Assembly: GCA_032718475.1 (NCBI GenBank) | Contig: JAUCBJ010004612.1 | Span: forward strand, 23,534 to 87,533 | Length of the DNA: 64,000 nucleotides | Source: Nemertoderma westbladi | Taxonomy: Eukaryota > Animalia > Xenacoelomorpha | Direction: 5' to 3' | Shown here: piece after piece, positions 1 to 64,000 of the stretch | How positions within the stretch are numbered: the stretch's first letter is position 1 | How the letters are laid out: every line of letters begins with the position of its first letter | Notes under the pieces: model-generated | What the model was told of the DNA's origin: nothing | Database searches by the model: none | Seen by the model: only the letters and a program-made list of their open reading frames with translations | Program-made: the position numbers and the translations under genes

Positions 1-1088
1 TATTGTTGATATTGTGATGGGGGAATGTCACCCTGCCCCCCCCCCCCCCCCACCGGTATGTTTGATACTGGGGTTGATGTTAATATATTGGGGCCCATGC
101 ACCTATCCGCAATAATTCCCCCCTCCCCTGGGTATATGTTATGTCCTTGCATGCTGTAGTCATACTGCTGTACTGGTACCGGTATAGGCCTATCAGCTTC
201 TGGCCTACCTGCCGGTATGTACTCCGCGACTTCCGGGTTTAATCCCGTTGTCCGCGCTATCCTATCACCTAAATTATTCCTGCCAGCATGGCCTATGGTA
301 TGTGCAGTAAGGCCTACAGTATGTTCCACAGTCTGTATGTGTCGCTCGGGATCGAAGTTTAATCTTCTCGAATAATCCTCCCCGCGGCTACCGTATTCTC
401 GGTCGGTAGCTATATCCCGCCGGGAAGTTTCTCTTCGACCCCCTCCACTGCTCTCGTCCTCGTGCCGGTACATTGCGTACCCCTCTATCGGCGCGCAGTG
501 CGCCTCGTCAGGTCGCGCCTCTCCAGGACGACGGCAATCTCCCGAAGTTCGACCCCACTGACTCTCCGTTCCCATCTCGACTATCGACGGCTCACTATCC
601 GTCCTCGCTCTCCTATCGTTCACGGCGATACTTCTCATACTATCTTCTCTTTTTCTCTTTTCAGTGCAGTGTTCCTGCTCGTGAGATCTCTCGTCGACCT
701 CCCAGTTAAACTCCACTGTTCTTTTTCCCTCTTCTGATCGGGCTCGACGCTTCGTCTGCCCTCTCGCGACGTCAACCTGCCTCTCTCTGCTCGATCGCAC
801 GCCGCGGGAGATACTCACAATCCCCCTATTACTCTCCGTCGCCGGGTGTTGCGGTTTACCTAGCTCGGCCCGCGCATTATCCGCAGACGTCTGTGGGACA
901 CTCTCTGCCCCCCCCCCTTCTCGCTACTAATCTCTCATGGTTGGGCTCCTGTAGCCCCCCCCCCCCCCCCCCCCACTCGCCACATATCACGCCGCTACCT
1001 CTTACTTCACTTCTACACCCCTCTCCAGTCGACACAATGTTTCTACTGTGGCTGGGTCTACTCACCCCCGCCTCTCTCTCTACTATTG

Positions 1089-1350
1089 CGTGGCCTACCA
1101 GGCCTACCTCGGGTTGGCTCAACTCCGCTACCTCCTGCCTACCTACCAACTACGTGGCCTACCAGGCCGCCGTCGGGTTGGCTTAACCCCGCCACTTCCT
1201 GCCTACTAACTACGTGGCCTACCAGGCCGCTGTCGGGTTGGCTTAACCCCACCACTTCCTGCCTACTAACTACGTGGCCTACCAGGCCCCCGTCTGGTTG
1301 GCTTAATCCCGCCACTTCCTGCCTACTAACTACATGGCCTACCAGGCCCC
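1089..1350. repeat. ~60-bp tandem repeat, about 4.3 copies
   Basis: Unit ACGTGGCCTACCAGGCC.C.GTC.GGTTGGCTTAA.CCC.CCACTTCCTGCCTACTAACT recurs at 1152, 1212, 1272 and 1332 (partial), with a diverged copy near 1089. Confidence 0.95.
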
Positions 1351-1720
1351 CATCTGCCAGGTTGTGTATGTCCGACACGTTCACATTAATAGCACCACTG
1401 TGATTGTCGCCAATTTGGCCCTCTAGTTCACCTAAATTATTTTGTGCACCAAAATTAGAAATGGAATTATTTTGTTCGTTCGAGATAAGATTATTTGAAT
1501 TATTTTGCGTGCTACATTATTTGAGTTATTTTGCGTAATTACGTTATTTGTATTATTATTTTGTAAATTCGAATTCGTATTATTATTTAAATTATTTGGA
1601 TTATTTGTATTTAAATTTAAGTTACTACTACTAGGTAGAATATTTCCTGGAATAAAGGTTTGGTTAGATTTATCCAATATGGTACTATTAATATTAACGT
1701 CGTCTACTGTATTATTATTA

Positions 1721-2662
1721 TTACCCCCCCCCCCCGCCCGTACGGTCACACCAGTCTCGGGTCTGTAGTGCGGTCCCTGTAAGTGGGGTATTAATAAATG
1801 TATCCACGGCCCTTGGCTCCTCGAAAGCACCCGAGCCAGCGTCACTCTCTGACAACCCCAACTGCGCCAGTTCCAGTTTGCGCTTCTGTCTAGTTTGGTA
1901 TTGTATAAGCCCGCTAAGGCGAGTATGTAAATCATCCTGCACACGCTTCCCCTCTGCCGCTCTTTCCTTATTCTCTCGCGCGTTCTGCTCGGCCAGTTCC
2001 GCCTCTCTCCTAACTCTCTCCATTCGTCTCACCTCCCTCGCCACCTCACGCTCTCTACGTCCCGCCTCGCACTCTTTACGTTCACTTTCCTCTCTCACCT
2101 CACGCACTTCTTGTTCCTTCCTCCCTATTTCCTCGCACTCCCTAAAGCTTCTCGCGGCCTTCTCGGCTCTCTCTCCGGTCTCTCTAGCCAGTTCCGTTTC
2201 TTTCTCTAATAGCGCTCTCCCCTCCTCTAACTGTCTCTCTATATCTCTCTGGTCTTGCGCTATCAGATCGAGATGGTACACCGCATTTATTTCCCTCATC
2301 CGTCTTTCTTTTGCGGAGGATGTAGCAGACTTATCGGTTGTGACGGATTCCCTCCGCCTTCCTGTCCTACTAACTTTCCCCCGCCCCCCAGAACTTCCTC
2401 CGACCGACGAGACCGAATCTTCGGGGTTAACCTCGGATTCGCCCTCCTGCGGTCTCCTCCAACCCACTAATTTTACTCCCCGGGCATCGACTAAGTATGG
2501 CCCTATGTACACTACAGTAGGTTGCATACCCCTACACTCCCATAGATCGCACAGTTCGCTGGCGACCTCTCTCGCTCTCCCCTCGGCTAGTTCTCTCTGT
2601 CCAAAGCGCATTAGGTAGTTAAACTTTTCGTTCGACTCACCTAGTCGCCTTTTCAACTTCAC
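1721..2662 (-). pseudogene. gag-like coiled-coil ORF fragment of the LTR element
   Basis: 313-aa E/R-rich coiled-coil ORF downstream of the LTR/PBS. Neighbouring frames (1432-1944, 2667-2966) look like frameshifted continuations. Confidence 0.45.
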
Positions 2663-3231
2663 CGATCTATCTTGGCCCCTCCTTTGGTCTCTTTGAGCAG
2701 TTTCCGGGTCGCGTTGTAGGCCCGTCGAAGTCGATCGCTGACCCCGACGTCCTCGTCGCCGACGTGTCCTCTATCTCTCCGGGTCCGGCGTCGTACCGTC
2801 GGCCCCACCATTGCTGTTCCGGTGGGCCGTTTGTCGTCCTCGGCCTGTGGCTGGCCGGCGACATCGGCACGTCGACCGCCGTCGTGTGTCGACTCGTCTC
2901 TCTCTCCTCCCGACTCGTCTCTCCTTTCTCTCGACTCGTCCTCTGGTTCCAGACGGCCCCCCTCATCCTGAATTGCTGGATCGCCCGTTGTGGATGGCTC
3001 CGGTGTCGTGGGCTGGTACCGTCTTGTCGCGGCCTAGATCGCCGTCCGGGGTCCGCGGCGGTGTCATCTCTCCTGTTCGACTCATCTTGTACTTTAGATT
3101 GGTGGCTGGTAGTCAGTTTCGTGTAACTGTCGGTATCTATCGCTTAGGGCAGCAGTTGGTTTCAATTACTGTGACGGGATCCACGGAGGATCCCGGTTTA
3201 TCCGGTTTTCAATCTACGCATCCCCGCCGTG

Positions 3232-3815
<584 letters not shown>

Positions 3816-4631
3816 GGGTGCAAAATGTGGTGCTAGCACCAAATTTTGAAAACCATCAAATATATATCAATTGATTGTGTCACCTTGTTTCTTGCGTTAT
3901 ACGGGTTTGTGATGGTTCTGAATTCAATGGAATCAGTAAAAATTTCATAAGAGTTCTCAAACTTGTATTTTTCGCCGGTGGGTGAAAATTGTTGTGCCAG
4001 CACCAAATTTTGGAAAATATGCAAATTGATAAGAAGATAGTATCACCTTGTTTCTTGCGTTATACGGGTTTATGAGGGTCCTGAATCCGATGTAATCAAT
4101 AAAAACAGCACTGGACATCGCAAACTTGTACTTTTTGGTGATGGGTACGAAATTTGGTGCTAGCACCAAAATTTGCCAAATTACGTCGAAAAATACAAGT
4201 AGCAATGATCTGGCATATTAGAAATGTATTCCATTAGAATCAGCGCCCTCGAAAACCTGAAAATGTGAATTTATAGCATCGTATAAGTGAATTAAAAATT
4301 TTGTGTTCTAACTGAAAAGTGCTGGTTACTTGTTTTTCTCATTTTTTTCCTACGCAGAGAGGACTAAACAGCCATTTATAGTAATCATATCATTTTTTAA
4401 TATTTTCCAATCTATTTTGCACCCCAGAAAACCTGTATTGAAAAATAATTAGCCGAAAATGTAACTTTCAAATTTGGTGAAAATTGTGCACTACTTGTAA
4501 TTTTGGTGCTGCAATATAACCACTCCAGTACATTTTTTCGAAAATTTTTTTTTTTGGTCGGATCCAGACAAGTGATACCTGCGGACAAACAAAAAATCAG
4601 ACGTTTTCGTAAATATTTGTAGATTTTAGAG
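3816..4631 (-). mobile_element. truncated copy A of the 1.55-kb TTAA MITE
   Basis: Near-identical to 36318-37131 of the full-length copy. Both termini are missing; it is bounded by LTRs on both sides. Confidence 0.9.
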
Positions 4632-4633
4632 AA

Positions 4634-5344
4634 TGCTTTATTAACCTTCACACTACTTCACACTAATATTCACACTAAGGCACACTGATTTGCCGACTGT
4701 CACTGATTTTGATCATATATAAGGAGGATTGCAACTCACGTACGTTGGGATTATGAAATAGCATTTAATTCACACAAACCACTATAAATTGAGCCACAAT
4801 TGCTACTGATACACCCTTCTGCTTACCTCAGTAATTAAGAAACTAAACGGGGATTTTACGATTATTCATCAGTATTCTCCAAATATAACATCCATTAATA
4901 TAAACAGCAATTAACAACAGTATAAAACAGTATATTAGAAAGCATTGCGGTGAAAAGAGTATGTGTTATGTTCGTGTCGTGCAATATGGTATGTGTTTCG
5001 ATGTATGTTAATAGATTTGCGTTCCTATAATTCTAGCCTCTGATGTTAGGGTAAAGTCTGAAAGTCAGAACATCTGAATGAATCCTGAATGAAGTATGGA
5101 TTCTCGGAAAACTGCCGAATTGTGTCATCTCCCATAGACCGCTGTAAACAGAGAAAGGGAGATCGCTCTGATTGGCTAAAAATATATGTCAACAAAGAAC
5201 ATTCTCACACAAAGGAACAGCTTGTAGATTTCGTCATTCCAACTCTTGGTTTTTTGACAGACCCGTAGTTGTACAATTATAAGCCCTTTAGAGTATTTAG
5301 CACATTGCGCAAAATGACTTATTTTGTCCGCAAAAGCTTTTACA
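4634..5344 (-). repeat. 3' LTR of BEL copy 1 (~711 bp)
   Basis: Minus strand TGTAAAAG...AATAAAGCA, preceded by purine tract GGGAGCGG (5345-5352). 4634-5096 matches 51271-51742 with roughly 15-20 substitutions counted by eye. Confidence 0.85.
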
Positions 5345-5422
5345 CCGCTCCCAGAAAATGGGATTTGAGTCTATAAAATATACATAAAATCACAGTTTCT
5401 AATATAAAAATACTCTAAACTA

Positions 5423-6530
5423 TCAGTCCTTCTTCCGCGAACGACATTTAAGAAGTTTCTTAAGGCTTGTGAGAGTCCTTTTCTCCTTGGGGCGAGCCAC
5501 TTTACTAGGATGGCTATAACTCCTGGGGGAAGGGTGCAATACAATTGTATCGGAAGGGTTTGGATTATGGTTGGTGTATCCGCCGGTCGGGGTACCCAGT
5601 TGATCGATATTGATATCGGTGGATCGGGATTGGACTACCTTTAGGGTTTGTTTCAGGACGGCAGCTCGTACTGGTCCTCGATGGGTTGTCTGTACGATAG
5701 TGGTAGGTTGACCATATGTAGTGAGAAATTTTCTCGGTTTAATCGTCTTTTCTAATTCGCCTTCCCTGGCTTTGTATTCATATGGTCGTTTATGAACTTC
5801 TTGTAACTTGGGATGTACGTTTATGAATAATTCACCGTATTCAGGATCTTGGCGGATAAAGTTAATCAGGTTATAAGAAGCCAAGTTATTGGGATTGATA
5901 TTTCTCAGATATTTCCGAATGTATTTGGTTGAAACACTCTCAACAACACGTTTAATCAGTTCGTAACTGGGAGTGCGAGATTTTTGTACAACTGAGGAAA
6001 AGAGATATGGGTGAAACGCATAAACTCCTTCATATGCACGTCCTGGATAGTATCGGTGGCGTGATTCGCAATGGAGATCCGCACTAGCTTCCCAGGATCT
6101 GATATAGCATAATGCAACTATTTCGTCCACACTTTCTAGGTCTCGGTTGAAAGGGCAATCAAAACTAGCGTGTCCTTTGAATTGGCAGTGGTGACATTGA
6201 GTCATAAATTGAGGACAAACAGCAAAAATACGCTGATCGTTGAGTCGACAATAAGCACAATAAATTTCCATAGGAGGTTGGTCTTTAAAGTAGGAGCAGC
6301 GTTTGTTGCAGTCTAAAGAAGTAAAGTGGTCACGTGATGCACATAATCGACAATGTTTCCTAGAAATATAATTGGCATGCCGATAATCATATGCCGTGAG
6401 ACATTGTGGACCTTGATATCATTCCAACACAATCATTATCACTACTCCTGGGCGTTGTGGGTTGAATTTCTTCAGATTCTAAGCAAATTGGTTCTTCTTC
6501 AACTTACACAGCTTCGACGGATGTAGCCAT
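5423..6530 (-). pseudogene. extra BEL-borne ORF with three CCHC zinc knuckles (5' part disrupted; 282-aa ORF at 5423-6271)
   Basis: In-frame upstream extension reads CRLCASRDHFTSLDC, then CAYCRLNDQRIFAVC and CHHCQFKGHASFDC. Probable original start ATGGCT at 6530. Stop lies ~70 bp before the PPT. Confidence 0.6.
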
Positions 6531-9500
6531 TTTCTCTAGGGAACCCACCGTTTGAACTTCCACAATAGTCGCGAAATTAAAAGCAATGGTAAAGTAACAA
6601 CTCCTGCCTGAGCTGCTGCAGCAGCTAGCTGTGTAGTAATGGTTGAGATAAGGGCTGCCTGAGATAGAATTCCATGAAGGCAGAAGTTCTTGACTACACC
6701 CCTTCTGCTGCTGGCTGCTGGCTGAGTCTACACATCCTTTATCAGCTCTCAGGGATAGACAGAAAATAGTTGAGTTGTCAATAAACAAAATAAATTATAC
6801 CACTGCAGTAGGATTATATTATTATTCCACGAATCATTGGGCTGATTATTTTGTGTAGGATATATGTAGAATGTTCTTAAAAATAATATTCTTATTTTTT
6901 TTATTACATAGGATTAGCATCATTTTTTAGCTGAAGCATTAATAGTGCAAATTAATTTAATTATATTTTAATACCATTACTACATTGGCATAAGATAAGT
7001 TTTAACAATTCTTACAAATATTTTAAAACTCAATAGTGGTGCGAGCATAAAACTCAAATCACACAAATTTAAAAGAACCGGGTGTGTTGTCATAATATCT
7101 ATCTCCATAGGTTATTCTGCTGGACTGGGTCTGGGTGCGGCTTTGCTTTTGGGACGGGGTGCTGATTGAAAGGGGGGTTGAAGGGGGGAACTGTCCCTTT
7201 TCACTTTGACTGATTTGCGGTTTTGTTGAATTTCTTGGATATAGTTGTTGTGATGCTAAAATTTAATTTGTCTTTGATAATGTATTATTTTGTTTCATAT
7301 TGTTTAGACCTTCAATTTTCATAATATTAGTTGAGTTTTTGTTTATACATTTGCTCTATAATATATTATTATTATTATTTTTTTTTTCTTCTCCAGTCCA
7401 TATATATTAACCAAATTAAATTCAAATTCGCATCGACAGATAAAAAATTTTTACACAACAAGCAATCAGCAAGCAATTACACAAAAAGTAATACGAAACG
7501 GATAATTGACAAGTTAATGGATAGCCTAGTATGTAAACGTGGTAACATAATCTTATCGCCATATACGAGGCTTTTGGTACCGGTATGACTTTTTTCAATA
7601 TTTTACCCTGTGGATAAATACACTTAACCTACAGCAGCGCCTTATGCATATGACAAAAAAAAACCAGAACATCATAGGTTCTTATTAGCTACCGTATTGA
7701 ATGCTTAAGTAGCGAAGGTGAGATAAACATAATGACGGAAAATAATTCACCATATAATATAATATAATGCACTATTATTGGGACTCGGAATCCCACAGAA
7801 CAGGATAGAAAAACCAGAAAAAAAGAAAAAAAACATCACTATTACAAATCGAAACATACTAGCAATAGATTTGATGATTTTAACTTAAAAAGTAATCATT
7901 GATTAGCTTCCATTTTTGCTCAAAAATGTAAATTTTTGATTCCTGAACTGCGATGTAGTTTTCATAAAGGAAATTTTTTCGAACATGATGTAGAAAAACA
8001 GATATTTGTAGAGCCGGAGTATTTAGGAATTTTTCGCAATAAATATAGTATCTTAGTAACTGTAGGAGGCAATTAATGATTGGCGGCACTTTTGTGTGGT
8101 ACCCAAACAACATTGAAAGCTTTGTAAGAATTAATGACTGTTTTGTGTTTTTTAACCACCACAATTTAAATTCATCAATTAATTTTTTCACAGTTTCACA
8201 CTCCCAGAAAAGATGTAAATAAGTTTCCTCGAGTGTTTTACAAAAAGAACAAAGGTTTGATGATGAAATGCCTATTTTAAATAGCAACGTATTTGTGGGT
8301 AACCTACTGTGCAGTAACTTGAATTGAAAGGACCACATTTTCACTTCACGTGAATTTGTTTTGGCCATTTGATAAAATTTGTTCCACAAAATTTTATCTA
8401 CATCAGTGTGTAACTCTAAGCACCATTTTTGACTTGCTACTGTGTTTGTTTCACCAATTTGATCTATAAATAATTTGTATGCCGTATTTGTTGATCGTCG
8501 ACCTTTGTTAATTATGTTCATAGAGAGTGGCGCAGAAGCTCCAAGTACCTGTTTTTTGAGCGCAGTCCTTAACTGAGTATTAATGGCGTCCACTACACTC
8601 ATGTAGAAAAAATGGTCTTTTTTGGAAACATTGAATTTTTCTTGTAATTCATTAAAGGAAAGAAATCTGTTTTGTAGGAGGTTTCTGATGTTATGGATAA
8701 AAAAAATACCTTTATTAATCCATTGTTGATGAAAAAGTGGTTTACTATCAATTTTAATATTGGAGTTTAACCATATAGTTTGATAGTTAACAAAATCATC
8801 ATTGTTAATGCCGTTTCTGACTGCATAATTTATTCGGCACCAGACAGTTAAGACGTTGCACCAGAAATTACCTTTACACACCTTGATATTTTTTATATCA
8901 TCTGGAAGTAAATTTACAAACCATTTTAAATTTTTGGCGACACTATCCCAGAGTTGCGTGCAGGCGAGTGTTTTCCACACCGAATGACTATTTTCTATGA
9001 GTTTTTGAACCATTTAACTTTTTGACTTTCTATGAAGGTACTTAAGTCGGGGATTTGTGCACCGCCAACTTCATATAAGTTAATCATTACTGCTTTTTTA
9101 AGTTTTGGCGGTTTTCCAGCCCAGATGAATTTGTCTAATAGGTCTGAGATATTTTTTTGCATGTTCACTGATGGGTTTTCAAGACATGCAAATAAATATG
9201 TAAATTTTGAGAGCACCAAAGTTTTTGCGATGCATATCCGACCCAATAAAGAGAGTTTATGGCGTGACCAAATTTCTACTATTTTTTTTGCCTTTTCCAA
9301 GGCGTCAGGAAAATTTAAGCATTCAATGGAGGAAATATTTGTTGAAAGTAGAATCCCGAGGATTTTGAAAGGCTCTCCAGGAATTAACCACTTGAGCCTT
9401 AGCTGTGGACAGATCTTGCCGGCTCTGTTTTTCATGGAGCCAATCCAAGTTACCTCTGTTTTGGATTTGTTTAGCTTTAAGCCAGAAATATTTCCGAAAC

Positions 9501-11161
9501 CACATACTGTGAAATTATATTATTGCTGTTCCCCATTTGCAGTCCTTTAATTTCATGTGTATTCCTAACTACCCCAGCAAGTATTTCAACAGCTAATACA
9601 AACAAATATGCCGATAACGGACATCCTTGACGAACACCTCTTGAAGCAACAAAAGATTTTGATAAATAACCGTTATTTTGAATCACTAACTTAAAATTGT
9701 TGTTATAAAAAATGCCAAACCAAGTGAGAAAAGAGTCTGGAAAATTGAAATGTTTCAATGCCTGTTCCAAGAAATCCCATTCTACAGAATCAAATGCTTT
9801 TTGAAAATCGGCCATCACAACTAGGCCGGATTCCATTGTGTCGATTATGCGTCTTATATTTTCGCCAATGTAACGGCCTTTTACAGAACCCGTTTGGTCT
9901 GAATTTATTATCGCTACCAAGACGGTTTTCATTCGAGAGGCTAGGGCTTTGCTCAAGATTTTATAGTCGGTATTTAGTAGAGTGATCGGTCTGCGATTTT
10001 CTATTAGAGATGGTATTTTGTCCTTTTTTGGGAAAAGGGACATGATACCTTGACGCTGTGATACTGATAGAGATTGTTCTTCAAACGAGAAAAGGAAACT
10101 TTCATATACATATTTTTTTTATGTCTGTCCAAAAAAATTTATAAAATTCTGTAGGGAACCCGTCACCACCGGGACTTTTCCCATTTGACATTTCCTTTAA
10201 GGCAGTCAAACATTCGAGCTCTGATATATTTTTGTCTAGAATTTTTTGGACATTTCATCAAGTTTTGGTAAGTTGGCACATTTTGTGAAAAATGCTGACG
10301 ATTGTTCATCTCTGAGGATCGGACAATGATTAAATTTTTTAGACTGGTATAAATCACTATAAAATTGTACTGCTTCATTGAGAATTTCCTTGTCAGATGT
10401 TACACTTTCACCCCTTTTCGTTTTAAGTCTATGAATAGTATTATTTTTTGATTTACTTTTTTCTAAATTGAGAAAAAATTTTTCTCCAGCATTATAATTT
10501 TGTAATTTTGCCCGAAACATTGAGGCTTGGGCCTCGTTTTCTTCTAATTTAATAAGGTTATTTTGAGCATTTTGATATGATTGCATTTCGCTGTTTGAAA
10601 GAAATTTTTCTCTTCTGTGAAAATTTTCGATCTCAATTTCTAACCTATTTCGTTTTTTTGTGCTTTTCCTTATTTTTGTTAATGCCATAGCTTATAGCCT
10701 TTGTTCGAACATTTAACTTTATCATTTCCCACATTAAATGTGGGTTTATATTATCTTTATATTCGGTCACTGTATCCGAGATGGTTGTTTTGACAAGGCA
10801 TATGTAATCTTCATCAGTTAGTAAAGAATTATTGTGTTTCCAGAACCCGGGTCCCTTTTTCCTGTTTGTCCAGTTATTTGGTATTTCGAATTGTAAAAAA
10901 ACCGCCGAATGGTCACTGTAAAATCCGGATACTGATCCGCATTTACTAGTGACAGATGCAATCGAACTTGAAACGAGAAAAAAATCTTTTCGTGTACGTA
11001 CCCATCCTTGGAATACTTTTTGTCTATGTGAAAAGGAAATACCATTTGGGTGCAGTGACCGATATATATCGATTAAATTAATATTTTCCATAGTTTCTAA
11101 GACCTCACAACGTACTTTTTCATTTGTCTTTGGAGCTCCACCGAATTTGTCCTTGGTGGGA

Positions 11162-14100
11162 TAAATATTTCTCCATTTGACGCAACACCGCCGCGGCCGC
11201 TATGAGGGAGGTGAATACCGCGGCCGCTCCTAAAGCCGCAGGCCATCGCTAACTATATAGGTTAACTTGGGATTCTGGGGGACTTTTCGATGAAGGTACT
11301 GACCAAATTTTTTTATTTTCTCACCAGGGGAGCGGCTCGGAATTCTAAGATATTAGCAACTCTAACATTATTAAATCTAACCCTTCGACGGACACGGCGG
11401 ACAAAAAACCGTCATTTTTTCGTCAATTTTAAAATTTTTTGAAAGGCGCTCTACAGTGGCTCGAAAAAACCCTAGGTTATTGCTTAGCCGACGCCGGGAT
11501 ACGATAGAAGGGATTAATTAGTGAATTCGTTTTTTTTTTCAAAAAAGATTACCACGCCTTTTTTCCGAAAATGTCCGTCAAATTTGAAAAAACGGACAAA
11601 ATGACTTTGCGGGATCCGCTATAACTCGGCTAATATTAATCGTACGGGGACAAAAGTAACGCGGTTGGAAAGGGGAAGAGTGGTACTACCTTCGTATCGA
11701 ATGGGGGTAAGATATTTATTAAAATTTCGGGTGGAAAAAGGGGCTGTAAATTTGTACGTTTTTGTCCGTCTTTTTTGGAAAACTTATTTCCGAAAAGTTT
11801 AATTCGACAACGCAGGTAGGAATCCACTAATTCTTTTATGAAACTCGTAGAAGACCATTGGGGCTACGTTCCTATCGAATGGGGGTACAAAAAATATGTC
11901 GGTAATAGGGGCCAAAAAGGGCCAGAATTTGTAAAGTAGTTTTTATCGAATAATTTTTTATTTTTAACTTTAGTTGGTTAAGGTACATTCTATACAATCA
12001 ATATCCATACGGGGAATTCAAATATGCTATTGGTTTTGCTCCAAGGATGATATTAAAAAAATGAGGGCCAAAATTATAATTTCGCGCTTCAAACTTGCTT
12101 CGCGGGAAATCGTCTAGCTCGAAAACTACTTAACTTACGGGAGATTTGTTTACACAGACTTATAGTGCGTTAAATTATCTATCTAACAGCGTTAATCACA
12201 GCGCCGGAGGTATTATAAAACTGGAGCGGCAGGCGATCGTGTGAAATATAATATTTATAAAAAGGGACGAAAATTTTTTTTTTTTAACAAATCGCTATTC
12301 CATTATAATTTAGCGTATTGCGCCATAAGTACCTGTAAAAAGTATCAAATTAACTCCGCTATCTTTTATCTTAACATATATAATTAAAATTACGAATTTT
12401 AAGGGTCGAAAAATATCGCGTTATTTTGGCCCTTTTTTTTAATTTTTTTGGGGCCAAAAATAACCCCTTCTCAAAAGATTAAGAAAAAAATTACGGCAAA
12501 GAATATACCAATTTTATTGAATTTGGACCACCAGAACCGAAGTTAGAGCGATTTTAGTGAAAAAATAAAAATAATTTTTTTTGAAAAAAAATTAAGAATG
12601 GTCAGGTCAATATTGGATTTCGAACCCGCGAACTTAGGTTTCATTAACGTGATTGATAACCACTAGACTATGTGACCAAGTGAATTTGAAATTTTCGAGT
12701 GACTATTTTTAAACATCAATAACTTCGGTTCTACAGGGCCGTTTAATCTGAAACTTTTTTCATTGGATACAGAATAGATTGTAGTGTGTGAAATAGGATA
12801 AAACTTGGGAAAAGACTTATGTGCACTTAGTGCAAAATGCACTTAAATAGTGAACATTTTTTCGATAGTTCAAACACTATTATTTCCAGTTCTATTCATC
12901 GTAGAATGTTATTTTTTGGATTAAAATGTAGTTTGGAATGATTTCTAACTATAATCGTAACATTTGTTTAACTTTTTATGTCTATAAAGTGACTTAAAAT
13001 GTCCATGAATATGGTCCAAAATCGCAAATCCAGATTTATTAAATTGGATTTTTGACACTTTTAGCGACTGACACTTGATCATACACTATCGTAGATCGGT
13101 AGAGGATAAACATAAGTTTGTTAAATAAGAGCCACCATTACGATCTGCTAAAGTGCATTTGTACAAATAAGTGTGCAAAAGTGCAAATTTTTTAATAAGG
13201 TCAAATTATATAGTATTGGGTTCTTTTCTTTGCAGATACTTTATTTTCATATTAATATGTTGTTTGAACCTTACTGAGCGCATTAGGGGATATGCGTACA
13301 AATAACCGGCCCTTATGAGGCTTCGATTGGGTAAATTAATAAAACATAAGGTTGTATAGTATAATATTCTAAAAACCAGTGTGATATTAAATGCACTTAA
13401 AACAATAAATAGAGATCAAACAACAAATGGACCACACAATTAAAAACTCGCACAATTTTGTACTTATTATATCGCTTCAAATTAATTCAACAGTGGATAT
13501 TTGGGGGGAGGGGGAAGTTACAGTGTGCATTCGGGGGAAGTTTGGTGAACTGCATTTATGCAGTGAATCCAAACTTCCCCCTTTGAGATATCATATACTT
13601 AAGACATGCTAGGGTGACGGGGAAATATTTGTTACTGTCACACTTTGCTTCCATTTATCCTATCCTTTATTATTACCCCAGTAAGATAAGAGATAATAAA
13701 TCAGTAAAAACTAAACTAAACTGTCTTTCATGCAAACAAATTTCTAACTAAAGACGGGTGAATGACCATGACCATGGAAATAATTTTAAATATAATCGTA
13801 TATCAACTATTTGGGGAGGCTTCCAAGTTAAACCCGAAAACAATTATTTTGTTACATATATAGTAAATAACGTTGTATGTTCTTCTTCCTCTCATAATAA
13901 AATATATATGAAATATCTCAGATCGCTATGCCCTGTAACATTTCACAACCAAAATATTTAAGTGTGAAAAGTGTAGGCCTACCACACTCCGCCCAAACAA
14001 CCGCAAACGCATAGCCAACAAATTTAACAAAAGGTTACATACATGTTGGGTTCATGACGAGATGAGTGAAAATTGATCGCGTAATATAAAGTAAAAAATT

Positions 14101-14189
14101 AAGAGACGGGCTGACTCTCCTCCACTTTCTTACCCAATGGATATGTTGTTGTAATAATCTAATATTGGGGCGGCTTTCTCTCGGTGATG
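11162..14189. mobile_element. ~3.0-kb non-coding insertion, unclassified (DNA-transposon-like)
   Basis: Joining GGTGGGA (to 11161) with TCTAAGACGCA (from 14190) restores in-frame CVLD-PTKDKFGG of the LINE endonuclease. No long ORF inside. Confidence 0.75.
12605..12677 (-). other. tRNA-like / SINE-head-like 73-nt sequence with Pol III A and B boxes
   Basis: Minus strand GGTCACA-TAGTCTAGTGG (A box)...GGTTCGAAATCC (B box)...TGACC. Termini GGTCA/TGACC pair, but the anticodon arm is not canonical. Confidence 0.5.
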
Positions 14190-15989
14190 TCTAAGACGCA
14201 GTTGAAATCTCCCGCCCATATAACGTTTACACTTTCGAAACAGTTTAACATTTCGTTTTTTATTTGTTTAATCAGAACACTAGAATCAATATTAAAGTTA
14301 TAAATATTTACAAGTGTCAGAATTGTACTATTTATATCGACATCTAGAATAATGAATCTTCCTGAAGGGTCAACGATTTTTTTAATTATTTTATATTGTA
14401 AATTTTCGTTAAAAAGGATCGCTACCCCAACACTTTGTGAACTTTTTTTGGTAAAAACGGTATGGCCCTTCCACTGCTTCGACCAGGCTTCGCAGTCTGA
14501 GTCGGAGCTGTGAGTTTCTTGGAGCAGGCAGATATCAAAATTTTTGGCAGTCAATTTGTCAAATACAACCTTTCTTTTGATATTTTTTTGTAACCCTCTA
14601 CAATTTAGAGATACAATATTAATAGGAGTATTCGCCATAATGAGTTTGTATTAGTTCATATCTTTTAAAGGAAAAAAAAAATTGGATAATTCTTTGAGTA
14701 ATTCGTTGAACATTTCGATACTTAAATTGCTGGTGTAGGAAAATATTGCCATCATTTTCTGCTGTTTCGAAATCTATTGCTGATAGTTTAATATTTAAAC
14801 CTTGCATGAAAAAAAGGATAAAAAAATAGTGTACATGTACAAATAAAGGGACGTAGACACTTGGGTCGAATGCAAACTTCACATCAAAAACATTTATGGC
14901 GCTGCTGCTGTACTGAAAATTCATATTGATTTTTGAGTATAGCGATATAACAATTATTGTGGAGAGATGGAGGAGTATTTTTATTGCATAGCAAAAAAAA
15001 GTATTTAAATTTAATACTAATACAATATGGAAGTTCAATAAAAAAATAAGAGGAAATGCAGAAATCGAGCTGTATTTGTCCACTATAATCATAATGGAGT
15101 TCAACCAGTTCGCTGCCGACAAAATTAATAGCCTTTGGTAGGATTATTTCCACACAAACAGTCGCACATTATTCTTTCGCAATGTGAAACAAAAAAAAAT
15201 GGAATAGACCACAAAAACAGCAACTCTGACTAAATACAAAAACGAAAAGAAAATAACTGAAAAATAACTGAGGCCTGCCATTTGCCAGTGCATAGAAAGC
15301 CAGTTCGTACTTGGATTCTGCATCAGATTTATGTATTCTACCTTCGGCTGCTAAATCTAACAATGAGATTAGTCCATTAACCTATTTCAAAAGTATTTGT
15401 AAATTCGGTAATTTAGACCAATCTAAATGGCAATATTCTTAAATGAGTATCAAGGGGTTGACCTACTCGAATTTAATATAAACTACTGTAGTAGCCACCA
15501 TCCCTTCCATTCATGCATCCGTTATGGTCGGTACTATAACCACCTCGATAGTATCTATTTCCATCGTGAGGATTGTATCCCCAATCGGAGGATTGTAACC
15601 CTCGTCCGTGCGGTGCATGCTGTCTCTGATATTGGTTTTGGGAGCCATCACGGGAACGGCCGAGACCTCGTTGTCTTTCTCGACTCGCTGCGAATCCTTC
15701 ACTTTCTCTGTGAATGTCGTCTCCTTCATGTGGTACTGAGCTCGGGATCTGTGGAACCTTTTGTCGAACCGTTTGATCTACCTCGTTGGATTTTGGGATG
15801 TTGAGCCATTCCATGCTTTCATTACTTATTTGATGCGGTATCTTTATGGCTGCAGGGATTGTTGGAAGCTTGGGATCCATCTGTGGAGAGAGCATTGAGC
15901 CATCCGATTTTCTTAGGAAAACAAAAGGGTAAAAGTTCTCGTTGATGTGAATTTTTGTTTCTTTGCATTGATCCGGATCCAAATTTTTT

Positions 15990-17222
15990 CGCATTTGAAC
16001 TAGTTCTTTTCGTAGAGGAAGGAGGCACTTGGGGAGATCACGGGTTGCTGTAACTTTGTGTGTTATTAATCAGATAGATTTTCTTATTACCAATTGCCTG
16101 TGACCACGCCATTACCTCATCCAACTGGATGAAACGAACGAATAGTGGGGCGTTTATCTTTCCGGAAATTCTGTGACAGTTGGCTACAATGGGTAGAGGA
16201 AGTTCGAGTCTTTCAGCTAAATGCGCGAGTGACGCTTTTGATTTTTCGTGACTTTCTCTTTGGTTTCCTTCGACTCCGAATATTATTAAGTTTCATTTAC
16301 AGAACCTAACCTCGTTGGATAGAATTTGTCTTCTAGTTTCCCGATTCTCGGCTTGATTGTGTTGAATTGAGGAAGCGAGTGCTTCGTTTGTCTCCTGAAT
16401 TGAATTGCTGTTGAAGTCGACAGACTCTATAACCTCATTGATTTCTTTTCGAAATTCCTTTTTTAGGGTCACTATCTGTTCCTTAATTTCGGAAGCCTGA
16501 AGTTTCATGTCACCTCGAAGCGTGTTCGTCTGGGTGTTCATTTGGGTACCCAAATTCCTAATTGGCGATTCTAGAGATTCCTCGCTCGATAGTTGTTTGT
16601 CGAGACTAGCAGGGTTTGTATAGGGAGGGTTTATAGGCTCTCTCAGCCCATCGGCACTGTCGGGGGGGGGGGGGGGGGGAAATCGCATCCTCTCCAAAGA
16701 CCTTATTGTGCTCGACATTCGCTAACGGGGTGGAGATTCCCTCGACGCTATCGTTATTGAGTTGTGGCTCGGAGACTTCTTGTTCCGTGTCACTCGCATG
16801 CGTTGTCGGATGGGAAGGGAGGAAGAAGGCGCCCAAAGGGCCACTGCCACCTTTAGTTTCCTTTTCACTTTTATTTTTCTGCTTATTTTTTTTTTTGCTG
16901 AGTGTGTCATTTTTGTTACTACCTTTTTAGAACCGTTCGGCGAGTTTACGTTTTCGATTCCCGACAGAATTACCGGAAGCTCTGGATTGACTTCATTAAC
17001 CATCAATGGAGCGAAGTTGAAATTTTTGAATGTACCGATTGTGAGTGGGACTTTTAACCCATGTTCGTTGGTCCGATTTTTTGCCTGAATGGAGGACTGG
17101 CTTAAGGGAGTGTCGCGAAAGGCTTGCAGAAGATTTAAACAATGATCAATTCTCCGTCGTTTTGCACGGGGGACGTTATCGGTTTCGGAGAATGACCGTT
17201 TCGTACTGAGATTGTTAGACAC
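15990..17222 (-). pseudogene. LINE ORF1 (coiled coil plus RRM-like), disrupted
   Basis: Heptad-rich 16293-16718 segment followed after a stop by NLIIFGVEG...CHRISGKINAPLFVRF, typical of L1/Tx1 ORF1 (NLxIxG, HR, PIIVRF-like). Confidence 0.65.
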
Positions 17223-17662
17223 TGAGTTTATTATCAGTGTCTCTTTGGAACCTTTTTCCCTTTGTCCCCTTCGGCACCGTATCTTTTTTTCCCTTGTTTT
17301 CAGAGTTAACTGAGCCTTCGGTTACTGGTTGTGTATTCATACGTGTGGCAGGAGAATAATTTTGAAATTACTTATCTGACTGGCAGCACTAGGCTGTAGC
17401 AGGCCTACTGTATTGTTACTGCTGTACTGCGTTAGCCTACCGGCAGTACAGCAGTCCTACCTGCTGTTTGATATTATATAATTTGTATTTATTCAAAAAA
17501 TTTAATGAAACTGTTATCACTATTATTATCTTACTAGAACTACTGACACTAAGGTGGAACAGCTAGGATATTTGCGCTTTGTTTGTGTTTTAGTTTTAGT
17601 AACTATAGCTACCCCTTTCTATTGTTAGTTTTGTTCTATAATGCAGCATTGGTTGATTGTCT

Positions 17663-17893
17663 TGATGATGATGATCGGCTTGCACTAGGGTGCAGTGCCG
17701 GCGGCCCCAGAAACATAGCGCCCCCAGATCTTGCGGTCAGCCATACAATTTCCTAATTCATTCCTGTTCTCAAGTCCTGTGTCCTTGAGCAGGCGTTTGA
17801 GGAAAGTCATAGGCTGTCCACCACATCTATTCTCGCCAGCAGGCTGCCACAGCACAAGGTTGTGTACAGGTTGATCCTGCCGGCGGAAGCAGG
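17663..17893 (-). mobile_element. 5'-truncated RTE/RTE-X-like LINE fragment
   Basis: Translates CFRRQDQPVHNLVLWQPAGENRCGGQPMTFLKRLLKDTGL...ELGNCMADRKIW...stop, followed by a short (TCA)4 tail. Confidence 0.65.
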
Positions 17894-18456
17894 TTTGCCT
17901 TAGCAGCCGGTGATGTAATATTTGTATGGAAAAATGGAGTCTTCATTTATAATATAGGGTGGTTCTATGGTGGGTTCAGGGTCATCACTCGCTCGGTGTC
18001 CTGGTTGTGCATCATGGGCATTTTTTCATAAATATTTGGTAATCTTATATCTTGTAAACATGCTTATTTGCTTCATACTATATTTTTGTTAGTGGTAGCA
18101 AAGTTTAATTTTTTATTATGTGGGACAATCCACAAAGTCAGCTAGCCTCACGCCTTACAGTTTAGACAATTGTTTAGTTTAGGCCTACTTACTAGGCCTA
18201 CAGCTGACTGACATAGTGCATTGACTTGGCTAGGATTCTTCCCCCGGGCTCCTTCCAGCCAGCTTGCTGGCTTTCTAGTTAAGTAATAAAATACGAAATA
18301 TATTGCACTAATCTACTGAATATTTGCCGAAATTATTCTACTAAATACAATTAAATAAAACAATCATAATAATATAAATTCATAATAATGCGTACATAAA
18401 TAAATATAAAATAAAACAAATAAAAGAATAGAGTCACAAACCCACTCCAATAGCTG

Positions 18457-21400
18457 TTACGTTGTGGAGTCCCTAGATGTTTGTTGGATTATGGAGGTGG
18501 TCGTAGGTAGAGTCTCTTGTTTTCCATAGTTGCCGGACAACTCTCGGTCTCTTTCCAATAAACATAAATGACCAACCGGGCGATTAAGTTGCTGAGTTTC
18601 AAAAACAATTCCAGGTTTCTTGTAGTTACGTCGCATGACTACGAGTTCCACCGATCTCACTAAACCATCATCGGATATATGAGTCTCGATGATACGACCT
18701 GTCTGCCACCTCATACGGGGAAGATCGGATTCTACAATGAGGACCATGTCTCCGGCGCTGACATTTTCTTGCTGCGCAAGCCAGTTTGTTCGAAGCTGCA
18801 GTGTAGGAAGATAATATTTTTCGAAATTGTCAGCGAATCAATGGGATAATAACTGCATAAGTTGCCAAGTTTGTCGGCAGTATTCGTCTCCGTCCATTAT
18901 TTCCTGCATGGCTACAGGTTTCTTTAGTAGGAAATGCGCGGGTGTTAGCGCTTCTAGGGAGTCTGGACTCGATGAGACTGGCATAAGAGGTCTCTCGTTG
19001 AGATAGACGGCTATTACCTCCATTAACGTCCGCAAAAGTTCGTTGGTAAGATACGCGTGGCACGGCACTACAAAGTGAAATGCGGTATTCACGCTACGTA
19101 TGAGTCTCTCCCAACTTCCTCCCCACCAAGGGATGTCGGCGGCGTTGAAGGTCCAGCTAGATGCTGTTACTCTCAGCTGATCGTCCACCTGTCTTTGGTT
19201 CTAATCGTTTACGTAAGCTTTGATCTCGTTGTTGGCTCCAATGAAATTAGTACCTTTGTCAGATCTCATAGTGTTGCTAGTCGCAAAATGAGCGATTTGT
19301 TGGCGTAAACTCAGTATGAAGCTGTTGGTAGATAGATCGTTCACCATATCAAGATGGATCGCTCTACAAGTCATACAAACAACGATGACGCACCATCGCT
19401 TGACTATAGTCCTAGCGCGATACACTTCAATAGGGCCAAATAAATCCACACCGGTATTGGTAAAGGGTGGTTCATAACAGCTTACTCGTTCCCTAGGTAA
19501 TTCTGTCTCTCGCTGTGTTAAAGGCCGACTAAATGCTTTCCTACATGGTATATAGTTCCTAAGAACTTGGTTTAGTGCTCTATTATGGGGCTTATGGAAA
19601 TAATAGCGAGTTCGAATTTCGCTAAGAACTCGTTCTCTTCCAGCATGGTAAAGCTTACTGTGAACATCTACAATCATCTTGATTTGTATTTCAAGATTTC
19701 TAATTAGTATGGGAAAAACTTAGTGTCAAAGGTCAATAGAGCATTAGTTAATCTCCCTCCGACACGTATTAGCCCATCTATCATTGTGCTAGAAAAAGAA
19801 TCCCTTAAGCGCATCTGTGGATTTCTCAACAACAGGAAATACTTTTCGGAATTCTCATAACATTGCAGGAGTCTCAATATTTGCTTGTTGGTCTCGTCAT
19901 GTTCTTGGTAACTGATCTAATGAGTTAGGAACTTATTAGGTAGCCAATAAGTGGGAAGGTCTTTGGTAGCATGGACCCTTTCAGCTACTTCCGAAGTGGC
20001 GTCATTAGCGATCTTCATCCTGGAATAGTGATGATGGAAACATCGCTTTAAATATACAATGGCTTTACAAAGCCGATTCCAGGAGCTATAATGAGCCATC
20101 ACTCTCTGGATGAGAGGATAGAGTCCCTTTGAGACGTCTGGTGTTCCAGATTTCCAATCTCTTTCCCTTATTTCAATGATGGATTTATTAGGGGTGCGAG
20201 TAACGTCTATGGATTTTGGTTGATTAGGATCCACAGTGGGGTCACCGGCAGTATGTAGCACAGACAGATCAATCGCTGGCTTGAACAGTTTGGATTTACT
20301 CGTCAGGCTTTTTGGTTTGACCTTTTCCACTCCCTTGGCTTGTCTGATATCAGCCATGGTGAGATGAGGGAGCCATTCCTCCTCTTCTTTACTTAGGAAG
20401 TCGGGGCCACCTAACCAATCTGGAGTATCTGTCAGTTCTTGAGGAGTTGCTCCTCTGGAAGCGATATCGGCTGGGTTAATCGTCCCGGGGCAATGTCTCC
20501 ATTGATCTATATTAATGCGAGTGAGTAAAGTGGCTACTCGGTTGGTAACAAAGATGCTGAACTGACAGGCTTCATTAGTGATATATTCCAGAACAAGTAA
20601 TGCATCAGTCCAATAAACAGTTTTCTCTAGTGGATATTCGATCTGTTCAGTTACATTCCGGCCGATGGCTGTAGTGTATAGTGCCGCTTTTAACTCCGCT
20701 CTGGGGACCCTCAGTTTGTTGCTTATTAGGGCCTTGGAGGTGGCTAATTAAACTTTAATTCCATCGGGACTTTAAACCCTCAGGTAGGCTACTATACCTA
20801 TTCCGATATCGCTGCCGTCTCCAAAAACATGGAGTTGATAGGAATACGTGGGGAGAACATGACCGAAATACGAGCGGGAAATCTTAAAGTTCTCGATAGA
20901 TGGTAAAGAATCCTCCCACTTCATCCACTTCTTTAGCAGTTCTCCCTGGAGTGGATCATCCCAAGAGTGGTTTTCGAGCCACATTTGTTGCACCAGACCC
21001 CGAGCAACTAGGATTACAGGACTAATAAATAAATCCCAATGGGTCGAAATAGGTGCTCAGAATACTTAGGCAAATCTGTTTAGTTCAAACGGGGTTTTCG
21101 CGTTGTTTCAGTTGGAAAAATAAAATGTCTCTCTCCGTGTCCCATTTCAGTCCAAGGGTTTTAGTTTCGGGGAGATCGTCCTTAATGAGGTCAAGATCTT
21201 TAACACTTCGGTCTTCCACTCTGATCGATTCCAGGAATTCACGGGAGTTACTAGTGAATTTGGTTAGACGAAATCCACCTTGTTGTAGGCACTCTACCAT
21301 TCCCTTGGCAACATCGATTGCTTCTTCTACTGATGGGAGGGACTTTAGGTTGTCATCCATGTAAATATCCCGTTTGATGTTGTCGATAACCGCTTTAGAG

Positions 21401-22912
21401 AAGGCATCTCTATTATCATCGGCAGTGGTGCGCACTACCGAACAAGCGTTCGAGGGGCTAGATATGATCTCGAAAGCCTGGATGGTCATCCAGTACTCCA
21501 CCGGTTCTCGGTTGAGGTTTCCTTCCTGCCACCACAGAAATCGTAGGCTATCACAATACCTAGGTAACGCTTTAACTTGTAGAAACATGCCTTCATTGTT
21601 AGAGGCGAAGGCGATAGAATATTGCCAGAGTCATAATAATATCCCCAATAAAGGTCCCGGCAACAGTTCAGAATTTAGGGAATGTCCCATATAAAGGGCG
21701 GAGCCGTCGAATACTACCCGGACTTCATCTGGTTTACCGGGCTTAGGAACGTAATGATGTGTCAAGTAATACGTTCTTTCCGTTTTGTGTGTTTCCTCCG
21801 GAACTCGCTCCGCGTATCCTTTATCGATAAATTTCTTTAATTGCGTCTTATACATCTCTTTGGCTCGATCGTTAGATGATAAGCGCCAATGCAGTTGTTC
21901 GATTCTTTTGATGGCTAAAGGTCGGTTATTAACAAAGCTGGGTTCCCTCCGCCTAAAGGGAAGACCAATCTTGTAATGACCCTCCTCCTTAATATAACGA
22001 ATAGTCGTTACCTGAATTTGTTTGGCCCTCTCTTCCTCGACTGATGACGCTTTATCGTAGGAATTAGGCTCTACAGCTTCCTGGGTAAAGAATCACACTG
22101 CTTGTTCATCACGTAACTTATTGTTGTATTGCTCTACTACCTCATTAAGTTCGTTGTCGCCATAAGTCAGTATTTAGTTCGTTATTTTGACATATAACAT
22201 TATACAGATTTAATTGATTGGTCCAAGTTTGATTCTCTGTGAGGAGTTCGATGGTGTTATCCTTGTCGTATAGGGTCTGGATATCATCGTTGTCTGAGGA
22301 GCATGAATTTCCCTCAGCTAGGATTTCCTCGTCTTTCACGGTTTCCACACACTCCGTTACCTGTGGACTTGCTCACTTTCTAATCTTTCTTTCAAAAGTG
22401 AAATACCAAGCTACTCTAGTTCTTCCCGCATAAGTTTGCAATGGTAGCGGTGGAGCAGGCAGTTTCTCAATGGTTTCTAGCACTTCGTGCGCATTCTGAC
22501 AGAGCAGTATTTGTACCCCTGGGTAATCTGTTTTAAATCTGGGGACGTTGTATTGTTGGGCAAAGTTGTCCTCGTCCCAGTTGTAAGGCTCTACTTGACT
22601 AGCAGCAAAGTTTTTTATTGCCACCATTTTAACTAACCTTATACTGTCCTCGCCTGATTCGTCCTGGGGAGTCGACAACGATCCTATGTAGAAATCCGTG
22701 GATAGAGTAGATTTCCATACCTGCATAATCCCGGATAGATTCAGTTTGGTTTGGAATCTTTTTTGACCAGCTAATATATCCTCGGCCAGATCTTTATCTA
22801 TAAAGCCTGTACTACCTGAATCAAGGAGGGCATTGACTATAAGGCTCTTACCTTGTCCATGTACTCTAAGCTGCACCACTGGGAACTCTCTGATGCCGAC
22901 AGATGGTTGCAA
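18457..22912 (-). pseudogene. pol: BEL/Pao pol (protease, RT, RNase H, integrase, DUF5641-type C-terminus), many stops and frameshifts
   Basis: ALLDSGS; VRVVFDGS and YMDD; LHVFGDGS; GVDLFGP, SDKGTNF, WWGGSWERL; WQTGRIIETHISDDGLVRSV. Confidence 0.93.
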
Positions 22913-24031
22913 AACCTTCCATGAGGGCTGTCGATCCGGAATGGGTAGTTGGGATTCCTCTCCATCAGTCGCTGCCTCATAAGTAAGGGCTCAATATACG
23001 GCTGTGATCATATAACAGGATTCATTTTCATCAGAAAACTCATCCGTATGGAATCCTTCCATCTCCGAACTCTGGTCTGTACCGCTCCCATCACTGAACT
23101 GTACATGCAGTTCTGGTTCACTTACCTTATCGAACTCAGTGTGCAGTAGGATGTGATGTTTCGCTCCACACTTAGCACACCTCACGTCTGAGTAACAGCT
23201 TTTTCTTTGATGTCCTCTTCTGAGGCAATTGTAACATAACCTTTCATCCCACTACGCCCACTATCACACACTACGTCTATCCTTTAATTCTTTCCTTAAG
23301 AATTCCTCACAACCACTCAAGCGATGGGGCCCTTCGCACAATACACACTTAGGTTTCATGTTACTTACCTTAACTTGCATGGTGTTTTGTACGCTAACTC
23401 TTTCTTCGGGCTTCCTACCAGGAATTCTCTTGGGAGACGTAGGAGGAGTTCTGAGTTGTTCTCCCTTGCTACTAGTTCGAAACTTGGGTTTATTTATGTC
23501 CTTACCTTTACTCGTATAATAAGTTCTTTCGGTGCCTTTGCCACTATCTTTGTCATAAGACATTTGACTCTCATAATTGGTATAACACACTGGTGTTATC
23601 TTTCTCCTAGTAACAGGTTTCTCACTTGCCTTGGTTTCCGGAGTCTTTTCTCTAGACTGTTTTATTAGCTGTAATCTTACCTCTCCGTTTAAGAACGACA
23701 TAAGGTCCTCCATGGTTGGATCTCTCTGCTGTTGGTCCATCAAGTATAGAACCTTTTTGTCCCAACAAGTACCTACTCCACCCTTTGGCAAAGTTGACAC
23801 TACGGCTCCTACAACCATAGAACTTTGGTATTCATGAGACGTACCCAACCAGTCTAACTGTCTACAGATCTCCTGAATCTCATCGGAAAACTCTATAATC
23901 CCATTGCAGGAAACTTCCTGGGCGCTATTGCTAGGAAACTTCCTGGGCGCTACTAATTTCGCATACAGATATCTAGCTATGTTAGTCCTATTATCACACC
24001 TGATGTTAAGTGTATCCCAGACTTGTCTTAA

Positions 24032-25575
24032 CCCTATTAGTACCGGGCTATAAAATGTTGTACAAATACCGGGGGGGGGGGGGGGGGGGTCATATTGACC
24101 CCCCCCCCCTCTAAATTCTACAAATATTTACGAAAACGTCTGATTTTTTGTTTGTACGTAGGTATCACTTGTCTCGATCCGACCGAAAAAAATGTACTGG
24201 GGTGGTTATATTGCAGCACCAAAATTACAAGTAGTGCAAAATTTGAAAGTTACATTTTCGGCTAATTATTTTTCAATACAGGTTTTCTGGGGTGCAAAAT
24301 ACATTGGAAAATATTTAAAAATGATATGATTACTATAAATGGCTGTTTAGTCCTCTCTGCGTAGGAAAAAATGAAAAAAACAAGTAACCAGCACTTTTCA
24401 GTTAGAACACAAAATTTTTAATTCACTTATACGATGCTATAAATTCACATTTTCAGGTTTTCGAGGGCGCTGATTCTAATGGAATATATTTCTAATATGC
24501 CAGATCATTGCTACTTGTATTTTTCGGCGCAATTTGGCAATTTTTGGTGCTAGGGCCAAATTTCGTACCCATCACCAAAAAGTACAAGTTTGCGATGTCC
24601 AGTGCTTTTTTTATGGATTCCATCGGATTCAGGACCCTCATAAACACGTATAACGCAAGAAACAAGGTGATACTATCTCCTGATCAATTTGCATATTTTC
24701 CAAAATTTGGTGCTGGCACAACAATTTTCACCCACTGGCGAAAAATACAAGTTTGAGAACTCTTATGAAATTTTTACTGATTCCATTGAATTCAGAACCA
24801 TCACAAACCCGTATAACGCAAGAAACAAGGTGACACAATCAATTGATATATTTGATGGTTTTCAAAATTTGGTGCTAGCACCACATTTTGCACCCATATC
24901 CGAAAAATACAAGTTTGAGATGTCTAGTTCGATAATTATATATTCCATTGAATTCAGAACAGCCATAAACCTCTAAAACGCAAGAAATAAATTGTCACAA
25001 GCAATTTTATCTATTGAATGAATTTTCAAAATTTTGTGCTAGCACCAAAATTTGCACACAGCACCGAAAAATACAAATTTGATACGCTTGGTGCAACTCG
25101 TATATATTTCATCGAATCCAAAACCCCAAAAAACCTCAATTGCGTAAAAAACAAGTTTCAAACAATCAATTTACAAAATTGACATAATTCAAAATTTGGT
25201 GCTGGCACCAAAATTAGGCACCCACCGAAAAAAACAAGTTTGGAATTTCTAAATCAATTTATATGAATTCCATCCAATTTCTAACACCAAAAAACCGGTG
25301 TAAATCAAAAATAGAGATGTTACAATTCATATTTAATGAAATGTAATTTTCAAAAAACGTCTCAAAAAAAGTGCCAAAAGTAGGGTTAAAATATGGTGCT
25401 ATAACTCGAAAAGTACCCAATATTTTTGAAAACGGTTTTCACTACTAGGAAGACAATAGATTTTTAGGAAAAGTCATAAAATTTCAGATTCCCAACTGCG
25501 TTTGTTTCAGAATTATAATAAAAAAACCACGGGGGGGGGGTCATATTGACCCCCCCCCCCCCGGGTTTAATAGGG
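24032..25575 (+). mobile_element. full-length TTAA-target MITE copy B (piggyBac-like, non-autonomous)
   Basis: TTAA at 24028-24031 and 25576-25579; termini CCCTATTA...TAATAGGG; subterminal Gn-TCATATTGA-Cn hairpins. Confidence 0.93.
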
Positions 25576-26729
25576 TTAATCCGTCAGGATTTCCAATAAA
25601 CTTTAACGCCATTAACTTGGGAGGACCCTCCAAGCACTCGATGAGGAATCGTAGTTTCTCTCCATTATTGGATAGTACAGAGTTTTGTATATTATCTTTG
25701 TAATATTCATTAAAAGGTAACCATTTCATCTCATCTCCATTAAACTTGACAACCTCTCCCACCTTTACAGCTTGACGAGCTTCCGTGCTAGCCATCTGAC
25801 GCGTGAAACTCTTTAGAGCCATCGTATTATTTAATATTGAATTATCGGTATATAAATTTCTCGGATTATTATCAGATCGGTATGGGATATCATTATCAAC
25901 AGGTTTATTAATAGGGTTTACTATAGGAGTTTCTACTTCACTAGCAGTATAGATGCGTGTAGGCTCCATCTCCATACCTTGCGCATGAGATACTTCAGGC
26001 CTAAAGGGCTGACACACTGTTACAGGGGGTGGTGGTATACCCATTTATATATTGACTAATTTATCGCGTTCGATAGCGATGTGTTGCTGCACTTCTTGCA
26101 ACTCTATTTTACTGTCTTGTACTGTTTCCTTTAATAATTGAACAGTTCCTTCTAAATCTCGGACTTGTTCAGTAGATTTAGCCATGGTTTGGGCTAATTG
26201 TCCGAGTAACTCTTTTAACTCCTGCCACCCTTCCTCCATCTACTCTACCGCTGGGGTAACTGGATGGCATATGGGGGCCACAGGGGATATTCCTTTTAGG
26301 AATAAATTTTTCTCGGTATTAATACCAGTCTGAGACTCTGGTAGTTGTCTACTGACCAAGGGAAGTTTGGTACTGTATAAAGGGAATTCAGAGTTGAGTT
26401 CAGGCAGCAAAAGGGTCTCTCTCCATTAAAGGAGTAGCTTTGATAGCAGGCCTAATTATTTCTGGCTCATCTACTATAGTAGGGAGTCTATCTGCTCGTA
26501 TAACTTGAGTTATTGATTCTCTATCTCTTAAGTCTACATTAGCTAATTCCCTTCTCATCGGGGGGGGTTATGTAACTTATGTCCTTTGGGCGCTCTTCTA
26601 CGTCCGTTTGAATGGGATTTGTTACTTCTATACTCGGAATTAGTGGTAGTACCTTCGTCCGAGGAAGTAAATCCATGTCTTCTAGGAGTAGATCGACTTA
26701 GGAGTTGCATCTGAGTCGCTGCCCTTTAA

Positions 26730-28288
26730 CCCTATTAGTACCGGGCTATAAAATGTTGTACAAATACCGGGGGGGGGGGGGGTCATATTGACCCCCCCCC
26801 CCTCTAAAATCTACAAATATTTACGAAAACGTCTGATTTTTTGTTGGTACGTAGGTATCACTTGTCTGGATCCGACCGAAAAAAAAATTTTCGAAAAAAT
26901 GTACTGGGGTGGTTATATTGCAGCACCAAAATTACAAGTAGTGCACAATTTTCACAAAATTTGAAAGTTACATTTTCGGCTAAATATTTTTAATACAGGT
27001 TTTCTGGGGTGCAAAATACATTGGAAAATATTAAAAAATGATATGATTACTATAAATGGCTGTTTAGTCCTCACTGCGTAGGAAAAAAATGAAAAAAACA
27101 AGTAACCAGCACTTTTCAGTTAGAACACAAAATTTTTAATTCACTTATACGATGCTATAAATTCACATTTTCAGGTTTTCGAGGGCGCTGATTCTAATGG
27201 AATACATTTCTAATATGCCAGATGATTGCTACTTGTTTTTTTCGGCGTAATTTGGCAAATTTTGGTGCTAGCACCAAATTTCGTACCCATCACCAAAAAG
27301 TACAAGTTTGCGATGTCCAGTGCTGTTTTTATTGATTCCATCGGATTCAGGACCCTCATAAACCCGTATAACGCAAGAAACAAGGCGATACTATCTGCTT
27401 ATCAATTTGCATATTTTCCAAAATTTGGTGCTGGCACAACAATTTTCACCCACCGGCGAAAAATACAAGTTTGAGAACTCTTATGAAATTTTTACTGATT
27501 CCATTGAATTCAGAACCATCACAAACCCGTATAACGCAAGAAACAAGGTGACACAATCAATTGATATATTTGATGGTTTTCAAAATTTGGTGCTAGCACC
27601 ACATTTTGCACCCACATCCGAAAAATACAAGTTTGAGATGTCCAGTTCGATAATTATATTTTCCATTGAATTCAGAACAGCCATAAACCTCTACACCGCA
27701 AGAAATAAATTGTCACAAGCAATTTTATCTATTGAATGGATTTTCAAAATTTCGTGCTAGCACCAAAATTTGCACACAGCACCGAAAAATACAAGTTTGA
27801 TACGCTTGGTGCAACTCGTATATATTTCATCGAATCCAGAACCCCAAAAAACCCCAATTACGTAAAAAACAAGTTTCAAACAATCAATTTACAAAATTGA
27901 CTTATTTCAAAATTTGGTGCTGGCACCAAAATTTGGCACCCACCGAAAAAAACAAGTTTGAAATTTCTAAATCAATTTATATGAATTCCATCCAATTTCT
28001 AACACCAAAAAACCGGTGTAAATCAAAAATAGAGATGTTACAATTAATATTTAATGAAATGTATTTTTCAAAAAACGTCTCAAAAAAAGTGCCAAAAGTA
28101 GGGTTAAAAAATGGTGCTATAACTCGAAAAGTACCCAATATTTTTGAAAACGGTTTTCACTACTAGGAAGACAATAGATTTTTAGGAAAAGTCATAAAAT
28201 TTCAGATTCCCAACTGCGTTTGTTTCAGAATTATAATAAAAAAACCACGGGAGGGGTCATATTGACCCCCCCCCCGGGTTTAATAGGG
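26730..28288 (+). mobile_element. full-length TTAA-target MITE copy C
   Basis: TTAA at 26726-26729 and 28289-28292; same termini and near-identical body to copy B. Confidence 0.93.
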
Positions 28289-30513
28289 TTAAGTTCTACT
28301 TCTGTCGCTGCCGCCTTTCGATCAACTTCTGCCGCTGCCGCCTTTCGATCAACTTCCGCCACTGCCGCCTTTCGATCAACTTCCGCTGCTGCAGCCTTTA
28401 ATTCTGCCTCAGCGGCTGCAGCTATTTTCCTATCTTCTATTAATCCTTTCTTTATTTGCTCCTCCTTGTCCATCTCGATGATAATGTTTTCATCTATTTT
28501 AGCCTGCTCCGCCACTAGCATCTCAGAATCCAATGAGTTCAAAATTAAGTTGGCTGCTTCACTATTGGGGTGAAGTCCGGCTAGATGTCTCCTTAGACAA
28601 ATCAGACAAATAGATGTCAATAGCATCCTTCTTTGGTGGTTTTTTGGATACCGCCTCGCTTTCCCCATGGGAGAAGATTGCATCTATTGATTCTCTGTAG
28701 GCTAGTTGTTCTGCTATCTGAGCCTTCCATTGGGTTGTTTCCTTGAACCTTAACATTCACTCGTTGGAACAAAGTCTTTACTGCCACCTGCAGTGATGTG
28801 ACTTCTCTTCGAGGCTTCTTCAAACGCAGAAAGGATTAATCTGATCCTCAGTTTCCGTTCTCTCACTTGGTATAGCAGTTCTCCCTGCTCTGGAGGTTCC
28901 AGTTGTCCTCGGAATAACTGGGTTTCCATTCATCCCACGGAGTTGAAGAATCCTTGGACATATCTGGCTGCCGATATCTTCCATACAGCGGGATCTCTGG
29001 TATCTCTAACTACGCCCAGGCAGCTTCGGATAAGTTGAACGGGAGTTCGGGTCCAGGAAAGTTCCATTGAGTTTCCACATAGACTTTAATTCCTCGAGCG
29101 GGTATCCGGCGTAACTATCTCTGGTTGACCGCTTATTTCTCGTCCAGTCCGCTTGATGTTCTTCTATGGCTAGAAGAACTCGGGTGAGCACTGCCCCAGG
29201 AAGAATCAGGAGTGGATCAGGGTAAACCACTTCTTCCATCTTTGATCCGATCTCGGGCATTAACTCTTCTGTGCTGGAACCAGAGTTACTGAGTGGTTGA
29301 GAAATAACCTCTCGGTCAGAGCACTGCTGCTGTTCTACAGCCGTCGCTTGGTCTCGCTTAACTTGAGCCCTAGTGCCTACAATAGTGCTTCACTAACCTA
29401 GTGTCCGACACAACTACTATAGGGATGACCTTTCTTACAGTAGGAGGGGACTTAGACCTCGGTTGGGGCCTTTCTATACTTTGATCTGGGTCACAGATCG
29501 TCTGTTCCAAAAGACTATCTGACATTGTTTGTTTTGGGTCAGACATAATTTATTTACAGTTGAATGCCTATCATGATAATAACAGTAAAGTAAGTCTAGG
29601 GCAAATCAGTATCAACTGTCAGTCTCGTAGTTACCAAATATTGTTACTCAATGTAACGTGGGTAGATATCGAGTGTTAGAATATCGGTATACACCTATAG
29701 TATATATAACAGTATTACTACAGACTAGGATCAATCACTGAATACCGGTATATAAGTTTAGCCTAAGTTATATAAATATATAATAAGCTTACTGTAAACA
29801 ACGATATTGTCAATAATTAAATAATAACTGATTATAACTGATTATATCTGATTTTAGGAATTATTTCCCTTTACTCTATGACTGATATTAAGCAATAGGT
29901 TCAACTGACATTAAGACCTAATTAATGTATAACAGGCATACAGATAGTTCTACTTAACTAAGTTACTTATCACTACAAATTACTTATTTACAACAGGTTG
30001 AGATTACACAATCTCTAAGTAAACAATAATCAAAGTTACACGTACAATTTTTAAGGGTAATTTTACAGGAATTTTACAAACCAGACTAACAAGAATTTAT
30101 AATTTCTGGTTCTTACAGACTGACAGAGAATTTACGTAAATTTGAAACCAATAAAGTAGTATTCACCAGATATGTGTTGACCAGATAAGGAAATGCCACC
30201 GTCTGACAGCTTATAGTATACACTATAAACAAACGTACCCGGAGTGTCCTATACCTAGAGATTAATTATTGAAGCCTAAAGCTAATGGACCTATTAACCA
30301 CGTTACAACACAAATATACTTAGTACACACTAAATTAACTTTCAGGAAAGCGCTGTACTCTAAACCCTAGATTAGATACTAGCTCTTATACAACATATAA
30401 CTTGCAGTGAAATATACGTGAACAGCTAAAAGAACCACAGCATCTGCTGGAGTGACTGGAGTATTTAGTCTTAATCATCCGATGCTAAAGAAATCACCAG
30501 TCTGTCCTACGCC

Positions 30514-30930
30514 AGTAGTAGGAGAAGAAGTGTCCCCACCATAGTCCTCCCTAGCTTGGGCTATGGGCATTCCATTCGGAGGCCTTTACAAAATGCCAAA
30601 TTCCGGTGCTAAATTGCGGTGCGCGCCATATGTCACCATTGGCAGTTGCCATCAACCAATCGTAGCGTAGCCTAACCTCGCGATGCCCGCCTTACTCGAC
30701 TACTGACTAACTAACCCTAATGTTATTCACCTTTTCGCCACGTTACTACCAAGCTACCACCACTATACTGTATATGGTGACGACAACGACAATGTGGCCA
30801 TCTACACGCATCACGCATATTATATATTATATTATATCGATTGCCAACTCCTCGACTGCTGTCGCCAAACCAACAAACCAACCAACCAGCCAGTATGATA
30901 CATGAAATTCCGCCACGTTCCAGCTACGCG
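30514..30930 (+). repeat. Polinton left terminal inverted repeat
   Basis: Reverse complement of ~49821-50251. Outer ~95 bp identical, scattered differences inward. Confidence 0.95.
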
Positions 30931-31213
30931 TATACGAGCATTAGTGATTATTATTATTATTACGCAGAACCAAATAATTTTTGATTATACAGTAGTTCCC
31001 TACCGGCTAATCAACCAATCAATAAACCGAATTTAGGCTATTTCTCAGTTTAAGACCTGTATTATTTTTGAAAATATCTTATATATAATCTCTTGCTTTA
31101 ATCACAATTAATCATTTGTAATGGTTTTAGTTTAAAAGTTTTTACTTTGTTTGTTTGTTTGATTTACAATTACTTTGTTTGTTTGTTTGATTTACAATAA
31201 AATAAATTAAATA

Positions 31214-31621
31214 ATGTCTTCTGATTCCGATATGGTTATGCCAATAGTAAGGCATTCATTTTTTGCAGAAGATGGTGAAGCCTATATTGTTATTGATTAT
31301 ACAATTTACCGTCGGGGAGATGATAAATATAAAATTGAGTTTTCTGAAAAAGCCAGGAAAGTTTTAAGCTCAATTGATATTGATGCTTCTGATAATAGTA
31401 TTCATCTCTTAGATTACAACCTGAAAGTTGAGCATGAGGGAAAATTAATCAATATCTTACTATTATCCATGATAGAGGGGTTAATTGTTATTACACAATA
31501 CAACGAAGCTGGTGAAAAGTTTGAAATACGGCTAAATCGGCATAGCCCCTACAAAATTATGTCTTTCTTTATTGTAATGATTTCAAAAGAATCCTTTGTC
31601 GAAACTGAAGAATCAACATAA
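31214..31621 (+). CDS. Polinton hypothetical protein (135 aa)
   Basis: Clean ATG-to-stop ORF in AT-rich DNA after a TATA-like motif (~31081), first gene inside the left TIR. No recognisable motif. Confidence 0.6.
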   Translation: MSSDSDMVMPIVRHSFFAEDGEAYIVIDYTIYRRGDDKYKIEFSEKARKVLSSIDIDASDNSIHLLDYNLKVEHEGKLINILLLSMIEGLIVITQYNEAGEKFEIRLNRHSPYKIMSFFIVMISKESFVETEEST

Positions 31622-31842
31622 TGTTGAATATGTTGATAATATCATTGATTCTTGACTTTTCCCACTATATTATAAATATTTTATGATTATTTATAAAATT
31701 TTGATGTTTTTAATTATGAAAAAAAAAACATCAAATTTTAAATAATCGAAAATTGTAGTAGTAATTGCATATACAGTATAACAGATTTGTTTGTTGTTGT
31801 GTATTGAGGTAATTATTTTCAATTTACTTTAAAATTTCGAAA

Positions 31843-32292
31843 ATGGATATTTTAAATGAAAAATGTCCAGTTTGCTATTCTAAGTTATTGCAACATCGAG
31901 ATTATTATAAATGTGAAAATAAACATGCAACTTGCGTACAATGTATTGTACAATATTCCGAAATGAATAATTATTGTTCTAAAATTTGTCCTATTTGTCG
32001 CGCACCCATATCTAAGTTTAATATAAAGTTGGCAAGATACCAACCCTATTATTGGAAAGAGCTTCGCAATATAACTTATATTTCTGCGGAAAGTAATGAT
32101 CCAGGAGATTTATTTACAATATTGGAGAATATTTTTTATAGAAATGTAGTACGACGGTGTTGCTACTATATTCCTTATTTTTTTAGCAGCGAACATAAAA
32201 AAATCATTAGCGCGAAATTCTCGGGAAGTGATTTCCAAACCGCCGATGTTACCTATCATTATTTCGCGTATAAAGATGCTCACCATGCTTGA
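31843..32292 (+). CDS. RING-finger (C3HC4-type) protein
   Basis: CPVC-x11-CENKHATCVQC-x14-CPICRAPI. Confidence 0.8.
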   Translation: MDILNEKCPVCYSKLLQHRDYYKCENKHATCVQCIVQYSEMNNYCSKICPICRAPISKFNIKLARYQPYYWKELRNITYISAESNDPGDLFTILENIFYRNVVRRCCYYIPYFFSSEHKKIISAKFSGSDFQTADVTYHYFAYKDAHHA

Positions 32293-32515
32293 AATTACAT
32301 TGAAAATGAGTCTATACTATAATTGGAAATAGCACCTTTTGTTGCAGCGAGCGTCACATACTGTAGTTGTGTCATATGTTAATTAAATATACAGTACTCT
32401 AATATTGTAGTTGCATCAATTATTGTTATATACATAGTAATGGTGATGGTTTATTGATATTGATATTTATATTATATTATATTGTATTGTTGATATATCT
32501 TAATAATAATAATAA

Positions 32516-33196
32516 ATGGCTGACTTTAATTCAGGTCCATATAATTTAAACTTTCAAATGGGAACGAGTATGATAATTTCTGGCCCATCTGGTTCTGGAA
32601 AGTCAACATTTGTGAGCAATTTAATTAAACACAAGAATGGTTGTTTCAACGAAGCCCCCTTGCGAGTATTGTATTGTTACGGGAGCAGTCCCCCAACTAT
32701 TCCTGGTATTACTCACCTTTACAAAGGTTTGCCAGAAAATATAGATAGTTTAGTGAATAGTCGAGATTTATTAATTATAGATGATTTATTAACAGAAACT
32801 GAGTCCAGTACAGCTTTAACTGTATTGTTTACTAAGGTAGCTCATCATTCCAATATATTTATTTGTTTTATAACGCAAAACATGTTTTACGGTGGGAAGC
32901 ATAACCGCACAAGATCAATTAATAGCCATACTTTAGTATTAATGAAAAATCCGCGAGACAGTTTATCGGTTTTAAATTTCGCGAAGCAGATGTTACCAGG
33001 GCAGACCAAATTTTTAGTAGATTCCTATCAAGATGCGACTATTGAACCATTTTCGCATTTCTTAATTGATTTACGACAGGAAACACCCGAACATTTAAGA
33101 TTTAGATCGGATATATTTCGTAATCATAATTGTTACATTAAAAATTACATTGACTATAAACGTAGCGAAAATAATAATAATAATAATAATAAATAA
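32516..33196 (+). CDS. Polinton packaging ATPase (A32/FtsK-like)
   Basis: Walker A GPSGSGKST, Walker B LLIIDDL, LFTKVAHH, FITQN, KNPRD, IDLRQETPEHLRFR. Confidence 0.93.
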   Translation: MADFNSGPYNLNFQMGTSMIISGPSGSGKSTFVSNLIKHKNGCFNEAPLRVLYCYGSSPPTIPGITHLYKGLPENIDSLVNSRDLLIIDDLLTETESSTALTVLFTKVAHHSNIFICFITQNMFYGGKHNRTRSINSHTLVLMKNPRDSLSVLNFAKQMLPGQTKFLVDSYQDATIEPFSHFLIDLRQETPEHLRFRSDIFRNHNCYIKNYIDYKRSENNNNNNNK

Positions 33197-33233
33197 TTAA
33201 TATTTTGTAACAATTTTCAATAATGTTGCAACA

Positions 33234-33419
33234 ATGAATAGACTTGTGCAGAAATATCGTAACGAACTGCAATTTCTACGCAGCGCTACCCCTCAACAAA
33301 GAACTAATTTTATTAACCATACCGCGAGTAACGAATTAATACGGCTCATTGTAAATACTGCATTAAATGTTCTAAAAGGTAACGTACTAATAATGGTTAA
33401 AACAGGAGTAACATTTTGA
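33234..33419 (+). pseudogene. truncated conserved small Polinton protein
   Basis: LQFLRSATPQQRTNFI...LIRLIVNTALNVLKGNV matches the small helical protein I recall following the ATPase in many Polintons. It ends abruptly after GNV. Confidence 0.6.
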
Positions 33420-33614
33420 AAATTATATTTAGTATCGAGTAAACCGTTAGCTACTGATTTAAAACCTCAAGATATACCTAGAGTAAATACTACAAAAAGA
33501 AAACCCTTTAAAATATCAACTTCAAAAAAAATAATTAAAAAATTTCAGTTGTTTTTACGGTGATGCCCTTTATAAGAGATTTGAATATACATATTACTTG
33601 CGGTTGTCGAAAAG

Positions 33615-34703
33615 ATGCCACGCAAGATGAAACCGATTTTAAGCCGAAGCTTAGTCAAAAAACTGTTAAGAATTTATTTAGATCCTTCATCCCCTGCGGG
33701 TTTTGCAAGTATCGTAAAATTAGCAAAAGCTGCAAACATCAAACCAGCTCAAGCCCAGAAATGGTTGAGCGGGCAAAAGACATACTCCCTTCACGCACCA
33801 CGTAGACATCATTATCCAACATCTAAAATATTTACGGGAGGCTTAAAATATATATATATGATAGATCTGGTGGATATGCAGCAATATAAATTGCAAAATA
33901 ATAATTATAACTATATATTAACATGTATTGATGCCTTTAGCCGGCTTGCTTTTGCCTATGGTATGAAAACAAAAAAGGGTATTGAAATTATTAGTATATT
34001 GCAAAAAATATTCCAGAAAGGAAAACCAAACAGAATCGCAACTGATCAAGGGTCTGAGTTTCTAAATAAATCTGTAAGGAAATATTTAGATACTATTGGT
34101 ATACAGTATTATGTAATGTATTCTGTGAATAAGGTGGCTATTGTCGAGAGATTCAATAGAACATTAAAAACAAAGATGTTCAAAATTTTCATGCAACGGG
34201 GAAATAATGTTTGGATAAAAATTTTACCGAAGCTCATTTATGCTTATAATAGGTCATATCATAGGACAATACAAATGACACCCATTGAAGTTAATAAATT
34301 TAATGAAACTGAATTAATGAATAGATTATATGGGAAATATAGACAGATTAATCACAAGAAAATAAAATTTAAAGTTGGAGATACAGTACGATTATCTATC
34401 GCTCGTACTGCTTTTGCTAAAGGCTATCGAGAACAATGGACACGTGAATTATTTATTATTCATCGGGTCAGATTGGATAGAGTACCAGCGGTAATGTTCG
34501 ATATTAAGGATAGCGCTGGAGCTATAAGAAACGGCTCATTTTATTCATACGAACTCCAAAAGGTCCACCCGAATAGTAATATTTATCTTCCGATTGACAA
34601 AAATATTGGCAAACTTAAAGAACGTGTACGCAATGGGAAAAAAGAATATTTAGTCCGATTCATCGGATCCAAGAAACAGTCGTGGGTACAGCATATTCAA
34701 TAA
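33615..34703 (+). CDS. int: retroviral-like (rve/c-integrase) DDE integrase with C-terminal chromodomain-like region
   Basis: YMIDLVDM, CIDAFSR, TDQGSEF, AIVERFNRTLK, YNRSYHRTI, FKVGDTVR, GSFYSYELQKV, EYLVRFIG...SWV. ORF intact. Confidence 0.95.
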   Translation: MPRKMKPILSRSLVKKLLRIYLDPSSPAGFASIVKLAKAANIKPAQAQKWLSGQKTYSLHAPRRHHYPTSKIFTGGLKYIYMIDLVDMQQYKLQNNNYNYILTCIDAFSRLAFAYGMKTKKGIEIISILQKIFQKGKPNRIATDQGSEFLNKSVRKYLDTIGIQYYVMYSVNKVAIVERFNRTLKTKMFKIFMQRGNNVWIKILPKLIYAYNRSYHRTIQMTPIEVNKFNETELMNRLYGKYRQINHKKIKFKVGDTVRLSIARTAFAKGYREQWTRELFIIHRVRLDRVPAVMFDIKDSAGAIRNGSFYSYELQKVHPNSNIYLPIDKNIGKLKERVRNGKKEYLVRFIGSKKQSWVQHIQ

Positions 34704-34966
34704 GTTTAGGTTTATACTGTATATTAATTCATTTTGGTCACATATGTCCGTAATTAATTAATCAATCAATATTAACTCGAATGATATTACTATACTATAG
34801 TTCATTCGCTTTAAATAAAGCCAGTAAAATATTGATCCCTCGCATATACTGTAGAAGTGGGAATGAACGTGGTCACAGATGTCTATAATTTAACATTATA
34901 CCGTACTGTACTGTACTGTATGTACAAAGGAGTCAAGTAGAGAGAGCTTAAATAATAATAATAATA

Positions 34967-37396
34967 ATGGCTGTAGATACATATATCACTCTACTTTCAG
35001 ATAGCTCATTAAACACTTACCCCAATAATAACCCTAGCGAGTTTACTGTTGATTTAGCCGAAGAATTATATATTGGTCCAAACGCTAAAATTGGACTCGC
35101 CGAGATACAATACCAAGCAACATACAGTAATATTACTCTGCAAACTCAAATCTTGCTGTCAATCGGGGTAGATGCAAAAGATGCCAAATTATACAGTTTA
35201 TTTCCTGGTATGCATAGCTCTATTCAAGTCATTATTGATGATATAAATAAACTGTTTAATTCTGAAGCGAAATATAGAGATTTCGAATTCATTTTTAATA
35301 CAAATAATTCTAGAATTAAATTTAAATTTCCTAAAAAGTTGAAAAAAATACAATTAAGTCTACGCGGTGATTTAATTCAAATTCTAGGCTTAAAACCGTT
35401 ATTGGATCAGAATCATCCGAGTATTCCGAATTGGGATATATACAGTACCACTACAGTGGATGAATTAAGCAATATAGAACAGCCGATATTAATTTTAAAT
35501 TATAGTGGACCAAAAATTTCGGAAATTGGGATTTTAGATTTTCCGGCTCCCACGAATATTACTCGTAATAAAGATACAATCTTCATATATACAGATATTA
35601 TTAAGAGCTCATTTGTTGGTGACGCTTTAGCACCGCTCTTAACCCTATTAAACCCGGGGGGGGGGTCAATATGACCCCTCCCGTGGTTTTTTTATTATAA
35701 TTCTGAAACAAACGCAGTTGGGAATCTGAAATTTTATGACTTTTCCTAAAAATCTATTGTCTTCCTAGTAGTGAAAACCGTTTTCAAAAATATTGGGTAC
35801 TTTTCGAGTTATAGCGCCATTTTTTAACCCTACTTTTGGCACTTTTTTTGAGACGTTTTTTGAAAATTACATTTCATTAAATATGAATTGTAACATCTCT
35901 ATTTTTTATTTACACGGGTTTTTTGGTGTTAGAAATTTGATGGAATTCATATAAATTGATTTAGAAATTTTAAACTTGTTTTTTTCGGTGGGTGCCAAAT
36001 TTTGGTGCCAGCACCAAATTTTGAAATAAGTCAATTTTGTAAATTGATCGTTTGAAACTTGTTTTTTACGCAATTGGGGTGTTTTGGGTTTCTGGATTCG
36101 AAGAAATATATACGAGTTGCACGAAGCGTATCAAACTTGTATTTTTCGGTGCTGTGTGCAAATTTTGGTGCTAGCACGAAATTTTGAAAATCCATTCAAT
36201 AGATAAAATTGCTTGTGAGAATTTATTTCTTGCGTTTTAGAGGTTTATGGCTGTTCTGAATTCAATGGAAAATATAATTATCGAACTAGACATCTCAAAC
36301 TTGTATTTTTCGGATGTGGGTGCAAAATGTGGTGCTAGCACCAAATTTTGAAAACCATCAAATATATCAATTGATTGTGTCACCTTGTTTCTTGCGTTAT
36401 ACGGGTTTGTGATGGTTCTGAATTCAATGGAATCAGTAAAAATTTCATAAGAGTTGTCCAACTTGTATTTTTCGCCGGTGGGTGAAAATTGTTGTGCCAG
36501 CACCAAATTTTGGAAAATATGCAAATTGATAAGTAGATAGTATCACCTTGTTTCTTGCGTTATATGGGTTTATGAGGGTCCTGAATCCGATGGAATCAAT
36601 AAAAACTGCACTGGACATCGCAAACTTGTACTTTTTGGTGATGGGTACGAAATTTGGTGCTAGCACCAAAATTTGCCAAATTACGCCGAAAAATACAAGT
36701 AGCAATGATCTAGCATATTAGAAATGTATTCCATTAGAATCAGCGCCCTCGAAAACCTGAAAATGTGAATTTATAGCATCGTATAAGTGAATTAAAAATT
36801 TTGTGTTCTAACTGAAAAGTGCTGGTTACTTGTTTTTTTCATTTTTTTCCTACGCAGAGAGGACTAAACAGCAATTTATAGTAATGATATCATTTTTTAA
36901 TATTTTCCAATGTATTTTACACCCCAGAAAACCTGTATTGAAAAATAATTAGCCGAAAATGTAACTTTCAAATTTGGTGAAAATTGTGCACTACTTGTAA
37001 TTTTGGTGCTGCAATATAACCACCCCAGTACATTTTTTCGAAAATTTTTTTTTTCGGTCGGATCCAGACAAGTGATACCTACGTACAAACAAAAAATCAG
37101 ACGTTTTCGTAAATATTTGTAGATTTTAGAGGGGGGGGTCAATATGACCCCCTCCCGGTATTTGTACAACATTTTATAGCCCGGTACTAATAGGGTTAAG
37201 AACCTGTCCTTTAACACAATTAAATCGAAAATATATTAATCACGAATACGAGAGCATTTGCTATTACCCGTTGTTGAATAAAAAACTAAAAACAATCTTA
37301 ATTACTTTACGTGACGGTCAAGGTGAATTAATTAATTTCAACGGTGGTCGCACTGTTATAACACTTAAGTTAATACGTGGTAGTGGTGATGGATGA
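34967..37396 (+). pseudogene. minor capsid (penton/PX-like) protein 1, interrupted by MITE D
   Basis: YITLLSDSSLNTYPNNNPSEFTVDL...IGLAEIQY...IFIYTDII...VGDALAPLL. After removing the MITE it continues in frame RTCP...YYPL...ITLRDGQGELINFNGGRTVITL to TGA at 37394-37396. Confidence 0.85.
35643..37195 (-). mobile_element. full-length TTAA-target MITE copy D, inside the Polinton
   Basis: TTAA at 35639-35642 and 37196-37199; reverse complement of copies B and C. Confidence 0.93.
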
Positions 37397-38238
37397 GTTC
37401 TACGTTAGACTACCAAGTAACTCCTGTCCAATTGATTTTCCTCGTAATACTGGTAGTAATTATCAGATCAATTTTCATGGCGCCTTACCTATAAATCCAA
37501 ACGAAAACTGGGTGGTAGGTATAAAAAGTATATGTTACTTAGCCACGTTACCGTCCATGTATAACAATGTAGAGAATGTTATTTTATTAAAAAAAGGGAA
37601 AAAAAAATTTGAGGATACACTTCCATCCGGTTTGTTCTACAGTATCAATGACATTATAGATTATTTTAACACTGGGGCGTTGAAAGATAAATTACAAATA
37701 GTTGAAAATACTCAGCAAAATAGGTTGCAATTTATTATAAGGAAAACTGTACGAGAGTTATTTATAGGTCAGTCAACAATTAGCCTATTATTTTGGAATT
37801 ACTGAAAATAATCTCGGTGCGAATTTAAATCCAAATTTTAAAATTATTTTAAAGACGAAAAATAATATAAAGTGTTATTTAATAAAGGTTATCGGAAATG
37901 AAGAAAAAGCTTACCAGATGGTATTTTTATGCCCTCAACCACCCAATTCTATTCCAGAACCTAAATCGAACATGTACGTGACTACTAATATAATTGAAAA
38001 TGAATATATTAATGACTTTGGTTTAGCCTTACTTCGTCGTGTCGCGATACCTGATGACGTGAAATATGGTAGTGTAATAAATAAAGAATTTGTCAAGGAT
38101 ACAATTCATTATATCCCTGTAAAAAAATCATATAAGATAACATACATTCATATTGAAATAACAGACAAAGAAGGAAAAGATTTGAATTTTGAATACGGCA
38201 CAACTTCAATTACCTTACACTTTAAAAAAATAAATTAA
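37389..38238 (+). pseudogene. minor capsid (penton/PX-like) protein 2, one frameshift near 37770
   Basis: MDEFYVRLPSNS...FPRNTGSNY...WVVGIKSICY, shift, then LAYYFG...MYVTTNII...LLRRV...YIPV...IHIEITDKEGKDLNFEYGTTSITLHFKK. Confidence 0.83.
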
Positions 38239-38239
38239 A

Positions 38240-38804
38240 ATGGATTCCGATTTATTTCAAAGATACAGTAAACCTCAATATGGTGGTGCAGACTCTAATC
38301 TTGCTGTTTTTAAAGGTGGTAGAAGTACGAGAGGCTCGACGCAAGTTCCTGTTTTTCGAGGTGGTTCATATATTGACCCTTAAGGACAACAAATTGGTGC
38401 ATTTGGTCCAAACTTAAAACAACGTCGTTTTCAACGTTATCGTAGAGGTATGTTGCGAACAAATCAACACGGGGAAGGTATATTTACAGACGCTTTATCT
38501 ACATTGAAAAAATTTGGTAAGCCATTAGCAAAAAAAAGTGTTACAAAAAGCTAAACCATTTACCACAAAATTTATGAGACAACACGTAATACCAAAAGGT
38601 AAGCGGGTCTTACATCAGCAGGCTAATACGGTTATTAATAAAGCATTAAATAAAATGAAACCATCAACAAGATCTGTTGTAGAAAAAGTTTATAGAGATT
38701 TAAAGCGACCTACTAGGCCAATGTCTATGAACATACATCATCGTCGTAGTAAAAATAGAAAAATAAAAGGCAAACTGAAACACTGCGAAAAAAGTATTTT
38801 TTAA
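38240..38804 (+). pseudogene. basic, Gly-motif virion core/membrane-active precursor-like protein (one stop, one frameshift)
   Basis: MDSDLF...QYGG...FKGG...FRGG...stop...QHGEGIFTDALSTLKKFGKPLAKK, then a K/R-rich tail (38538-38804). Located between mCP and MCP. Confidence 0.65.
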
Positions 38805-38806
38805 TA

Positions 38807-40066
38807 ATGTCAATTATTAAGGAATTAGATTTATTTTCTACACAGCCAATACAGACTGAATTTAAAGCAAAGCATTATGAAACAATTTACCCGGTATCCA
38901 ATCTCAGAAGTGAGTCTAGGGAAGTCACGTTCCTTGTACCAAGATCCAATAAATTTTATACGAAACTGCAAGATGCGTTATTAATTACAAAATATACTGT
39001 ACGGTGGGATAGACGACTTGAAAACTCCCATATTTATATGTTGAATTACCCTTCTGGGACTATGTGGAGTGATATTAAAATAGACCTTAATGAGAAGCAG
39101 GTTGAAAATAGCAATAACCATTATTTCTACAAGTCGTACTTATCCAATTTACTATTTACAACATACGAATCTAAAAATGGGCTACTGGGGGCGGGTGGCT
39201 TTCATCAGCCTTTATCTGAACACGGAAATGAAATTAATCCTGGTGCGCATCCTATTGGCGATGCCTTTAGTAAACAAATGCAATTTGTAAGTGGATTGAC
39301 AATTGATTTTGATACTGAAACTAAAATAATACAACCTGGGTATGATTTAAGAATGCATTTTAGAAAAGTATCAAATTCGTTTATTTTTAAAATCACTCCA
39401 AATGCAAACGCTGTGACAAATCTTCCGTTAGAATTAGATGAAGTAAAGATCCTAATCCCTAGAATGGAGGTTAATCCAGTAATAGAAAGCAGTCACCTAA
39501 AAGGTTTAGAGAGTTACGATATTGAATATCAATTCCAAAAAAAGGAGGTTACAATATTTACTATTCCCGCTCAAACCACAAATTACACCCAAACAAACAT
39601 ATTTGATGGTAAAAAACCCAAATTAGTTATTATCGGTTTTATAACAAATAATGCATATTCGGGAGAATTAATTAGTAACCCCTTAAAATTTGAACATTTT
39701 AACCTTAGATGCGCGGAACTGATTGTAGACGGTCTTCCAGTAGGTGGTGTAATATACGACCCTAATTTTACAGATGGAACATACATTTTTGAGTATACTC
39801 AATTAATGAAAAACATTAATACATATATTAACGGTTATGGAGGTAATAATATAGACCATGAAACCTACTTAGGTAATTGCCCACTCATATCCTGGGACCT
39901 AACCGCCGACGGCTATGTTAGAGATCCGCAACCTTCGATATATACTAACGGCCAATTAAAATTAAGATTTGCCGAACCGTTGGTTGAGACCATAAATGTA
40001 ATCGTTTTTAATATTTATGATCAATCATTAAGTTTAAATAGCAGGAAAGAAATACATATCGATTAA
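38807..40066 (+). CDS. major capsid protein (double jelly-roll, PY/hexon)
   Basis: KELDLFSTQPIQTE...YETIYP, YKSYLSNLL, KPKLVIIGFITNNAYSG...NPLKFEHF, WDLTAD, LRFAEPL. 419 aa, intact. Confidence 0.9.
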   Translation: MSIIKELDLFSTQPIQTEFKAKHYETIYPVSNLRSESREVTFLVPRSNKFYTKLQDALLITKYTVRWDRRLENSHIYMLNYPSGTMWSDIKIDLNEKQVENSNNHYFYKSYLSNLLFTTYESKNGLLGAGGFHQPLSEHGNEINPGAHPIGDAFSKQMQFVSGLTIDFDTETKIIQPGYDLRMHFRKVSNSFIFKITPNANAVTNLPLELDEVKILIPRMEVNPVIESSHLKGLESYDIEYQFQKKEVTIFTIPAQTTNYTQTNIFDGKKPKLVIIGFITNNAYSGELISNPLKFEHFNLRCAELIVDGLPVGGVIYDPNFTDGTYIFEYTQLMKNINTYINGYGGNNIDHETYLGNCPLISWDLTADGYVRDPQPSIYTNGQLKLRFAEPLVETINVIVFNIYDQSLSLNSRKEIHID

Positions 40067-40068
40067 GT

Positions 40069-40528
40069 ATGTTATCTACAGAGGACCTTGATATGTTTCC
40101 AGTGGGTGGTCACTGGTCACTATTTGGGAGCGTTTTCATCTAACAAATTACCTAAATTAGATAATAATAAGCGGAGAGATTATGGGTTAATAGTAAACAC
40201 CAATAAAGAGCATCTACCCGGGGTTCATTGGATAGCTATATATATACGAGATAATGAGGCTGAATTATTTAATTCATTTGGACCAAAATATCCAAACAGA
40301 TGTATTGAAAAATGGCTTGAGAAAAATTCAGCAAGTTGGCGTACTACCCGGAAACAATTTCAAGACCCCAGGAGGACCACATGTGGATTATACTGTCTTT
40401 ATTACTTGGTAAATCGAATTCACACAAACTATCCAATGAGAGCGTTTACAAATAATGTGGAAATAAATGAAATAATATTATATAAATGGCTTGTTAATTA
40501 TTATAAAATAAACCAACAAGCGTTGTAA
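40069..40528 (+). CDS. adenain-like (C5) cysteine maturation protease, probable N-terminal frameshift
   Basis: YLGAFSSNKLP, IVNT...PGVHWIAI, LFNSFG, QFQ...TTCGLYC. The nearest ATG (40069) is out of frame with the 40088-40528 ORF. Confidence 0.9.
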
Positions 40529-40559
40529 TTAATCATTTAACTTTTGTTTATCAGATAAA

Positions 40560-41159
40560 ATGGATAATATTATTTTTGTTGATTTTCAATATTATACGAT
40601 AGACAATAAGGAATATCCGGTAGTATTTAAAGAATTTGCTATATTCGATTCTAATTACAACAAAACTAATGTAAAGACATTTTTAATTAAAGGTCCACCT
40701 AATATTAAGTTATCAGCATTAGATAAAGCTCACGTAAACAATTTACGAGACATGACTTCGTATTTACCTTGGGATTACAGTGTCATTTCGCAAGATGATT
40801 TTAAAAAGTACATGAAGAGACATTTAAAATATAAAAAAAATATACATGTATTTGGGTTGATGAAGCGGGCAATATTAGTTTCCCAACTTGATGTTCTCGC
40901 ACCAAATTCGATGGAGAAATTGTGGATATATCAATATCAGCGATATTACAACTATTTAACCCCCTGTCGCTTCCATAATCAATTTATTACAGTAGAAAAT
41001 AAATGTGCTTTCCACTTAAACACAAGGGATAACTGTCTGCGGTACTGCTCTGCAAAACGAGTCGGAGGGTTTGAATTGAAACAATTTTTCGTGAGAAAGC
41101 GTTTAACTGACACTGATGATAAACAGAAAGAAATAACTGCGGTGAATGATGTACAGTAG
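40560..41159 (+). CDS. DEDD/RNase H-fold exonuclease-like Polinton accessory protein
   Basis: IIFVDFQ...VFKEFAIF...FLIKGP...LPWD, and C-terminal CxxH-x8-YCSA resembling DEDD-like proteins of Polintons. Catalytic set looks degenerate. Confidence 0.5.
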   Translation: MDNIIFVDFQYYTIDNKEYPVVFKEFAIFDSNYNKTNVKTFLIKGPPNIKLSALDKAHVNNLRDMTSYLPWDYSVISQDDFKKYMKRHLKYKKNIHVFGLMKRAILVSQLDVLAPNSMEKLWIYQYQRYYNYLTPCRFHNQFITVENKCAFHLNTRDNCLRYCSAKRVGGFELKQFFVRKRLTDTDDKQKEITAVNDVQ

Positions 41160-41658
41160 GTTTACTCTAAGCATGTAATGTGATGGGATAATATAATTGT
41201 TTTAATGTCAATAAAAATAATAAAAACATTAAAATCTATTTTTTTATATCTCAGTTTGACTGAAGGTGTAGGGCTTAAGTTTACACTCACAAACACACCG
41301 TACCTACCGGTAGCCGGCTGTTGTATCAGAGTTTAACTCAGTAGCTAGCCGGCTTTACACATACAGTCATATAGCAACAACGCTAAACTGTAGAACGGCA
41401 GAATGGCACCCCTTTCTAGAGTGACAGCACCCACAGGGCTTTAGCGTTACTTACTAATAATAAAATTAAATTAACCTGACATGAGGTTCGTGAATGCAGC
41501 ATTAGAGGGGCCCACCTAACAATAGGCCTACTGGTACCAGCACTGTAGCTCTCTTGTAACTGTATACTTGGATAGAGCAAGGGCATGCAGGTTTCTTTGA
41601 TTTAAGGATTACGCTATTACACTTGAATGCTTCCAATTTTCTGTTTACAACTTTAATT

Positions 41659-41848
41659 GCTACTACTGTTGCATAGGCAAGCCTATACAGCTATAGTTAA
41701 CTTTATGTGGCCCCCTTTTTCGAATGTTGACTCAATATGGTTGGTCTAATCTACATTACTGTGGGCTACTACTGTTGCATAGGCAAGCCTATACAGCTAT
41801 AGTTAACTTTATGCGGCCCCCTTTTTCGAATGTTGACCCAATATGGTT
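41659..41848. repeat. 84-bp direct repeat (2 copies, period 106)
   Basis: GCTACTACTGTTGCATAGGCAAGCC...AATATGGTT at 41659-41742 and 41765-41848. Confidence 0.95.
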
Positions 41849-42198
41849 TACAGTTAACCTTTAGAACTCACACTAGGCGCACCTTCATTCGGTTAGGCAT
41901 ATAGGCCTAATCACTACTCCTCAACTGAAAGCCGCCTAGCACATTGATACAATAGGTGTGGCTAGCAATATATAAAATTCACTGCTCCCAAGTTCATTCA
42001 TCCACTTCATGTTGTAGGCCTATAGGCCTATAAAACATAGTTAGTTTATTTATGTATTCGCTTTTTTTTTAATTAGATATAAAATATAAAATATACAATA
42101 CAATACAAAAACCTACTGATACCGGTAACACACATTAACCCTCTACCTAACAGACGTGACTAATTATATAGGCCTATGAGTCTACTTGCTGTACGAGT

Positions 42199-42552
42199 CT
42201 ACTGACGTATTCTCGGATCAGATGGAAGTAGTAGAGTTGGTGTTGGAACTGGAGCTGCTGCTATATCTTCATGTTCATCCCAGTTCTCTCCCCTACTATA
42301 ATTGTCCAGACTTATCTGATGCGCTTCTCCAGGTTGTACTCTAACGTTTAAATTGAAGTTTTTATTGGTCGTCAATGTGGTTTGGTGACCTTGGCTGCCG
42401 CTGGTTTTATTTTTAATCATTATTGTTATTTCACCGTTGTTATTTTTTAAATGTAATTCAGTTACATTTAATGATGTAAAATAAAGGTCGTCTCCATCAA
42501 CATCAAATTTTAATAAACAGTCGCCGATATTTTCAATGAAAGAAAATGCCAT
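42199..42552 (-). CDS. Polinton hypothetical protein (~117 aa from MAFSF)
   Basis: ORF with beta-rich N-terminus. ATG in good context is preceded by CCAACAT repeats. No known motif. Confidence 0.5.
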   Translation of the reverse strand: MAFSFIENIGDCLLKFDVDGDDLYFTSLNVTELHLKNNNGEITIMIKNKTSGSQGHQTTLTTNKNFNLNVRVQPGEAHQISLDNYSRGENWDEHEDIAAAPVPTPTLLLPSDPRIRQ

Positions 42553-43297
42553 CTTGGATGTTGGTGTTGGATGTTGGATGTTGGTTGATTGATAGAAGGA
42601 TTGTCGGAACTGAAGTTTGTTGAGGTTAGTTTTTTTTTTTTTTTTCAAATATGAAGATAAGTTAGGCCTAGTCTATACCAGTATTTATTTTTTTATTTTA
42701 CGGTAGGGAAACAAAATTATAGTTCACTGTTAGAAAAATTGAGTTTATATATATTTTTGTAGAGGGTCGCAGATGTTTAGATTACAAAATTCTCATAGTT
42801 AACAAAATGCACAACATAAACCTTTCCCATGCAGATTAGTTAGCGATATATGCTCTGTTCGTTGTTCTATTCTGAATGTAGGGAGATGCATAGCTGATGT
42901 TTTAATAATATGTACCAGTATACAGACTAGTAACAGATAGGAGGGCATCGTCTTTGACTATGAATACCAGCACATAGCCCTAATCTATTCTCACCGAACT
43001 TAGCGTTGCCTGCTGCACACACGCACACTCATAAGTAACAGATGCGCTATTGTAGCTCACTCGTGAGCAGCGATGCTTAGTTAGCTAGCTAGCTACTGCC
43101 ACTGAGTATACTATGCCTACTTGAGTGTTACAAGCAATCGCTCTACTGAAGTTAGTTAGTTAGTTAATTTCCCCCAACTAGTTGTTGATTTTAAAAAAAT
43201 ATTCATAAATTTTTTTCCAGCCAAATTTAATATATATTTTACAGTAAAAATCTCCACCACCAAACAGCAACAACAACAACAATAAATTTCACTCGCA

Positions 43298-43879
43298 CTA
43301 ATTATATTTTACATCAAAAACCCTCGCACCAAACAATAATAAATTATTAACCAGTTTGTTGAATATAGGATAATATATATGAAATTTAAACGGGGAACAC
43401 ATTAATGTACATTTACCAGTGTAGAAGCAGCAAACAACAACAATATTATTTATTCTGACTTTACAGTTATTGAATATTTTGGGCTCGTATGAAATTTCTA
43501 GTTTAACATTATCAAATATAACATAAAACCCGATATTGTTTATAAGTAACCTATAAATTACGGTATCGATACTAAAAATATAAGTACACAAATTGATTGA
43601 TTTAAAAATCAAATTAATGTTTGTTTTTTCGAATATATGCTTTTTCACTTTATTAAAATTATATTTTCTACCGAGAATTGTTATTCGTCCATTTGTAAAC
43701 ATTAATATGGTTGCACCAAATACCTTATATATAAACTGATTAGGTTTGAGTACAATTTTACCAGTCAATTGATTTTTTAATTCTTTTAAATTAAGTCCAT
43801 AAATGATCTGCTTACAACTTATATTTTTATTTACTATTTGATAATTCATCATCAACACCATCGTCTTTTGGTTCTTCAT
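43298..43879 (-). CDS. TATA-box-binding protein (TBP)-like protein
   Basis: Two TBP-type repeats: QIVN...LNLKEL...TILMFTNGRITILGRK (cf. TBP QLQN...LDLKTI...TALIFSSGKMVCTGAK) and SYEPKIF...VVCCFYTGKCTL (cf. SYEPELF...VLLIFVSGKVVL). About 185 aa, the size of the TBP core. Confidence 0.78.
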   Translation of the reverse strand: MKNQKTMVLMMNYQIVNKNISCKQIIYGLNLKELKNQLTGKIVLKPNQFIYKVFGATILMFTNGRITILGRKYNFNKVKKHIFEKTNINLIFKSINLCTYIFSIDTVIYRLLINNIGFYVIFDNVKLEISYEPKIFNNCKVRINNIVVVCCFYTGKCTLMCSPFKFHIYYPIFNKLVNNLLLFGARVFDVKYN

Positions 43880-46800
43880 AAATTGGTATATTTGATAATT
43901 TTATAGGTTTTTTGAGGTTTGTTTTATAGTGCCCCCAAGGAAGTGATTGATTTTTATTAACCCAATAAAGTTTATCATCAAAGCTACTGAGTGCAAATTT
44001 ATTTTGCTTTAAGGTATAAATACGATGTAATTTAGATTGAAATCTGTGTATGTTTTTTTTATTTCTTCATTTGAGTTATATGCTTTTAAATATTCTTCAT
44101 GTGTAATATTCGTTTCCACAACAGCTCTTGTAATACCTTTTGCTCTACGAATATTTTTGTTATTCCATTCCAAAATTGAATATAATTTTGGTCTTAAAAA
44201 TACTGCTTGTTTAATTTCACGTGAAGCTAGTTCATCTTTACAGTAATAAAGTCTCGATTTATTTTTATCGCTGTAGAGAGGGTGATCCTTAGGGTAATTG
44301 GATGTATCTAAAAAATTATTTTTAATTAATGCTTTTAAAAAATTATTCTGCGATGTATTATAGTAACAACCTATTAAAGAGTCGGTATCTGATGCAGCAA
44401 TTTCAATACGGCAGTTTAATTCTTTCTCAATAGGTAGCAATTTATTGTAGAACAGCTCATACATATCCAATTTAGCCAAGTCCAACACAGTGCTACCAAT
44501 AAATATAGGCTTATCGAGAGTTACAGAGTCTTTCACTAATAAATGTCCCGATAATGTATTATTGTATATTATAAATTGTTCATGATTAATACGATTTACC
44601 AATTGGTCGCATTTATCAAGGCTATTTGCGATACGAAAGTTACATCGATCTCTTATCTTTTCTATTGATTTACCAAATAACGAATTATTAAGCAATTTCG
44701 CGACAGCTGTTTCAATGTAACTTTTTGCTAGTCGCCTTTGATTAATATTAAAATCTATGTAATTTTTAAATACAAATTCTTGTTGAAAAGAATATAATTT
44801 ATGTAGTTTAGTAACAATTAATCCATGTTTTATATAAAATTTTAACAGTTTCAAATGTAAATGATAAAACTCTTTATCAAATTGCATCAGCAAGAGTTTT
44901 GGTATAGGCATCCTATATTTACAGGAGGTACCTCTTTGTATCAATAAGTTATTAAATTGTTCCCTCATATAAGGTGAATGCATTGATTCATTTATACTTA
45001 AATGCTCTGGAGCTAACGGTAATTGTAATGTTTGATCGTGAATAGCTTTGGGATAATTTAAATCACATATTAAAAAATATCCAGTAGATCCATCAATGTC
45101 TAAATCTACCAAGTACTCGATTAGTTTTTCTGGAATTGCATTCTCTAAATGTTTAATACTTACTTCTTTGAATTGTGAGGTGGGTAGTTTTTTACTTAAA
45201 TTCCCAGAATATAAAGAGTTGAAATCAATATTAAAAATATGGCATTCTTCCTTAGTAGAATCATATGTACTTGTTCCTGGTATATTTGATTCTATATAAT
45301 GCTTTCGACAAAATGAAACACCACCCCTAATTGATTTTTCAAAATCTCTATATGTCTGATAATCCTTTATTAATTCTATTTTACATTTATTATATTTTAG
45401 TGCGCAATCATAGGTAAATGACGCGATACTACAGTAAAAAACCGCTTCTAAATCGTAATTTTGTTTACAAACATTCCTAAAATTCTCAAATATATCAGCA
45501 AGCAAACAAACATCGAGTTTTAAATAGGCTAAAAGATAATCTTTGAGATTCACACAGTCGAATTGTACCCATGATAATTCCGCAAACCTATAATCTTCAA
45601 TTGTGCATGTTTTTTGACTTAAGTTACTAAAAAAATTATTTATAGACGGCAAACCAGTATCATTAAATTTATTTATATTTGTCAAGTACTCGTATGGAAA
45701 TACTCCTTTCCGTTTAATTGTTGAGTTATTCAAGTTTGGATAAAAATATTTCATTTCTTGTAGAGTAATAGGTAAAATTGAGCTTATATCATGACTCGCT
45801 ACATCCTTTGTTGAACACTCAACTAAATTACTTAAAGAAAAGCTTAAAAATTGATATGTGTCTAAGAAACGTAACTCAATTTTTTTAGAAGTGTTTTTAA
45901 TTGGGATAAAAGCACTCAGTGAAATATATCGTTCTGTATTTCTCGGTATAACCTTTATATCCCAATCTGTGTATTTCTTATCTCTAAATCCGGTTTGTAA
46001 TATACAATGTATATCATAATTACTGGAATTATGCCCGCAAAGTACATACAGGTATCGTTTCAATGATAAACTTCGGTTACAACTATTACAGGCTGCCGCA
46101 ATATATTTACCTGTAATATGTGAATGATGTCTGTTTTTCCCTACATTATTATTTAAAGTAACATTACAATAGAAACAAAATTTTGCTTGTTCAAAATTTA
46201 CAAAATCAATATTAGTAAATGACATAGTTTTATGAGTGTATATTTCTGACCAACAACATAATTCAGTTAAATCAGTATATAATGAATCTAAGAAATCTTG
46301 AATACAATTATTATTATTTGACTTTACGAATGTTTTCAAACGACATTTTGGAGCATCAATTAATTCAGTATTGGGAACAATTAAATAACTCACAGCACAC
46401 GGTATATGCTCCTGTTAAATTTGATTATTAACTGAAGGTTGTAAGATACATTCTATATCAAAGTAGGTGACAAACAATGGGGATAAAGTTCTATCTAAAT
46501 TTGTAAAACTAATGTGTGTTCTTTTTTTATTAGGTAGTTTCTCTCGTTGACTTCTTCCTTGGTAGCATGCGAGACGGTGTCGATGAAGAACTTCCGCTCG
46601 AAAAAAATGAGCCAAACACCTTTCACAATATTTCCTATTCCCGATATGAAGAGCTCTCGTATTCAGCAATCGATTCAAGTTAGTTATGCAAACATAATGA
46701 TTCAGTTTAGGTACATTGTTATTTTTTACTACAAGTAATATATTTAATAACTGTTTATCAGGTGTAATTTTACTAAACGGAGGTTGTCTTAATATAGATA

Positions 46801-47885
46801 CAGGGGTGCGTTTGTTGTCGTTATTCCAACATAGTAAATTAATTATATATTTTGAATTTTGTTTTTCAAAAAGTTTAATCGCTAACTGCCACTCTGTTGG
46901 ATAATCATTTTTCCCGTTGTCAAAAATGAAATGACTCATATAATTTTTGTACGACGAAGTAAGCTGTTTGTTGTTTTTCACTTTGCTACCAAATTTTGCG
47001 GTTATAATAGCCCATTTGAAACAGTCATTATCAGCCGTTTGTATATTTATTATACAATTTTTACCTGATAGAGCCTTAGGTAATTCCATATATCCATGCC
47101 CCTTATATAGTAACGACCTACACTTAGATTCAGCTAATTTAATTTCAACCCTTAATAAAGATTTAATACGCCACCCTGAACCACGTGTGTTAAAGATGGC
47201 TATTTTTTGTAATATATTTTCCACCACATACTCAAACCATGTGTCAAAACTTTGTGATGAATCTACAGTATTAATAGCACCACCAGAAGAATTAAAATAA
47301 AAAGTTTCCAATTGCTCGCCTTCTGAAAAAATGTGATCTGTACATTAATACATTTAGACCTAACCACAGTCTAAGAACATTCATTTCTTTCAATCTATCT
47401 AATATTAACTGAAGAATATTACCTCGAATTTGCGTTAATGCTGTTTCTACATCGGGATAATCTCTAGAAGTTGGGAGGTCATGGACATAAATTTCAAGAC
47501 GATTATCGTGAGCTTCTTGTTCCCGCGTAAAAATTGTTGCGCATGTACCAAGAGCCACCCTTAATTTTTTTCTGGATAATATATTTTTATGTTGCGAAAA
47601 TTTACGCTTTCTTGTGTAGTAACATTTCAAGTGACAATCGTGTTGTAAATAATTCTCATATGTATACTTTTTATTAAAGGTAGAATAAGTCAATTGATAG
47701 GTACGGAACTCCATTTCTTTACAACCAGTAGTTGATTCATGTCGTTTACAAATTTCGCTGCATGAAGTCACGACATGACACTTAAAACAAGAATAACCTT
47801 CAAAATGTGACCGTAGGTGGCGTAAATAATTATGTCTAGTTACATTCATATGACAGAATGAACAACATATTGTTATTTTATCCAT
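43827..47885 (-). pseudogene. polB: protein-primed family B DNA polymerase, three lesions
   Basis: N-terminal C2H2-like fingers; GSGW; INIQ...DCFKWAI; YFDIECIL; HNSSNYDIH; FLDTYQF; KGVFPYEY; DFNSLY; KLLNNSLFGK; SDTDS. C-terminus ALSSFDDK...LPWGH appears after a homopolymer frameshift (~44055). Also a frameshift at ~47300 and an in-frame TAA at 46415. Confidence 0.95.
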
Positions 47886-48033
47886 GCTGAAGTTTGTTTA
47901 GATAAATAATAATAATAATAATAATAAAATATCTCCAAAGATTAAAATAAAATGAAATGAAATGATATTGACTATATCTAAACATTTATATGCTAGCGAG
48001 TGAAATAATTTTAAACCAATCACCAAACACCAA

Positions 48034-49146
48034 TCACCAATCGCCTATGGGTATTGGAAACCTCAAAGAGTTTAACTTATGATCAATGTTAGGATAATAA
48101 TCTGGTTTCCATGGAGAATTAGTAACTGGATCTACTGGAGCTGGGTTAACAGCAACTTTCTGTTTCTTTGTAGGTGATGCGTTGGTAAATTTACTCGATG
48201 ATCTTGGCTTCCGAGGTAATATTTCAGGAAAGACCTGTTGCGGTTGAGAGCAACTCTCTCCAACATCCGGATTAGGTGATGGGATCTCTACGAATGCTTT
48301 AGGTTTATCCAAAAGGACAAAACCATCTACATTGGCTTCAATAAGAGAAACGCCATCCATAGCCTCTTTGAGAAAACTAATATGGGCTTTATCATTCAAG
48401 TAATGCAACTCAATAGAATTTCCACCTGCTCCTACTTCAGTAGAATTATCGGTGTTGGTGATAATAATTTTTTTATTATTGGTTTTAATCATTTTGAGAC
48501 GGTCTGATAATTGAATGATATTTTTATCAAAAAGATGCTTGTCTGGTTCATCAATTTGAGTGTCCCACTCTCGCAACAAAACGGTTAGTTCCTGATTTGA
48601 CAAATTGAAACCCGTATAATAGTCAAAACCAACACTATCAGCGTATCTGATGCTGATTTTCCATAAGCCAACATAGTTGGTTCCTTTAAAAGCTGTTACA
48701 AATCCAATAAACTCTGGATTTGATAATTCAATGTAGAATTGATCGCTAATAATCTCTAGCGGTGGAGAGAGAAATTGCAATAATTTCCCTCTGTATTGAA
48801 TTAGAACTTCAGTAAAAGCTTTGTTGAGGACTTTACATTTGCCTTGTTTCTGAACGTAAACATCACCCGATGTGGGGTTGATAGAAATATTCAAATTTCC
48901 CCGCGCAAAACGAAGAGCAGCATATATCCTACCTGGTATAATTGCTGGTCTGGATTGATGTTGGTTTTTGGTTGTTGTTTCTAGAATGTCTAGCAAATAG
49001 CGGGTATCTTGATGGGAAAAACAAATTGATTCGTTGTCCTCCTGAGATTCCACAATAAAATATTTGCTGTGAACGGCGGTACAAGTATATTTATTGTAAG
49101 TAAATTTCCAGCTATTTGTTGCTCCGGTTTTTTGCGTTAAGGCCAT
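48034..49146 (-). CDS. 370-aa protein with a PC4/Sub1-like ssDNA-binding domain and C-terminal NLS
   Basis: FVTAFKGTNYVGLWK-x13-TGFNLSNQELTVL resembles PC4 VSVRDFKGKVLIDIREY...KGISLNPEQWSQL. PTKKQKV resembles an SV40-type NLS. Confidence 0.6.
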   Translation of the reverse strand: MALTQKTGATNSWKFTYNKYTCTAVHSKYFIVESQEDNESICFSHQDTRYLLDILETTTKNQHQSRPAIIPGRIYAALRFARGNLNISINPTSGDVYVQKQGKCKVLNKAFTEVLIQYRGKLLQFLSPPLEIISDQFYIELSNPEFIGFVTAFKGTNYVGLWKISIRYADSVGFDYYTGFNLSNQELTVLLREWDTQIDEPDKHLFDKNIIQLSDRLKMIKTNNKKIIITNTDNSTEVGAGGNSIELHYLNDKAHISFLKEAMDGVSLIEANVDGFVLLDKPKAFVEIPSPNPDVGESCSQPQQVFPEILPRKPRSSSKFTNASPTKKQKVAVNPAPVDPVTNSPWKPDYYPNIDHKLNSLRFPIPIGDW

Positions 49147-49210
49147 AATAATAATAATAAATATGAAAAATATTATAAGTGATAAATTTTAAACCGTATC
49201 GCTGTAATAA

Positions 49211-49491
49211 ATTGACACCATAGTTCTCACTCTAAAATTGTGTTTGGATGTAAGGAAGAATTTATAGTATCGATGAATAAATATTCATTCATCGATACTA
49301 AAAATTCTCCCTCACATCCAAACGAGATTTCCTTTGAGTTACATAATTACATTTAGAAACCCAATGTGGGAATCAGTATCATTTATTCGAGTGATTCCGA
49401 CCAATGAATATACAACGAGTAAGATAATGTAGAAATTATTAAGGAAATAACACAATTTCAGAGTGAGAACAAAAAATTAGATATGGTATCA
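49211..49491. promoter_or_regulatory. nested inverted repeat / fold-back structure upstream of the PC4-PolB-TBP gene block
   Basis: Inner arms 49242-49278 and 49287-49323 (~37 bp, 3 mismatches). Outer arms 49211-49244 and ~49449-49491. Confidence 0.6.
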
Positions 49492-49820
49492 ATATATTAC
49501 CATGAAGATTACAAGTGATGAATTTTAACAAAAACATTCAGTTATATATAAGTTTCTGAATACGTATGGATGTGGCATAATCAATGTAGAAGAGATGGGA
49601 TGTGGCATAATCAATGAATAAGAAAAGAGATGGGTTGCAATGTGGATGAATGGTTGCGTGGATAGGAAATACGTGAAAGAATATGAATCATTGGGTTGTG
49701 CGTAATAATAATCAATAATTATAATAAAAACGCACAGTATAATGTTAGTAGTAGCCTTTCAATATGGCACAGATGCTGAGGGATCGGTTAGCTTGAGTAA
49801 CTACTATGGAAATGTGAGAA

Positions 49821-50251
49821 CGTGTAGTTGACGCGTGGCGGAATTTCATGTATCATACTGGCTGGTTGGTTGGTTTGTTGGTTTGGCGACAGCAGTCGAG
49901 GAGTTGGCAATCGATATAATATAATATATAATATGCGTGATGCGTGTAGATGGCCACGTCGTCATTGTCGTCACCATATACAGTATACAGTGGTGGTAGC
50001 GTGGCGGTGGTGGTGGTGGTAACGTGGCGAAAAGGTGAATAACATTAGGGTTAGTTAGTCAGTAGTCGAGTAAGGCGGGCATCGCGAGGTTAGGCTATGC
50101 TACGATTGGTTGATGGCAACTGCCGATGGTGACATATGGCGCGCTCCGCAATTTAGCACCGGAATTTGGCATTTTGTAAAGGCCTCCGAATGGAATGCCC
50201 ATAGCCCAAGCTAGGGAGGACTATGGTGGGGACACTTCTTCTCCTACTACT
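49821..50251 (-). repeat. Polinton right terminal inverted repeat
   Basis: Reverse complement of the left TIR; ends CTACTACT followed by TSD TACGCC. Confidence 0.95.
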
Positions 50252-51270
50252 TACGCCAAGCAGTCCTGAAGTAGTACCGGGGTTAATTTAGCTATTACGG
50301 TATGCATAACAAGCAGAATTACGGTAAGGAATAAACTTGGGGACATGAATGTTGTAAATTACTTGCATAAACTCTGAATAATAAATATTACGCTACCCGT
50401 ACAGACTATTAAAATAAAACACAGACCAAAATGCTGACAGACTACCGCCAAGCCAAAAATATACCACAGTATATGCAGTCTCCAAAATGATTAGTTAGTA
50501 AGCGTTCTAGACTATGTAGTACGACTTATTCTTTCGCGGGGGATTTATCTTACAACTCTGGAAGCCTCCACTACCTAACTAGCACTTTATTGGACAAATA
50601 ACCTACATACATTGTAATCCACTTCAGACCTAACAACAATCCGACAACAATCCAGCCTATAAGTTACTTTTACAATCCGAGCAGGCTTACACGCCTTCTG
50701 CTCAATATTACACTTACCGGTAAATAAAGCCAACAGGAATAAGTAAACCATACAAGGAATAAGAGGTGATCAATCCCTAATCCTCTAACAGCCCACAGTA
50801 TACAATATTTCACAATCGAAGTAATACTGCTACAAGGTACCGGTTCGGCCCTACTAGCCTACAGTTTACCGTCCGACCGGTACGTTAGGGTTTATTGCCT
50901 ACTGAGCAATAAAAGAAGAAATCTATTAATGTTTGCGCTTTTAGACCTTTAACAGTTTAACCTGCTAATTTAAGTGTCTCCTGAATCGATTTTTGCCCGT
51001 ACTAATTGACATCAGCTGAAACCAGTCTAGTGCGGCTTATGACCCATGGTGTGGGAGACTGGATTCAGTTATAGAGAAAGTTATTGCAGTAGGCTACTTT
51101 GTATTATTTGATTGATCGCGACTATATAATCTCCGACAACTATATTTACTTTCGGGGAAATATTAACAGTTCCTTTGGGACGTGGCGCTTTAAGTATCAA
51201 ACAGAGTTATGACTTACACTAATCACAACTAGAGGCAATAAGATATCGCAAATGGCGCATTCTTTAGGAA

Positions 51271-51742
51271 TGCTTTATTAACCTTCACACTACTTCACAC
51301 TAATATTCACACAAAGGAACACTGATTTGCTGACTGTCACTGATTTTGATCATATTATATATATATAAGGACGATTGCAACTCACGTACATTGGGATTAT
51401 GAAATAGCATTTAATTCACACAAACCACTATAAATTGAGCCACAATTGCTACTGATACACTCTTCTGCTTACCTCAGTAATTAAGAAAGTAAAGGGGGAT
51501 TTTACGATTATTTATCAGTATTCTCCAAATATAACATCCATTAATATAAACAGCAATTAACAACAGTATAAAACAGTACATTAGAAAGCAGTGCGGTGAA
51601 AAGAGTATGTGTTATGTTCGTGTCGTGCAATATGGTATGTGTTTCGATGTATGTTAATAGATTTGCATTCCTATAACTCTAGCCTCTGATGTTAGGGCAA
51701 AGTCTGAAAGTCAGAACGTCCGATTGAATCCTGAATGAAGTA
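51271..51742 (-). repeat. 5' LTR of BEL copy 1, truncated at its outer end
   Basis: Direct repeat of 4634-5096. Followed on the minus strand by TTCCTAAAGAATGCGCC, the same junction seen after the copy 2 LTR at ~60130. Confidence 0.9.
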
Positions 51743-51783
51743 CAGTAATAATCTCAGCCTGGCTACGTATTTTACGACCATTA

Positions 51784-54700
51784 CACGTTCGTGGGGCCTT
51801 CGCGCAGCACGAGGCCCAGTTATGAGATACTGATGTAGAAATTTACCCACACCACCAATCAATTAAAGAAAGGGATACAGTACGTGTTCAGCCCTTTTAA
51901 TCTGCACCCCCCCCCCCACCCTTCCCACCCACCAATACATAACCGCGACATCTACCACCCACGGAAGGGTAGCACGAACTTATTTCCAATCGCACGTTCA
52001 ATATGCAAAGCCAGGTGGTTTATAGGAATATAATCAACGCAGTACTAAATACAGTCGATGCAGTAATGAATGATATTCAAATAATTTATTTAATATACTG
52101 TTAATGCCTCTGAAAACTTAGACAATTAAAATACACAGAAATCCCTTCAAAAAATAATAAGCCTAATATTTTGAGAAATAAACAATTTTGGATATAAGCC
52201 TTCTGCAGTGGTAATGTAATTGACTGACAATCATTAAATGAGATCTGTCTATTACCTGAGACTAAAGAACACAGACTCTATAGTGTAATAGGAGGTAGGG
52301 AATGCAGGTTTCAATCTCGTTAGGTCTAGCTGTCCAATCTATCTACCAGCCGTGTGGCTAGTTACATACCCCCCCCCCCTCCACTGGCATTCCCAGCAAC
52401 TGGCTGCCTTACACACACATCCTTCCCATCTATGTACCAGCCAACTTACATATTGGCCAATAAATGAGAAGTATTTAATGAGAATCAATTTTTTATGCCG
52501 TTTTAATTACTTTAGATAAATTAAAGACACAATTATTAAAGCAAATCACTTGAACTAATTAAAAACTATAATAGAATGGGGTATGTGGATTACATCTGTA
52601 TAATTTTTAAGTATAATTATTGAAGTCTTATTCTGTAAAACAATTAATTTCCTTTAACAGGCAGGTTGAAAGTGCTGTTTTTACAGTAATCAATTTAATT
52701 AACTAATTAACTGCTATTATCTTAGCTTCTCGAAGGCCACACGAAAATTCAACTTGGAAAATTTCTAAACTTTTGCCAAACAACATGTGTACCAAGTTTG
52801 GATAGATTTCATTGAAGATTGGCCGTGTTATTAACGTTTAAAATTGAACTCTGCAAAAAAAGCGACAGAACGACACATTCGTGGGGCCTTCGCGCAGCAC
52901 GAGGCCCAGTTATGAGATACAAATTAAAATTGAGCGACTGTATCACAAAATCAGTATTTGAGAAATTTAACCACACCGCCAATCAATCAAAGAAAGGGGG
53001 ACAGTACGTGTTCAGCCCTTTTAATCTGCCCCCCCCCCCCCCTTCCCACCAACCAATACATAACCGCGACATCTACCACCCACGGGCTGACGGGGCGGAA
53101 GGGTAGCACAAACTTATTTCCAATCGCACATGTGCCATGTGGTTTATAGGAATATAATAAACGCAGTACTCGTCTTCATTATAAGCCTCATTGAGTTCGT
53201 CCTGTTTTGTATTTAAATATATTTCTTAAACGCAGGCTGACGATATTTATAATAATAATAACAAGGGATGCGTTCAATATGTGAAGCCAGGTGGTTTATA
53301 TAATAATAATAGTCAACGCAGTACTCGTCTTCATTATAAGTCTCGTTGTGCTCGTCCTGTTTTGTATTTAAATATCTTTCCTAAATGAAGACTGACGATA
53401 TTTATAATGCGTTCAATAGGCGAAGCCAGGTATGATTTTGGTTTATAGGAATATAGTCTACGCAGCACTCATTCCTCATGAGCCCGAGTTATAGTGTGGC
53501 AATGTAGATGCAGTAGTTGCACCCGACCAGCCGGAAACTCAGAGCAATAGGCCTACTGTTTGTACAATGCGTATCAATTTCAACACCACCGGGCACTCGG
53601 TGATGGCAGAGTGAGATTAAAAAACCGGATTATTTCATCCTTGGTTACGGTTAGTCCAGTTTGCCCGTAGCGGCAGCGATACCGAAAGTCGAGGTCAACA
53701 GACAGATGTGGCCTTGATGGTGAGTTGTTTGATTTCAATTCCAACACTTTTCTGGGCAGCTGGGTAGACTCTGGTAGTGGGTACCTGATCTTAGAATGCC
53801 GGTCAGCTGGTTAGTCCGCATAACTTCCATTGTTGCAGTTGCCGAGTCGATGGATGGTTGGTAGGGGTACCGGTAGGCCTATTGCTATTGTTGTATTGGT
53901 AGATTGGTATGTACATCTACATCTGATTATACCAGTTGCCGGTGCTGTCGGTCGTACCAATACATAGTCTTTAATTAATATATTTAACCGTTAACAAGAG
54001 TAGAAACCGCAAACGAAGAAATTCATTTTCTGCCGTAGTTCAGTACCGCTACCCTACCGGTAGTTCTGTAGTTGGCATTTGCTACCAGTCCGGTTCTACA
54101 GTCTGACACTGACAGTAGTAGGGCGGTACGGCGCCAATGGACCCTCTAATCTAATTCAGGACCGCAGTCCAGCACTCCGGATTCCGCACTGCAGTGCATA
54201 AGCATGGCAGCATGGCTAATTAGGGCCTACAGAATTAGGCCTGTCCTGTAGGCTACCAGTACTGCAGTATACGTGATCTATAATCACTGCACTGGTACCG
54301 CGGTACCAGTCAGCCAGTACCGTAAAACACCGAATACAGTATGGTATTGCAGTATTGTCTGATTGCAGGATTCCTAATTCAGGGATTGACATTGAGTATA
54401 GTACCGGTACAGGCAGACATGCCACAATGGTATTACTGCAGTACTGTAATTTCGTAATTTGCTAGAAAACCCAGCTGATTTAGTCTCCTAGCAACCTGCT
54501 GATGTCAAGCGTTATAATTTTGGATAAATAAATTTATTATAACTGTAAGACAGTTACACTGGTGCTGCACGAAGGCCCCAAGCAAATTCAACTTGGAAAA
54601 TCTCTAAACTTTTGACAGACTATTTGTGTACCAAGTTTGGTTACATTTCATCGAGGATTGATCGAGTTATTAACGTTCAAAATTGAACACCGCAAAAAAA

Positions 54701-55052
54701 TACCGTAATCAACTTAATTAACTAATTAACTGCTATTATCTTAGCTTCTTGAAGGCCACACGGAAATTCAACTTGGAAAATTTCTAAACTTTTGCCAAAC
54801 AACATGTGTACCAAGTTTGGATAGATTTCATCGAAGATTGGCCGAGTTATTAACGTTTAAAATTGAACAAGAACGACAGAACGACAGGTTGATTAATGGT
54901 ACAACTACACTAAGGCTCACTCACTTCGTGGCTCGCACCACAGGTTGATTAATGGTACCACTACGCTAAGGCTCACTCACTTCGAGGCTCGCCCCACAGG
55001 TTGATTAATGGTACCACTACGCTAAGGCTCACTCACTTCGTGGCTCGCCCCA
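51784..55052 (+). mobile_element. cluster of non-autonomous Helentron/DINE-like repeat fragments
   Basis: Hairpin GGGCCTTCG-CGCAGCA-CGAGGCCC at 51792-51817 and 52882-52907 with an inverse partner at 54562-54580. Duplicated blocks: ~51850-52050 vs ~52970-53170 and ~52687-52848 vs ~54705-54868. GACAGAAC microrepeats. Confidence 0.45.
54884..55052. repeat. 56-bp tandem repeat, 3 copies
   Basis: ACAGGTTGATTAATGGTAC.ACTAC.CTAAGGCTCACTCACTTCG.GGCTCGC.CC at 54884, 54940 and 54996. Confidence 0.93.
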
Positions 55053-57329
55053 CAACCCACCCCAAAGCCAAATATAAACTAAAGATAAGCAGCATGTTTG
55101 TGGAATAGCAGTTTGAACCTTCATTAAAATCCCCCCACTGCGCTATTGGTACAGTAATAGCAATTGGTGATGCAACTATTTCTATTGTGAAGTGTCTTTC
55201 CTGTTTGGCAAACAATGTATAGACTGGCACAATGGCTGGATGGAGCCAGTCTGGCATGCTGGATGATTTTAGTGGTTGGGAATGAGTGTTCATGTTATTC
55301 CTAATTGTGTTACATAAGACCTCTTGTATTATTTATCTTATTAAAAACCACGGGCTTTTGGCTGTGCCGCATGTGCGAAAGGGGAAGGGAAATTTTCTAC
55401 TTTGCAGAGACTATATATAGTAAGGCTATAAGAGTAAGGTTCAGGTTCAGGCTATAAGAAAAAATCCCTCTCCTCAACATTGGAGTTTGAGACAGGGGGG
55501 AAACTGGACGCAAAACCCGCCTTGGCGAATTAATATCCCGCCTCAATGTTAAATTCTCAATTTAGGGAAATGAACAGGTTACAGTGGCACGTTATTCTAA
55601 CGAAAACAATAAACTAAACAAAATCAAACAGGTTACAGTTTTATTTTGCTCGTAAACAGCTGTTATTTGCGTCCAATTTCCCCTGGAGAGGGATGAACTT
55701 TTATTGCGTCCAGTCCCCCCCCCCCCCCCCCCTCATATCCGTGGAGTTTATACCCAGACTCCACCAGATGATGTTAAATCGACACCAAAAAGAAAGAGGT
55801 TATGGAAAATAATCTGTTTCATAGAAGTTTTTATTAATTTATATTTTAACCCTATTAAACCCGGGGGGGGGGGGTCAATATGACCCCCCCGTGGTTTTTT
55901 TATTATAATTCTGAAACAAACGCAGTTGGGAATCTGAAATTTTATGACTTTTCCTAAAAATCTATTGTCGTCCTAGTAGTGAAAACCGTTTTCAAAAATA
56001 TTGGGTAGTTTTCGAGTTATAGCACCATTTTTAACCCTACTTTTGGCACTTTTTTTGAGACGTTTTTTGAAAATTACATTTCATTAAATATTAATTGTAA
56101 CATCTCTATTTTTGATTTACACCGGTTTTTTGGTGTTAGCAATTGGATGGAATTCATATAAATTGCTTTAGAAATTTCAAACTAGTTTTTTTCGGCGGGT
56201 GTCAAATTTTGGTGCCAGCACCAAATTTTGAAATATGTCAATTTTGTAAATTAATTGTTTGAAACTTGTTTTTTACGCAATTGGGGTTTTTGGGTTTCTG
56301 GTTTCGATGAAATATATACGAGTTGCACCAAGCGTATCAAACTTGTATTTTTCGGTGCTGTGTGAAAATTTTGGTGCTAGCACGAAATTTTGAAAATCCT
56401 TTCAATAGATAAAATTGCTTGTGACAATTTGTTTCTTGCATTTTAGAGGTTTATGGCTGTTCTGAATTCAATGGAATATATAATTATCGAACTAGACATC
56501 TCAAACTTGTATTTTTCGGATGTGGGTGCAGAATGTGGTGCTAGCACCAAATTTTGAAAACCATCAAATATATCAATTGATTGTGTCATCTTGTTTCTTG
56601 CGTTATACGGGTTTGTTAGGGTTCTGAATTCAATGGAATCAGTAAAAATTTCATAAGAGTTTTCAAACTTGTATTTTTCGCCGGTGGGTGAAAATTGTTG
56701 TGCCAGCACCAAATTTTGGAAAATGGGTAAATTGATCAGTAGATAGTATCATCTTGTTTCTTGCGTTATATGGGTTTATGAGGGTCCTGAATACGATGGA
56801 ATCAATAAAAACAGCACTGGACATCGCAAACTTGTACTTTTTGGTGATGGGTACGAAATTTGGTGCTAGCACCAAAATTTGCCAAATTACGCCGAAAAAT
56901 ACAAGTAGCAATGATCTGGCATATTTGAAATGTATTCCATTAGAATCAGCGCCCTAGAAAACCTGAAAATGTGAATTTATAGCATCGTATAAGTGAATTA
57001 AAAATTTTGTGTTCTAACTGAAAAGTGCTGGTTACTTGTTTTTTTCATTTTTTTCCTACGCATAGAGGACTAAACAGCAATTTATGGTAATCATATCATT
57101 TTTAAATATTTTCCAATGTATTTTGCACCCCAGAAAACCTGTATTGAAAAACAATTAGCCGAAAAATGTAACTTTCAAATTTTGTGAAAATTGTGCACTA
57201 CTTGTAATTTTGGTGCTGCAATATTACTACCCCAGTACATTTTTTGAAATTTTTTTTTCGTGCTAGCACCAAAATTTGCACATAGCACGGGAAAAATACA
57301 AGTTTGATACGCTTGGTGCAACTCGTATA

Positions 57330-59240
57330 CAGTCGGGGTCTCAAAGTGCATCTGTTCTTTGAGGTTTTCTCAAAGTTTTTCTAAAAGTGTCTAAAAGTCA
57401 TAACATTGCTCCCAACGGCCGCTTTGAATTCTTGTAGACACTTTTAGTTGGGAATCTCAAAGTGATTTCCTGCTTTTAGGCACTTTGAATTCTTTTAATT
57501 CTTTGAGAAATGTCACTTTTAGGTAGTTAGCGGCACTTTGAATTCTTTGAGAAAATAAACTCCGAGGTATTCGTGATTGACAGCTCTCGTGGTAAGTTAA
57601 CTGAGAGGCAGAAGCATTCTCGGGGAACCATGTCATGCGGGCAACAAAGTGATACTTGTGGGCCGGCCAGTTATTGCCTAGAAGCTATTCCCATTAATTT
57701 ATCACATTGAGGTTCCTGGGGTGATTATGGGATGGGTTTTCGGTCGCAAGTACAAATTGAATTTACGGCGCCCTTTGACAAGCATTCTACGCCCCTCCCC
57801 CTCCCCCCACCCTCCCTCCCCTTCTATTTGGAAATAAAGACCTTTTATAAAAGTCTTTCTAAAAAACATTCTTAAAAATCTAATAATACATGAAACATAA
57901 TTAGTGAGACAAGATTAATGCTTGACAAGATTGATTAATTTAATAATAACATAATACAATATAATATAATATTAACAATTAATATAAGAGAAACTGCACT
58001 GTAGTTTCTCTGTGTACGCAGTTTCATTACAATGACCTGAAGAAGCCCTGTTGGGAGAAAGCAATAGTAATAACTTTTGTCATTCATTTCATTAGTCACC
58101 TGAGGTCAACCCGTGCTACCTTAACTGTTTAATATGTTAACTACGGTGACGAGAGCGCGAGAATTCCTTCTTAAAAACTAAGAAAGGCCTTCAACTTTCA
58201 AGTAAGATAGAACGGCTACAATCTTGTGTTGTTTTAACTTAATAGAGATATTAAAATATCCCCTGCCGCTGGCGTTTATATTTGAGCATATTTTAAATGT
58301 TTGCCTGATATTCAATTGATGTGTACCGCCTTCTGGCAAAGCGGCACCCAGTTTAAGCTATCAATCACAGCCAGCGAGTAGCGTTGTGTTTCAAACAAAC
58401 AGGTGCAGGCAGAGCCGGAAAGAACTGTCGTAGGCTTTACTTTGCTTGTGGTACTTAATAGATTTTGGCAGACTGGGCGGTCGCTCTGACAATATGCATT
58501 GCGCACCAACAATGCCTAAAACATCTATGGGAACAGCCAATTAGTGAGCTGAGCTCGAATCATTTCTCTTTATTCCTGCCTCTATATTTATTCTTTACTT
58601 TGTATAACACAATTTACAGTGCGGCAAAGAAGGGCTGGTTGACAATTGAAATGCATTGGTAAAGGAATACAAACAAATTTTGGTAAACAAATTTAAACAG
58701 TACTATACATTAATATAGATAGGGCAACAGACAAACTGTCTAAGACACAAATACCAACACATTACGATAGCCCCCAATTATGGCGTCTCGAAAGAGTCAA
58801 AATATTAATTAATAAAACCTCTCTGAAACAATAAAAATACCTACAAAAAAATACTGCAGTAATAAATATTAGTTACTGCAATAACATATAATAATTACTG
58901 CAGTAACAAATATTTATTACTGCAGTAACAAATATTTATTACTGCAGTAACAAATATTTATTACTGCAGTAACAAATATTTATTACTGCAGTATTTTTTG
59001 GAGGCACATTTATTGTTTTATAGAGGTTTTTATTACTTATATTTTGCCCTTTAGTAGTCAATGTCAATATACCCCATACCATTGCCAGTTTCAGGCATGA
59101 CTGTATGAAATGACTGACAGTACTACTTTGAAATCTTTGAGGACACTTTGTCATTTTCTTGGACCACTTTTAGAACTTTGAGTCACTTTTAGTTCTTTGA
59201 GAAAATCTCAAAGAACAGATGCACTTTGAGACCCCGACTG
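57330..59240. mobile_element. non-autonomous Tc1/mariner/pogo-like DNA transposon (1.9 kb)
   Basis: TIRs CAGTCGGGGTCTCAAAGTGCATCTGTTCTTTGAG.TTTTCTCAAAG (~46 bp). Intact MITE has CGTATATATTTC; here CGTATA|element|TATATTTC, i.e. a TA duplication. Confidence 0.88.
58795..59048. repeat. fold-back with central 22-bp tandem array of palindromic TTACTGCAGTAA units
   Basis: Unit TTATTACTGCAGTAACAAATAT about 4 times, flanked by imperfect inverted arms (AAAACCTCT...AAAAAATACTGCAGT / ACTGCAGTATTTTTT...AGAGGTTTT). Confidence 0.75.
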
Positions 59241-62022
59241 TATATTTCATCGAAACCAGAACCCCAAAAAACCCCGATTGCTTAAAAAACAAGTTTCAAA
59301 CAATTTAAAGGCTTTTGCGGATCTAGCTAGTCATTTTCCCCGCAAAGTACTCTGTAGGTGTTTTAACGGACATAAAAAGCCGTTTTCCTACTGTGTAGGT
59401 ATTTTAGTGGACATAAAAAGCCATTTCTTCTGTATGTGTACTTTAGCGGACATAACTAGCGATTTTATGTCGCAATACACCAAAATACTCTTGATACAGT
59501 GTAGTACAGATGACGACATCTATCAGCTGATATGTCCACGTATAACTTTTCTTTGTTCTTTGTTCGGCTCGACCAATCAGAGCGATTTTCATTTTATTTG
59601 CACATAAACCTCCGGGAAATCGCGCAATGCATTATGGTCTTTGTTTACCTTTTTTCCTGAGCCCAGAAGATCGGCTGTGGAATTATTCTGTGTTTCAGAC
59701 TTTAGCCAAACATTAGAACGGCTTTGATCATAGAAACGTATAACTGTTATCATATTGTCACAAACTGGCATACAGCCTGTCATATCTCATGCAAACCTGA
59801 TTACATACAAACACCGCATTATTTTACTGCTATTTACTGTCGGTTATTAAGTGTTATCATTTGATGGATATGTTGTTATATTTGGTGAATATCGATAAAT
59901 AATCAGAAAACCCCAATCTTCTTGATATACTGAAGGTTAGAGAGACCGGTTACATATAGCAATTGCGACTTACCTTATAGTGGTTTTGGAGTGAATTGAA
60001 TGCTATTTCATAGGCCCTACATGTGTCAGTTGCTGTTCTCCTTATATATGATTAAAATTAGTGAAGGTCGGCAGATCAGTGTGCAGCAGTGTGCGGTAGT
60101 GTGCATGAGTGTGATAGATAACAAAGCATTTCCTAAAGAATGCGCTTTATACGTGAATCATTAGCCATCCCGTTGTGTTTAGTGTAAGTCATAACTCTGT
60201 TTACATACTTAGAGCGCCACGTCCTAAAGGAACTGTTAATATTTCCCGAAAGTGAATAATATTTGTCAGAGATTATATATTAACGATCAATCGAATAGTA
60301 CAGTAGGCCTACACCGCAATAAGGTCAGAGCATCCGAATCCAGTCTCCCTTAACCATGGGTGAATGATCGCGCATAGGCTGGCTTCGGCTAATGTAGCTT
60401 TATGTGTATCAAATACTTGTTATAGGCTAAAGTCGATTTATAACCAAAAAGACACCTAAATTTGGCAGGTTAAACTGCTAAAGGTCTAAAAGCGCGAACA
60501 ATAACAGTTATTGCTTCTTTATTGCAACATAGGTAATAAAGGCAAAGTACCGGTCGACTGGTAACCAGTAGGCCTAACTACCTAACCACCCGAACCGGTA
60601 CTTACAGCAGTACAGGTACATCAGTATTATTCGATTTTGATAATTATATACCGGTAGGTCTTGATATTTAATCAGGGACTGCATCCCTGGTTTTTTATTG
60701 GGATTTTACTTATTTCTGTCAGTTTTATTTATCTGTAAGTTAATATTGAACAGAAGGCGTGTAAGCCTGCCCAGATTGTACAGATAATTTGTAGGCTGGA
60801 TTGTTGTCTGGCTGTTGTTAAGTCTGAAGAGATTGCAGTGTGTGTAGAGTGTATGTCCGATAAAGTACTAGTTAGGAACGTGGGGGGCATCCAGTGCTGT
60901 AAGTTAAATCCCCCCCTGAAAGAATAAGTCGTACTACTCGGTTAGAACGCATACTAACTAACCATTTCAGAGCCTGCATATACTGTAGTTTATTTGGGCT
61001 TGATAGTAGTCTGCCAGCATTTGGTTTGTATTTTGCTTGTGTAGTCTGTACGGGTAGCGTAATATTTATTATTCAGAGTTTATGCGATTATTCGCAACAT
61101 TCACACCCCAAGTTTATTCCTACAGTAATTGTGCTTGTTATACATACCGTTATAGTTAAATTAACCCCGGTACTACATCAGGGCTGTTTGTCGTAGGTAA
61201 AGACTGGTGATTTTATGCTCTGGTCACTCCGGCAGATACCGTGGTTCTTTTAGCTGTACAAGTATTTTTAACTGCTGGTTATTTGTTGTATAAGTACTTG
61301 TACCTAATTTAGGGTTTAGTGTACAGTGCTTTCCGAAGGTAATTAGTGTGTGGGCAGTATATTTGTGTTGTAAAGTGGTTAATAGGCATGTTAGCTATAG
61401 TAGGCTGCAGTAATTAACTTCTAGGTAGGAACACTCCGTGTACATAACGTAGTACTTATAGCGCTACGGCTATAAGTCGTCAGACGGTGGTATTTTTCCT
61501 ATCTGGACAACGCAATATATTTACTACTGCTTTATTATTTTCAAATACCGTAGTATCCTGTCCGTTTGTAATAACCAGATATTCTAACTCCTTGTTAGGC
61601 TGGTTTGTAGATTTCTTGTAAAATTAACCCTAAAAATTCGTACTTGTAATTTTTGTGTTTATTTAGAGATTGTAATCTCACCCCGTATTGTACATAATTT
61701 GTAGTAATAAGTAACTTAGGCAAATTATAATTATTTGTTTTAGTGTCCAACAAGAAGCACTTCACTGAGAGCGTACAGCTTCTGTTTAGTGACTCCTTCC
61801 CAGAAATAATAACATTTATTTCAAACATTGACAAAAACCCATTATATGGGTATATATATATTATAAATCAACTCAAATCGATTTATAAAACATTAGGCCT
61901 GTCATACATCAATTAGGTCTTAATATCAGTTGGACTACTGCTTAAATAACGGTAATAAAGTAAAGTAAAATAACCAAGTAACCCCTAAAATTCAGAAATT
62001 CAATTATTCTAAAATAATTGAC

Positions 62023-62398
62023 ATACCGGTATTTACAATAGGCTTATTATATTTATTCTATAAATTTAAGCTGAAATTATATACCGGTATTCTGTAATTA
62101 ATTCTAGTCTATAATTATACTTATATATACTATAAGTGTAAGCTGTATACCGGTATTCACGATAGGCTTATTATATATTTCTATATATTTGTGCTGAAAT
62201 TATATACCGGTATTCTGTGACAAATCTAGTCTGTAATAATACTTATATATACTATAAGTGCAAGCTGTATACCGGTATTCACGATAGGCTTATTATATAT
62301 TTCTATATATTTGTGCTGAAATTATATACCGGTATTCTGTGACAAACCTAGTCTGTAATAATACTTATATATATACTATAAGTGTATACCGGTATTCT
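62023..62398. repeat. ~123-bp tandem repeat, 3 copies, in the BEL2 leader
   Basis: ATACCGGTATT...AGGCTTATTATA...TATACCGGTATTCTGT...TATACTATAAGTG recurs at 62023, 62147 and 62269. Only one unit is present in BEL1 (~29690-29800). Confidence 0.85.
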
Positions 62399-62535
62399 AA
62401 TATATTGTGTATATCTATCACGTTGCACTGAGTAACGATATCGGTAATTAATTACTAGGCTTACAGTTGATACTGAATTATTAGACTTGCTTTAACTGTA
62501 ATTATAGCAGTAGGCATTCAACTGTATAAACAAAC

Positions 62536-64000
62536 ATGTCTGACACAAAGCAAAACCTGTCAGACAGTCTCCTAGATACAACCATCTGTGACCCAGATAG
62601 GAGTGCTGAACGTTTGAGACCGAAGTTCAACTCACCTCCTACTGTAAGAAAGATCATCCCTCCAGTAGTAGTATCAGACCCTAGGCTAGTCCAACACCGT
62701 AGGTCTATCATAGGCACTCGGGCTCAAGTCAAGCGGGATCAAGAAGCAGCTGTCAAACAGCAGCAACACCCTAGCCGAGAACTTATTTCTCAGCGGCCCG
62801 ATAGCTCCAGTAGTTCGGATACTGTAGAGCTGACACCCGAGCGCGGAGCAAAGATGGCAGATGCGGTTTATTCGGATCCCCTTCTCATTCTCCCTGCAGC
62901 TGTACACACTAGGGTATTGATTGCGGTGGAGGAACACCAAATTGATTGGACTAGAAGTAAACGATCGACCAAGGACAGTTCTGCGGGATACACAAGGGAG
63001 GAACTGAAGTCTATTGTCGAGTCGCAATGGAACTTCCCCGGACCCGGACTCCCGTTTAACTTATCGGAAGCTGCCTGGGAAGACCTATACAGGATGGGGG
63101 TGACAAAGGATACTAGTGATCCGGCTGTATGGAAGAGGTCGGCAGCAGGATACGTACAGGGATTCTTCAGCTCTTTGGAGCGATTAGAGGAACAACTGTT
63201 TCAACAACCCCAAGGACCTCAAGAGCAGGGAGAGCTGCTTTATCAAGTTCGAGAAAGAATTCTAAGAATCAGACTAATCCTATCGGCCTTTGAGGAAGCT
63301 TCGAAAAGAAGACAAGACACGTCGTTGCAAGTTGCCGTAAAGACTTGGTTCCAGCGGGTGAGTCTCAAGGTTCAAGGAACGGCCCAGTGGAAATTTCAGC
63401 TGGCTGAGCGCTCAACCCATGGAGAATCAACAGACGCTACCTTTTCTCAAGTGGAAAGCGAATCGACAGCAGAGAAACCGCAGAAGAAGGACGCTATTGA
63501 CATCTATCTGTCAGACTATCAACAATTTCTAGGTGATGAAGAGTTGAGGAGAAGGCTGGCTGGACTTCGCCCAAATAGTGAAGGAGCCAAGTTGGTGCTG
63601 GACGCAATAGATGCGGAAATGTTAGCTGCGAACCAAGCTAAATTTGATGAAAGCAGCCGCATCGCTAGGGTCCAAGAAGAACAAGTAAAGAAAAAACGTA
63701 TAGAAGACAGAAAGACAGCAGCAGCGGCAGCGGCAGAAGCGGAAAGAAAAGCGGCAGAAGTGGAAAGAAAAGCAGCAGAGGCAGCGGCAGAAGTGGAAAG
63801 AAAAGCGGCAGCGGCAGAAGCGGAAAGAAAAGCGGCAGAAGTGGAAAGAAAAACGGCAGTGGAAGCGGCAGAAGCGGAAAGAAAAGCGGCAGAAGCGGAA
63901 AGAAAGATAGCAGTGGCAGAAGCAGAACGGAGAGCATCTGAAGAGACCACCCAACTAGAGTTGGAAAATCTGCAAGAGAAGCAAGACTACATAGATAAAC
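62536..64000 (+). CDS. gag: BEL/Pao gag(-pol) N-terminus, open to the window end (>488 aa; absent from the ORF track)
   Basis: Hand translation from ATG 62536 (MSDTKQNLSD...) has no stop to 64000. Includes KKDAIDIYLSD and AEAERKAAEVERK repeats homologous to BEL1 fragments. Confidence 0.87.
   Translation, partial: MSDTKQNLSDSLLDTTICDPDRSAERLRPKFNSPPTVRKIIPPVVVSDPRLVQHRRSIIGTRAQVKRDQEAAVKQQQHPSRELISQRPDSSSSSDTVELTPERGAKMADAVYSDPLLILPAAVHTRVLIAVEEHQIDWTRSKRSTKDSSAGYTREELKSIVESQWNFPGPGLPFNLSEAAWEDLYRMGVTKDTSDPAVWKRSAAGYVQGFFSSLERLEEQLFQQPQGPQEQGELLYQVRERILRIRLILSAFEEASKRRQDTSLQVAVKTWFQRVSLKVQGTAQWKFQLAERSTHGESTDATFSQVESESTAEKPQKKDAIDIYLSDYQQFLGDEELRRRLAGLRPNSEGAKLVLDAIDAEMLAANQAKFDESSRIARVQEEQVKKKRIEDRKTAAAAAAEAERKAAEVERKAAEAAAEVERKAAAAEAERKAAEVERKTAVEAAEAERKAAEAERKIAVAEAERRASEETTQLELENLQEKQDYIDK

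What the first reader, a model, noticed from the sequence alone, without database searches (positions are those of the whole stretch)
43298..43879. Polinton-encoded TATA-binding protein homologue overlapping the end of PolB
Seen: an intact, intronless ~185-aa ORF with both TBP repeats recognisable. It keeps three of the four DNA-intercalating Phe positions (LMF, EPKIF, CCF; the first is uncertain) and starts inside the last codons of the reconstructed PolB frame. Known: TBP homologues occur in large DNA viruses (Nucleocytoviricota), but TBP is not among the canonical Polinton genes (POLB, INT, ATPase, PRO, MCP, mCP, PW, PZ). Inference: a ~18-kb integrating virus may carry its own promoter-recognition factor to redirect host Pol II, or a dominant-negative TBP mimic. 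I cannot exclude that such genes are already noted in some invertebrate Polintons.
Basis: partly seen in the sequence, partly recalled or inferred. Interest (0 to 1): 0.85.

Follow-up and report, generated by a model that had tools for sequence, protein, structure and literature searches.

The report
Polinton carries its own divergent TBP
A virus-like Polinton transposon with many copies in its host carries a gene for a heavily altered relative of the cell's TATA-binding protein, which likely helps point the host's RNA polymerase II at the element's own genes, although a matching promoter word is only weakly visible in this copy.

Summary
ORF 43298-43879 (-), 193 aa, passes Pfam's TBP cut-off, and each half matches TBP alone. 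It keeps 3 of the 4 intercalating Phe positions and starts inside PolB's last codons. It lies in a 19.7-kb Polinton with TIRs and a 6-bp target duplication; this copy is partly decayed. Variants among other copies favour synonymous changes (19 of 40 listed; pN/pS about 0.26-0.42). TBP-like genes occur in 7 of 82 related Polinton contigs; four group with this element in both ATPase and TBP trees, and another also carries TFIIB. Two relatives put a variant box, YATAAACR, before packaging, integrase and capsid genes; elements with no TBP seen favour canonical TATAAA. In this copy that box is weak (P about 0.04). Best reading: a viral promoter-recognition factor using host TFIIB and Pol II (0.6). 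In print I found only a figure label for non-animal relatives. The scan reported this trait earlier in at least 5 other genomes.

The parts
43298..43879 (-). TBP-like ORF, 193 aa (184 from Met10); two TBP repeats
   Evidence: Pfam PF00352 above cut-off, halves, profiles with shuffles, model and fold search
30514..50251 (.). Polinton/Maverick element, 19,738 bp, ends AGTAGT...ACTACT; 6-bp target duplication TACGCC at 30508-30513 and 50252-50257
   Evidence: flank joined without the element in run X4
30514..30931 (+). left terminal inverted repeat
   Evidence: arms 98% and 95% complementary; 13 mismatches and 7 gap openings in 421 aligned bases
49820..50251 (-). right terminal inverted repeat
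43827..47885 (-). protein-primed PolB, broken in this copy (frame changes near 47,300 and 44,050, a stop near 46,415); its last segment overlaps the TBP start
   Evidence: six-frame segments; matches to relatives' PolB
43899..43928 (-). two canonical TATAAAA words upstream of the TBP gene (43928-43922 and 43905-43899), inside PolB's 3' end; candidate host-TBP promoter, untested
   Evidence: not beyond shuffles (P 0.13)
32516..33196 (+). A32/FtsK-type packaging ATPase
   Evidence: Pfam Pox_A32 E 0.001; 83 homologues
33155..33162 (+). candidate box TATAAACG, 79 nt before the pX-like ORF at 33234
   Evidence: shuffle P 0.01
33615..34703 (+). retroviral-type integrase
   Evidence: Pfam rve E 2.3e-10
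34967..37396 (+). putative minor capsid gene 1 (label from similarity to relatives and recall), split by an insertion
35638..37196 (.). inserted 1.56-kb non-coding element with terminal repeats at a TTAA site (piggyBac-like, label recalled); absent from other copies
   Evidence: joint across it in all four runs
37389..38238 (+). putative minor capsid gene 2, frame change near 37,780
38726..38733 (+). candidate box TATGAACA, 81 nt before the major capsid gene
   Evidence: shuffle P 0.095
38807..40066 (+). putative major capsid protein (no Pfam hit; label from size, position and relatives)
   Evidence: 21 homologues at 21-27%; synteny in relatives
39991..39998 (+). candidate box CATAAATG, 78 nt before the protease start
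   Evidence: shuffle P 0.035
40069..40528 (+). adenain-type protease, frame change near its start
   Evidence: Pfam Peptidase_C5 E 6e-6
40481..40488 (+). candidate box TATAAATG (also fits the canonical TATA consensus), 79 nt before the 199-aa ORF at 40560
   Evidence: shuffle P 0.055

Best explanation
The ORF encodes a divergent two-repeat TBP-fold protein kept under selection by a Polinton lineage, and it likely works as the element's own promoter-recognition factor, binding TATA-like words in the element and recruiting host TFIIB and RNA polymerase II. Shown: TBP homology, location in the element, excess of synonymous variants, TBP-like genes in related elements. Inferred: the gene is made early from a canonical TATA promoter inside PolB's end; its rewired DNA face (no F99-type Phe, no P191-type Pro, second Asn and both Thr positions changed) reads variant boxes such as YATAAAYR before packaging and capsid genes; the acidic stirrup docks host TFIIB, since this element has no TFIIB gene detected.
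For: TBP match and residue map. Alignment-guided model has the beta-alpha-beta4-alpha pattern twice; TBPs are the top 5 of 48,161 chains at Z 10.0-11.9, rmsd 4.2-5.5, 166-168 aligned, next Z 6.7. 19 of 40 listed variants synonymous against 7.6 expected (P 4e-5; 0.005 at kappa 6); no listed variant hits the three Phe or makes a stop or frameshift. The other laid copies encode acidic residues at both TFIIB-stirrup positions (read). 7 of 82 ATPase-anchored contigs carry TBP-like ORFs. The window's ATPase falls in an 8-row clade (SH-aLRT 96) with four of them, and its TBP groups with the same four (80/82). L008 has TBP directly followed by TFIIB (E 5e-11). YATAAACR lies before 6 of 8 core genes in TBP-clade relatives against 3 of 135 in elements with no TBP seen, which instead show TATAAA (44 of 135); it is absent before the TBP gene in L043 and L087. 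A matrix built only from relatives finds its four best sites here 78-81 nt before pX-like, protease, ORF199 and major capsid genes. Precedent: herpesvirus ORF24 (PMC12529657).
Against: De novo motif searches in this element gave nothing robust (6 tests, none below 33 of 150; 16 tests, best 1 of 100, falling to 103 of 600 at another window length). The relatives' matrix gives only P 0.035-0.04 against composition-matched shuffles, and a canonical-TATA matrix does as well over all 15 genes (P 0.034). No good box before ATPase, integrase, either minor capsid gene or the second pX-like gene. All six C-type boxes come from two related contigs (L043, L087); L023 and L025 have TATAAATG, which host TBP could read. 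'No TBP seen' contigs are mostly short. ORF24 needs all four Phe and the Pro (PMC12529657 preprint passages), and this protein lacks one Phe and the Pro. The fold model used TBP-like rows and is circular; the single-sequence model failed (pLDDT 32.5). The TBP branch is very long (4.79) and its grouping may be long-branch attraction. Only 40 of 67 variant rows were shown.
Confidence: 0.6

Rival explanations
1. The protein is a decoy or dominant-negative TBP mimic that ties up host TFIIB or TBP regulators, or occupies TATA boxes without starting transcription, to damp host or silencing responses.
For: Loss of one intercalating Phe, the Pro and other DNA-face residues while the acidic stirrup is kept in other copies; weak box in this element.
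Against: Does not explain the variant box that follows TBP-bearing relatives or the TBP-TFIIB pair in L008; three Phe and both turn Gly are kept.
Confidence: 0.15
2. The TBP fold was repurposed as a DNA-bending or end-binding protein for replication, integration or packaging, not for transcription.
For: Here the gene overlaps PolB and in four relatives it directly precedes the ATPase; TBP lobes have non-transcription uses in RNase HIII and RnlA (PMC7221094 passages).
Against: Gene position varies among elements; TFIIB partner in L008; box contrast concerns gene starts, not termini.
Confidence: 0.13
3. It is a captured host TBP or TRF gene that is decaying as neutral cargo.
For: Very long branch, at most 25% identity to any TBP examined, no sequence relatives in the large databases; many amino-acid variants at codons 105-134.
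Against: Synonymous excess and no frame-breaking variant at 10% or more; retention in a clade whose ATPases are only about 40% identical.
Confidence: 0.07
4. The Pfam match is a chance resemblance of an AT-rich, Ile/Asn/Lys-rich ORF.
For: Score only 2 bits above cut-off; no direct hit to solved TBPs by phmmer; biased composition.
Against: Both halves match separately; 0 of 1000 shuffles reach the score on two profiles; E 2.8e-8 to a profile of Polinton TBPs found independently through the ATPase.
Confidence: 0.02

Closest known systems
Cellular TBP family (Pfam PF00352; yeast TBP 7o4i_O/1rm1, human 1cdw, archaeal 1mp9)
   Same: Two repeats, predicted saddle fold, F116/F190/F207-type Phe, both turn Gly, YEP stirrup motif.
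   Different: 17-25% identity; shortened first stirrup without a clear F99; P191, N159, T124, T215 positions changed; shorter helix H2; about 10 extra residues in repeat 2; encoded by a mobile element.
Beta/gamma-herpesvirus late TBP mimic (KSHV ORF24) with TATTWAA box (PMC12529657; preprint 10.1101/2025.08.25.672222; passages read)
   Same: Viral TBP-like factor in a virus without its own RNA polymerase, proposed to read a variant TATA before late genes.
   Different: ORF24 is a large multidomain protein in a six-protein complex, keeps four Phe and lacks the TFIIB-binding acidic residues; this is a bare core of about 185 aa with no such partners detected.
TBP-like and TFIIB-like pairs of large dsDNA viruses (Ravarani et al. 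2020, PMC7221094; sections 7, 11 and passages read)
   Same: Divergent viral TBP that keeps the most conserved Phe; L008 shows the pair in a Polinton-like contig.
   Different: There almost all TBP-bearing viruses also have TFIIB; this 18-kb element has none detected and other copies keep the acidic stirrup, pointing to host TFIIB.
TBP-labelled gene of MELD viruses with adintovirus-like PolB (Starrett et al. 2021, PMC8502044; Fig. 5 legend and section 3.4 read, figure not visible)
   Same: TBP-like gene in a mid-size Polinton-related virus.
   Different: A label only, in the section on non-animal datasets; no analysis of selection, promoters or distribution.

Membership tests
TBP family (PF00352) | Profile score above the curated cut-off | tested here: met
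   25.1 bits against 22.9
TBP family (PF00352) | Two tandem TBP repeats | tested here: met
   each half hits TBP as best family; full-length match to Polinton TBP profile
TBP family (PF00352) | Saddle fold | tested here: inconclusive
   alignment-guided model pLDDT 64 matches TBPs at Z 10-11.9 but is circular; single-sequence model pLDDT 32.5
Canonical TBP | Four intercalating Phe | tested here: not met
   3 of 4; first stirrup shortened, F49 aligns there in one alignment but falls in strand S3 of the model
Canonical TBP | Two Asn, two Thr and the Pro of the DNA face (positions recalled; Asn and Pro roles also in the ORF24 paper) | tested here: not met
   one Asn candidate (N17 or N19); T99, L69, M160/C161 and N137 at the other positions
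Canonical TBP | Two acidic stirrup residues for TFIIB (PMC7221094 section 11) | tested here: inconclusive
   this copy has one acidic and one basic residue; the other laid copies encode acidic residues at both
Canonical TBP | Binds a TATA box and supports initiation | not testable with these tools
   needs binding and reporter assays
Polinton/Maverick | TIRs starting AG, 6-bp target duplication | tested here: met
Polinton/Maverick | pPolB, rve integrase, packaging ATPase, adenain protease, capsid genes | tested here: met
   Pfam for integrase, ATPase (weak) and protease; PolB and capsid genes by similarity to relatives; several broken in this copy
Orthogonal viral TBP-TFIIB system | TFIIB-like gene in the same genome | tested here: not met
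   no Pfam TFIIB hit among 27 window ORFs or segments scanned; L008 TFIIB finds no relative among 5,023 segments including the whole window; a very divergent one cannot be excluded
Herpesvirus-type late vTBP system | Shared variant TATA box before late genes | tested here: inconclusive
   clear in L043 and L087 (0 of 100 permutations); weak here (P about 0.04)
Herpesvirus-type late vTBP system | Extra Pol II-binding and DNA-binding domains and partner activators | tested here: not met
   the ORF is a bare TBP core
Host paralogues TRF2/TBPL1, TRF3 | Grouping with a host paralogue in a tree | not tested
   no host or animal TBP-paralogue sequences were held; the tree had only 2 eukaryote-like viral and 14 archaeal references

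The most novel reading that the evidence does not exclude
A lineage of 15-20-kb Polintons runs a one-protein early-to-late switch: host TBP transcribes the viral TBP from a canonical TATA, and the viral TBP, whose DNA face changes together with its box from element to element, redirects host TFIIB and Pol II to capsid and packaging genes. This would be the smallest known viral takeover of the pre-initiation complex, a source of orthogonal TBP-promoter pairs, and evidence that these elements had a timed virion-producing cycle.
Probability: 0.4. Interest if true: 0.85.

Novelty: new variant of a known kind. Interest (0 to 1): 0.66.

Why it matters
How Polintons control their genes, and whether they have a true early-late viral cycle, is open. 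A single element-encoded TBP with a candidate box makes this testable with binding and reporter assays. It also extends viral TBP mimicry from large DNA viruses to an 18-kb integrating element, and offers natural TBP variants that lack residues thought essential, useful for learning what sets TATA specificity.

Tried and rejected
No whole genome is held, so copies could not be compared at full length. The ORF found no sequence relatives: 0 of 111 candidates, 0 among 1.84 billion representatives, none in viral contigs, no TBP by phmmer against solved structures, no look-alike in earlier findings. ATPase and PolB as single queries found nothing in viral contigs; the capsid alignment had no usable conserved stretch; an alignment of four Polinton TBPs found no more loci in viral or genome contigs. 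The single-sequence fold failed; its best Z was 4.0, with TBP second at 3.6. De novo motifs ACTATA, AGATTTG and A.ATACAT did not survive permutation or multiple testing. No RNA holder was listed; X5 is only guessed to be RNA and has flat low depth, so it is not used for expression. Test of one origin for 8 Polinton TBPs: p-AU 0.25, neither shown nor rejected. No complex was folded: no host TFIIB was held and a stand-in would pass or fail by likeness. Literature: searches and term searches of the main texts of PMC10748475, PMC8097293, PMC10120064, 10.64898/2026.06.19.733378, 10.1101/2023.10.06.561300 and 10.1101/2022.05.25.493380 found no description of a Polinton TBP; their supplements were not searched.

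Full report
The ORF and its setting. ORF 43298-43879 (-) is open for 193 codons. It lies in an element of 19,738 bp (30514-50251) with terminal inverted repeats of about 420 bp, ends AGTAGT...ACTACT and a 6-bp target duplication TACGCC. The element encodes an rve integrase, an A32-type ATPase, an adenain protease, a putative major and two putative minor capsid genes, pX-like ORFs, a RING ORF and PolB. This copy is partly decayed: PolB is broken in three places, one minor capsid gene is split by a 1.56-kb insertion that other copies lack, and the second minor capsid, second pX-like and protease genes change frame. The flanks hold LINE-like and LTR-like fragments (labels recalled). In runs X1 and X3, 32,192 and 14,132 contigs were laid on the element, which indicates many diverged copies, though depth is not copy number. 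The last PolB segment (43830-44066) matches PolB ends of relatives and overlaps the TBP start by 26-53 nt.

Is it TBP? Pfam TBP is the only hit (E 1.6e-5, above cut-off), and each half hits TBP separately. The Atlas gives 29 of 30 TBP clusters, with a low recognition value. On a profile of 66 archaeal TBPs (of 120 loci fetched) plus two eukaryote-like viral TBPs, and on a profile of seven Polinton TBP-like proteins, 0 of 1000 shuffles reach the real score. A model built on a 10-row alignment has pLDDT 64 and the expected strand-helix order twice; TBPs head both searches (Foldseek E 1e-7; Z 11.9, rmsd 4.7, 168 aligned). That model is circular; the single-sequence model failed. Direct sequence searches found no relatives, so the protein is extremely divergent.

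Residue map. Yeast numbers come from the ungapped match of L004 to yeast TBP 66-237; the roles are recalled, and partly stated in PMC12529657 and PMC7221094. Kept: F116, F190, F207 (F61, F136, F152), L114, G119, G125, G210, R105- and R196-type basic residues. Changed: the first stirrup is shortened with no clear F99, as in L023, L025, L043 and L087; P191, G192, N159, T124 and T215 positions differ. At the two TFIIB-binding stirrup positions this copy has one acidic and one basic residue, while 92-100% of the laid depth in all four runs encodes acidic residues at both (read).

Selection. That the ORF is open here says little (P about 0.7 by chance given about 8 lesions). Variants among other copies say more. 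Of 67 variant rows, 40 were shown; 25 fall at third positions, 19 are synonymous against 7.6 expected, 21 change the residue, none makes a stop; pN/pS is 0.26, or 0.32-0.42 with transition bias (P 4e-5 to 0.005). The only indel listed inside the ORF is 3 nt. These rows mix lineages with this copy's private changes and were classed one at a time, so the ratio is rough.

Relatives. Using an ATPase alignment, 82 Polinton-like loci were fetched (2 viral; the best 80 of 448 confirmed, from 27 of 64 parts of the metagenome collection). Seven carry TBP-like ORFs, all confirmed by Pfam: L008, L023, L025, L043, L061, L080, L087. Most other contigs are short, so absence is not shown. In the ATPase tree of 83 rows the window sits in an 8-row clade (SH-aLRT 96) with L023, L025, L043, L087 and three short contigs. 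In the TBP tree of 24 rows (14 of 66 archaeal rows sampled) it groups with the same four at 80/82 on a very long branch. The agreement suggests inheritance within a lineage. L008, L061 and L080 lie elsewhere in the ATPase tree, which means further captures, exchange or losses. L008 has TBP directly followed by a TFIIB gene (E 5e-11) among integrase, protease and capsid-like genes; it is filed in a giant-virus bin, so its assignment is uncertain. No TFIIB was found in the window.

Promoter words. In L043 and L087, YATAAACR precedes 9 of 16 and 6 of 8 genes, but not the TBP gene; 0 of 100 permutations match. Over core genes it occurs in 6 of 8 upstream regions of TBP-clade contigs, 0 of 8 in the three other TBP contigs and 3 of 135 in contigs with no TBP seen, which are enriched for TATAAA (44 of 135). 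The six sites come from two related contigs, so this is about one independent contrast. In the window, de novo searches failed. A matrix from 18 sites of the four relatives gave P 0.0002 against random element windows but only P 0.04 (all 15 genes) and 0.035 (8 structural genes) against dinucleotide shuffles; a canonical matrix gave 0.034 and 0.34. Its four best sites lie 78-81 nt before the pX-like, protease, ORF199 and major capsid starts (range of 3 nt; P about 1e-4 for uniform placement, noticed after the fact). ATPase, integrase and minor capsid genes have no good site. The TBP gene has two canonical TATAAAA words upstream, not beyond shuffles.

Mechanism. The best-supported reading is an element-encoded promoter factor that uses host TFIIB and Pol II (0.6). 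Homology, selection and lineage retention are shown; DNA binding, box specificity, TFIIB docking and timing are inferred. Rivals are a decoy (0.15), a replication or packaging role (0.13), neutral cargo (0.07) and chance (0.02).

Known and new. Viral TBPs are known from large dsDNA viruses, usually with a viral TFIIB (PMC7221094: sections 7 and 11, passages, 4 supplementary files searched with no Polinton term, 1 unreadable), and from herpesviruses (10.1101/2025.08.25.672222 and PMC12529657, passages). For Polinton relatives I found only the label 'TBP' in the Fig. 5 legend of PMC8502044 and in its preprint 10.1101/697771 (passages and section 3.4 read; 1 supplementary file searched without a hit; figures and preprint supplements not visible). 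Searches (listings only) and term searches of six main texts gave no description; subscription papers, Repbase entries and unseen supplements may hold one. The scan's own notes report Polinton TBPs in at least 5 other genomes (38 findings) and TBP-TFIIB pairs; they gave me the lead to look for a box and are not counted as evidence. Verdict: real, a new variant of a known kind, interest 0.66.

Noticed in passing
L008:3585-4783: Polinton-like contig (filed in a giant-virus bin) with a TBP gene overlapping a downstream TFIIB gene (zinc ribbon plus cyclin repeats), head-to-head with the putative major capsid gene.
   Followed up: partly
L043 and L087, upstream of ATPase, pX-like, integrase and capsid genes: Shared non-canonical box YATAAACR, mostly 36-56 nt before the start, absent before the TBP gene.
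   Followed up: yes
window 30764-38995 and 49977-49990: The word ATAC[AT]GTA occurs 14 times on the + strand of the element (0.77 per kb) against 4 times in 44 kb of flank (0.09 per kb), including both terminal repeats and regions before the RING, ATPase and first minor capsid genes; near-palindromic, binder unknown.
   Followed up: partly
window 35638-37196 (also 3862-4475, 24239-25538, 26987-28293, 55884-57150): Non-coding element of about 1.56 kb with terminal repeats, TTAA ends and an internal 163-bp tandem repeat; at least five copies in the window at 92-98% identity.
   Followed up: partly
window 48034-49146 (-): 370-aa ORF with no Pfam hit or relative among the loci; its middle resembles PC4-type ssDNA-binding repeats to my eye (recalled, unconfirmed).
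   Followed up: partly
window 41160-42190: About 1 kb without a long ORF where the two gene blocks converge, with a roughly 105-bp direct repeat and four TAGGCCTA palindromes.
   Followed up: no
window 31843-32292 (+), 31214-31621 (+), 42199-42552 (-), 40560-41159 (+): RING-like ORF and three ORFs of unknown family, none with relatives among the fetched loci.
   Followed up: partly
window 30300-30513 and 50252-50500: The insertion site is itself repeated: run X4 holds the flanks joined without the element at high depth.
   Followed up: no
window 5423-23000: Decayed LINE-like (endonuclease and reverse transcriptase-like) and BEL/Pao-like LTR retrotransposon fragments in the left flank (labels recalled from the translations, not scanned).
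   Followed up: no

Follow-up and report, generated by a model that had tools for sequence, protein, structure and literature searches.

A divergent TBP-like protein in a Polinton of Nemertoderma westbladi and its relatives as a candidate reader of element-specific promoter words

Polintons/Mavericks (adintoviruses; Starrett et al., PMC8502044) are recognized by TIRs, a 6-bp target duplication, pPolB, an integrase, a packaging ATPase, a protease and capsid genes, and the element investigated here has the same parts. The accessible sections of that paper hold no analysis of TBP- or PC4-type genes, of a promoter word or of clade distribution. Its Fig. S2 carries the labels 'MOSUB' and 'SSDBP'; for TBP, too, this source offers figure labels only. 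Literature searches on Polinton, Maverick or adintovirus TBP, PC4, promoter motifs and late transcription returned no study of such a system, and TBP and PC4 go unmentioned in the text searched of PMC11161782 and bioRxiv 2026.06.19.733378. Herpesviruses offer a likeness. Late genes of beta- and gammaherpesviruses stand behind a variant TATA word, TATTWAA, which is paired with a viral TBP mimic, and KSHV ORF24 is a TBP-fold protein of a virus without its own RNA polymerase whose phenylalanines are needed (PMC12529657). ORF24 is a large protein, belongs to a set of six viral activators and is devoid of the acidic TFIIB-contact residues, whereas the Polinton TBPs are bare cores of 167-205 aa which mostly keep these residues and have no evident partner set. 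Partner families of the six-protein herpesvirus vTA complex were absent among the ORFs of our element (Pfam), and the bare TBP cores lack an ORF24-type C-terminal domain. TBP-like genes are also carried by mirusviruses and NCLDVs, for example ASFV B263R (PMC5825884).

Layout and decay of the element

The window, i.e. the whole stretch of 64,000 nucleotides analysed, contains a decayed Polinton copy of 19.7 kb which carries the candidate module in its minus-strand block (Table 1). Its TIRs are about 430 bp long and it is flanked by the 6-bp target duplication TACGCC. The hallmarks of the family are present, namely an rve integrase, a packaging ATPase, an adenain-like protease and capsid genes, the last assigned by homology to the capsid genes of related loci and without a Pfam match. 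Mirusviruses and NCLDVs encode their own RNA polymerase; in contrast, no RNA polymerase gene was found among the ORFs of the window element.

Table 1. Features of the Polinton copy, in window coordinates
Feature	Position	Strand	Remarks
Whole Polinton/Maverick copy	30514..50251		TIRs 30514-30931 and 49820-50251; first letters AGTAGTAG
ATACAT word	32430..32435	+	86 nt before packaging ATPase
Packaging ATPase gene	32516-33196	+	ATACAT upstream
TATAAGAGATTTG and ATACAT words	33571..33592	+	44 nt and 28 nt before integrase
Integrase gene (rve)	33615-34703	+	TATAAGAGATTTG and ATACAT upstream
Minor capsid gene region, in pieces	34967..38238	+	host repeat of ~1.5 kb inserted at about 35638-37190
ATACAT word	38142..38147	+	98 nt before putative core-protein gene
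Putative core-protein gene	start 38240	+	ATACAT upstream
ATACAT word	38733..38738	+	74 nt before major capsid gene
Major capsid gene	38807-40066	+	homology to related loci
ATACAT word	40052..40057	+	41 nt before adenain-like protease
Adenain-like protease gene	40093-40528	+	ATACAT upstream
117-aa ORF, no assigned function	42199..42552	-	745 bp downstream of TBP-like gene
TBP-like gene	43298..43852	-	intact, with two TBP repeats; 184 aa, or 193 aa if translation starts at the upstream ATG (43879)
pPolB gene, broken	43827..47885	-	pPolB homology
370-aa orphan ORF	48034..49146	-	predicted beta4-alpha units, then low-complexity tail
Nested inverted repeat (hairpin)	49190..49500		inner stem 49235-49330; 49223-49244 pairs with 49449-49470 as the outer stem

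An earlier note on this DNA described three co-oriented, tightly packed genes facing the structural genes, and this arrangement holds. The 370-aa ORF, pPolB and the TBP-like gene all lie on the minus strand and converge on the plus-strand virion genes; 148 bp separate the first two and the tail of pPolB overlaps the start of the TBP-like gene by 26 nt. Beyond the trio there is a fourth minus-strand ORF, of 117 aa, which had been overlooked. The polymerase is indeed a pPolB homologue (499 relatives, best E 1e-133), but it had been read as a single gene and in this copy it is in four pieces, the first assigned by position only, with an in-frame stop at 46415-46417 and a reading frame which shifts at about 47.3 kb and again at about 44.0 kb. 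Since both the polymerase and the minor capsid genes are broken, the window copy cannot replicate itself.

The TBP-like protein and the words upstream of virion genes

The assignment of the last gene of the trio as TBP-like was borne out by a match to PF00352 (25.1 bits where the cut-off is 22.9; E 1.6e-5). Single-sequence searches with the window protein gave no match, and its relatives were reached solely through a survey of 82 pPolB-anchored loci, in which the Pfam scan took in 150 of 181 candidate ORFs. Nine of these loci have a TBP-like gene (L007, L014, L022, L027, L032, L033, L035, L039 and L060), and all ten members of the family match PF00352. When the family profile (A2) was compared with the PDB, 35 TBP chains ranked at the top (E 2e-22 to 2e-16) and the next, unrelated entry followed at 0.19. 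The gene is present in 5/5 loci of at least 9 kb within the 29-row pPolB clade of the window and in 1/10 outside it, as judged from a quick tree of 65 of the 83 rows which leaves out L032, L035 and other short loci. In the TBP tree one of seven branches is supported and the window protein sits on a long branch.

Like cellular TBP (PF00352), these proteins have a two-repeat core, three of the four intercalating-phenylalanine positions and an EPELF-type stirrup. They differ from it in being too divergent for single-sequence search, in a rewritten loop of the N-terminal repeat and in the first phenylalanine site, which is mostly replaced (Phe in 2/10 rows, mostly Leu or Ile, in a stretch where the alignment is uncertain). 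The other three phenylalanines, F52, F127 and F143, are invariant in all ten rows, although the identity of the other proteins to that of the window is only 15-24%. N8 is kept in 9/10 rows; both stirrup glutamates are found in 8/10 and at least one in every row. The acidic residues of the stirrup persist in the majority of relatives, and the element protein may bind TATA DNA and TFIIB.

Could the fold have been co-opted for a task outside transcription, for instance to bind nucleic acid during replication, in the manner of the RNase H3 TBP-like domain? The gene stands directly behind pPolB in the window, and the top fold match of its single-sequence model is RNase H3 (Z 5.5, against Z 4.2 for the TBP 1mp9), in a model of low confidence (pLDDT 33.9); Foldseek with the low-confidence models of this and the 370-aa protein was uninformative. 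However, the sequence profile matches true TBPs only, and two loci, L007 and L014, have the gene within the virion cluster, just ahead of the ATPase. We consider such a role very improbable.

We then looked at the regions from -100 to -10 upstream of genes. In L007 and L014, [CT]ATAAAC precedes 9/9 virion or integrase genes, compared with 0/59 in the other loci (Bonferroni 4e-7 for ATAAAC); these two are sister elements, and the nine cases are therefore not nine independent events. TTAAG[CT] was found upstream of 8 of the 20 genes in L022, L027, L032, L039 and L060. Permutations per locus gave equally good words in 0 (L007), 0 (L014), 6 (L022) and 2 (L027) of 300 trials, and in 105 of 300 for L039, where a TBP is present without a significant private word. 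Across four long loci without TBP, 11 upstream regions yielded no enriched word (Bonferroni 17 at best); among TBP-less loci, a single one held sufficient genes to be tested by itself. The window word, ATACAT, occurs upstream of 5/8 genes (14 of 1000 permutations as good) and of 0/4 minus-strand genes. It is a weak word: Bonferroni is 0.49, its positions are scattered from -28 to -98, the element holds 13 sites per strand and three of the five upstream sites fall inside the preceding coding sequence. Two other candidates were rejected, TATAAGA, which stands upstream of only 2/11 plus-strand genes, and TATAA[CG]AGATTTG, common to the RING and integrase upstream regions but chosen post hoc.

A protein of this kind might also act without any private word, as a decoy which sequesters host TFIIB, NC2 or Mot1, or as a general booster in place of limiting germline TBP. 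The C-terminal stirrup is conserved far better than the N-terminal repeat, and the evidence for a word is weak in the window and lacking in L039, both of which would fit. On the other hand, the invariance of three intercalating phenylalanines at such low identity argues against it, as do words which differ by subclade, as expected if DNA specificity drifts along with the protein. We regard the decoy or booster as rather unlikely. Since a divergent TBP is common to the relatives and is accompanied by clade-specific TATA-like words, the element likely brings its own promoter-reading factor.

The 370-aa protein and the hairpin

The 370-aa ORF had been called PC4-like, and this call remains unproven. 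No match at E <0.1 was found in Pfam, PHROGs, NCBIfam or PDB sequences, the PF02229 (PC4/Sub1) profile matched neither the whole ORF nor four fragments of it, and 225 of 1000 shuffles scored equally well against a PC4-unit profile. Sequence searches, including those in the related pPolB loci, detected no relatives of the protein; between this copy and the family contigs the ORF shows 15 differences, 5 of them synonymous. Its model (pLDDT 34.8) has three to four beta-beta-beta-beta-alpha units and a low-complexity tail. The best fold match, PURA repeat III (Z 6.2, rmsd 3.1, 56 aligned), is tied with an unrelated KhtT domain and none reaches Z 8. It is thus a real possibility, somewhat short of an even chance, that the likeness is just a common beta-meander plus helix. 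Against this stand the repetition of the four-strand-plus-helix pattern in the model, matches of residues 1-69 to PURA, Borrelia Pur-alpha, MoSub1, PC4 and T5 PC4 alike, and true PC4 genes which adjoin pPolB elsewhere. Moreover, PC4-like domains mostly lack sequence similarity (PMC7549692). The same paper counts the PC4 homologue of phage T5 among replication factors, which favours a helper role in replication for the 370-aa protein. The likeness to PC4/Sub1, PURA and T5 PC4 (PF02229; PMC7549692) consists of predicted beta4-alpha repeats and a place next to the DNA polymerase; the differences are the lack of a significant match and three to four units per chain. We take the modelled PC4/PUR-like fold as a lead only, and a helper role in DNA replication is more likely for this protein than a partnership with TBP.

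Co-occurrence in related loci gave a mixed answer. Tandem beta4-alpha-looking genes (F10/F20) directly precede TBP in five of the nine TBP loci (L022, L027, L032, L033 and L035), where the F10 frame overlaps the TBP start by 215-435 nt, but the other four (L007, L014, L039 and L060), each at least 11 kb long, have no recognizable PC4-looking gene. Such genes also occur where no TBP is visible, next to pPolB in L037, L049, L050, L062, L063 and L064 and further in L028. In L037, whose 7.6 kb show no TBP, the tandem gene adjoining pPolB is matched by Pfam PC4, which favours the helper reading. The profiles of F10/F20 (A5) and F23/F56 (A6) matched no PC4 chain in PDB or PHROGs, and the PC4 label of these genes is therefore by eye only. 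Neither profile matched the other, the PC4 of L037 or the 370-aa ORF. An Atlas search with the L033 F20 protein returned nothing above 0.75, and complex prediction for the L035 TBP and its F10 protein yielded no answer (score 0.00 with alignments unused).

The hairpin is a real structure. Its inner arms of 48 bp are 85% complementary and its folding z is -11.9 to -14.3, with 0 of 100 shuffles as good. As a shared part of a module it fails, since most relatives do not have it in common: a comparable inverted repeat was seen in 1/8 TBP loci scanned, where most contigs lack the TIR-side region. Its interior differs between family copies and its arms match nothing else in the window or across the 82 loci. 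All 16 Rfam matches were generic pre-miRNA shapes below the gathering score, and no G.U strand bias was found (3 vs 2).

The earlier note had joined these parts into one module, a possible early cassette supplying factors for late-gene transcription. In its full form, the PC4-like and TBP-like proteins would form an element-encoded late-gene initiation complex under hairpin control. The common strand and tight packing in the window speak for it, and F10/F20 directly before TBP would suit a partner. Yet the PC4 fold is unproven, profile comparison does not support homology of the 370-aa ORF to F10/F20, PC4-looking genes and TBP occur apart, and the relatives vary in gene order and have no hairpin in common. 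We find the joint module quite improbable; what stands of an element-supplied factor for virion transcription concerns TBP alone, with its conservation in the pPolB clade, its kept DNA-binding residues and the clade-specific words.

A possible one-protein switch and its meaning

Our best reading, to which we give an even chance, is a late-promoter selector of one protein, the TBP, with a separate ssDNA-binding replication helper. It is based on the TBP homology, the conservation in one clade, the kept phenylalanines and the enriched words. The element TBP would read a short element-specific TATA-like word before the virion, packaging and integrase genes, recruit host TFIIB through its acidic stirrup and so pass these genes to host RNA polymerase II. 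The minus-strand block would be expressed early and the plus-strand block late, and the 370-aa protein would serve strand-displacement replication as a ssDNA-binding helper.

A more far-reaching scenario would make this an animal Polinton clade with the smallest known viral late-transcription switch. The DNA-reading face of a captured TBP would have drifted together with private words, ATAAAC, TTAAGC and ATACAT by subclade, while TFIIB docking was retained; tandem PC4-fold proteins would be element-encoded cofactors; and the sequence-variable hairpin and a spliced antisense RNA would shut the early block. Taken jointly, these steps are unlikely.

It has long been asked whether Polintons form particles. 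Until they are identified, the PC4 and hairpin parts contribute little. The conserved TBP and its matching words provide a direct test of virion-gene expression in Polintons: TBPs and words which occur together naturally in the various subclades should be reciprocally specific. If true, this would be a counterpart of the herpesvirus late switch that needs just one small protein, and a source of natural altered-specificity TBPs.

A TBP-like gene in a decayed Polinton

The Polinton/Maverick copy in the window carries on its plus strand RING, packaging ATPase, rve integrase, minor capsid region, major capsid, adenain-like protease and possible exonuclease genes; its minus strand reads, from the right end inward, hairpin, 370-aa ORF, protein-primed family B polymerase (pPolB), TBP-like ORF and 117-aa ORF. 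The copy is decayed, since pPolB is split into four pieces and the minor capsid region is interrupted by a ~1.5-kb host repeat, itself multi-copy, which contains 163-bp units and ends in short palindromes. Thousands of short contigs with many variants from the DNA runs X1 and X3 match the stretch, and the Polinton family is therefore many-copy.

Coordinates of the features discussed (L numbers, loci collected through pPolB relatives)
Feature	Locus	Position (strand)	Remarks
Polinton copy	window	30514-50251	inverted repeats of ~430 bp at both ends, starting AGTAGTAG; TACGCC duplication on flanks
RING-finger gene	window	31843-32292 (+)	near left TIR; upstream TATAA[CG]AGATTTG common to RING and integrase genes
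Host repeat, ~1.5 kb	window	3816-4551, 24081-28293, 35638-37190, 55865-57330	
Possible DEDD-type exonuclease	window	40560-41159 (+)	weak match (E 0.08) to family in L006, L014, L027, L032, L059
TBP-like ORF	window	43298-43852 (-)	upstream ATG at 43879
370-aa ORF	window	48034-49146 (-)	
Hairpin interior, low coverage	window	49244-49387	
Hairpin interior, differing between copies	window	49244-49410	
GT..AG joints, run X4	window	42623-49230 (+)	46678>48174, 46678>47680, 47821>48174, one ~42620 to 46534
Distant TBP-like gene	L060	7051-7641 (-)	
Paralogous 150-aa genes	L014	13037-13486, 17674-18138	
F10/TBP overlaps	L022	8810-9743	
	L027	7511-8399	
	L032	1896-2826	
	L033	4842-5739	
	L035	1539-2460	

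The earlier note had proposed that hairpin, PC4-like gene, polymerase and TBP-like gene form one module supplying late-gene transcription factors, and its TBP-like assignment was borne out. The window ORF passes the curated cut-off of PF00352, with two matching stretches, and matches the NCBIfam TBP model weakly (E 0.008). Single-sequence searches with its protein found no relative, so loci were gathered through pPolB: 499 relatives and an alignment led to 2 viral loci and to 80 metagenome loci, the best of 154. An iterated search of the 869 ORFs of these 82 loci found TBP-like genes in nine, and a six-frame search found no further one. The relatives' proteins are 15-24% identical to that of the window, and all ten match PF00352; the family profile placed 35 solved TBP sequences on top (E 2e-22 to 2e-16; next unrelated, 0.19). 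Three phenylalanines are invariant across the ten proteins, and from profile alignments and yeast numbering we take them to be three of TBP's four intercalating residues. The first intercalating site is mostly Leu/Ile, and the repeat-1 asparagine is present in 9/10. The acidic stirrup, named in a passage of PMC12529657 as critical for TFIIB, is complete in eight of the ten. The other two include the window protein, whose deviations are not taken as typical of the family because this copy has private substitutions. The fold model was of too low quality to contribute much.

A quick pPolB tree (65 rows) places the window on a long branch within a 29-row clade (SH-aLRT 100). TBP occurs in 5/5 loci of at least 9 kb in this clade, compared with 1/10 outside it. 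The position of the gene varies: behind pPolB (window, L039), after one or two small genes (L027, L032, L033, L035) or inside the virion cluster (L007, L014). A more distant TBP-like gene in L060, head to head with pPolB and outside the main clade, is possibly a separate capture. A TBP-less pPolB clade (L049, L056, L062, L064) carries deoxynucleoside kinase genes, two of its loci also NADAR-domain genes.

PC4-looking genes and the hairpin

Is the 370-aa ORF a PC4-like gene? The frame is real (chance 7e-12), and its PC4 identity is unproven: Pfam, PHROGs, NCBIfam, PDB sequences and relative searches gave neither match nor relative, and against a profile built from PC4 units and PC4-looking ones 225 of 1000 shuffles were equally good. 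A single-sequence model (pLDDT 34.8) has three to four units, each of four strands and a helix. Residues 1-69 resemble PURA repeat III with Z 6.2 (56 residues aligned at rmsd 3.1), a score equalled by the unrelated KhtT; with MoSub1, PC4 and the T5 homologue Z is 4.4-4.8, and none reaches 8. Elsewhere, Pfam PC4 matched one of 150 scanned ORFs (181 candidates), a tandem gene in L037, on whose 7.6 kb there is no TBP. Two families, F10 and F20, look by eye like tandem PC4 and also occur in L028, and a third lies behind pPolB in five loci without TBP; profile searches confirmed PC4 in none of the three. Among the 82 loci, F10/F20 genes stand before TBP in 5/9 TBP loci, and four long TBP loci have no PC4-looking gene. 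Since such genes are also present in TBP-less loci, they track pPolB more than TBP, and the joint module is not established. According to PMC7549692, PC4-like domains are mostly without sequence similarity and the T5 PC4 homologue acts in replication as a factor; the plainer reading of the 370-aa protein is therefore a replication helper.

In five loci the F10 and TBP frames share 215-435 nt at the beginning of the TBP frame. L014, a TBP locus without PC4-looking genes, has two paralogous 150-aa genes with no library match, by eye possibly encoding OB-fold ssDNA-binding proteins.

The hairpin is upheld as a structure far beyond chance, with a TATAAA inside it 120 nt before the 370-aa ORF. It matches no Rfam family at gathering score and shows no G.U strand bias; a comparable inverted repeat was found in one of eight TBP loci scanned, most of which are without that region. 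In the DNA runs X1 and X2, which come from the same sample, and in X3, the interior reaches a few percent to about one fifth of flanking depth; loose ends there carry other inner sequences, some mutually complementary. The interior appears to differ between family copies above a conserved base, either because the hairpin varies inside or as an artefact of assembly. Run X4, taken as DNA by guess and RNA-like in behaviour, contains plus-strand GT..AG joints with strong polypyrimidine acceptors, joining exons without a long ORF; the DNA runs X1 and X3 have none. This single run suggests a spliced antisense RNA spanning TBP, pPolB and the 370-aa gene.

Promoter words and a possible temporal programme

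Words were compared in the stretch from 100 to 10 nt upstream of each virion or integrase gene. [CT]ATAAAC stands in 9/9 regions of L007 and L014, 0/20 in five other TBP loci, 0/11 in four long TBP-less loci, 0/28 in short loci and 1/8 in the window. For TTAAG[CT] the counts are 8/20 in those five TBP loci, 0/9 in L007 and L014, 1/11 in long TBP-less loci, 2/28 in short loci and 2/8 in the window. Per-locus permutations, of 300, gave 0 for L007 and L014, 6 for L022, 2 for L027 and 105 for L039, all TBP loci, and 265 for the TBP-less L056. The best word of the window, ATACAT, precedes 5/8 virion/integrase genes (14 of 1000 permutations) as against 0/4 minus-strand genes; its spacing is scattered, it favours neither strand and its Bonferroni value is 0.49. 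Two sister elements give a strong signal, a further two a moderate one and the window a modest one. TATAAA lies at most 120 nt before 3/4 minus-strand genes, compared with at most 150 nt before 2/11 plus-strand genes, a weak contrast in AT-rich DNA.

In the literature on Polinton TBP or PC4 we found only figure labels in PMC8502044, 'TBP' in the legend of Fig. 5 and 'MOSUB'/'SSDBP' in Supplementary Fig. S2, in the covered part of its supplement. How might such a TBP act? Most likely, the minus-strand block would be read first, from host-type promoters, to which its TATAAA sites point weakly; the TBP-like protein would then select a private word before the virion genes and recruit host TFIIB and polymerase II to them, and the 370-aa protein would coat displaced strands. 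The evidence for this scheme consists of TBP homology, conservation and word enrichment. The Polinton TBP would work like the herpesvirus TBP mimic, but it is not a member of the herpesvirus system. Judged on this evidence, the TBP arm of the proposal is real and testable.
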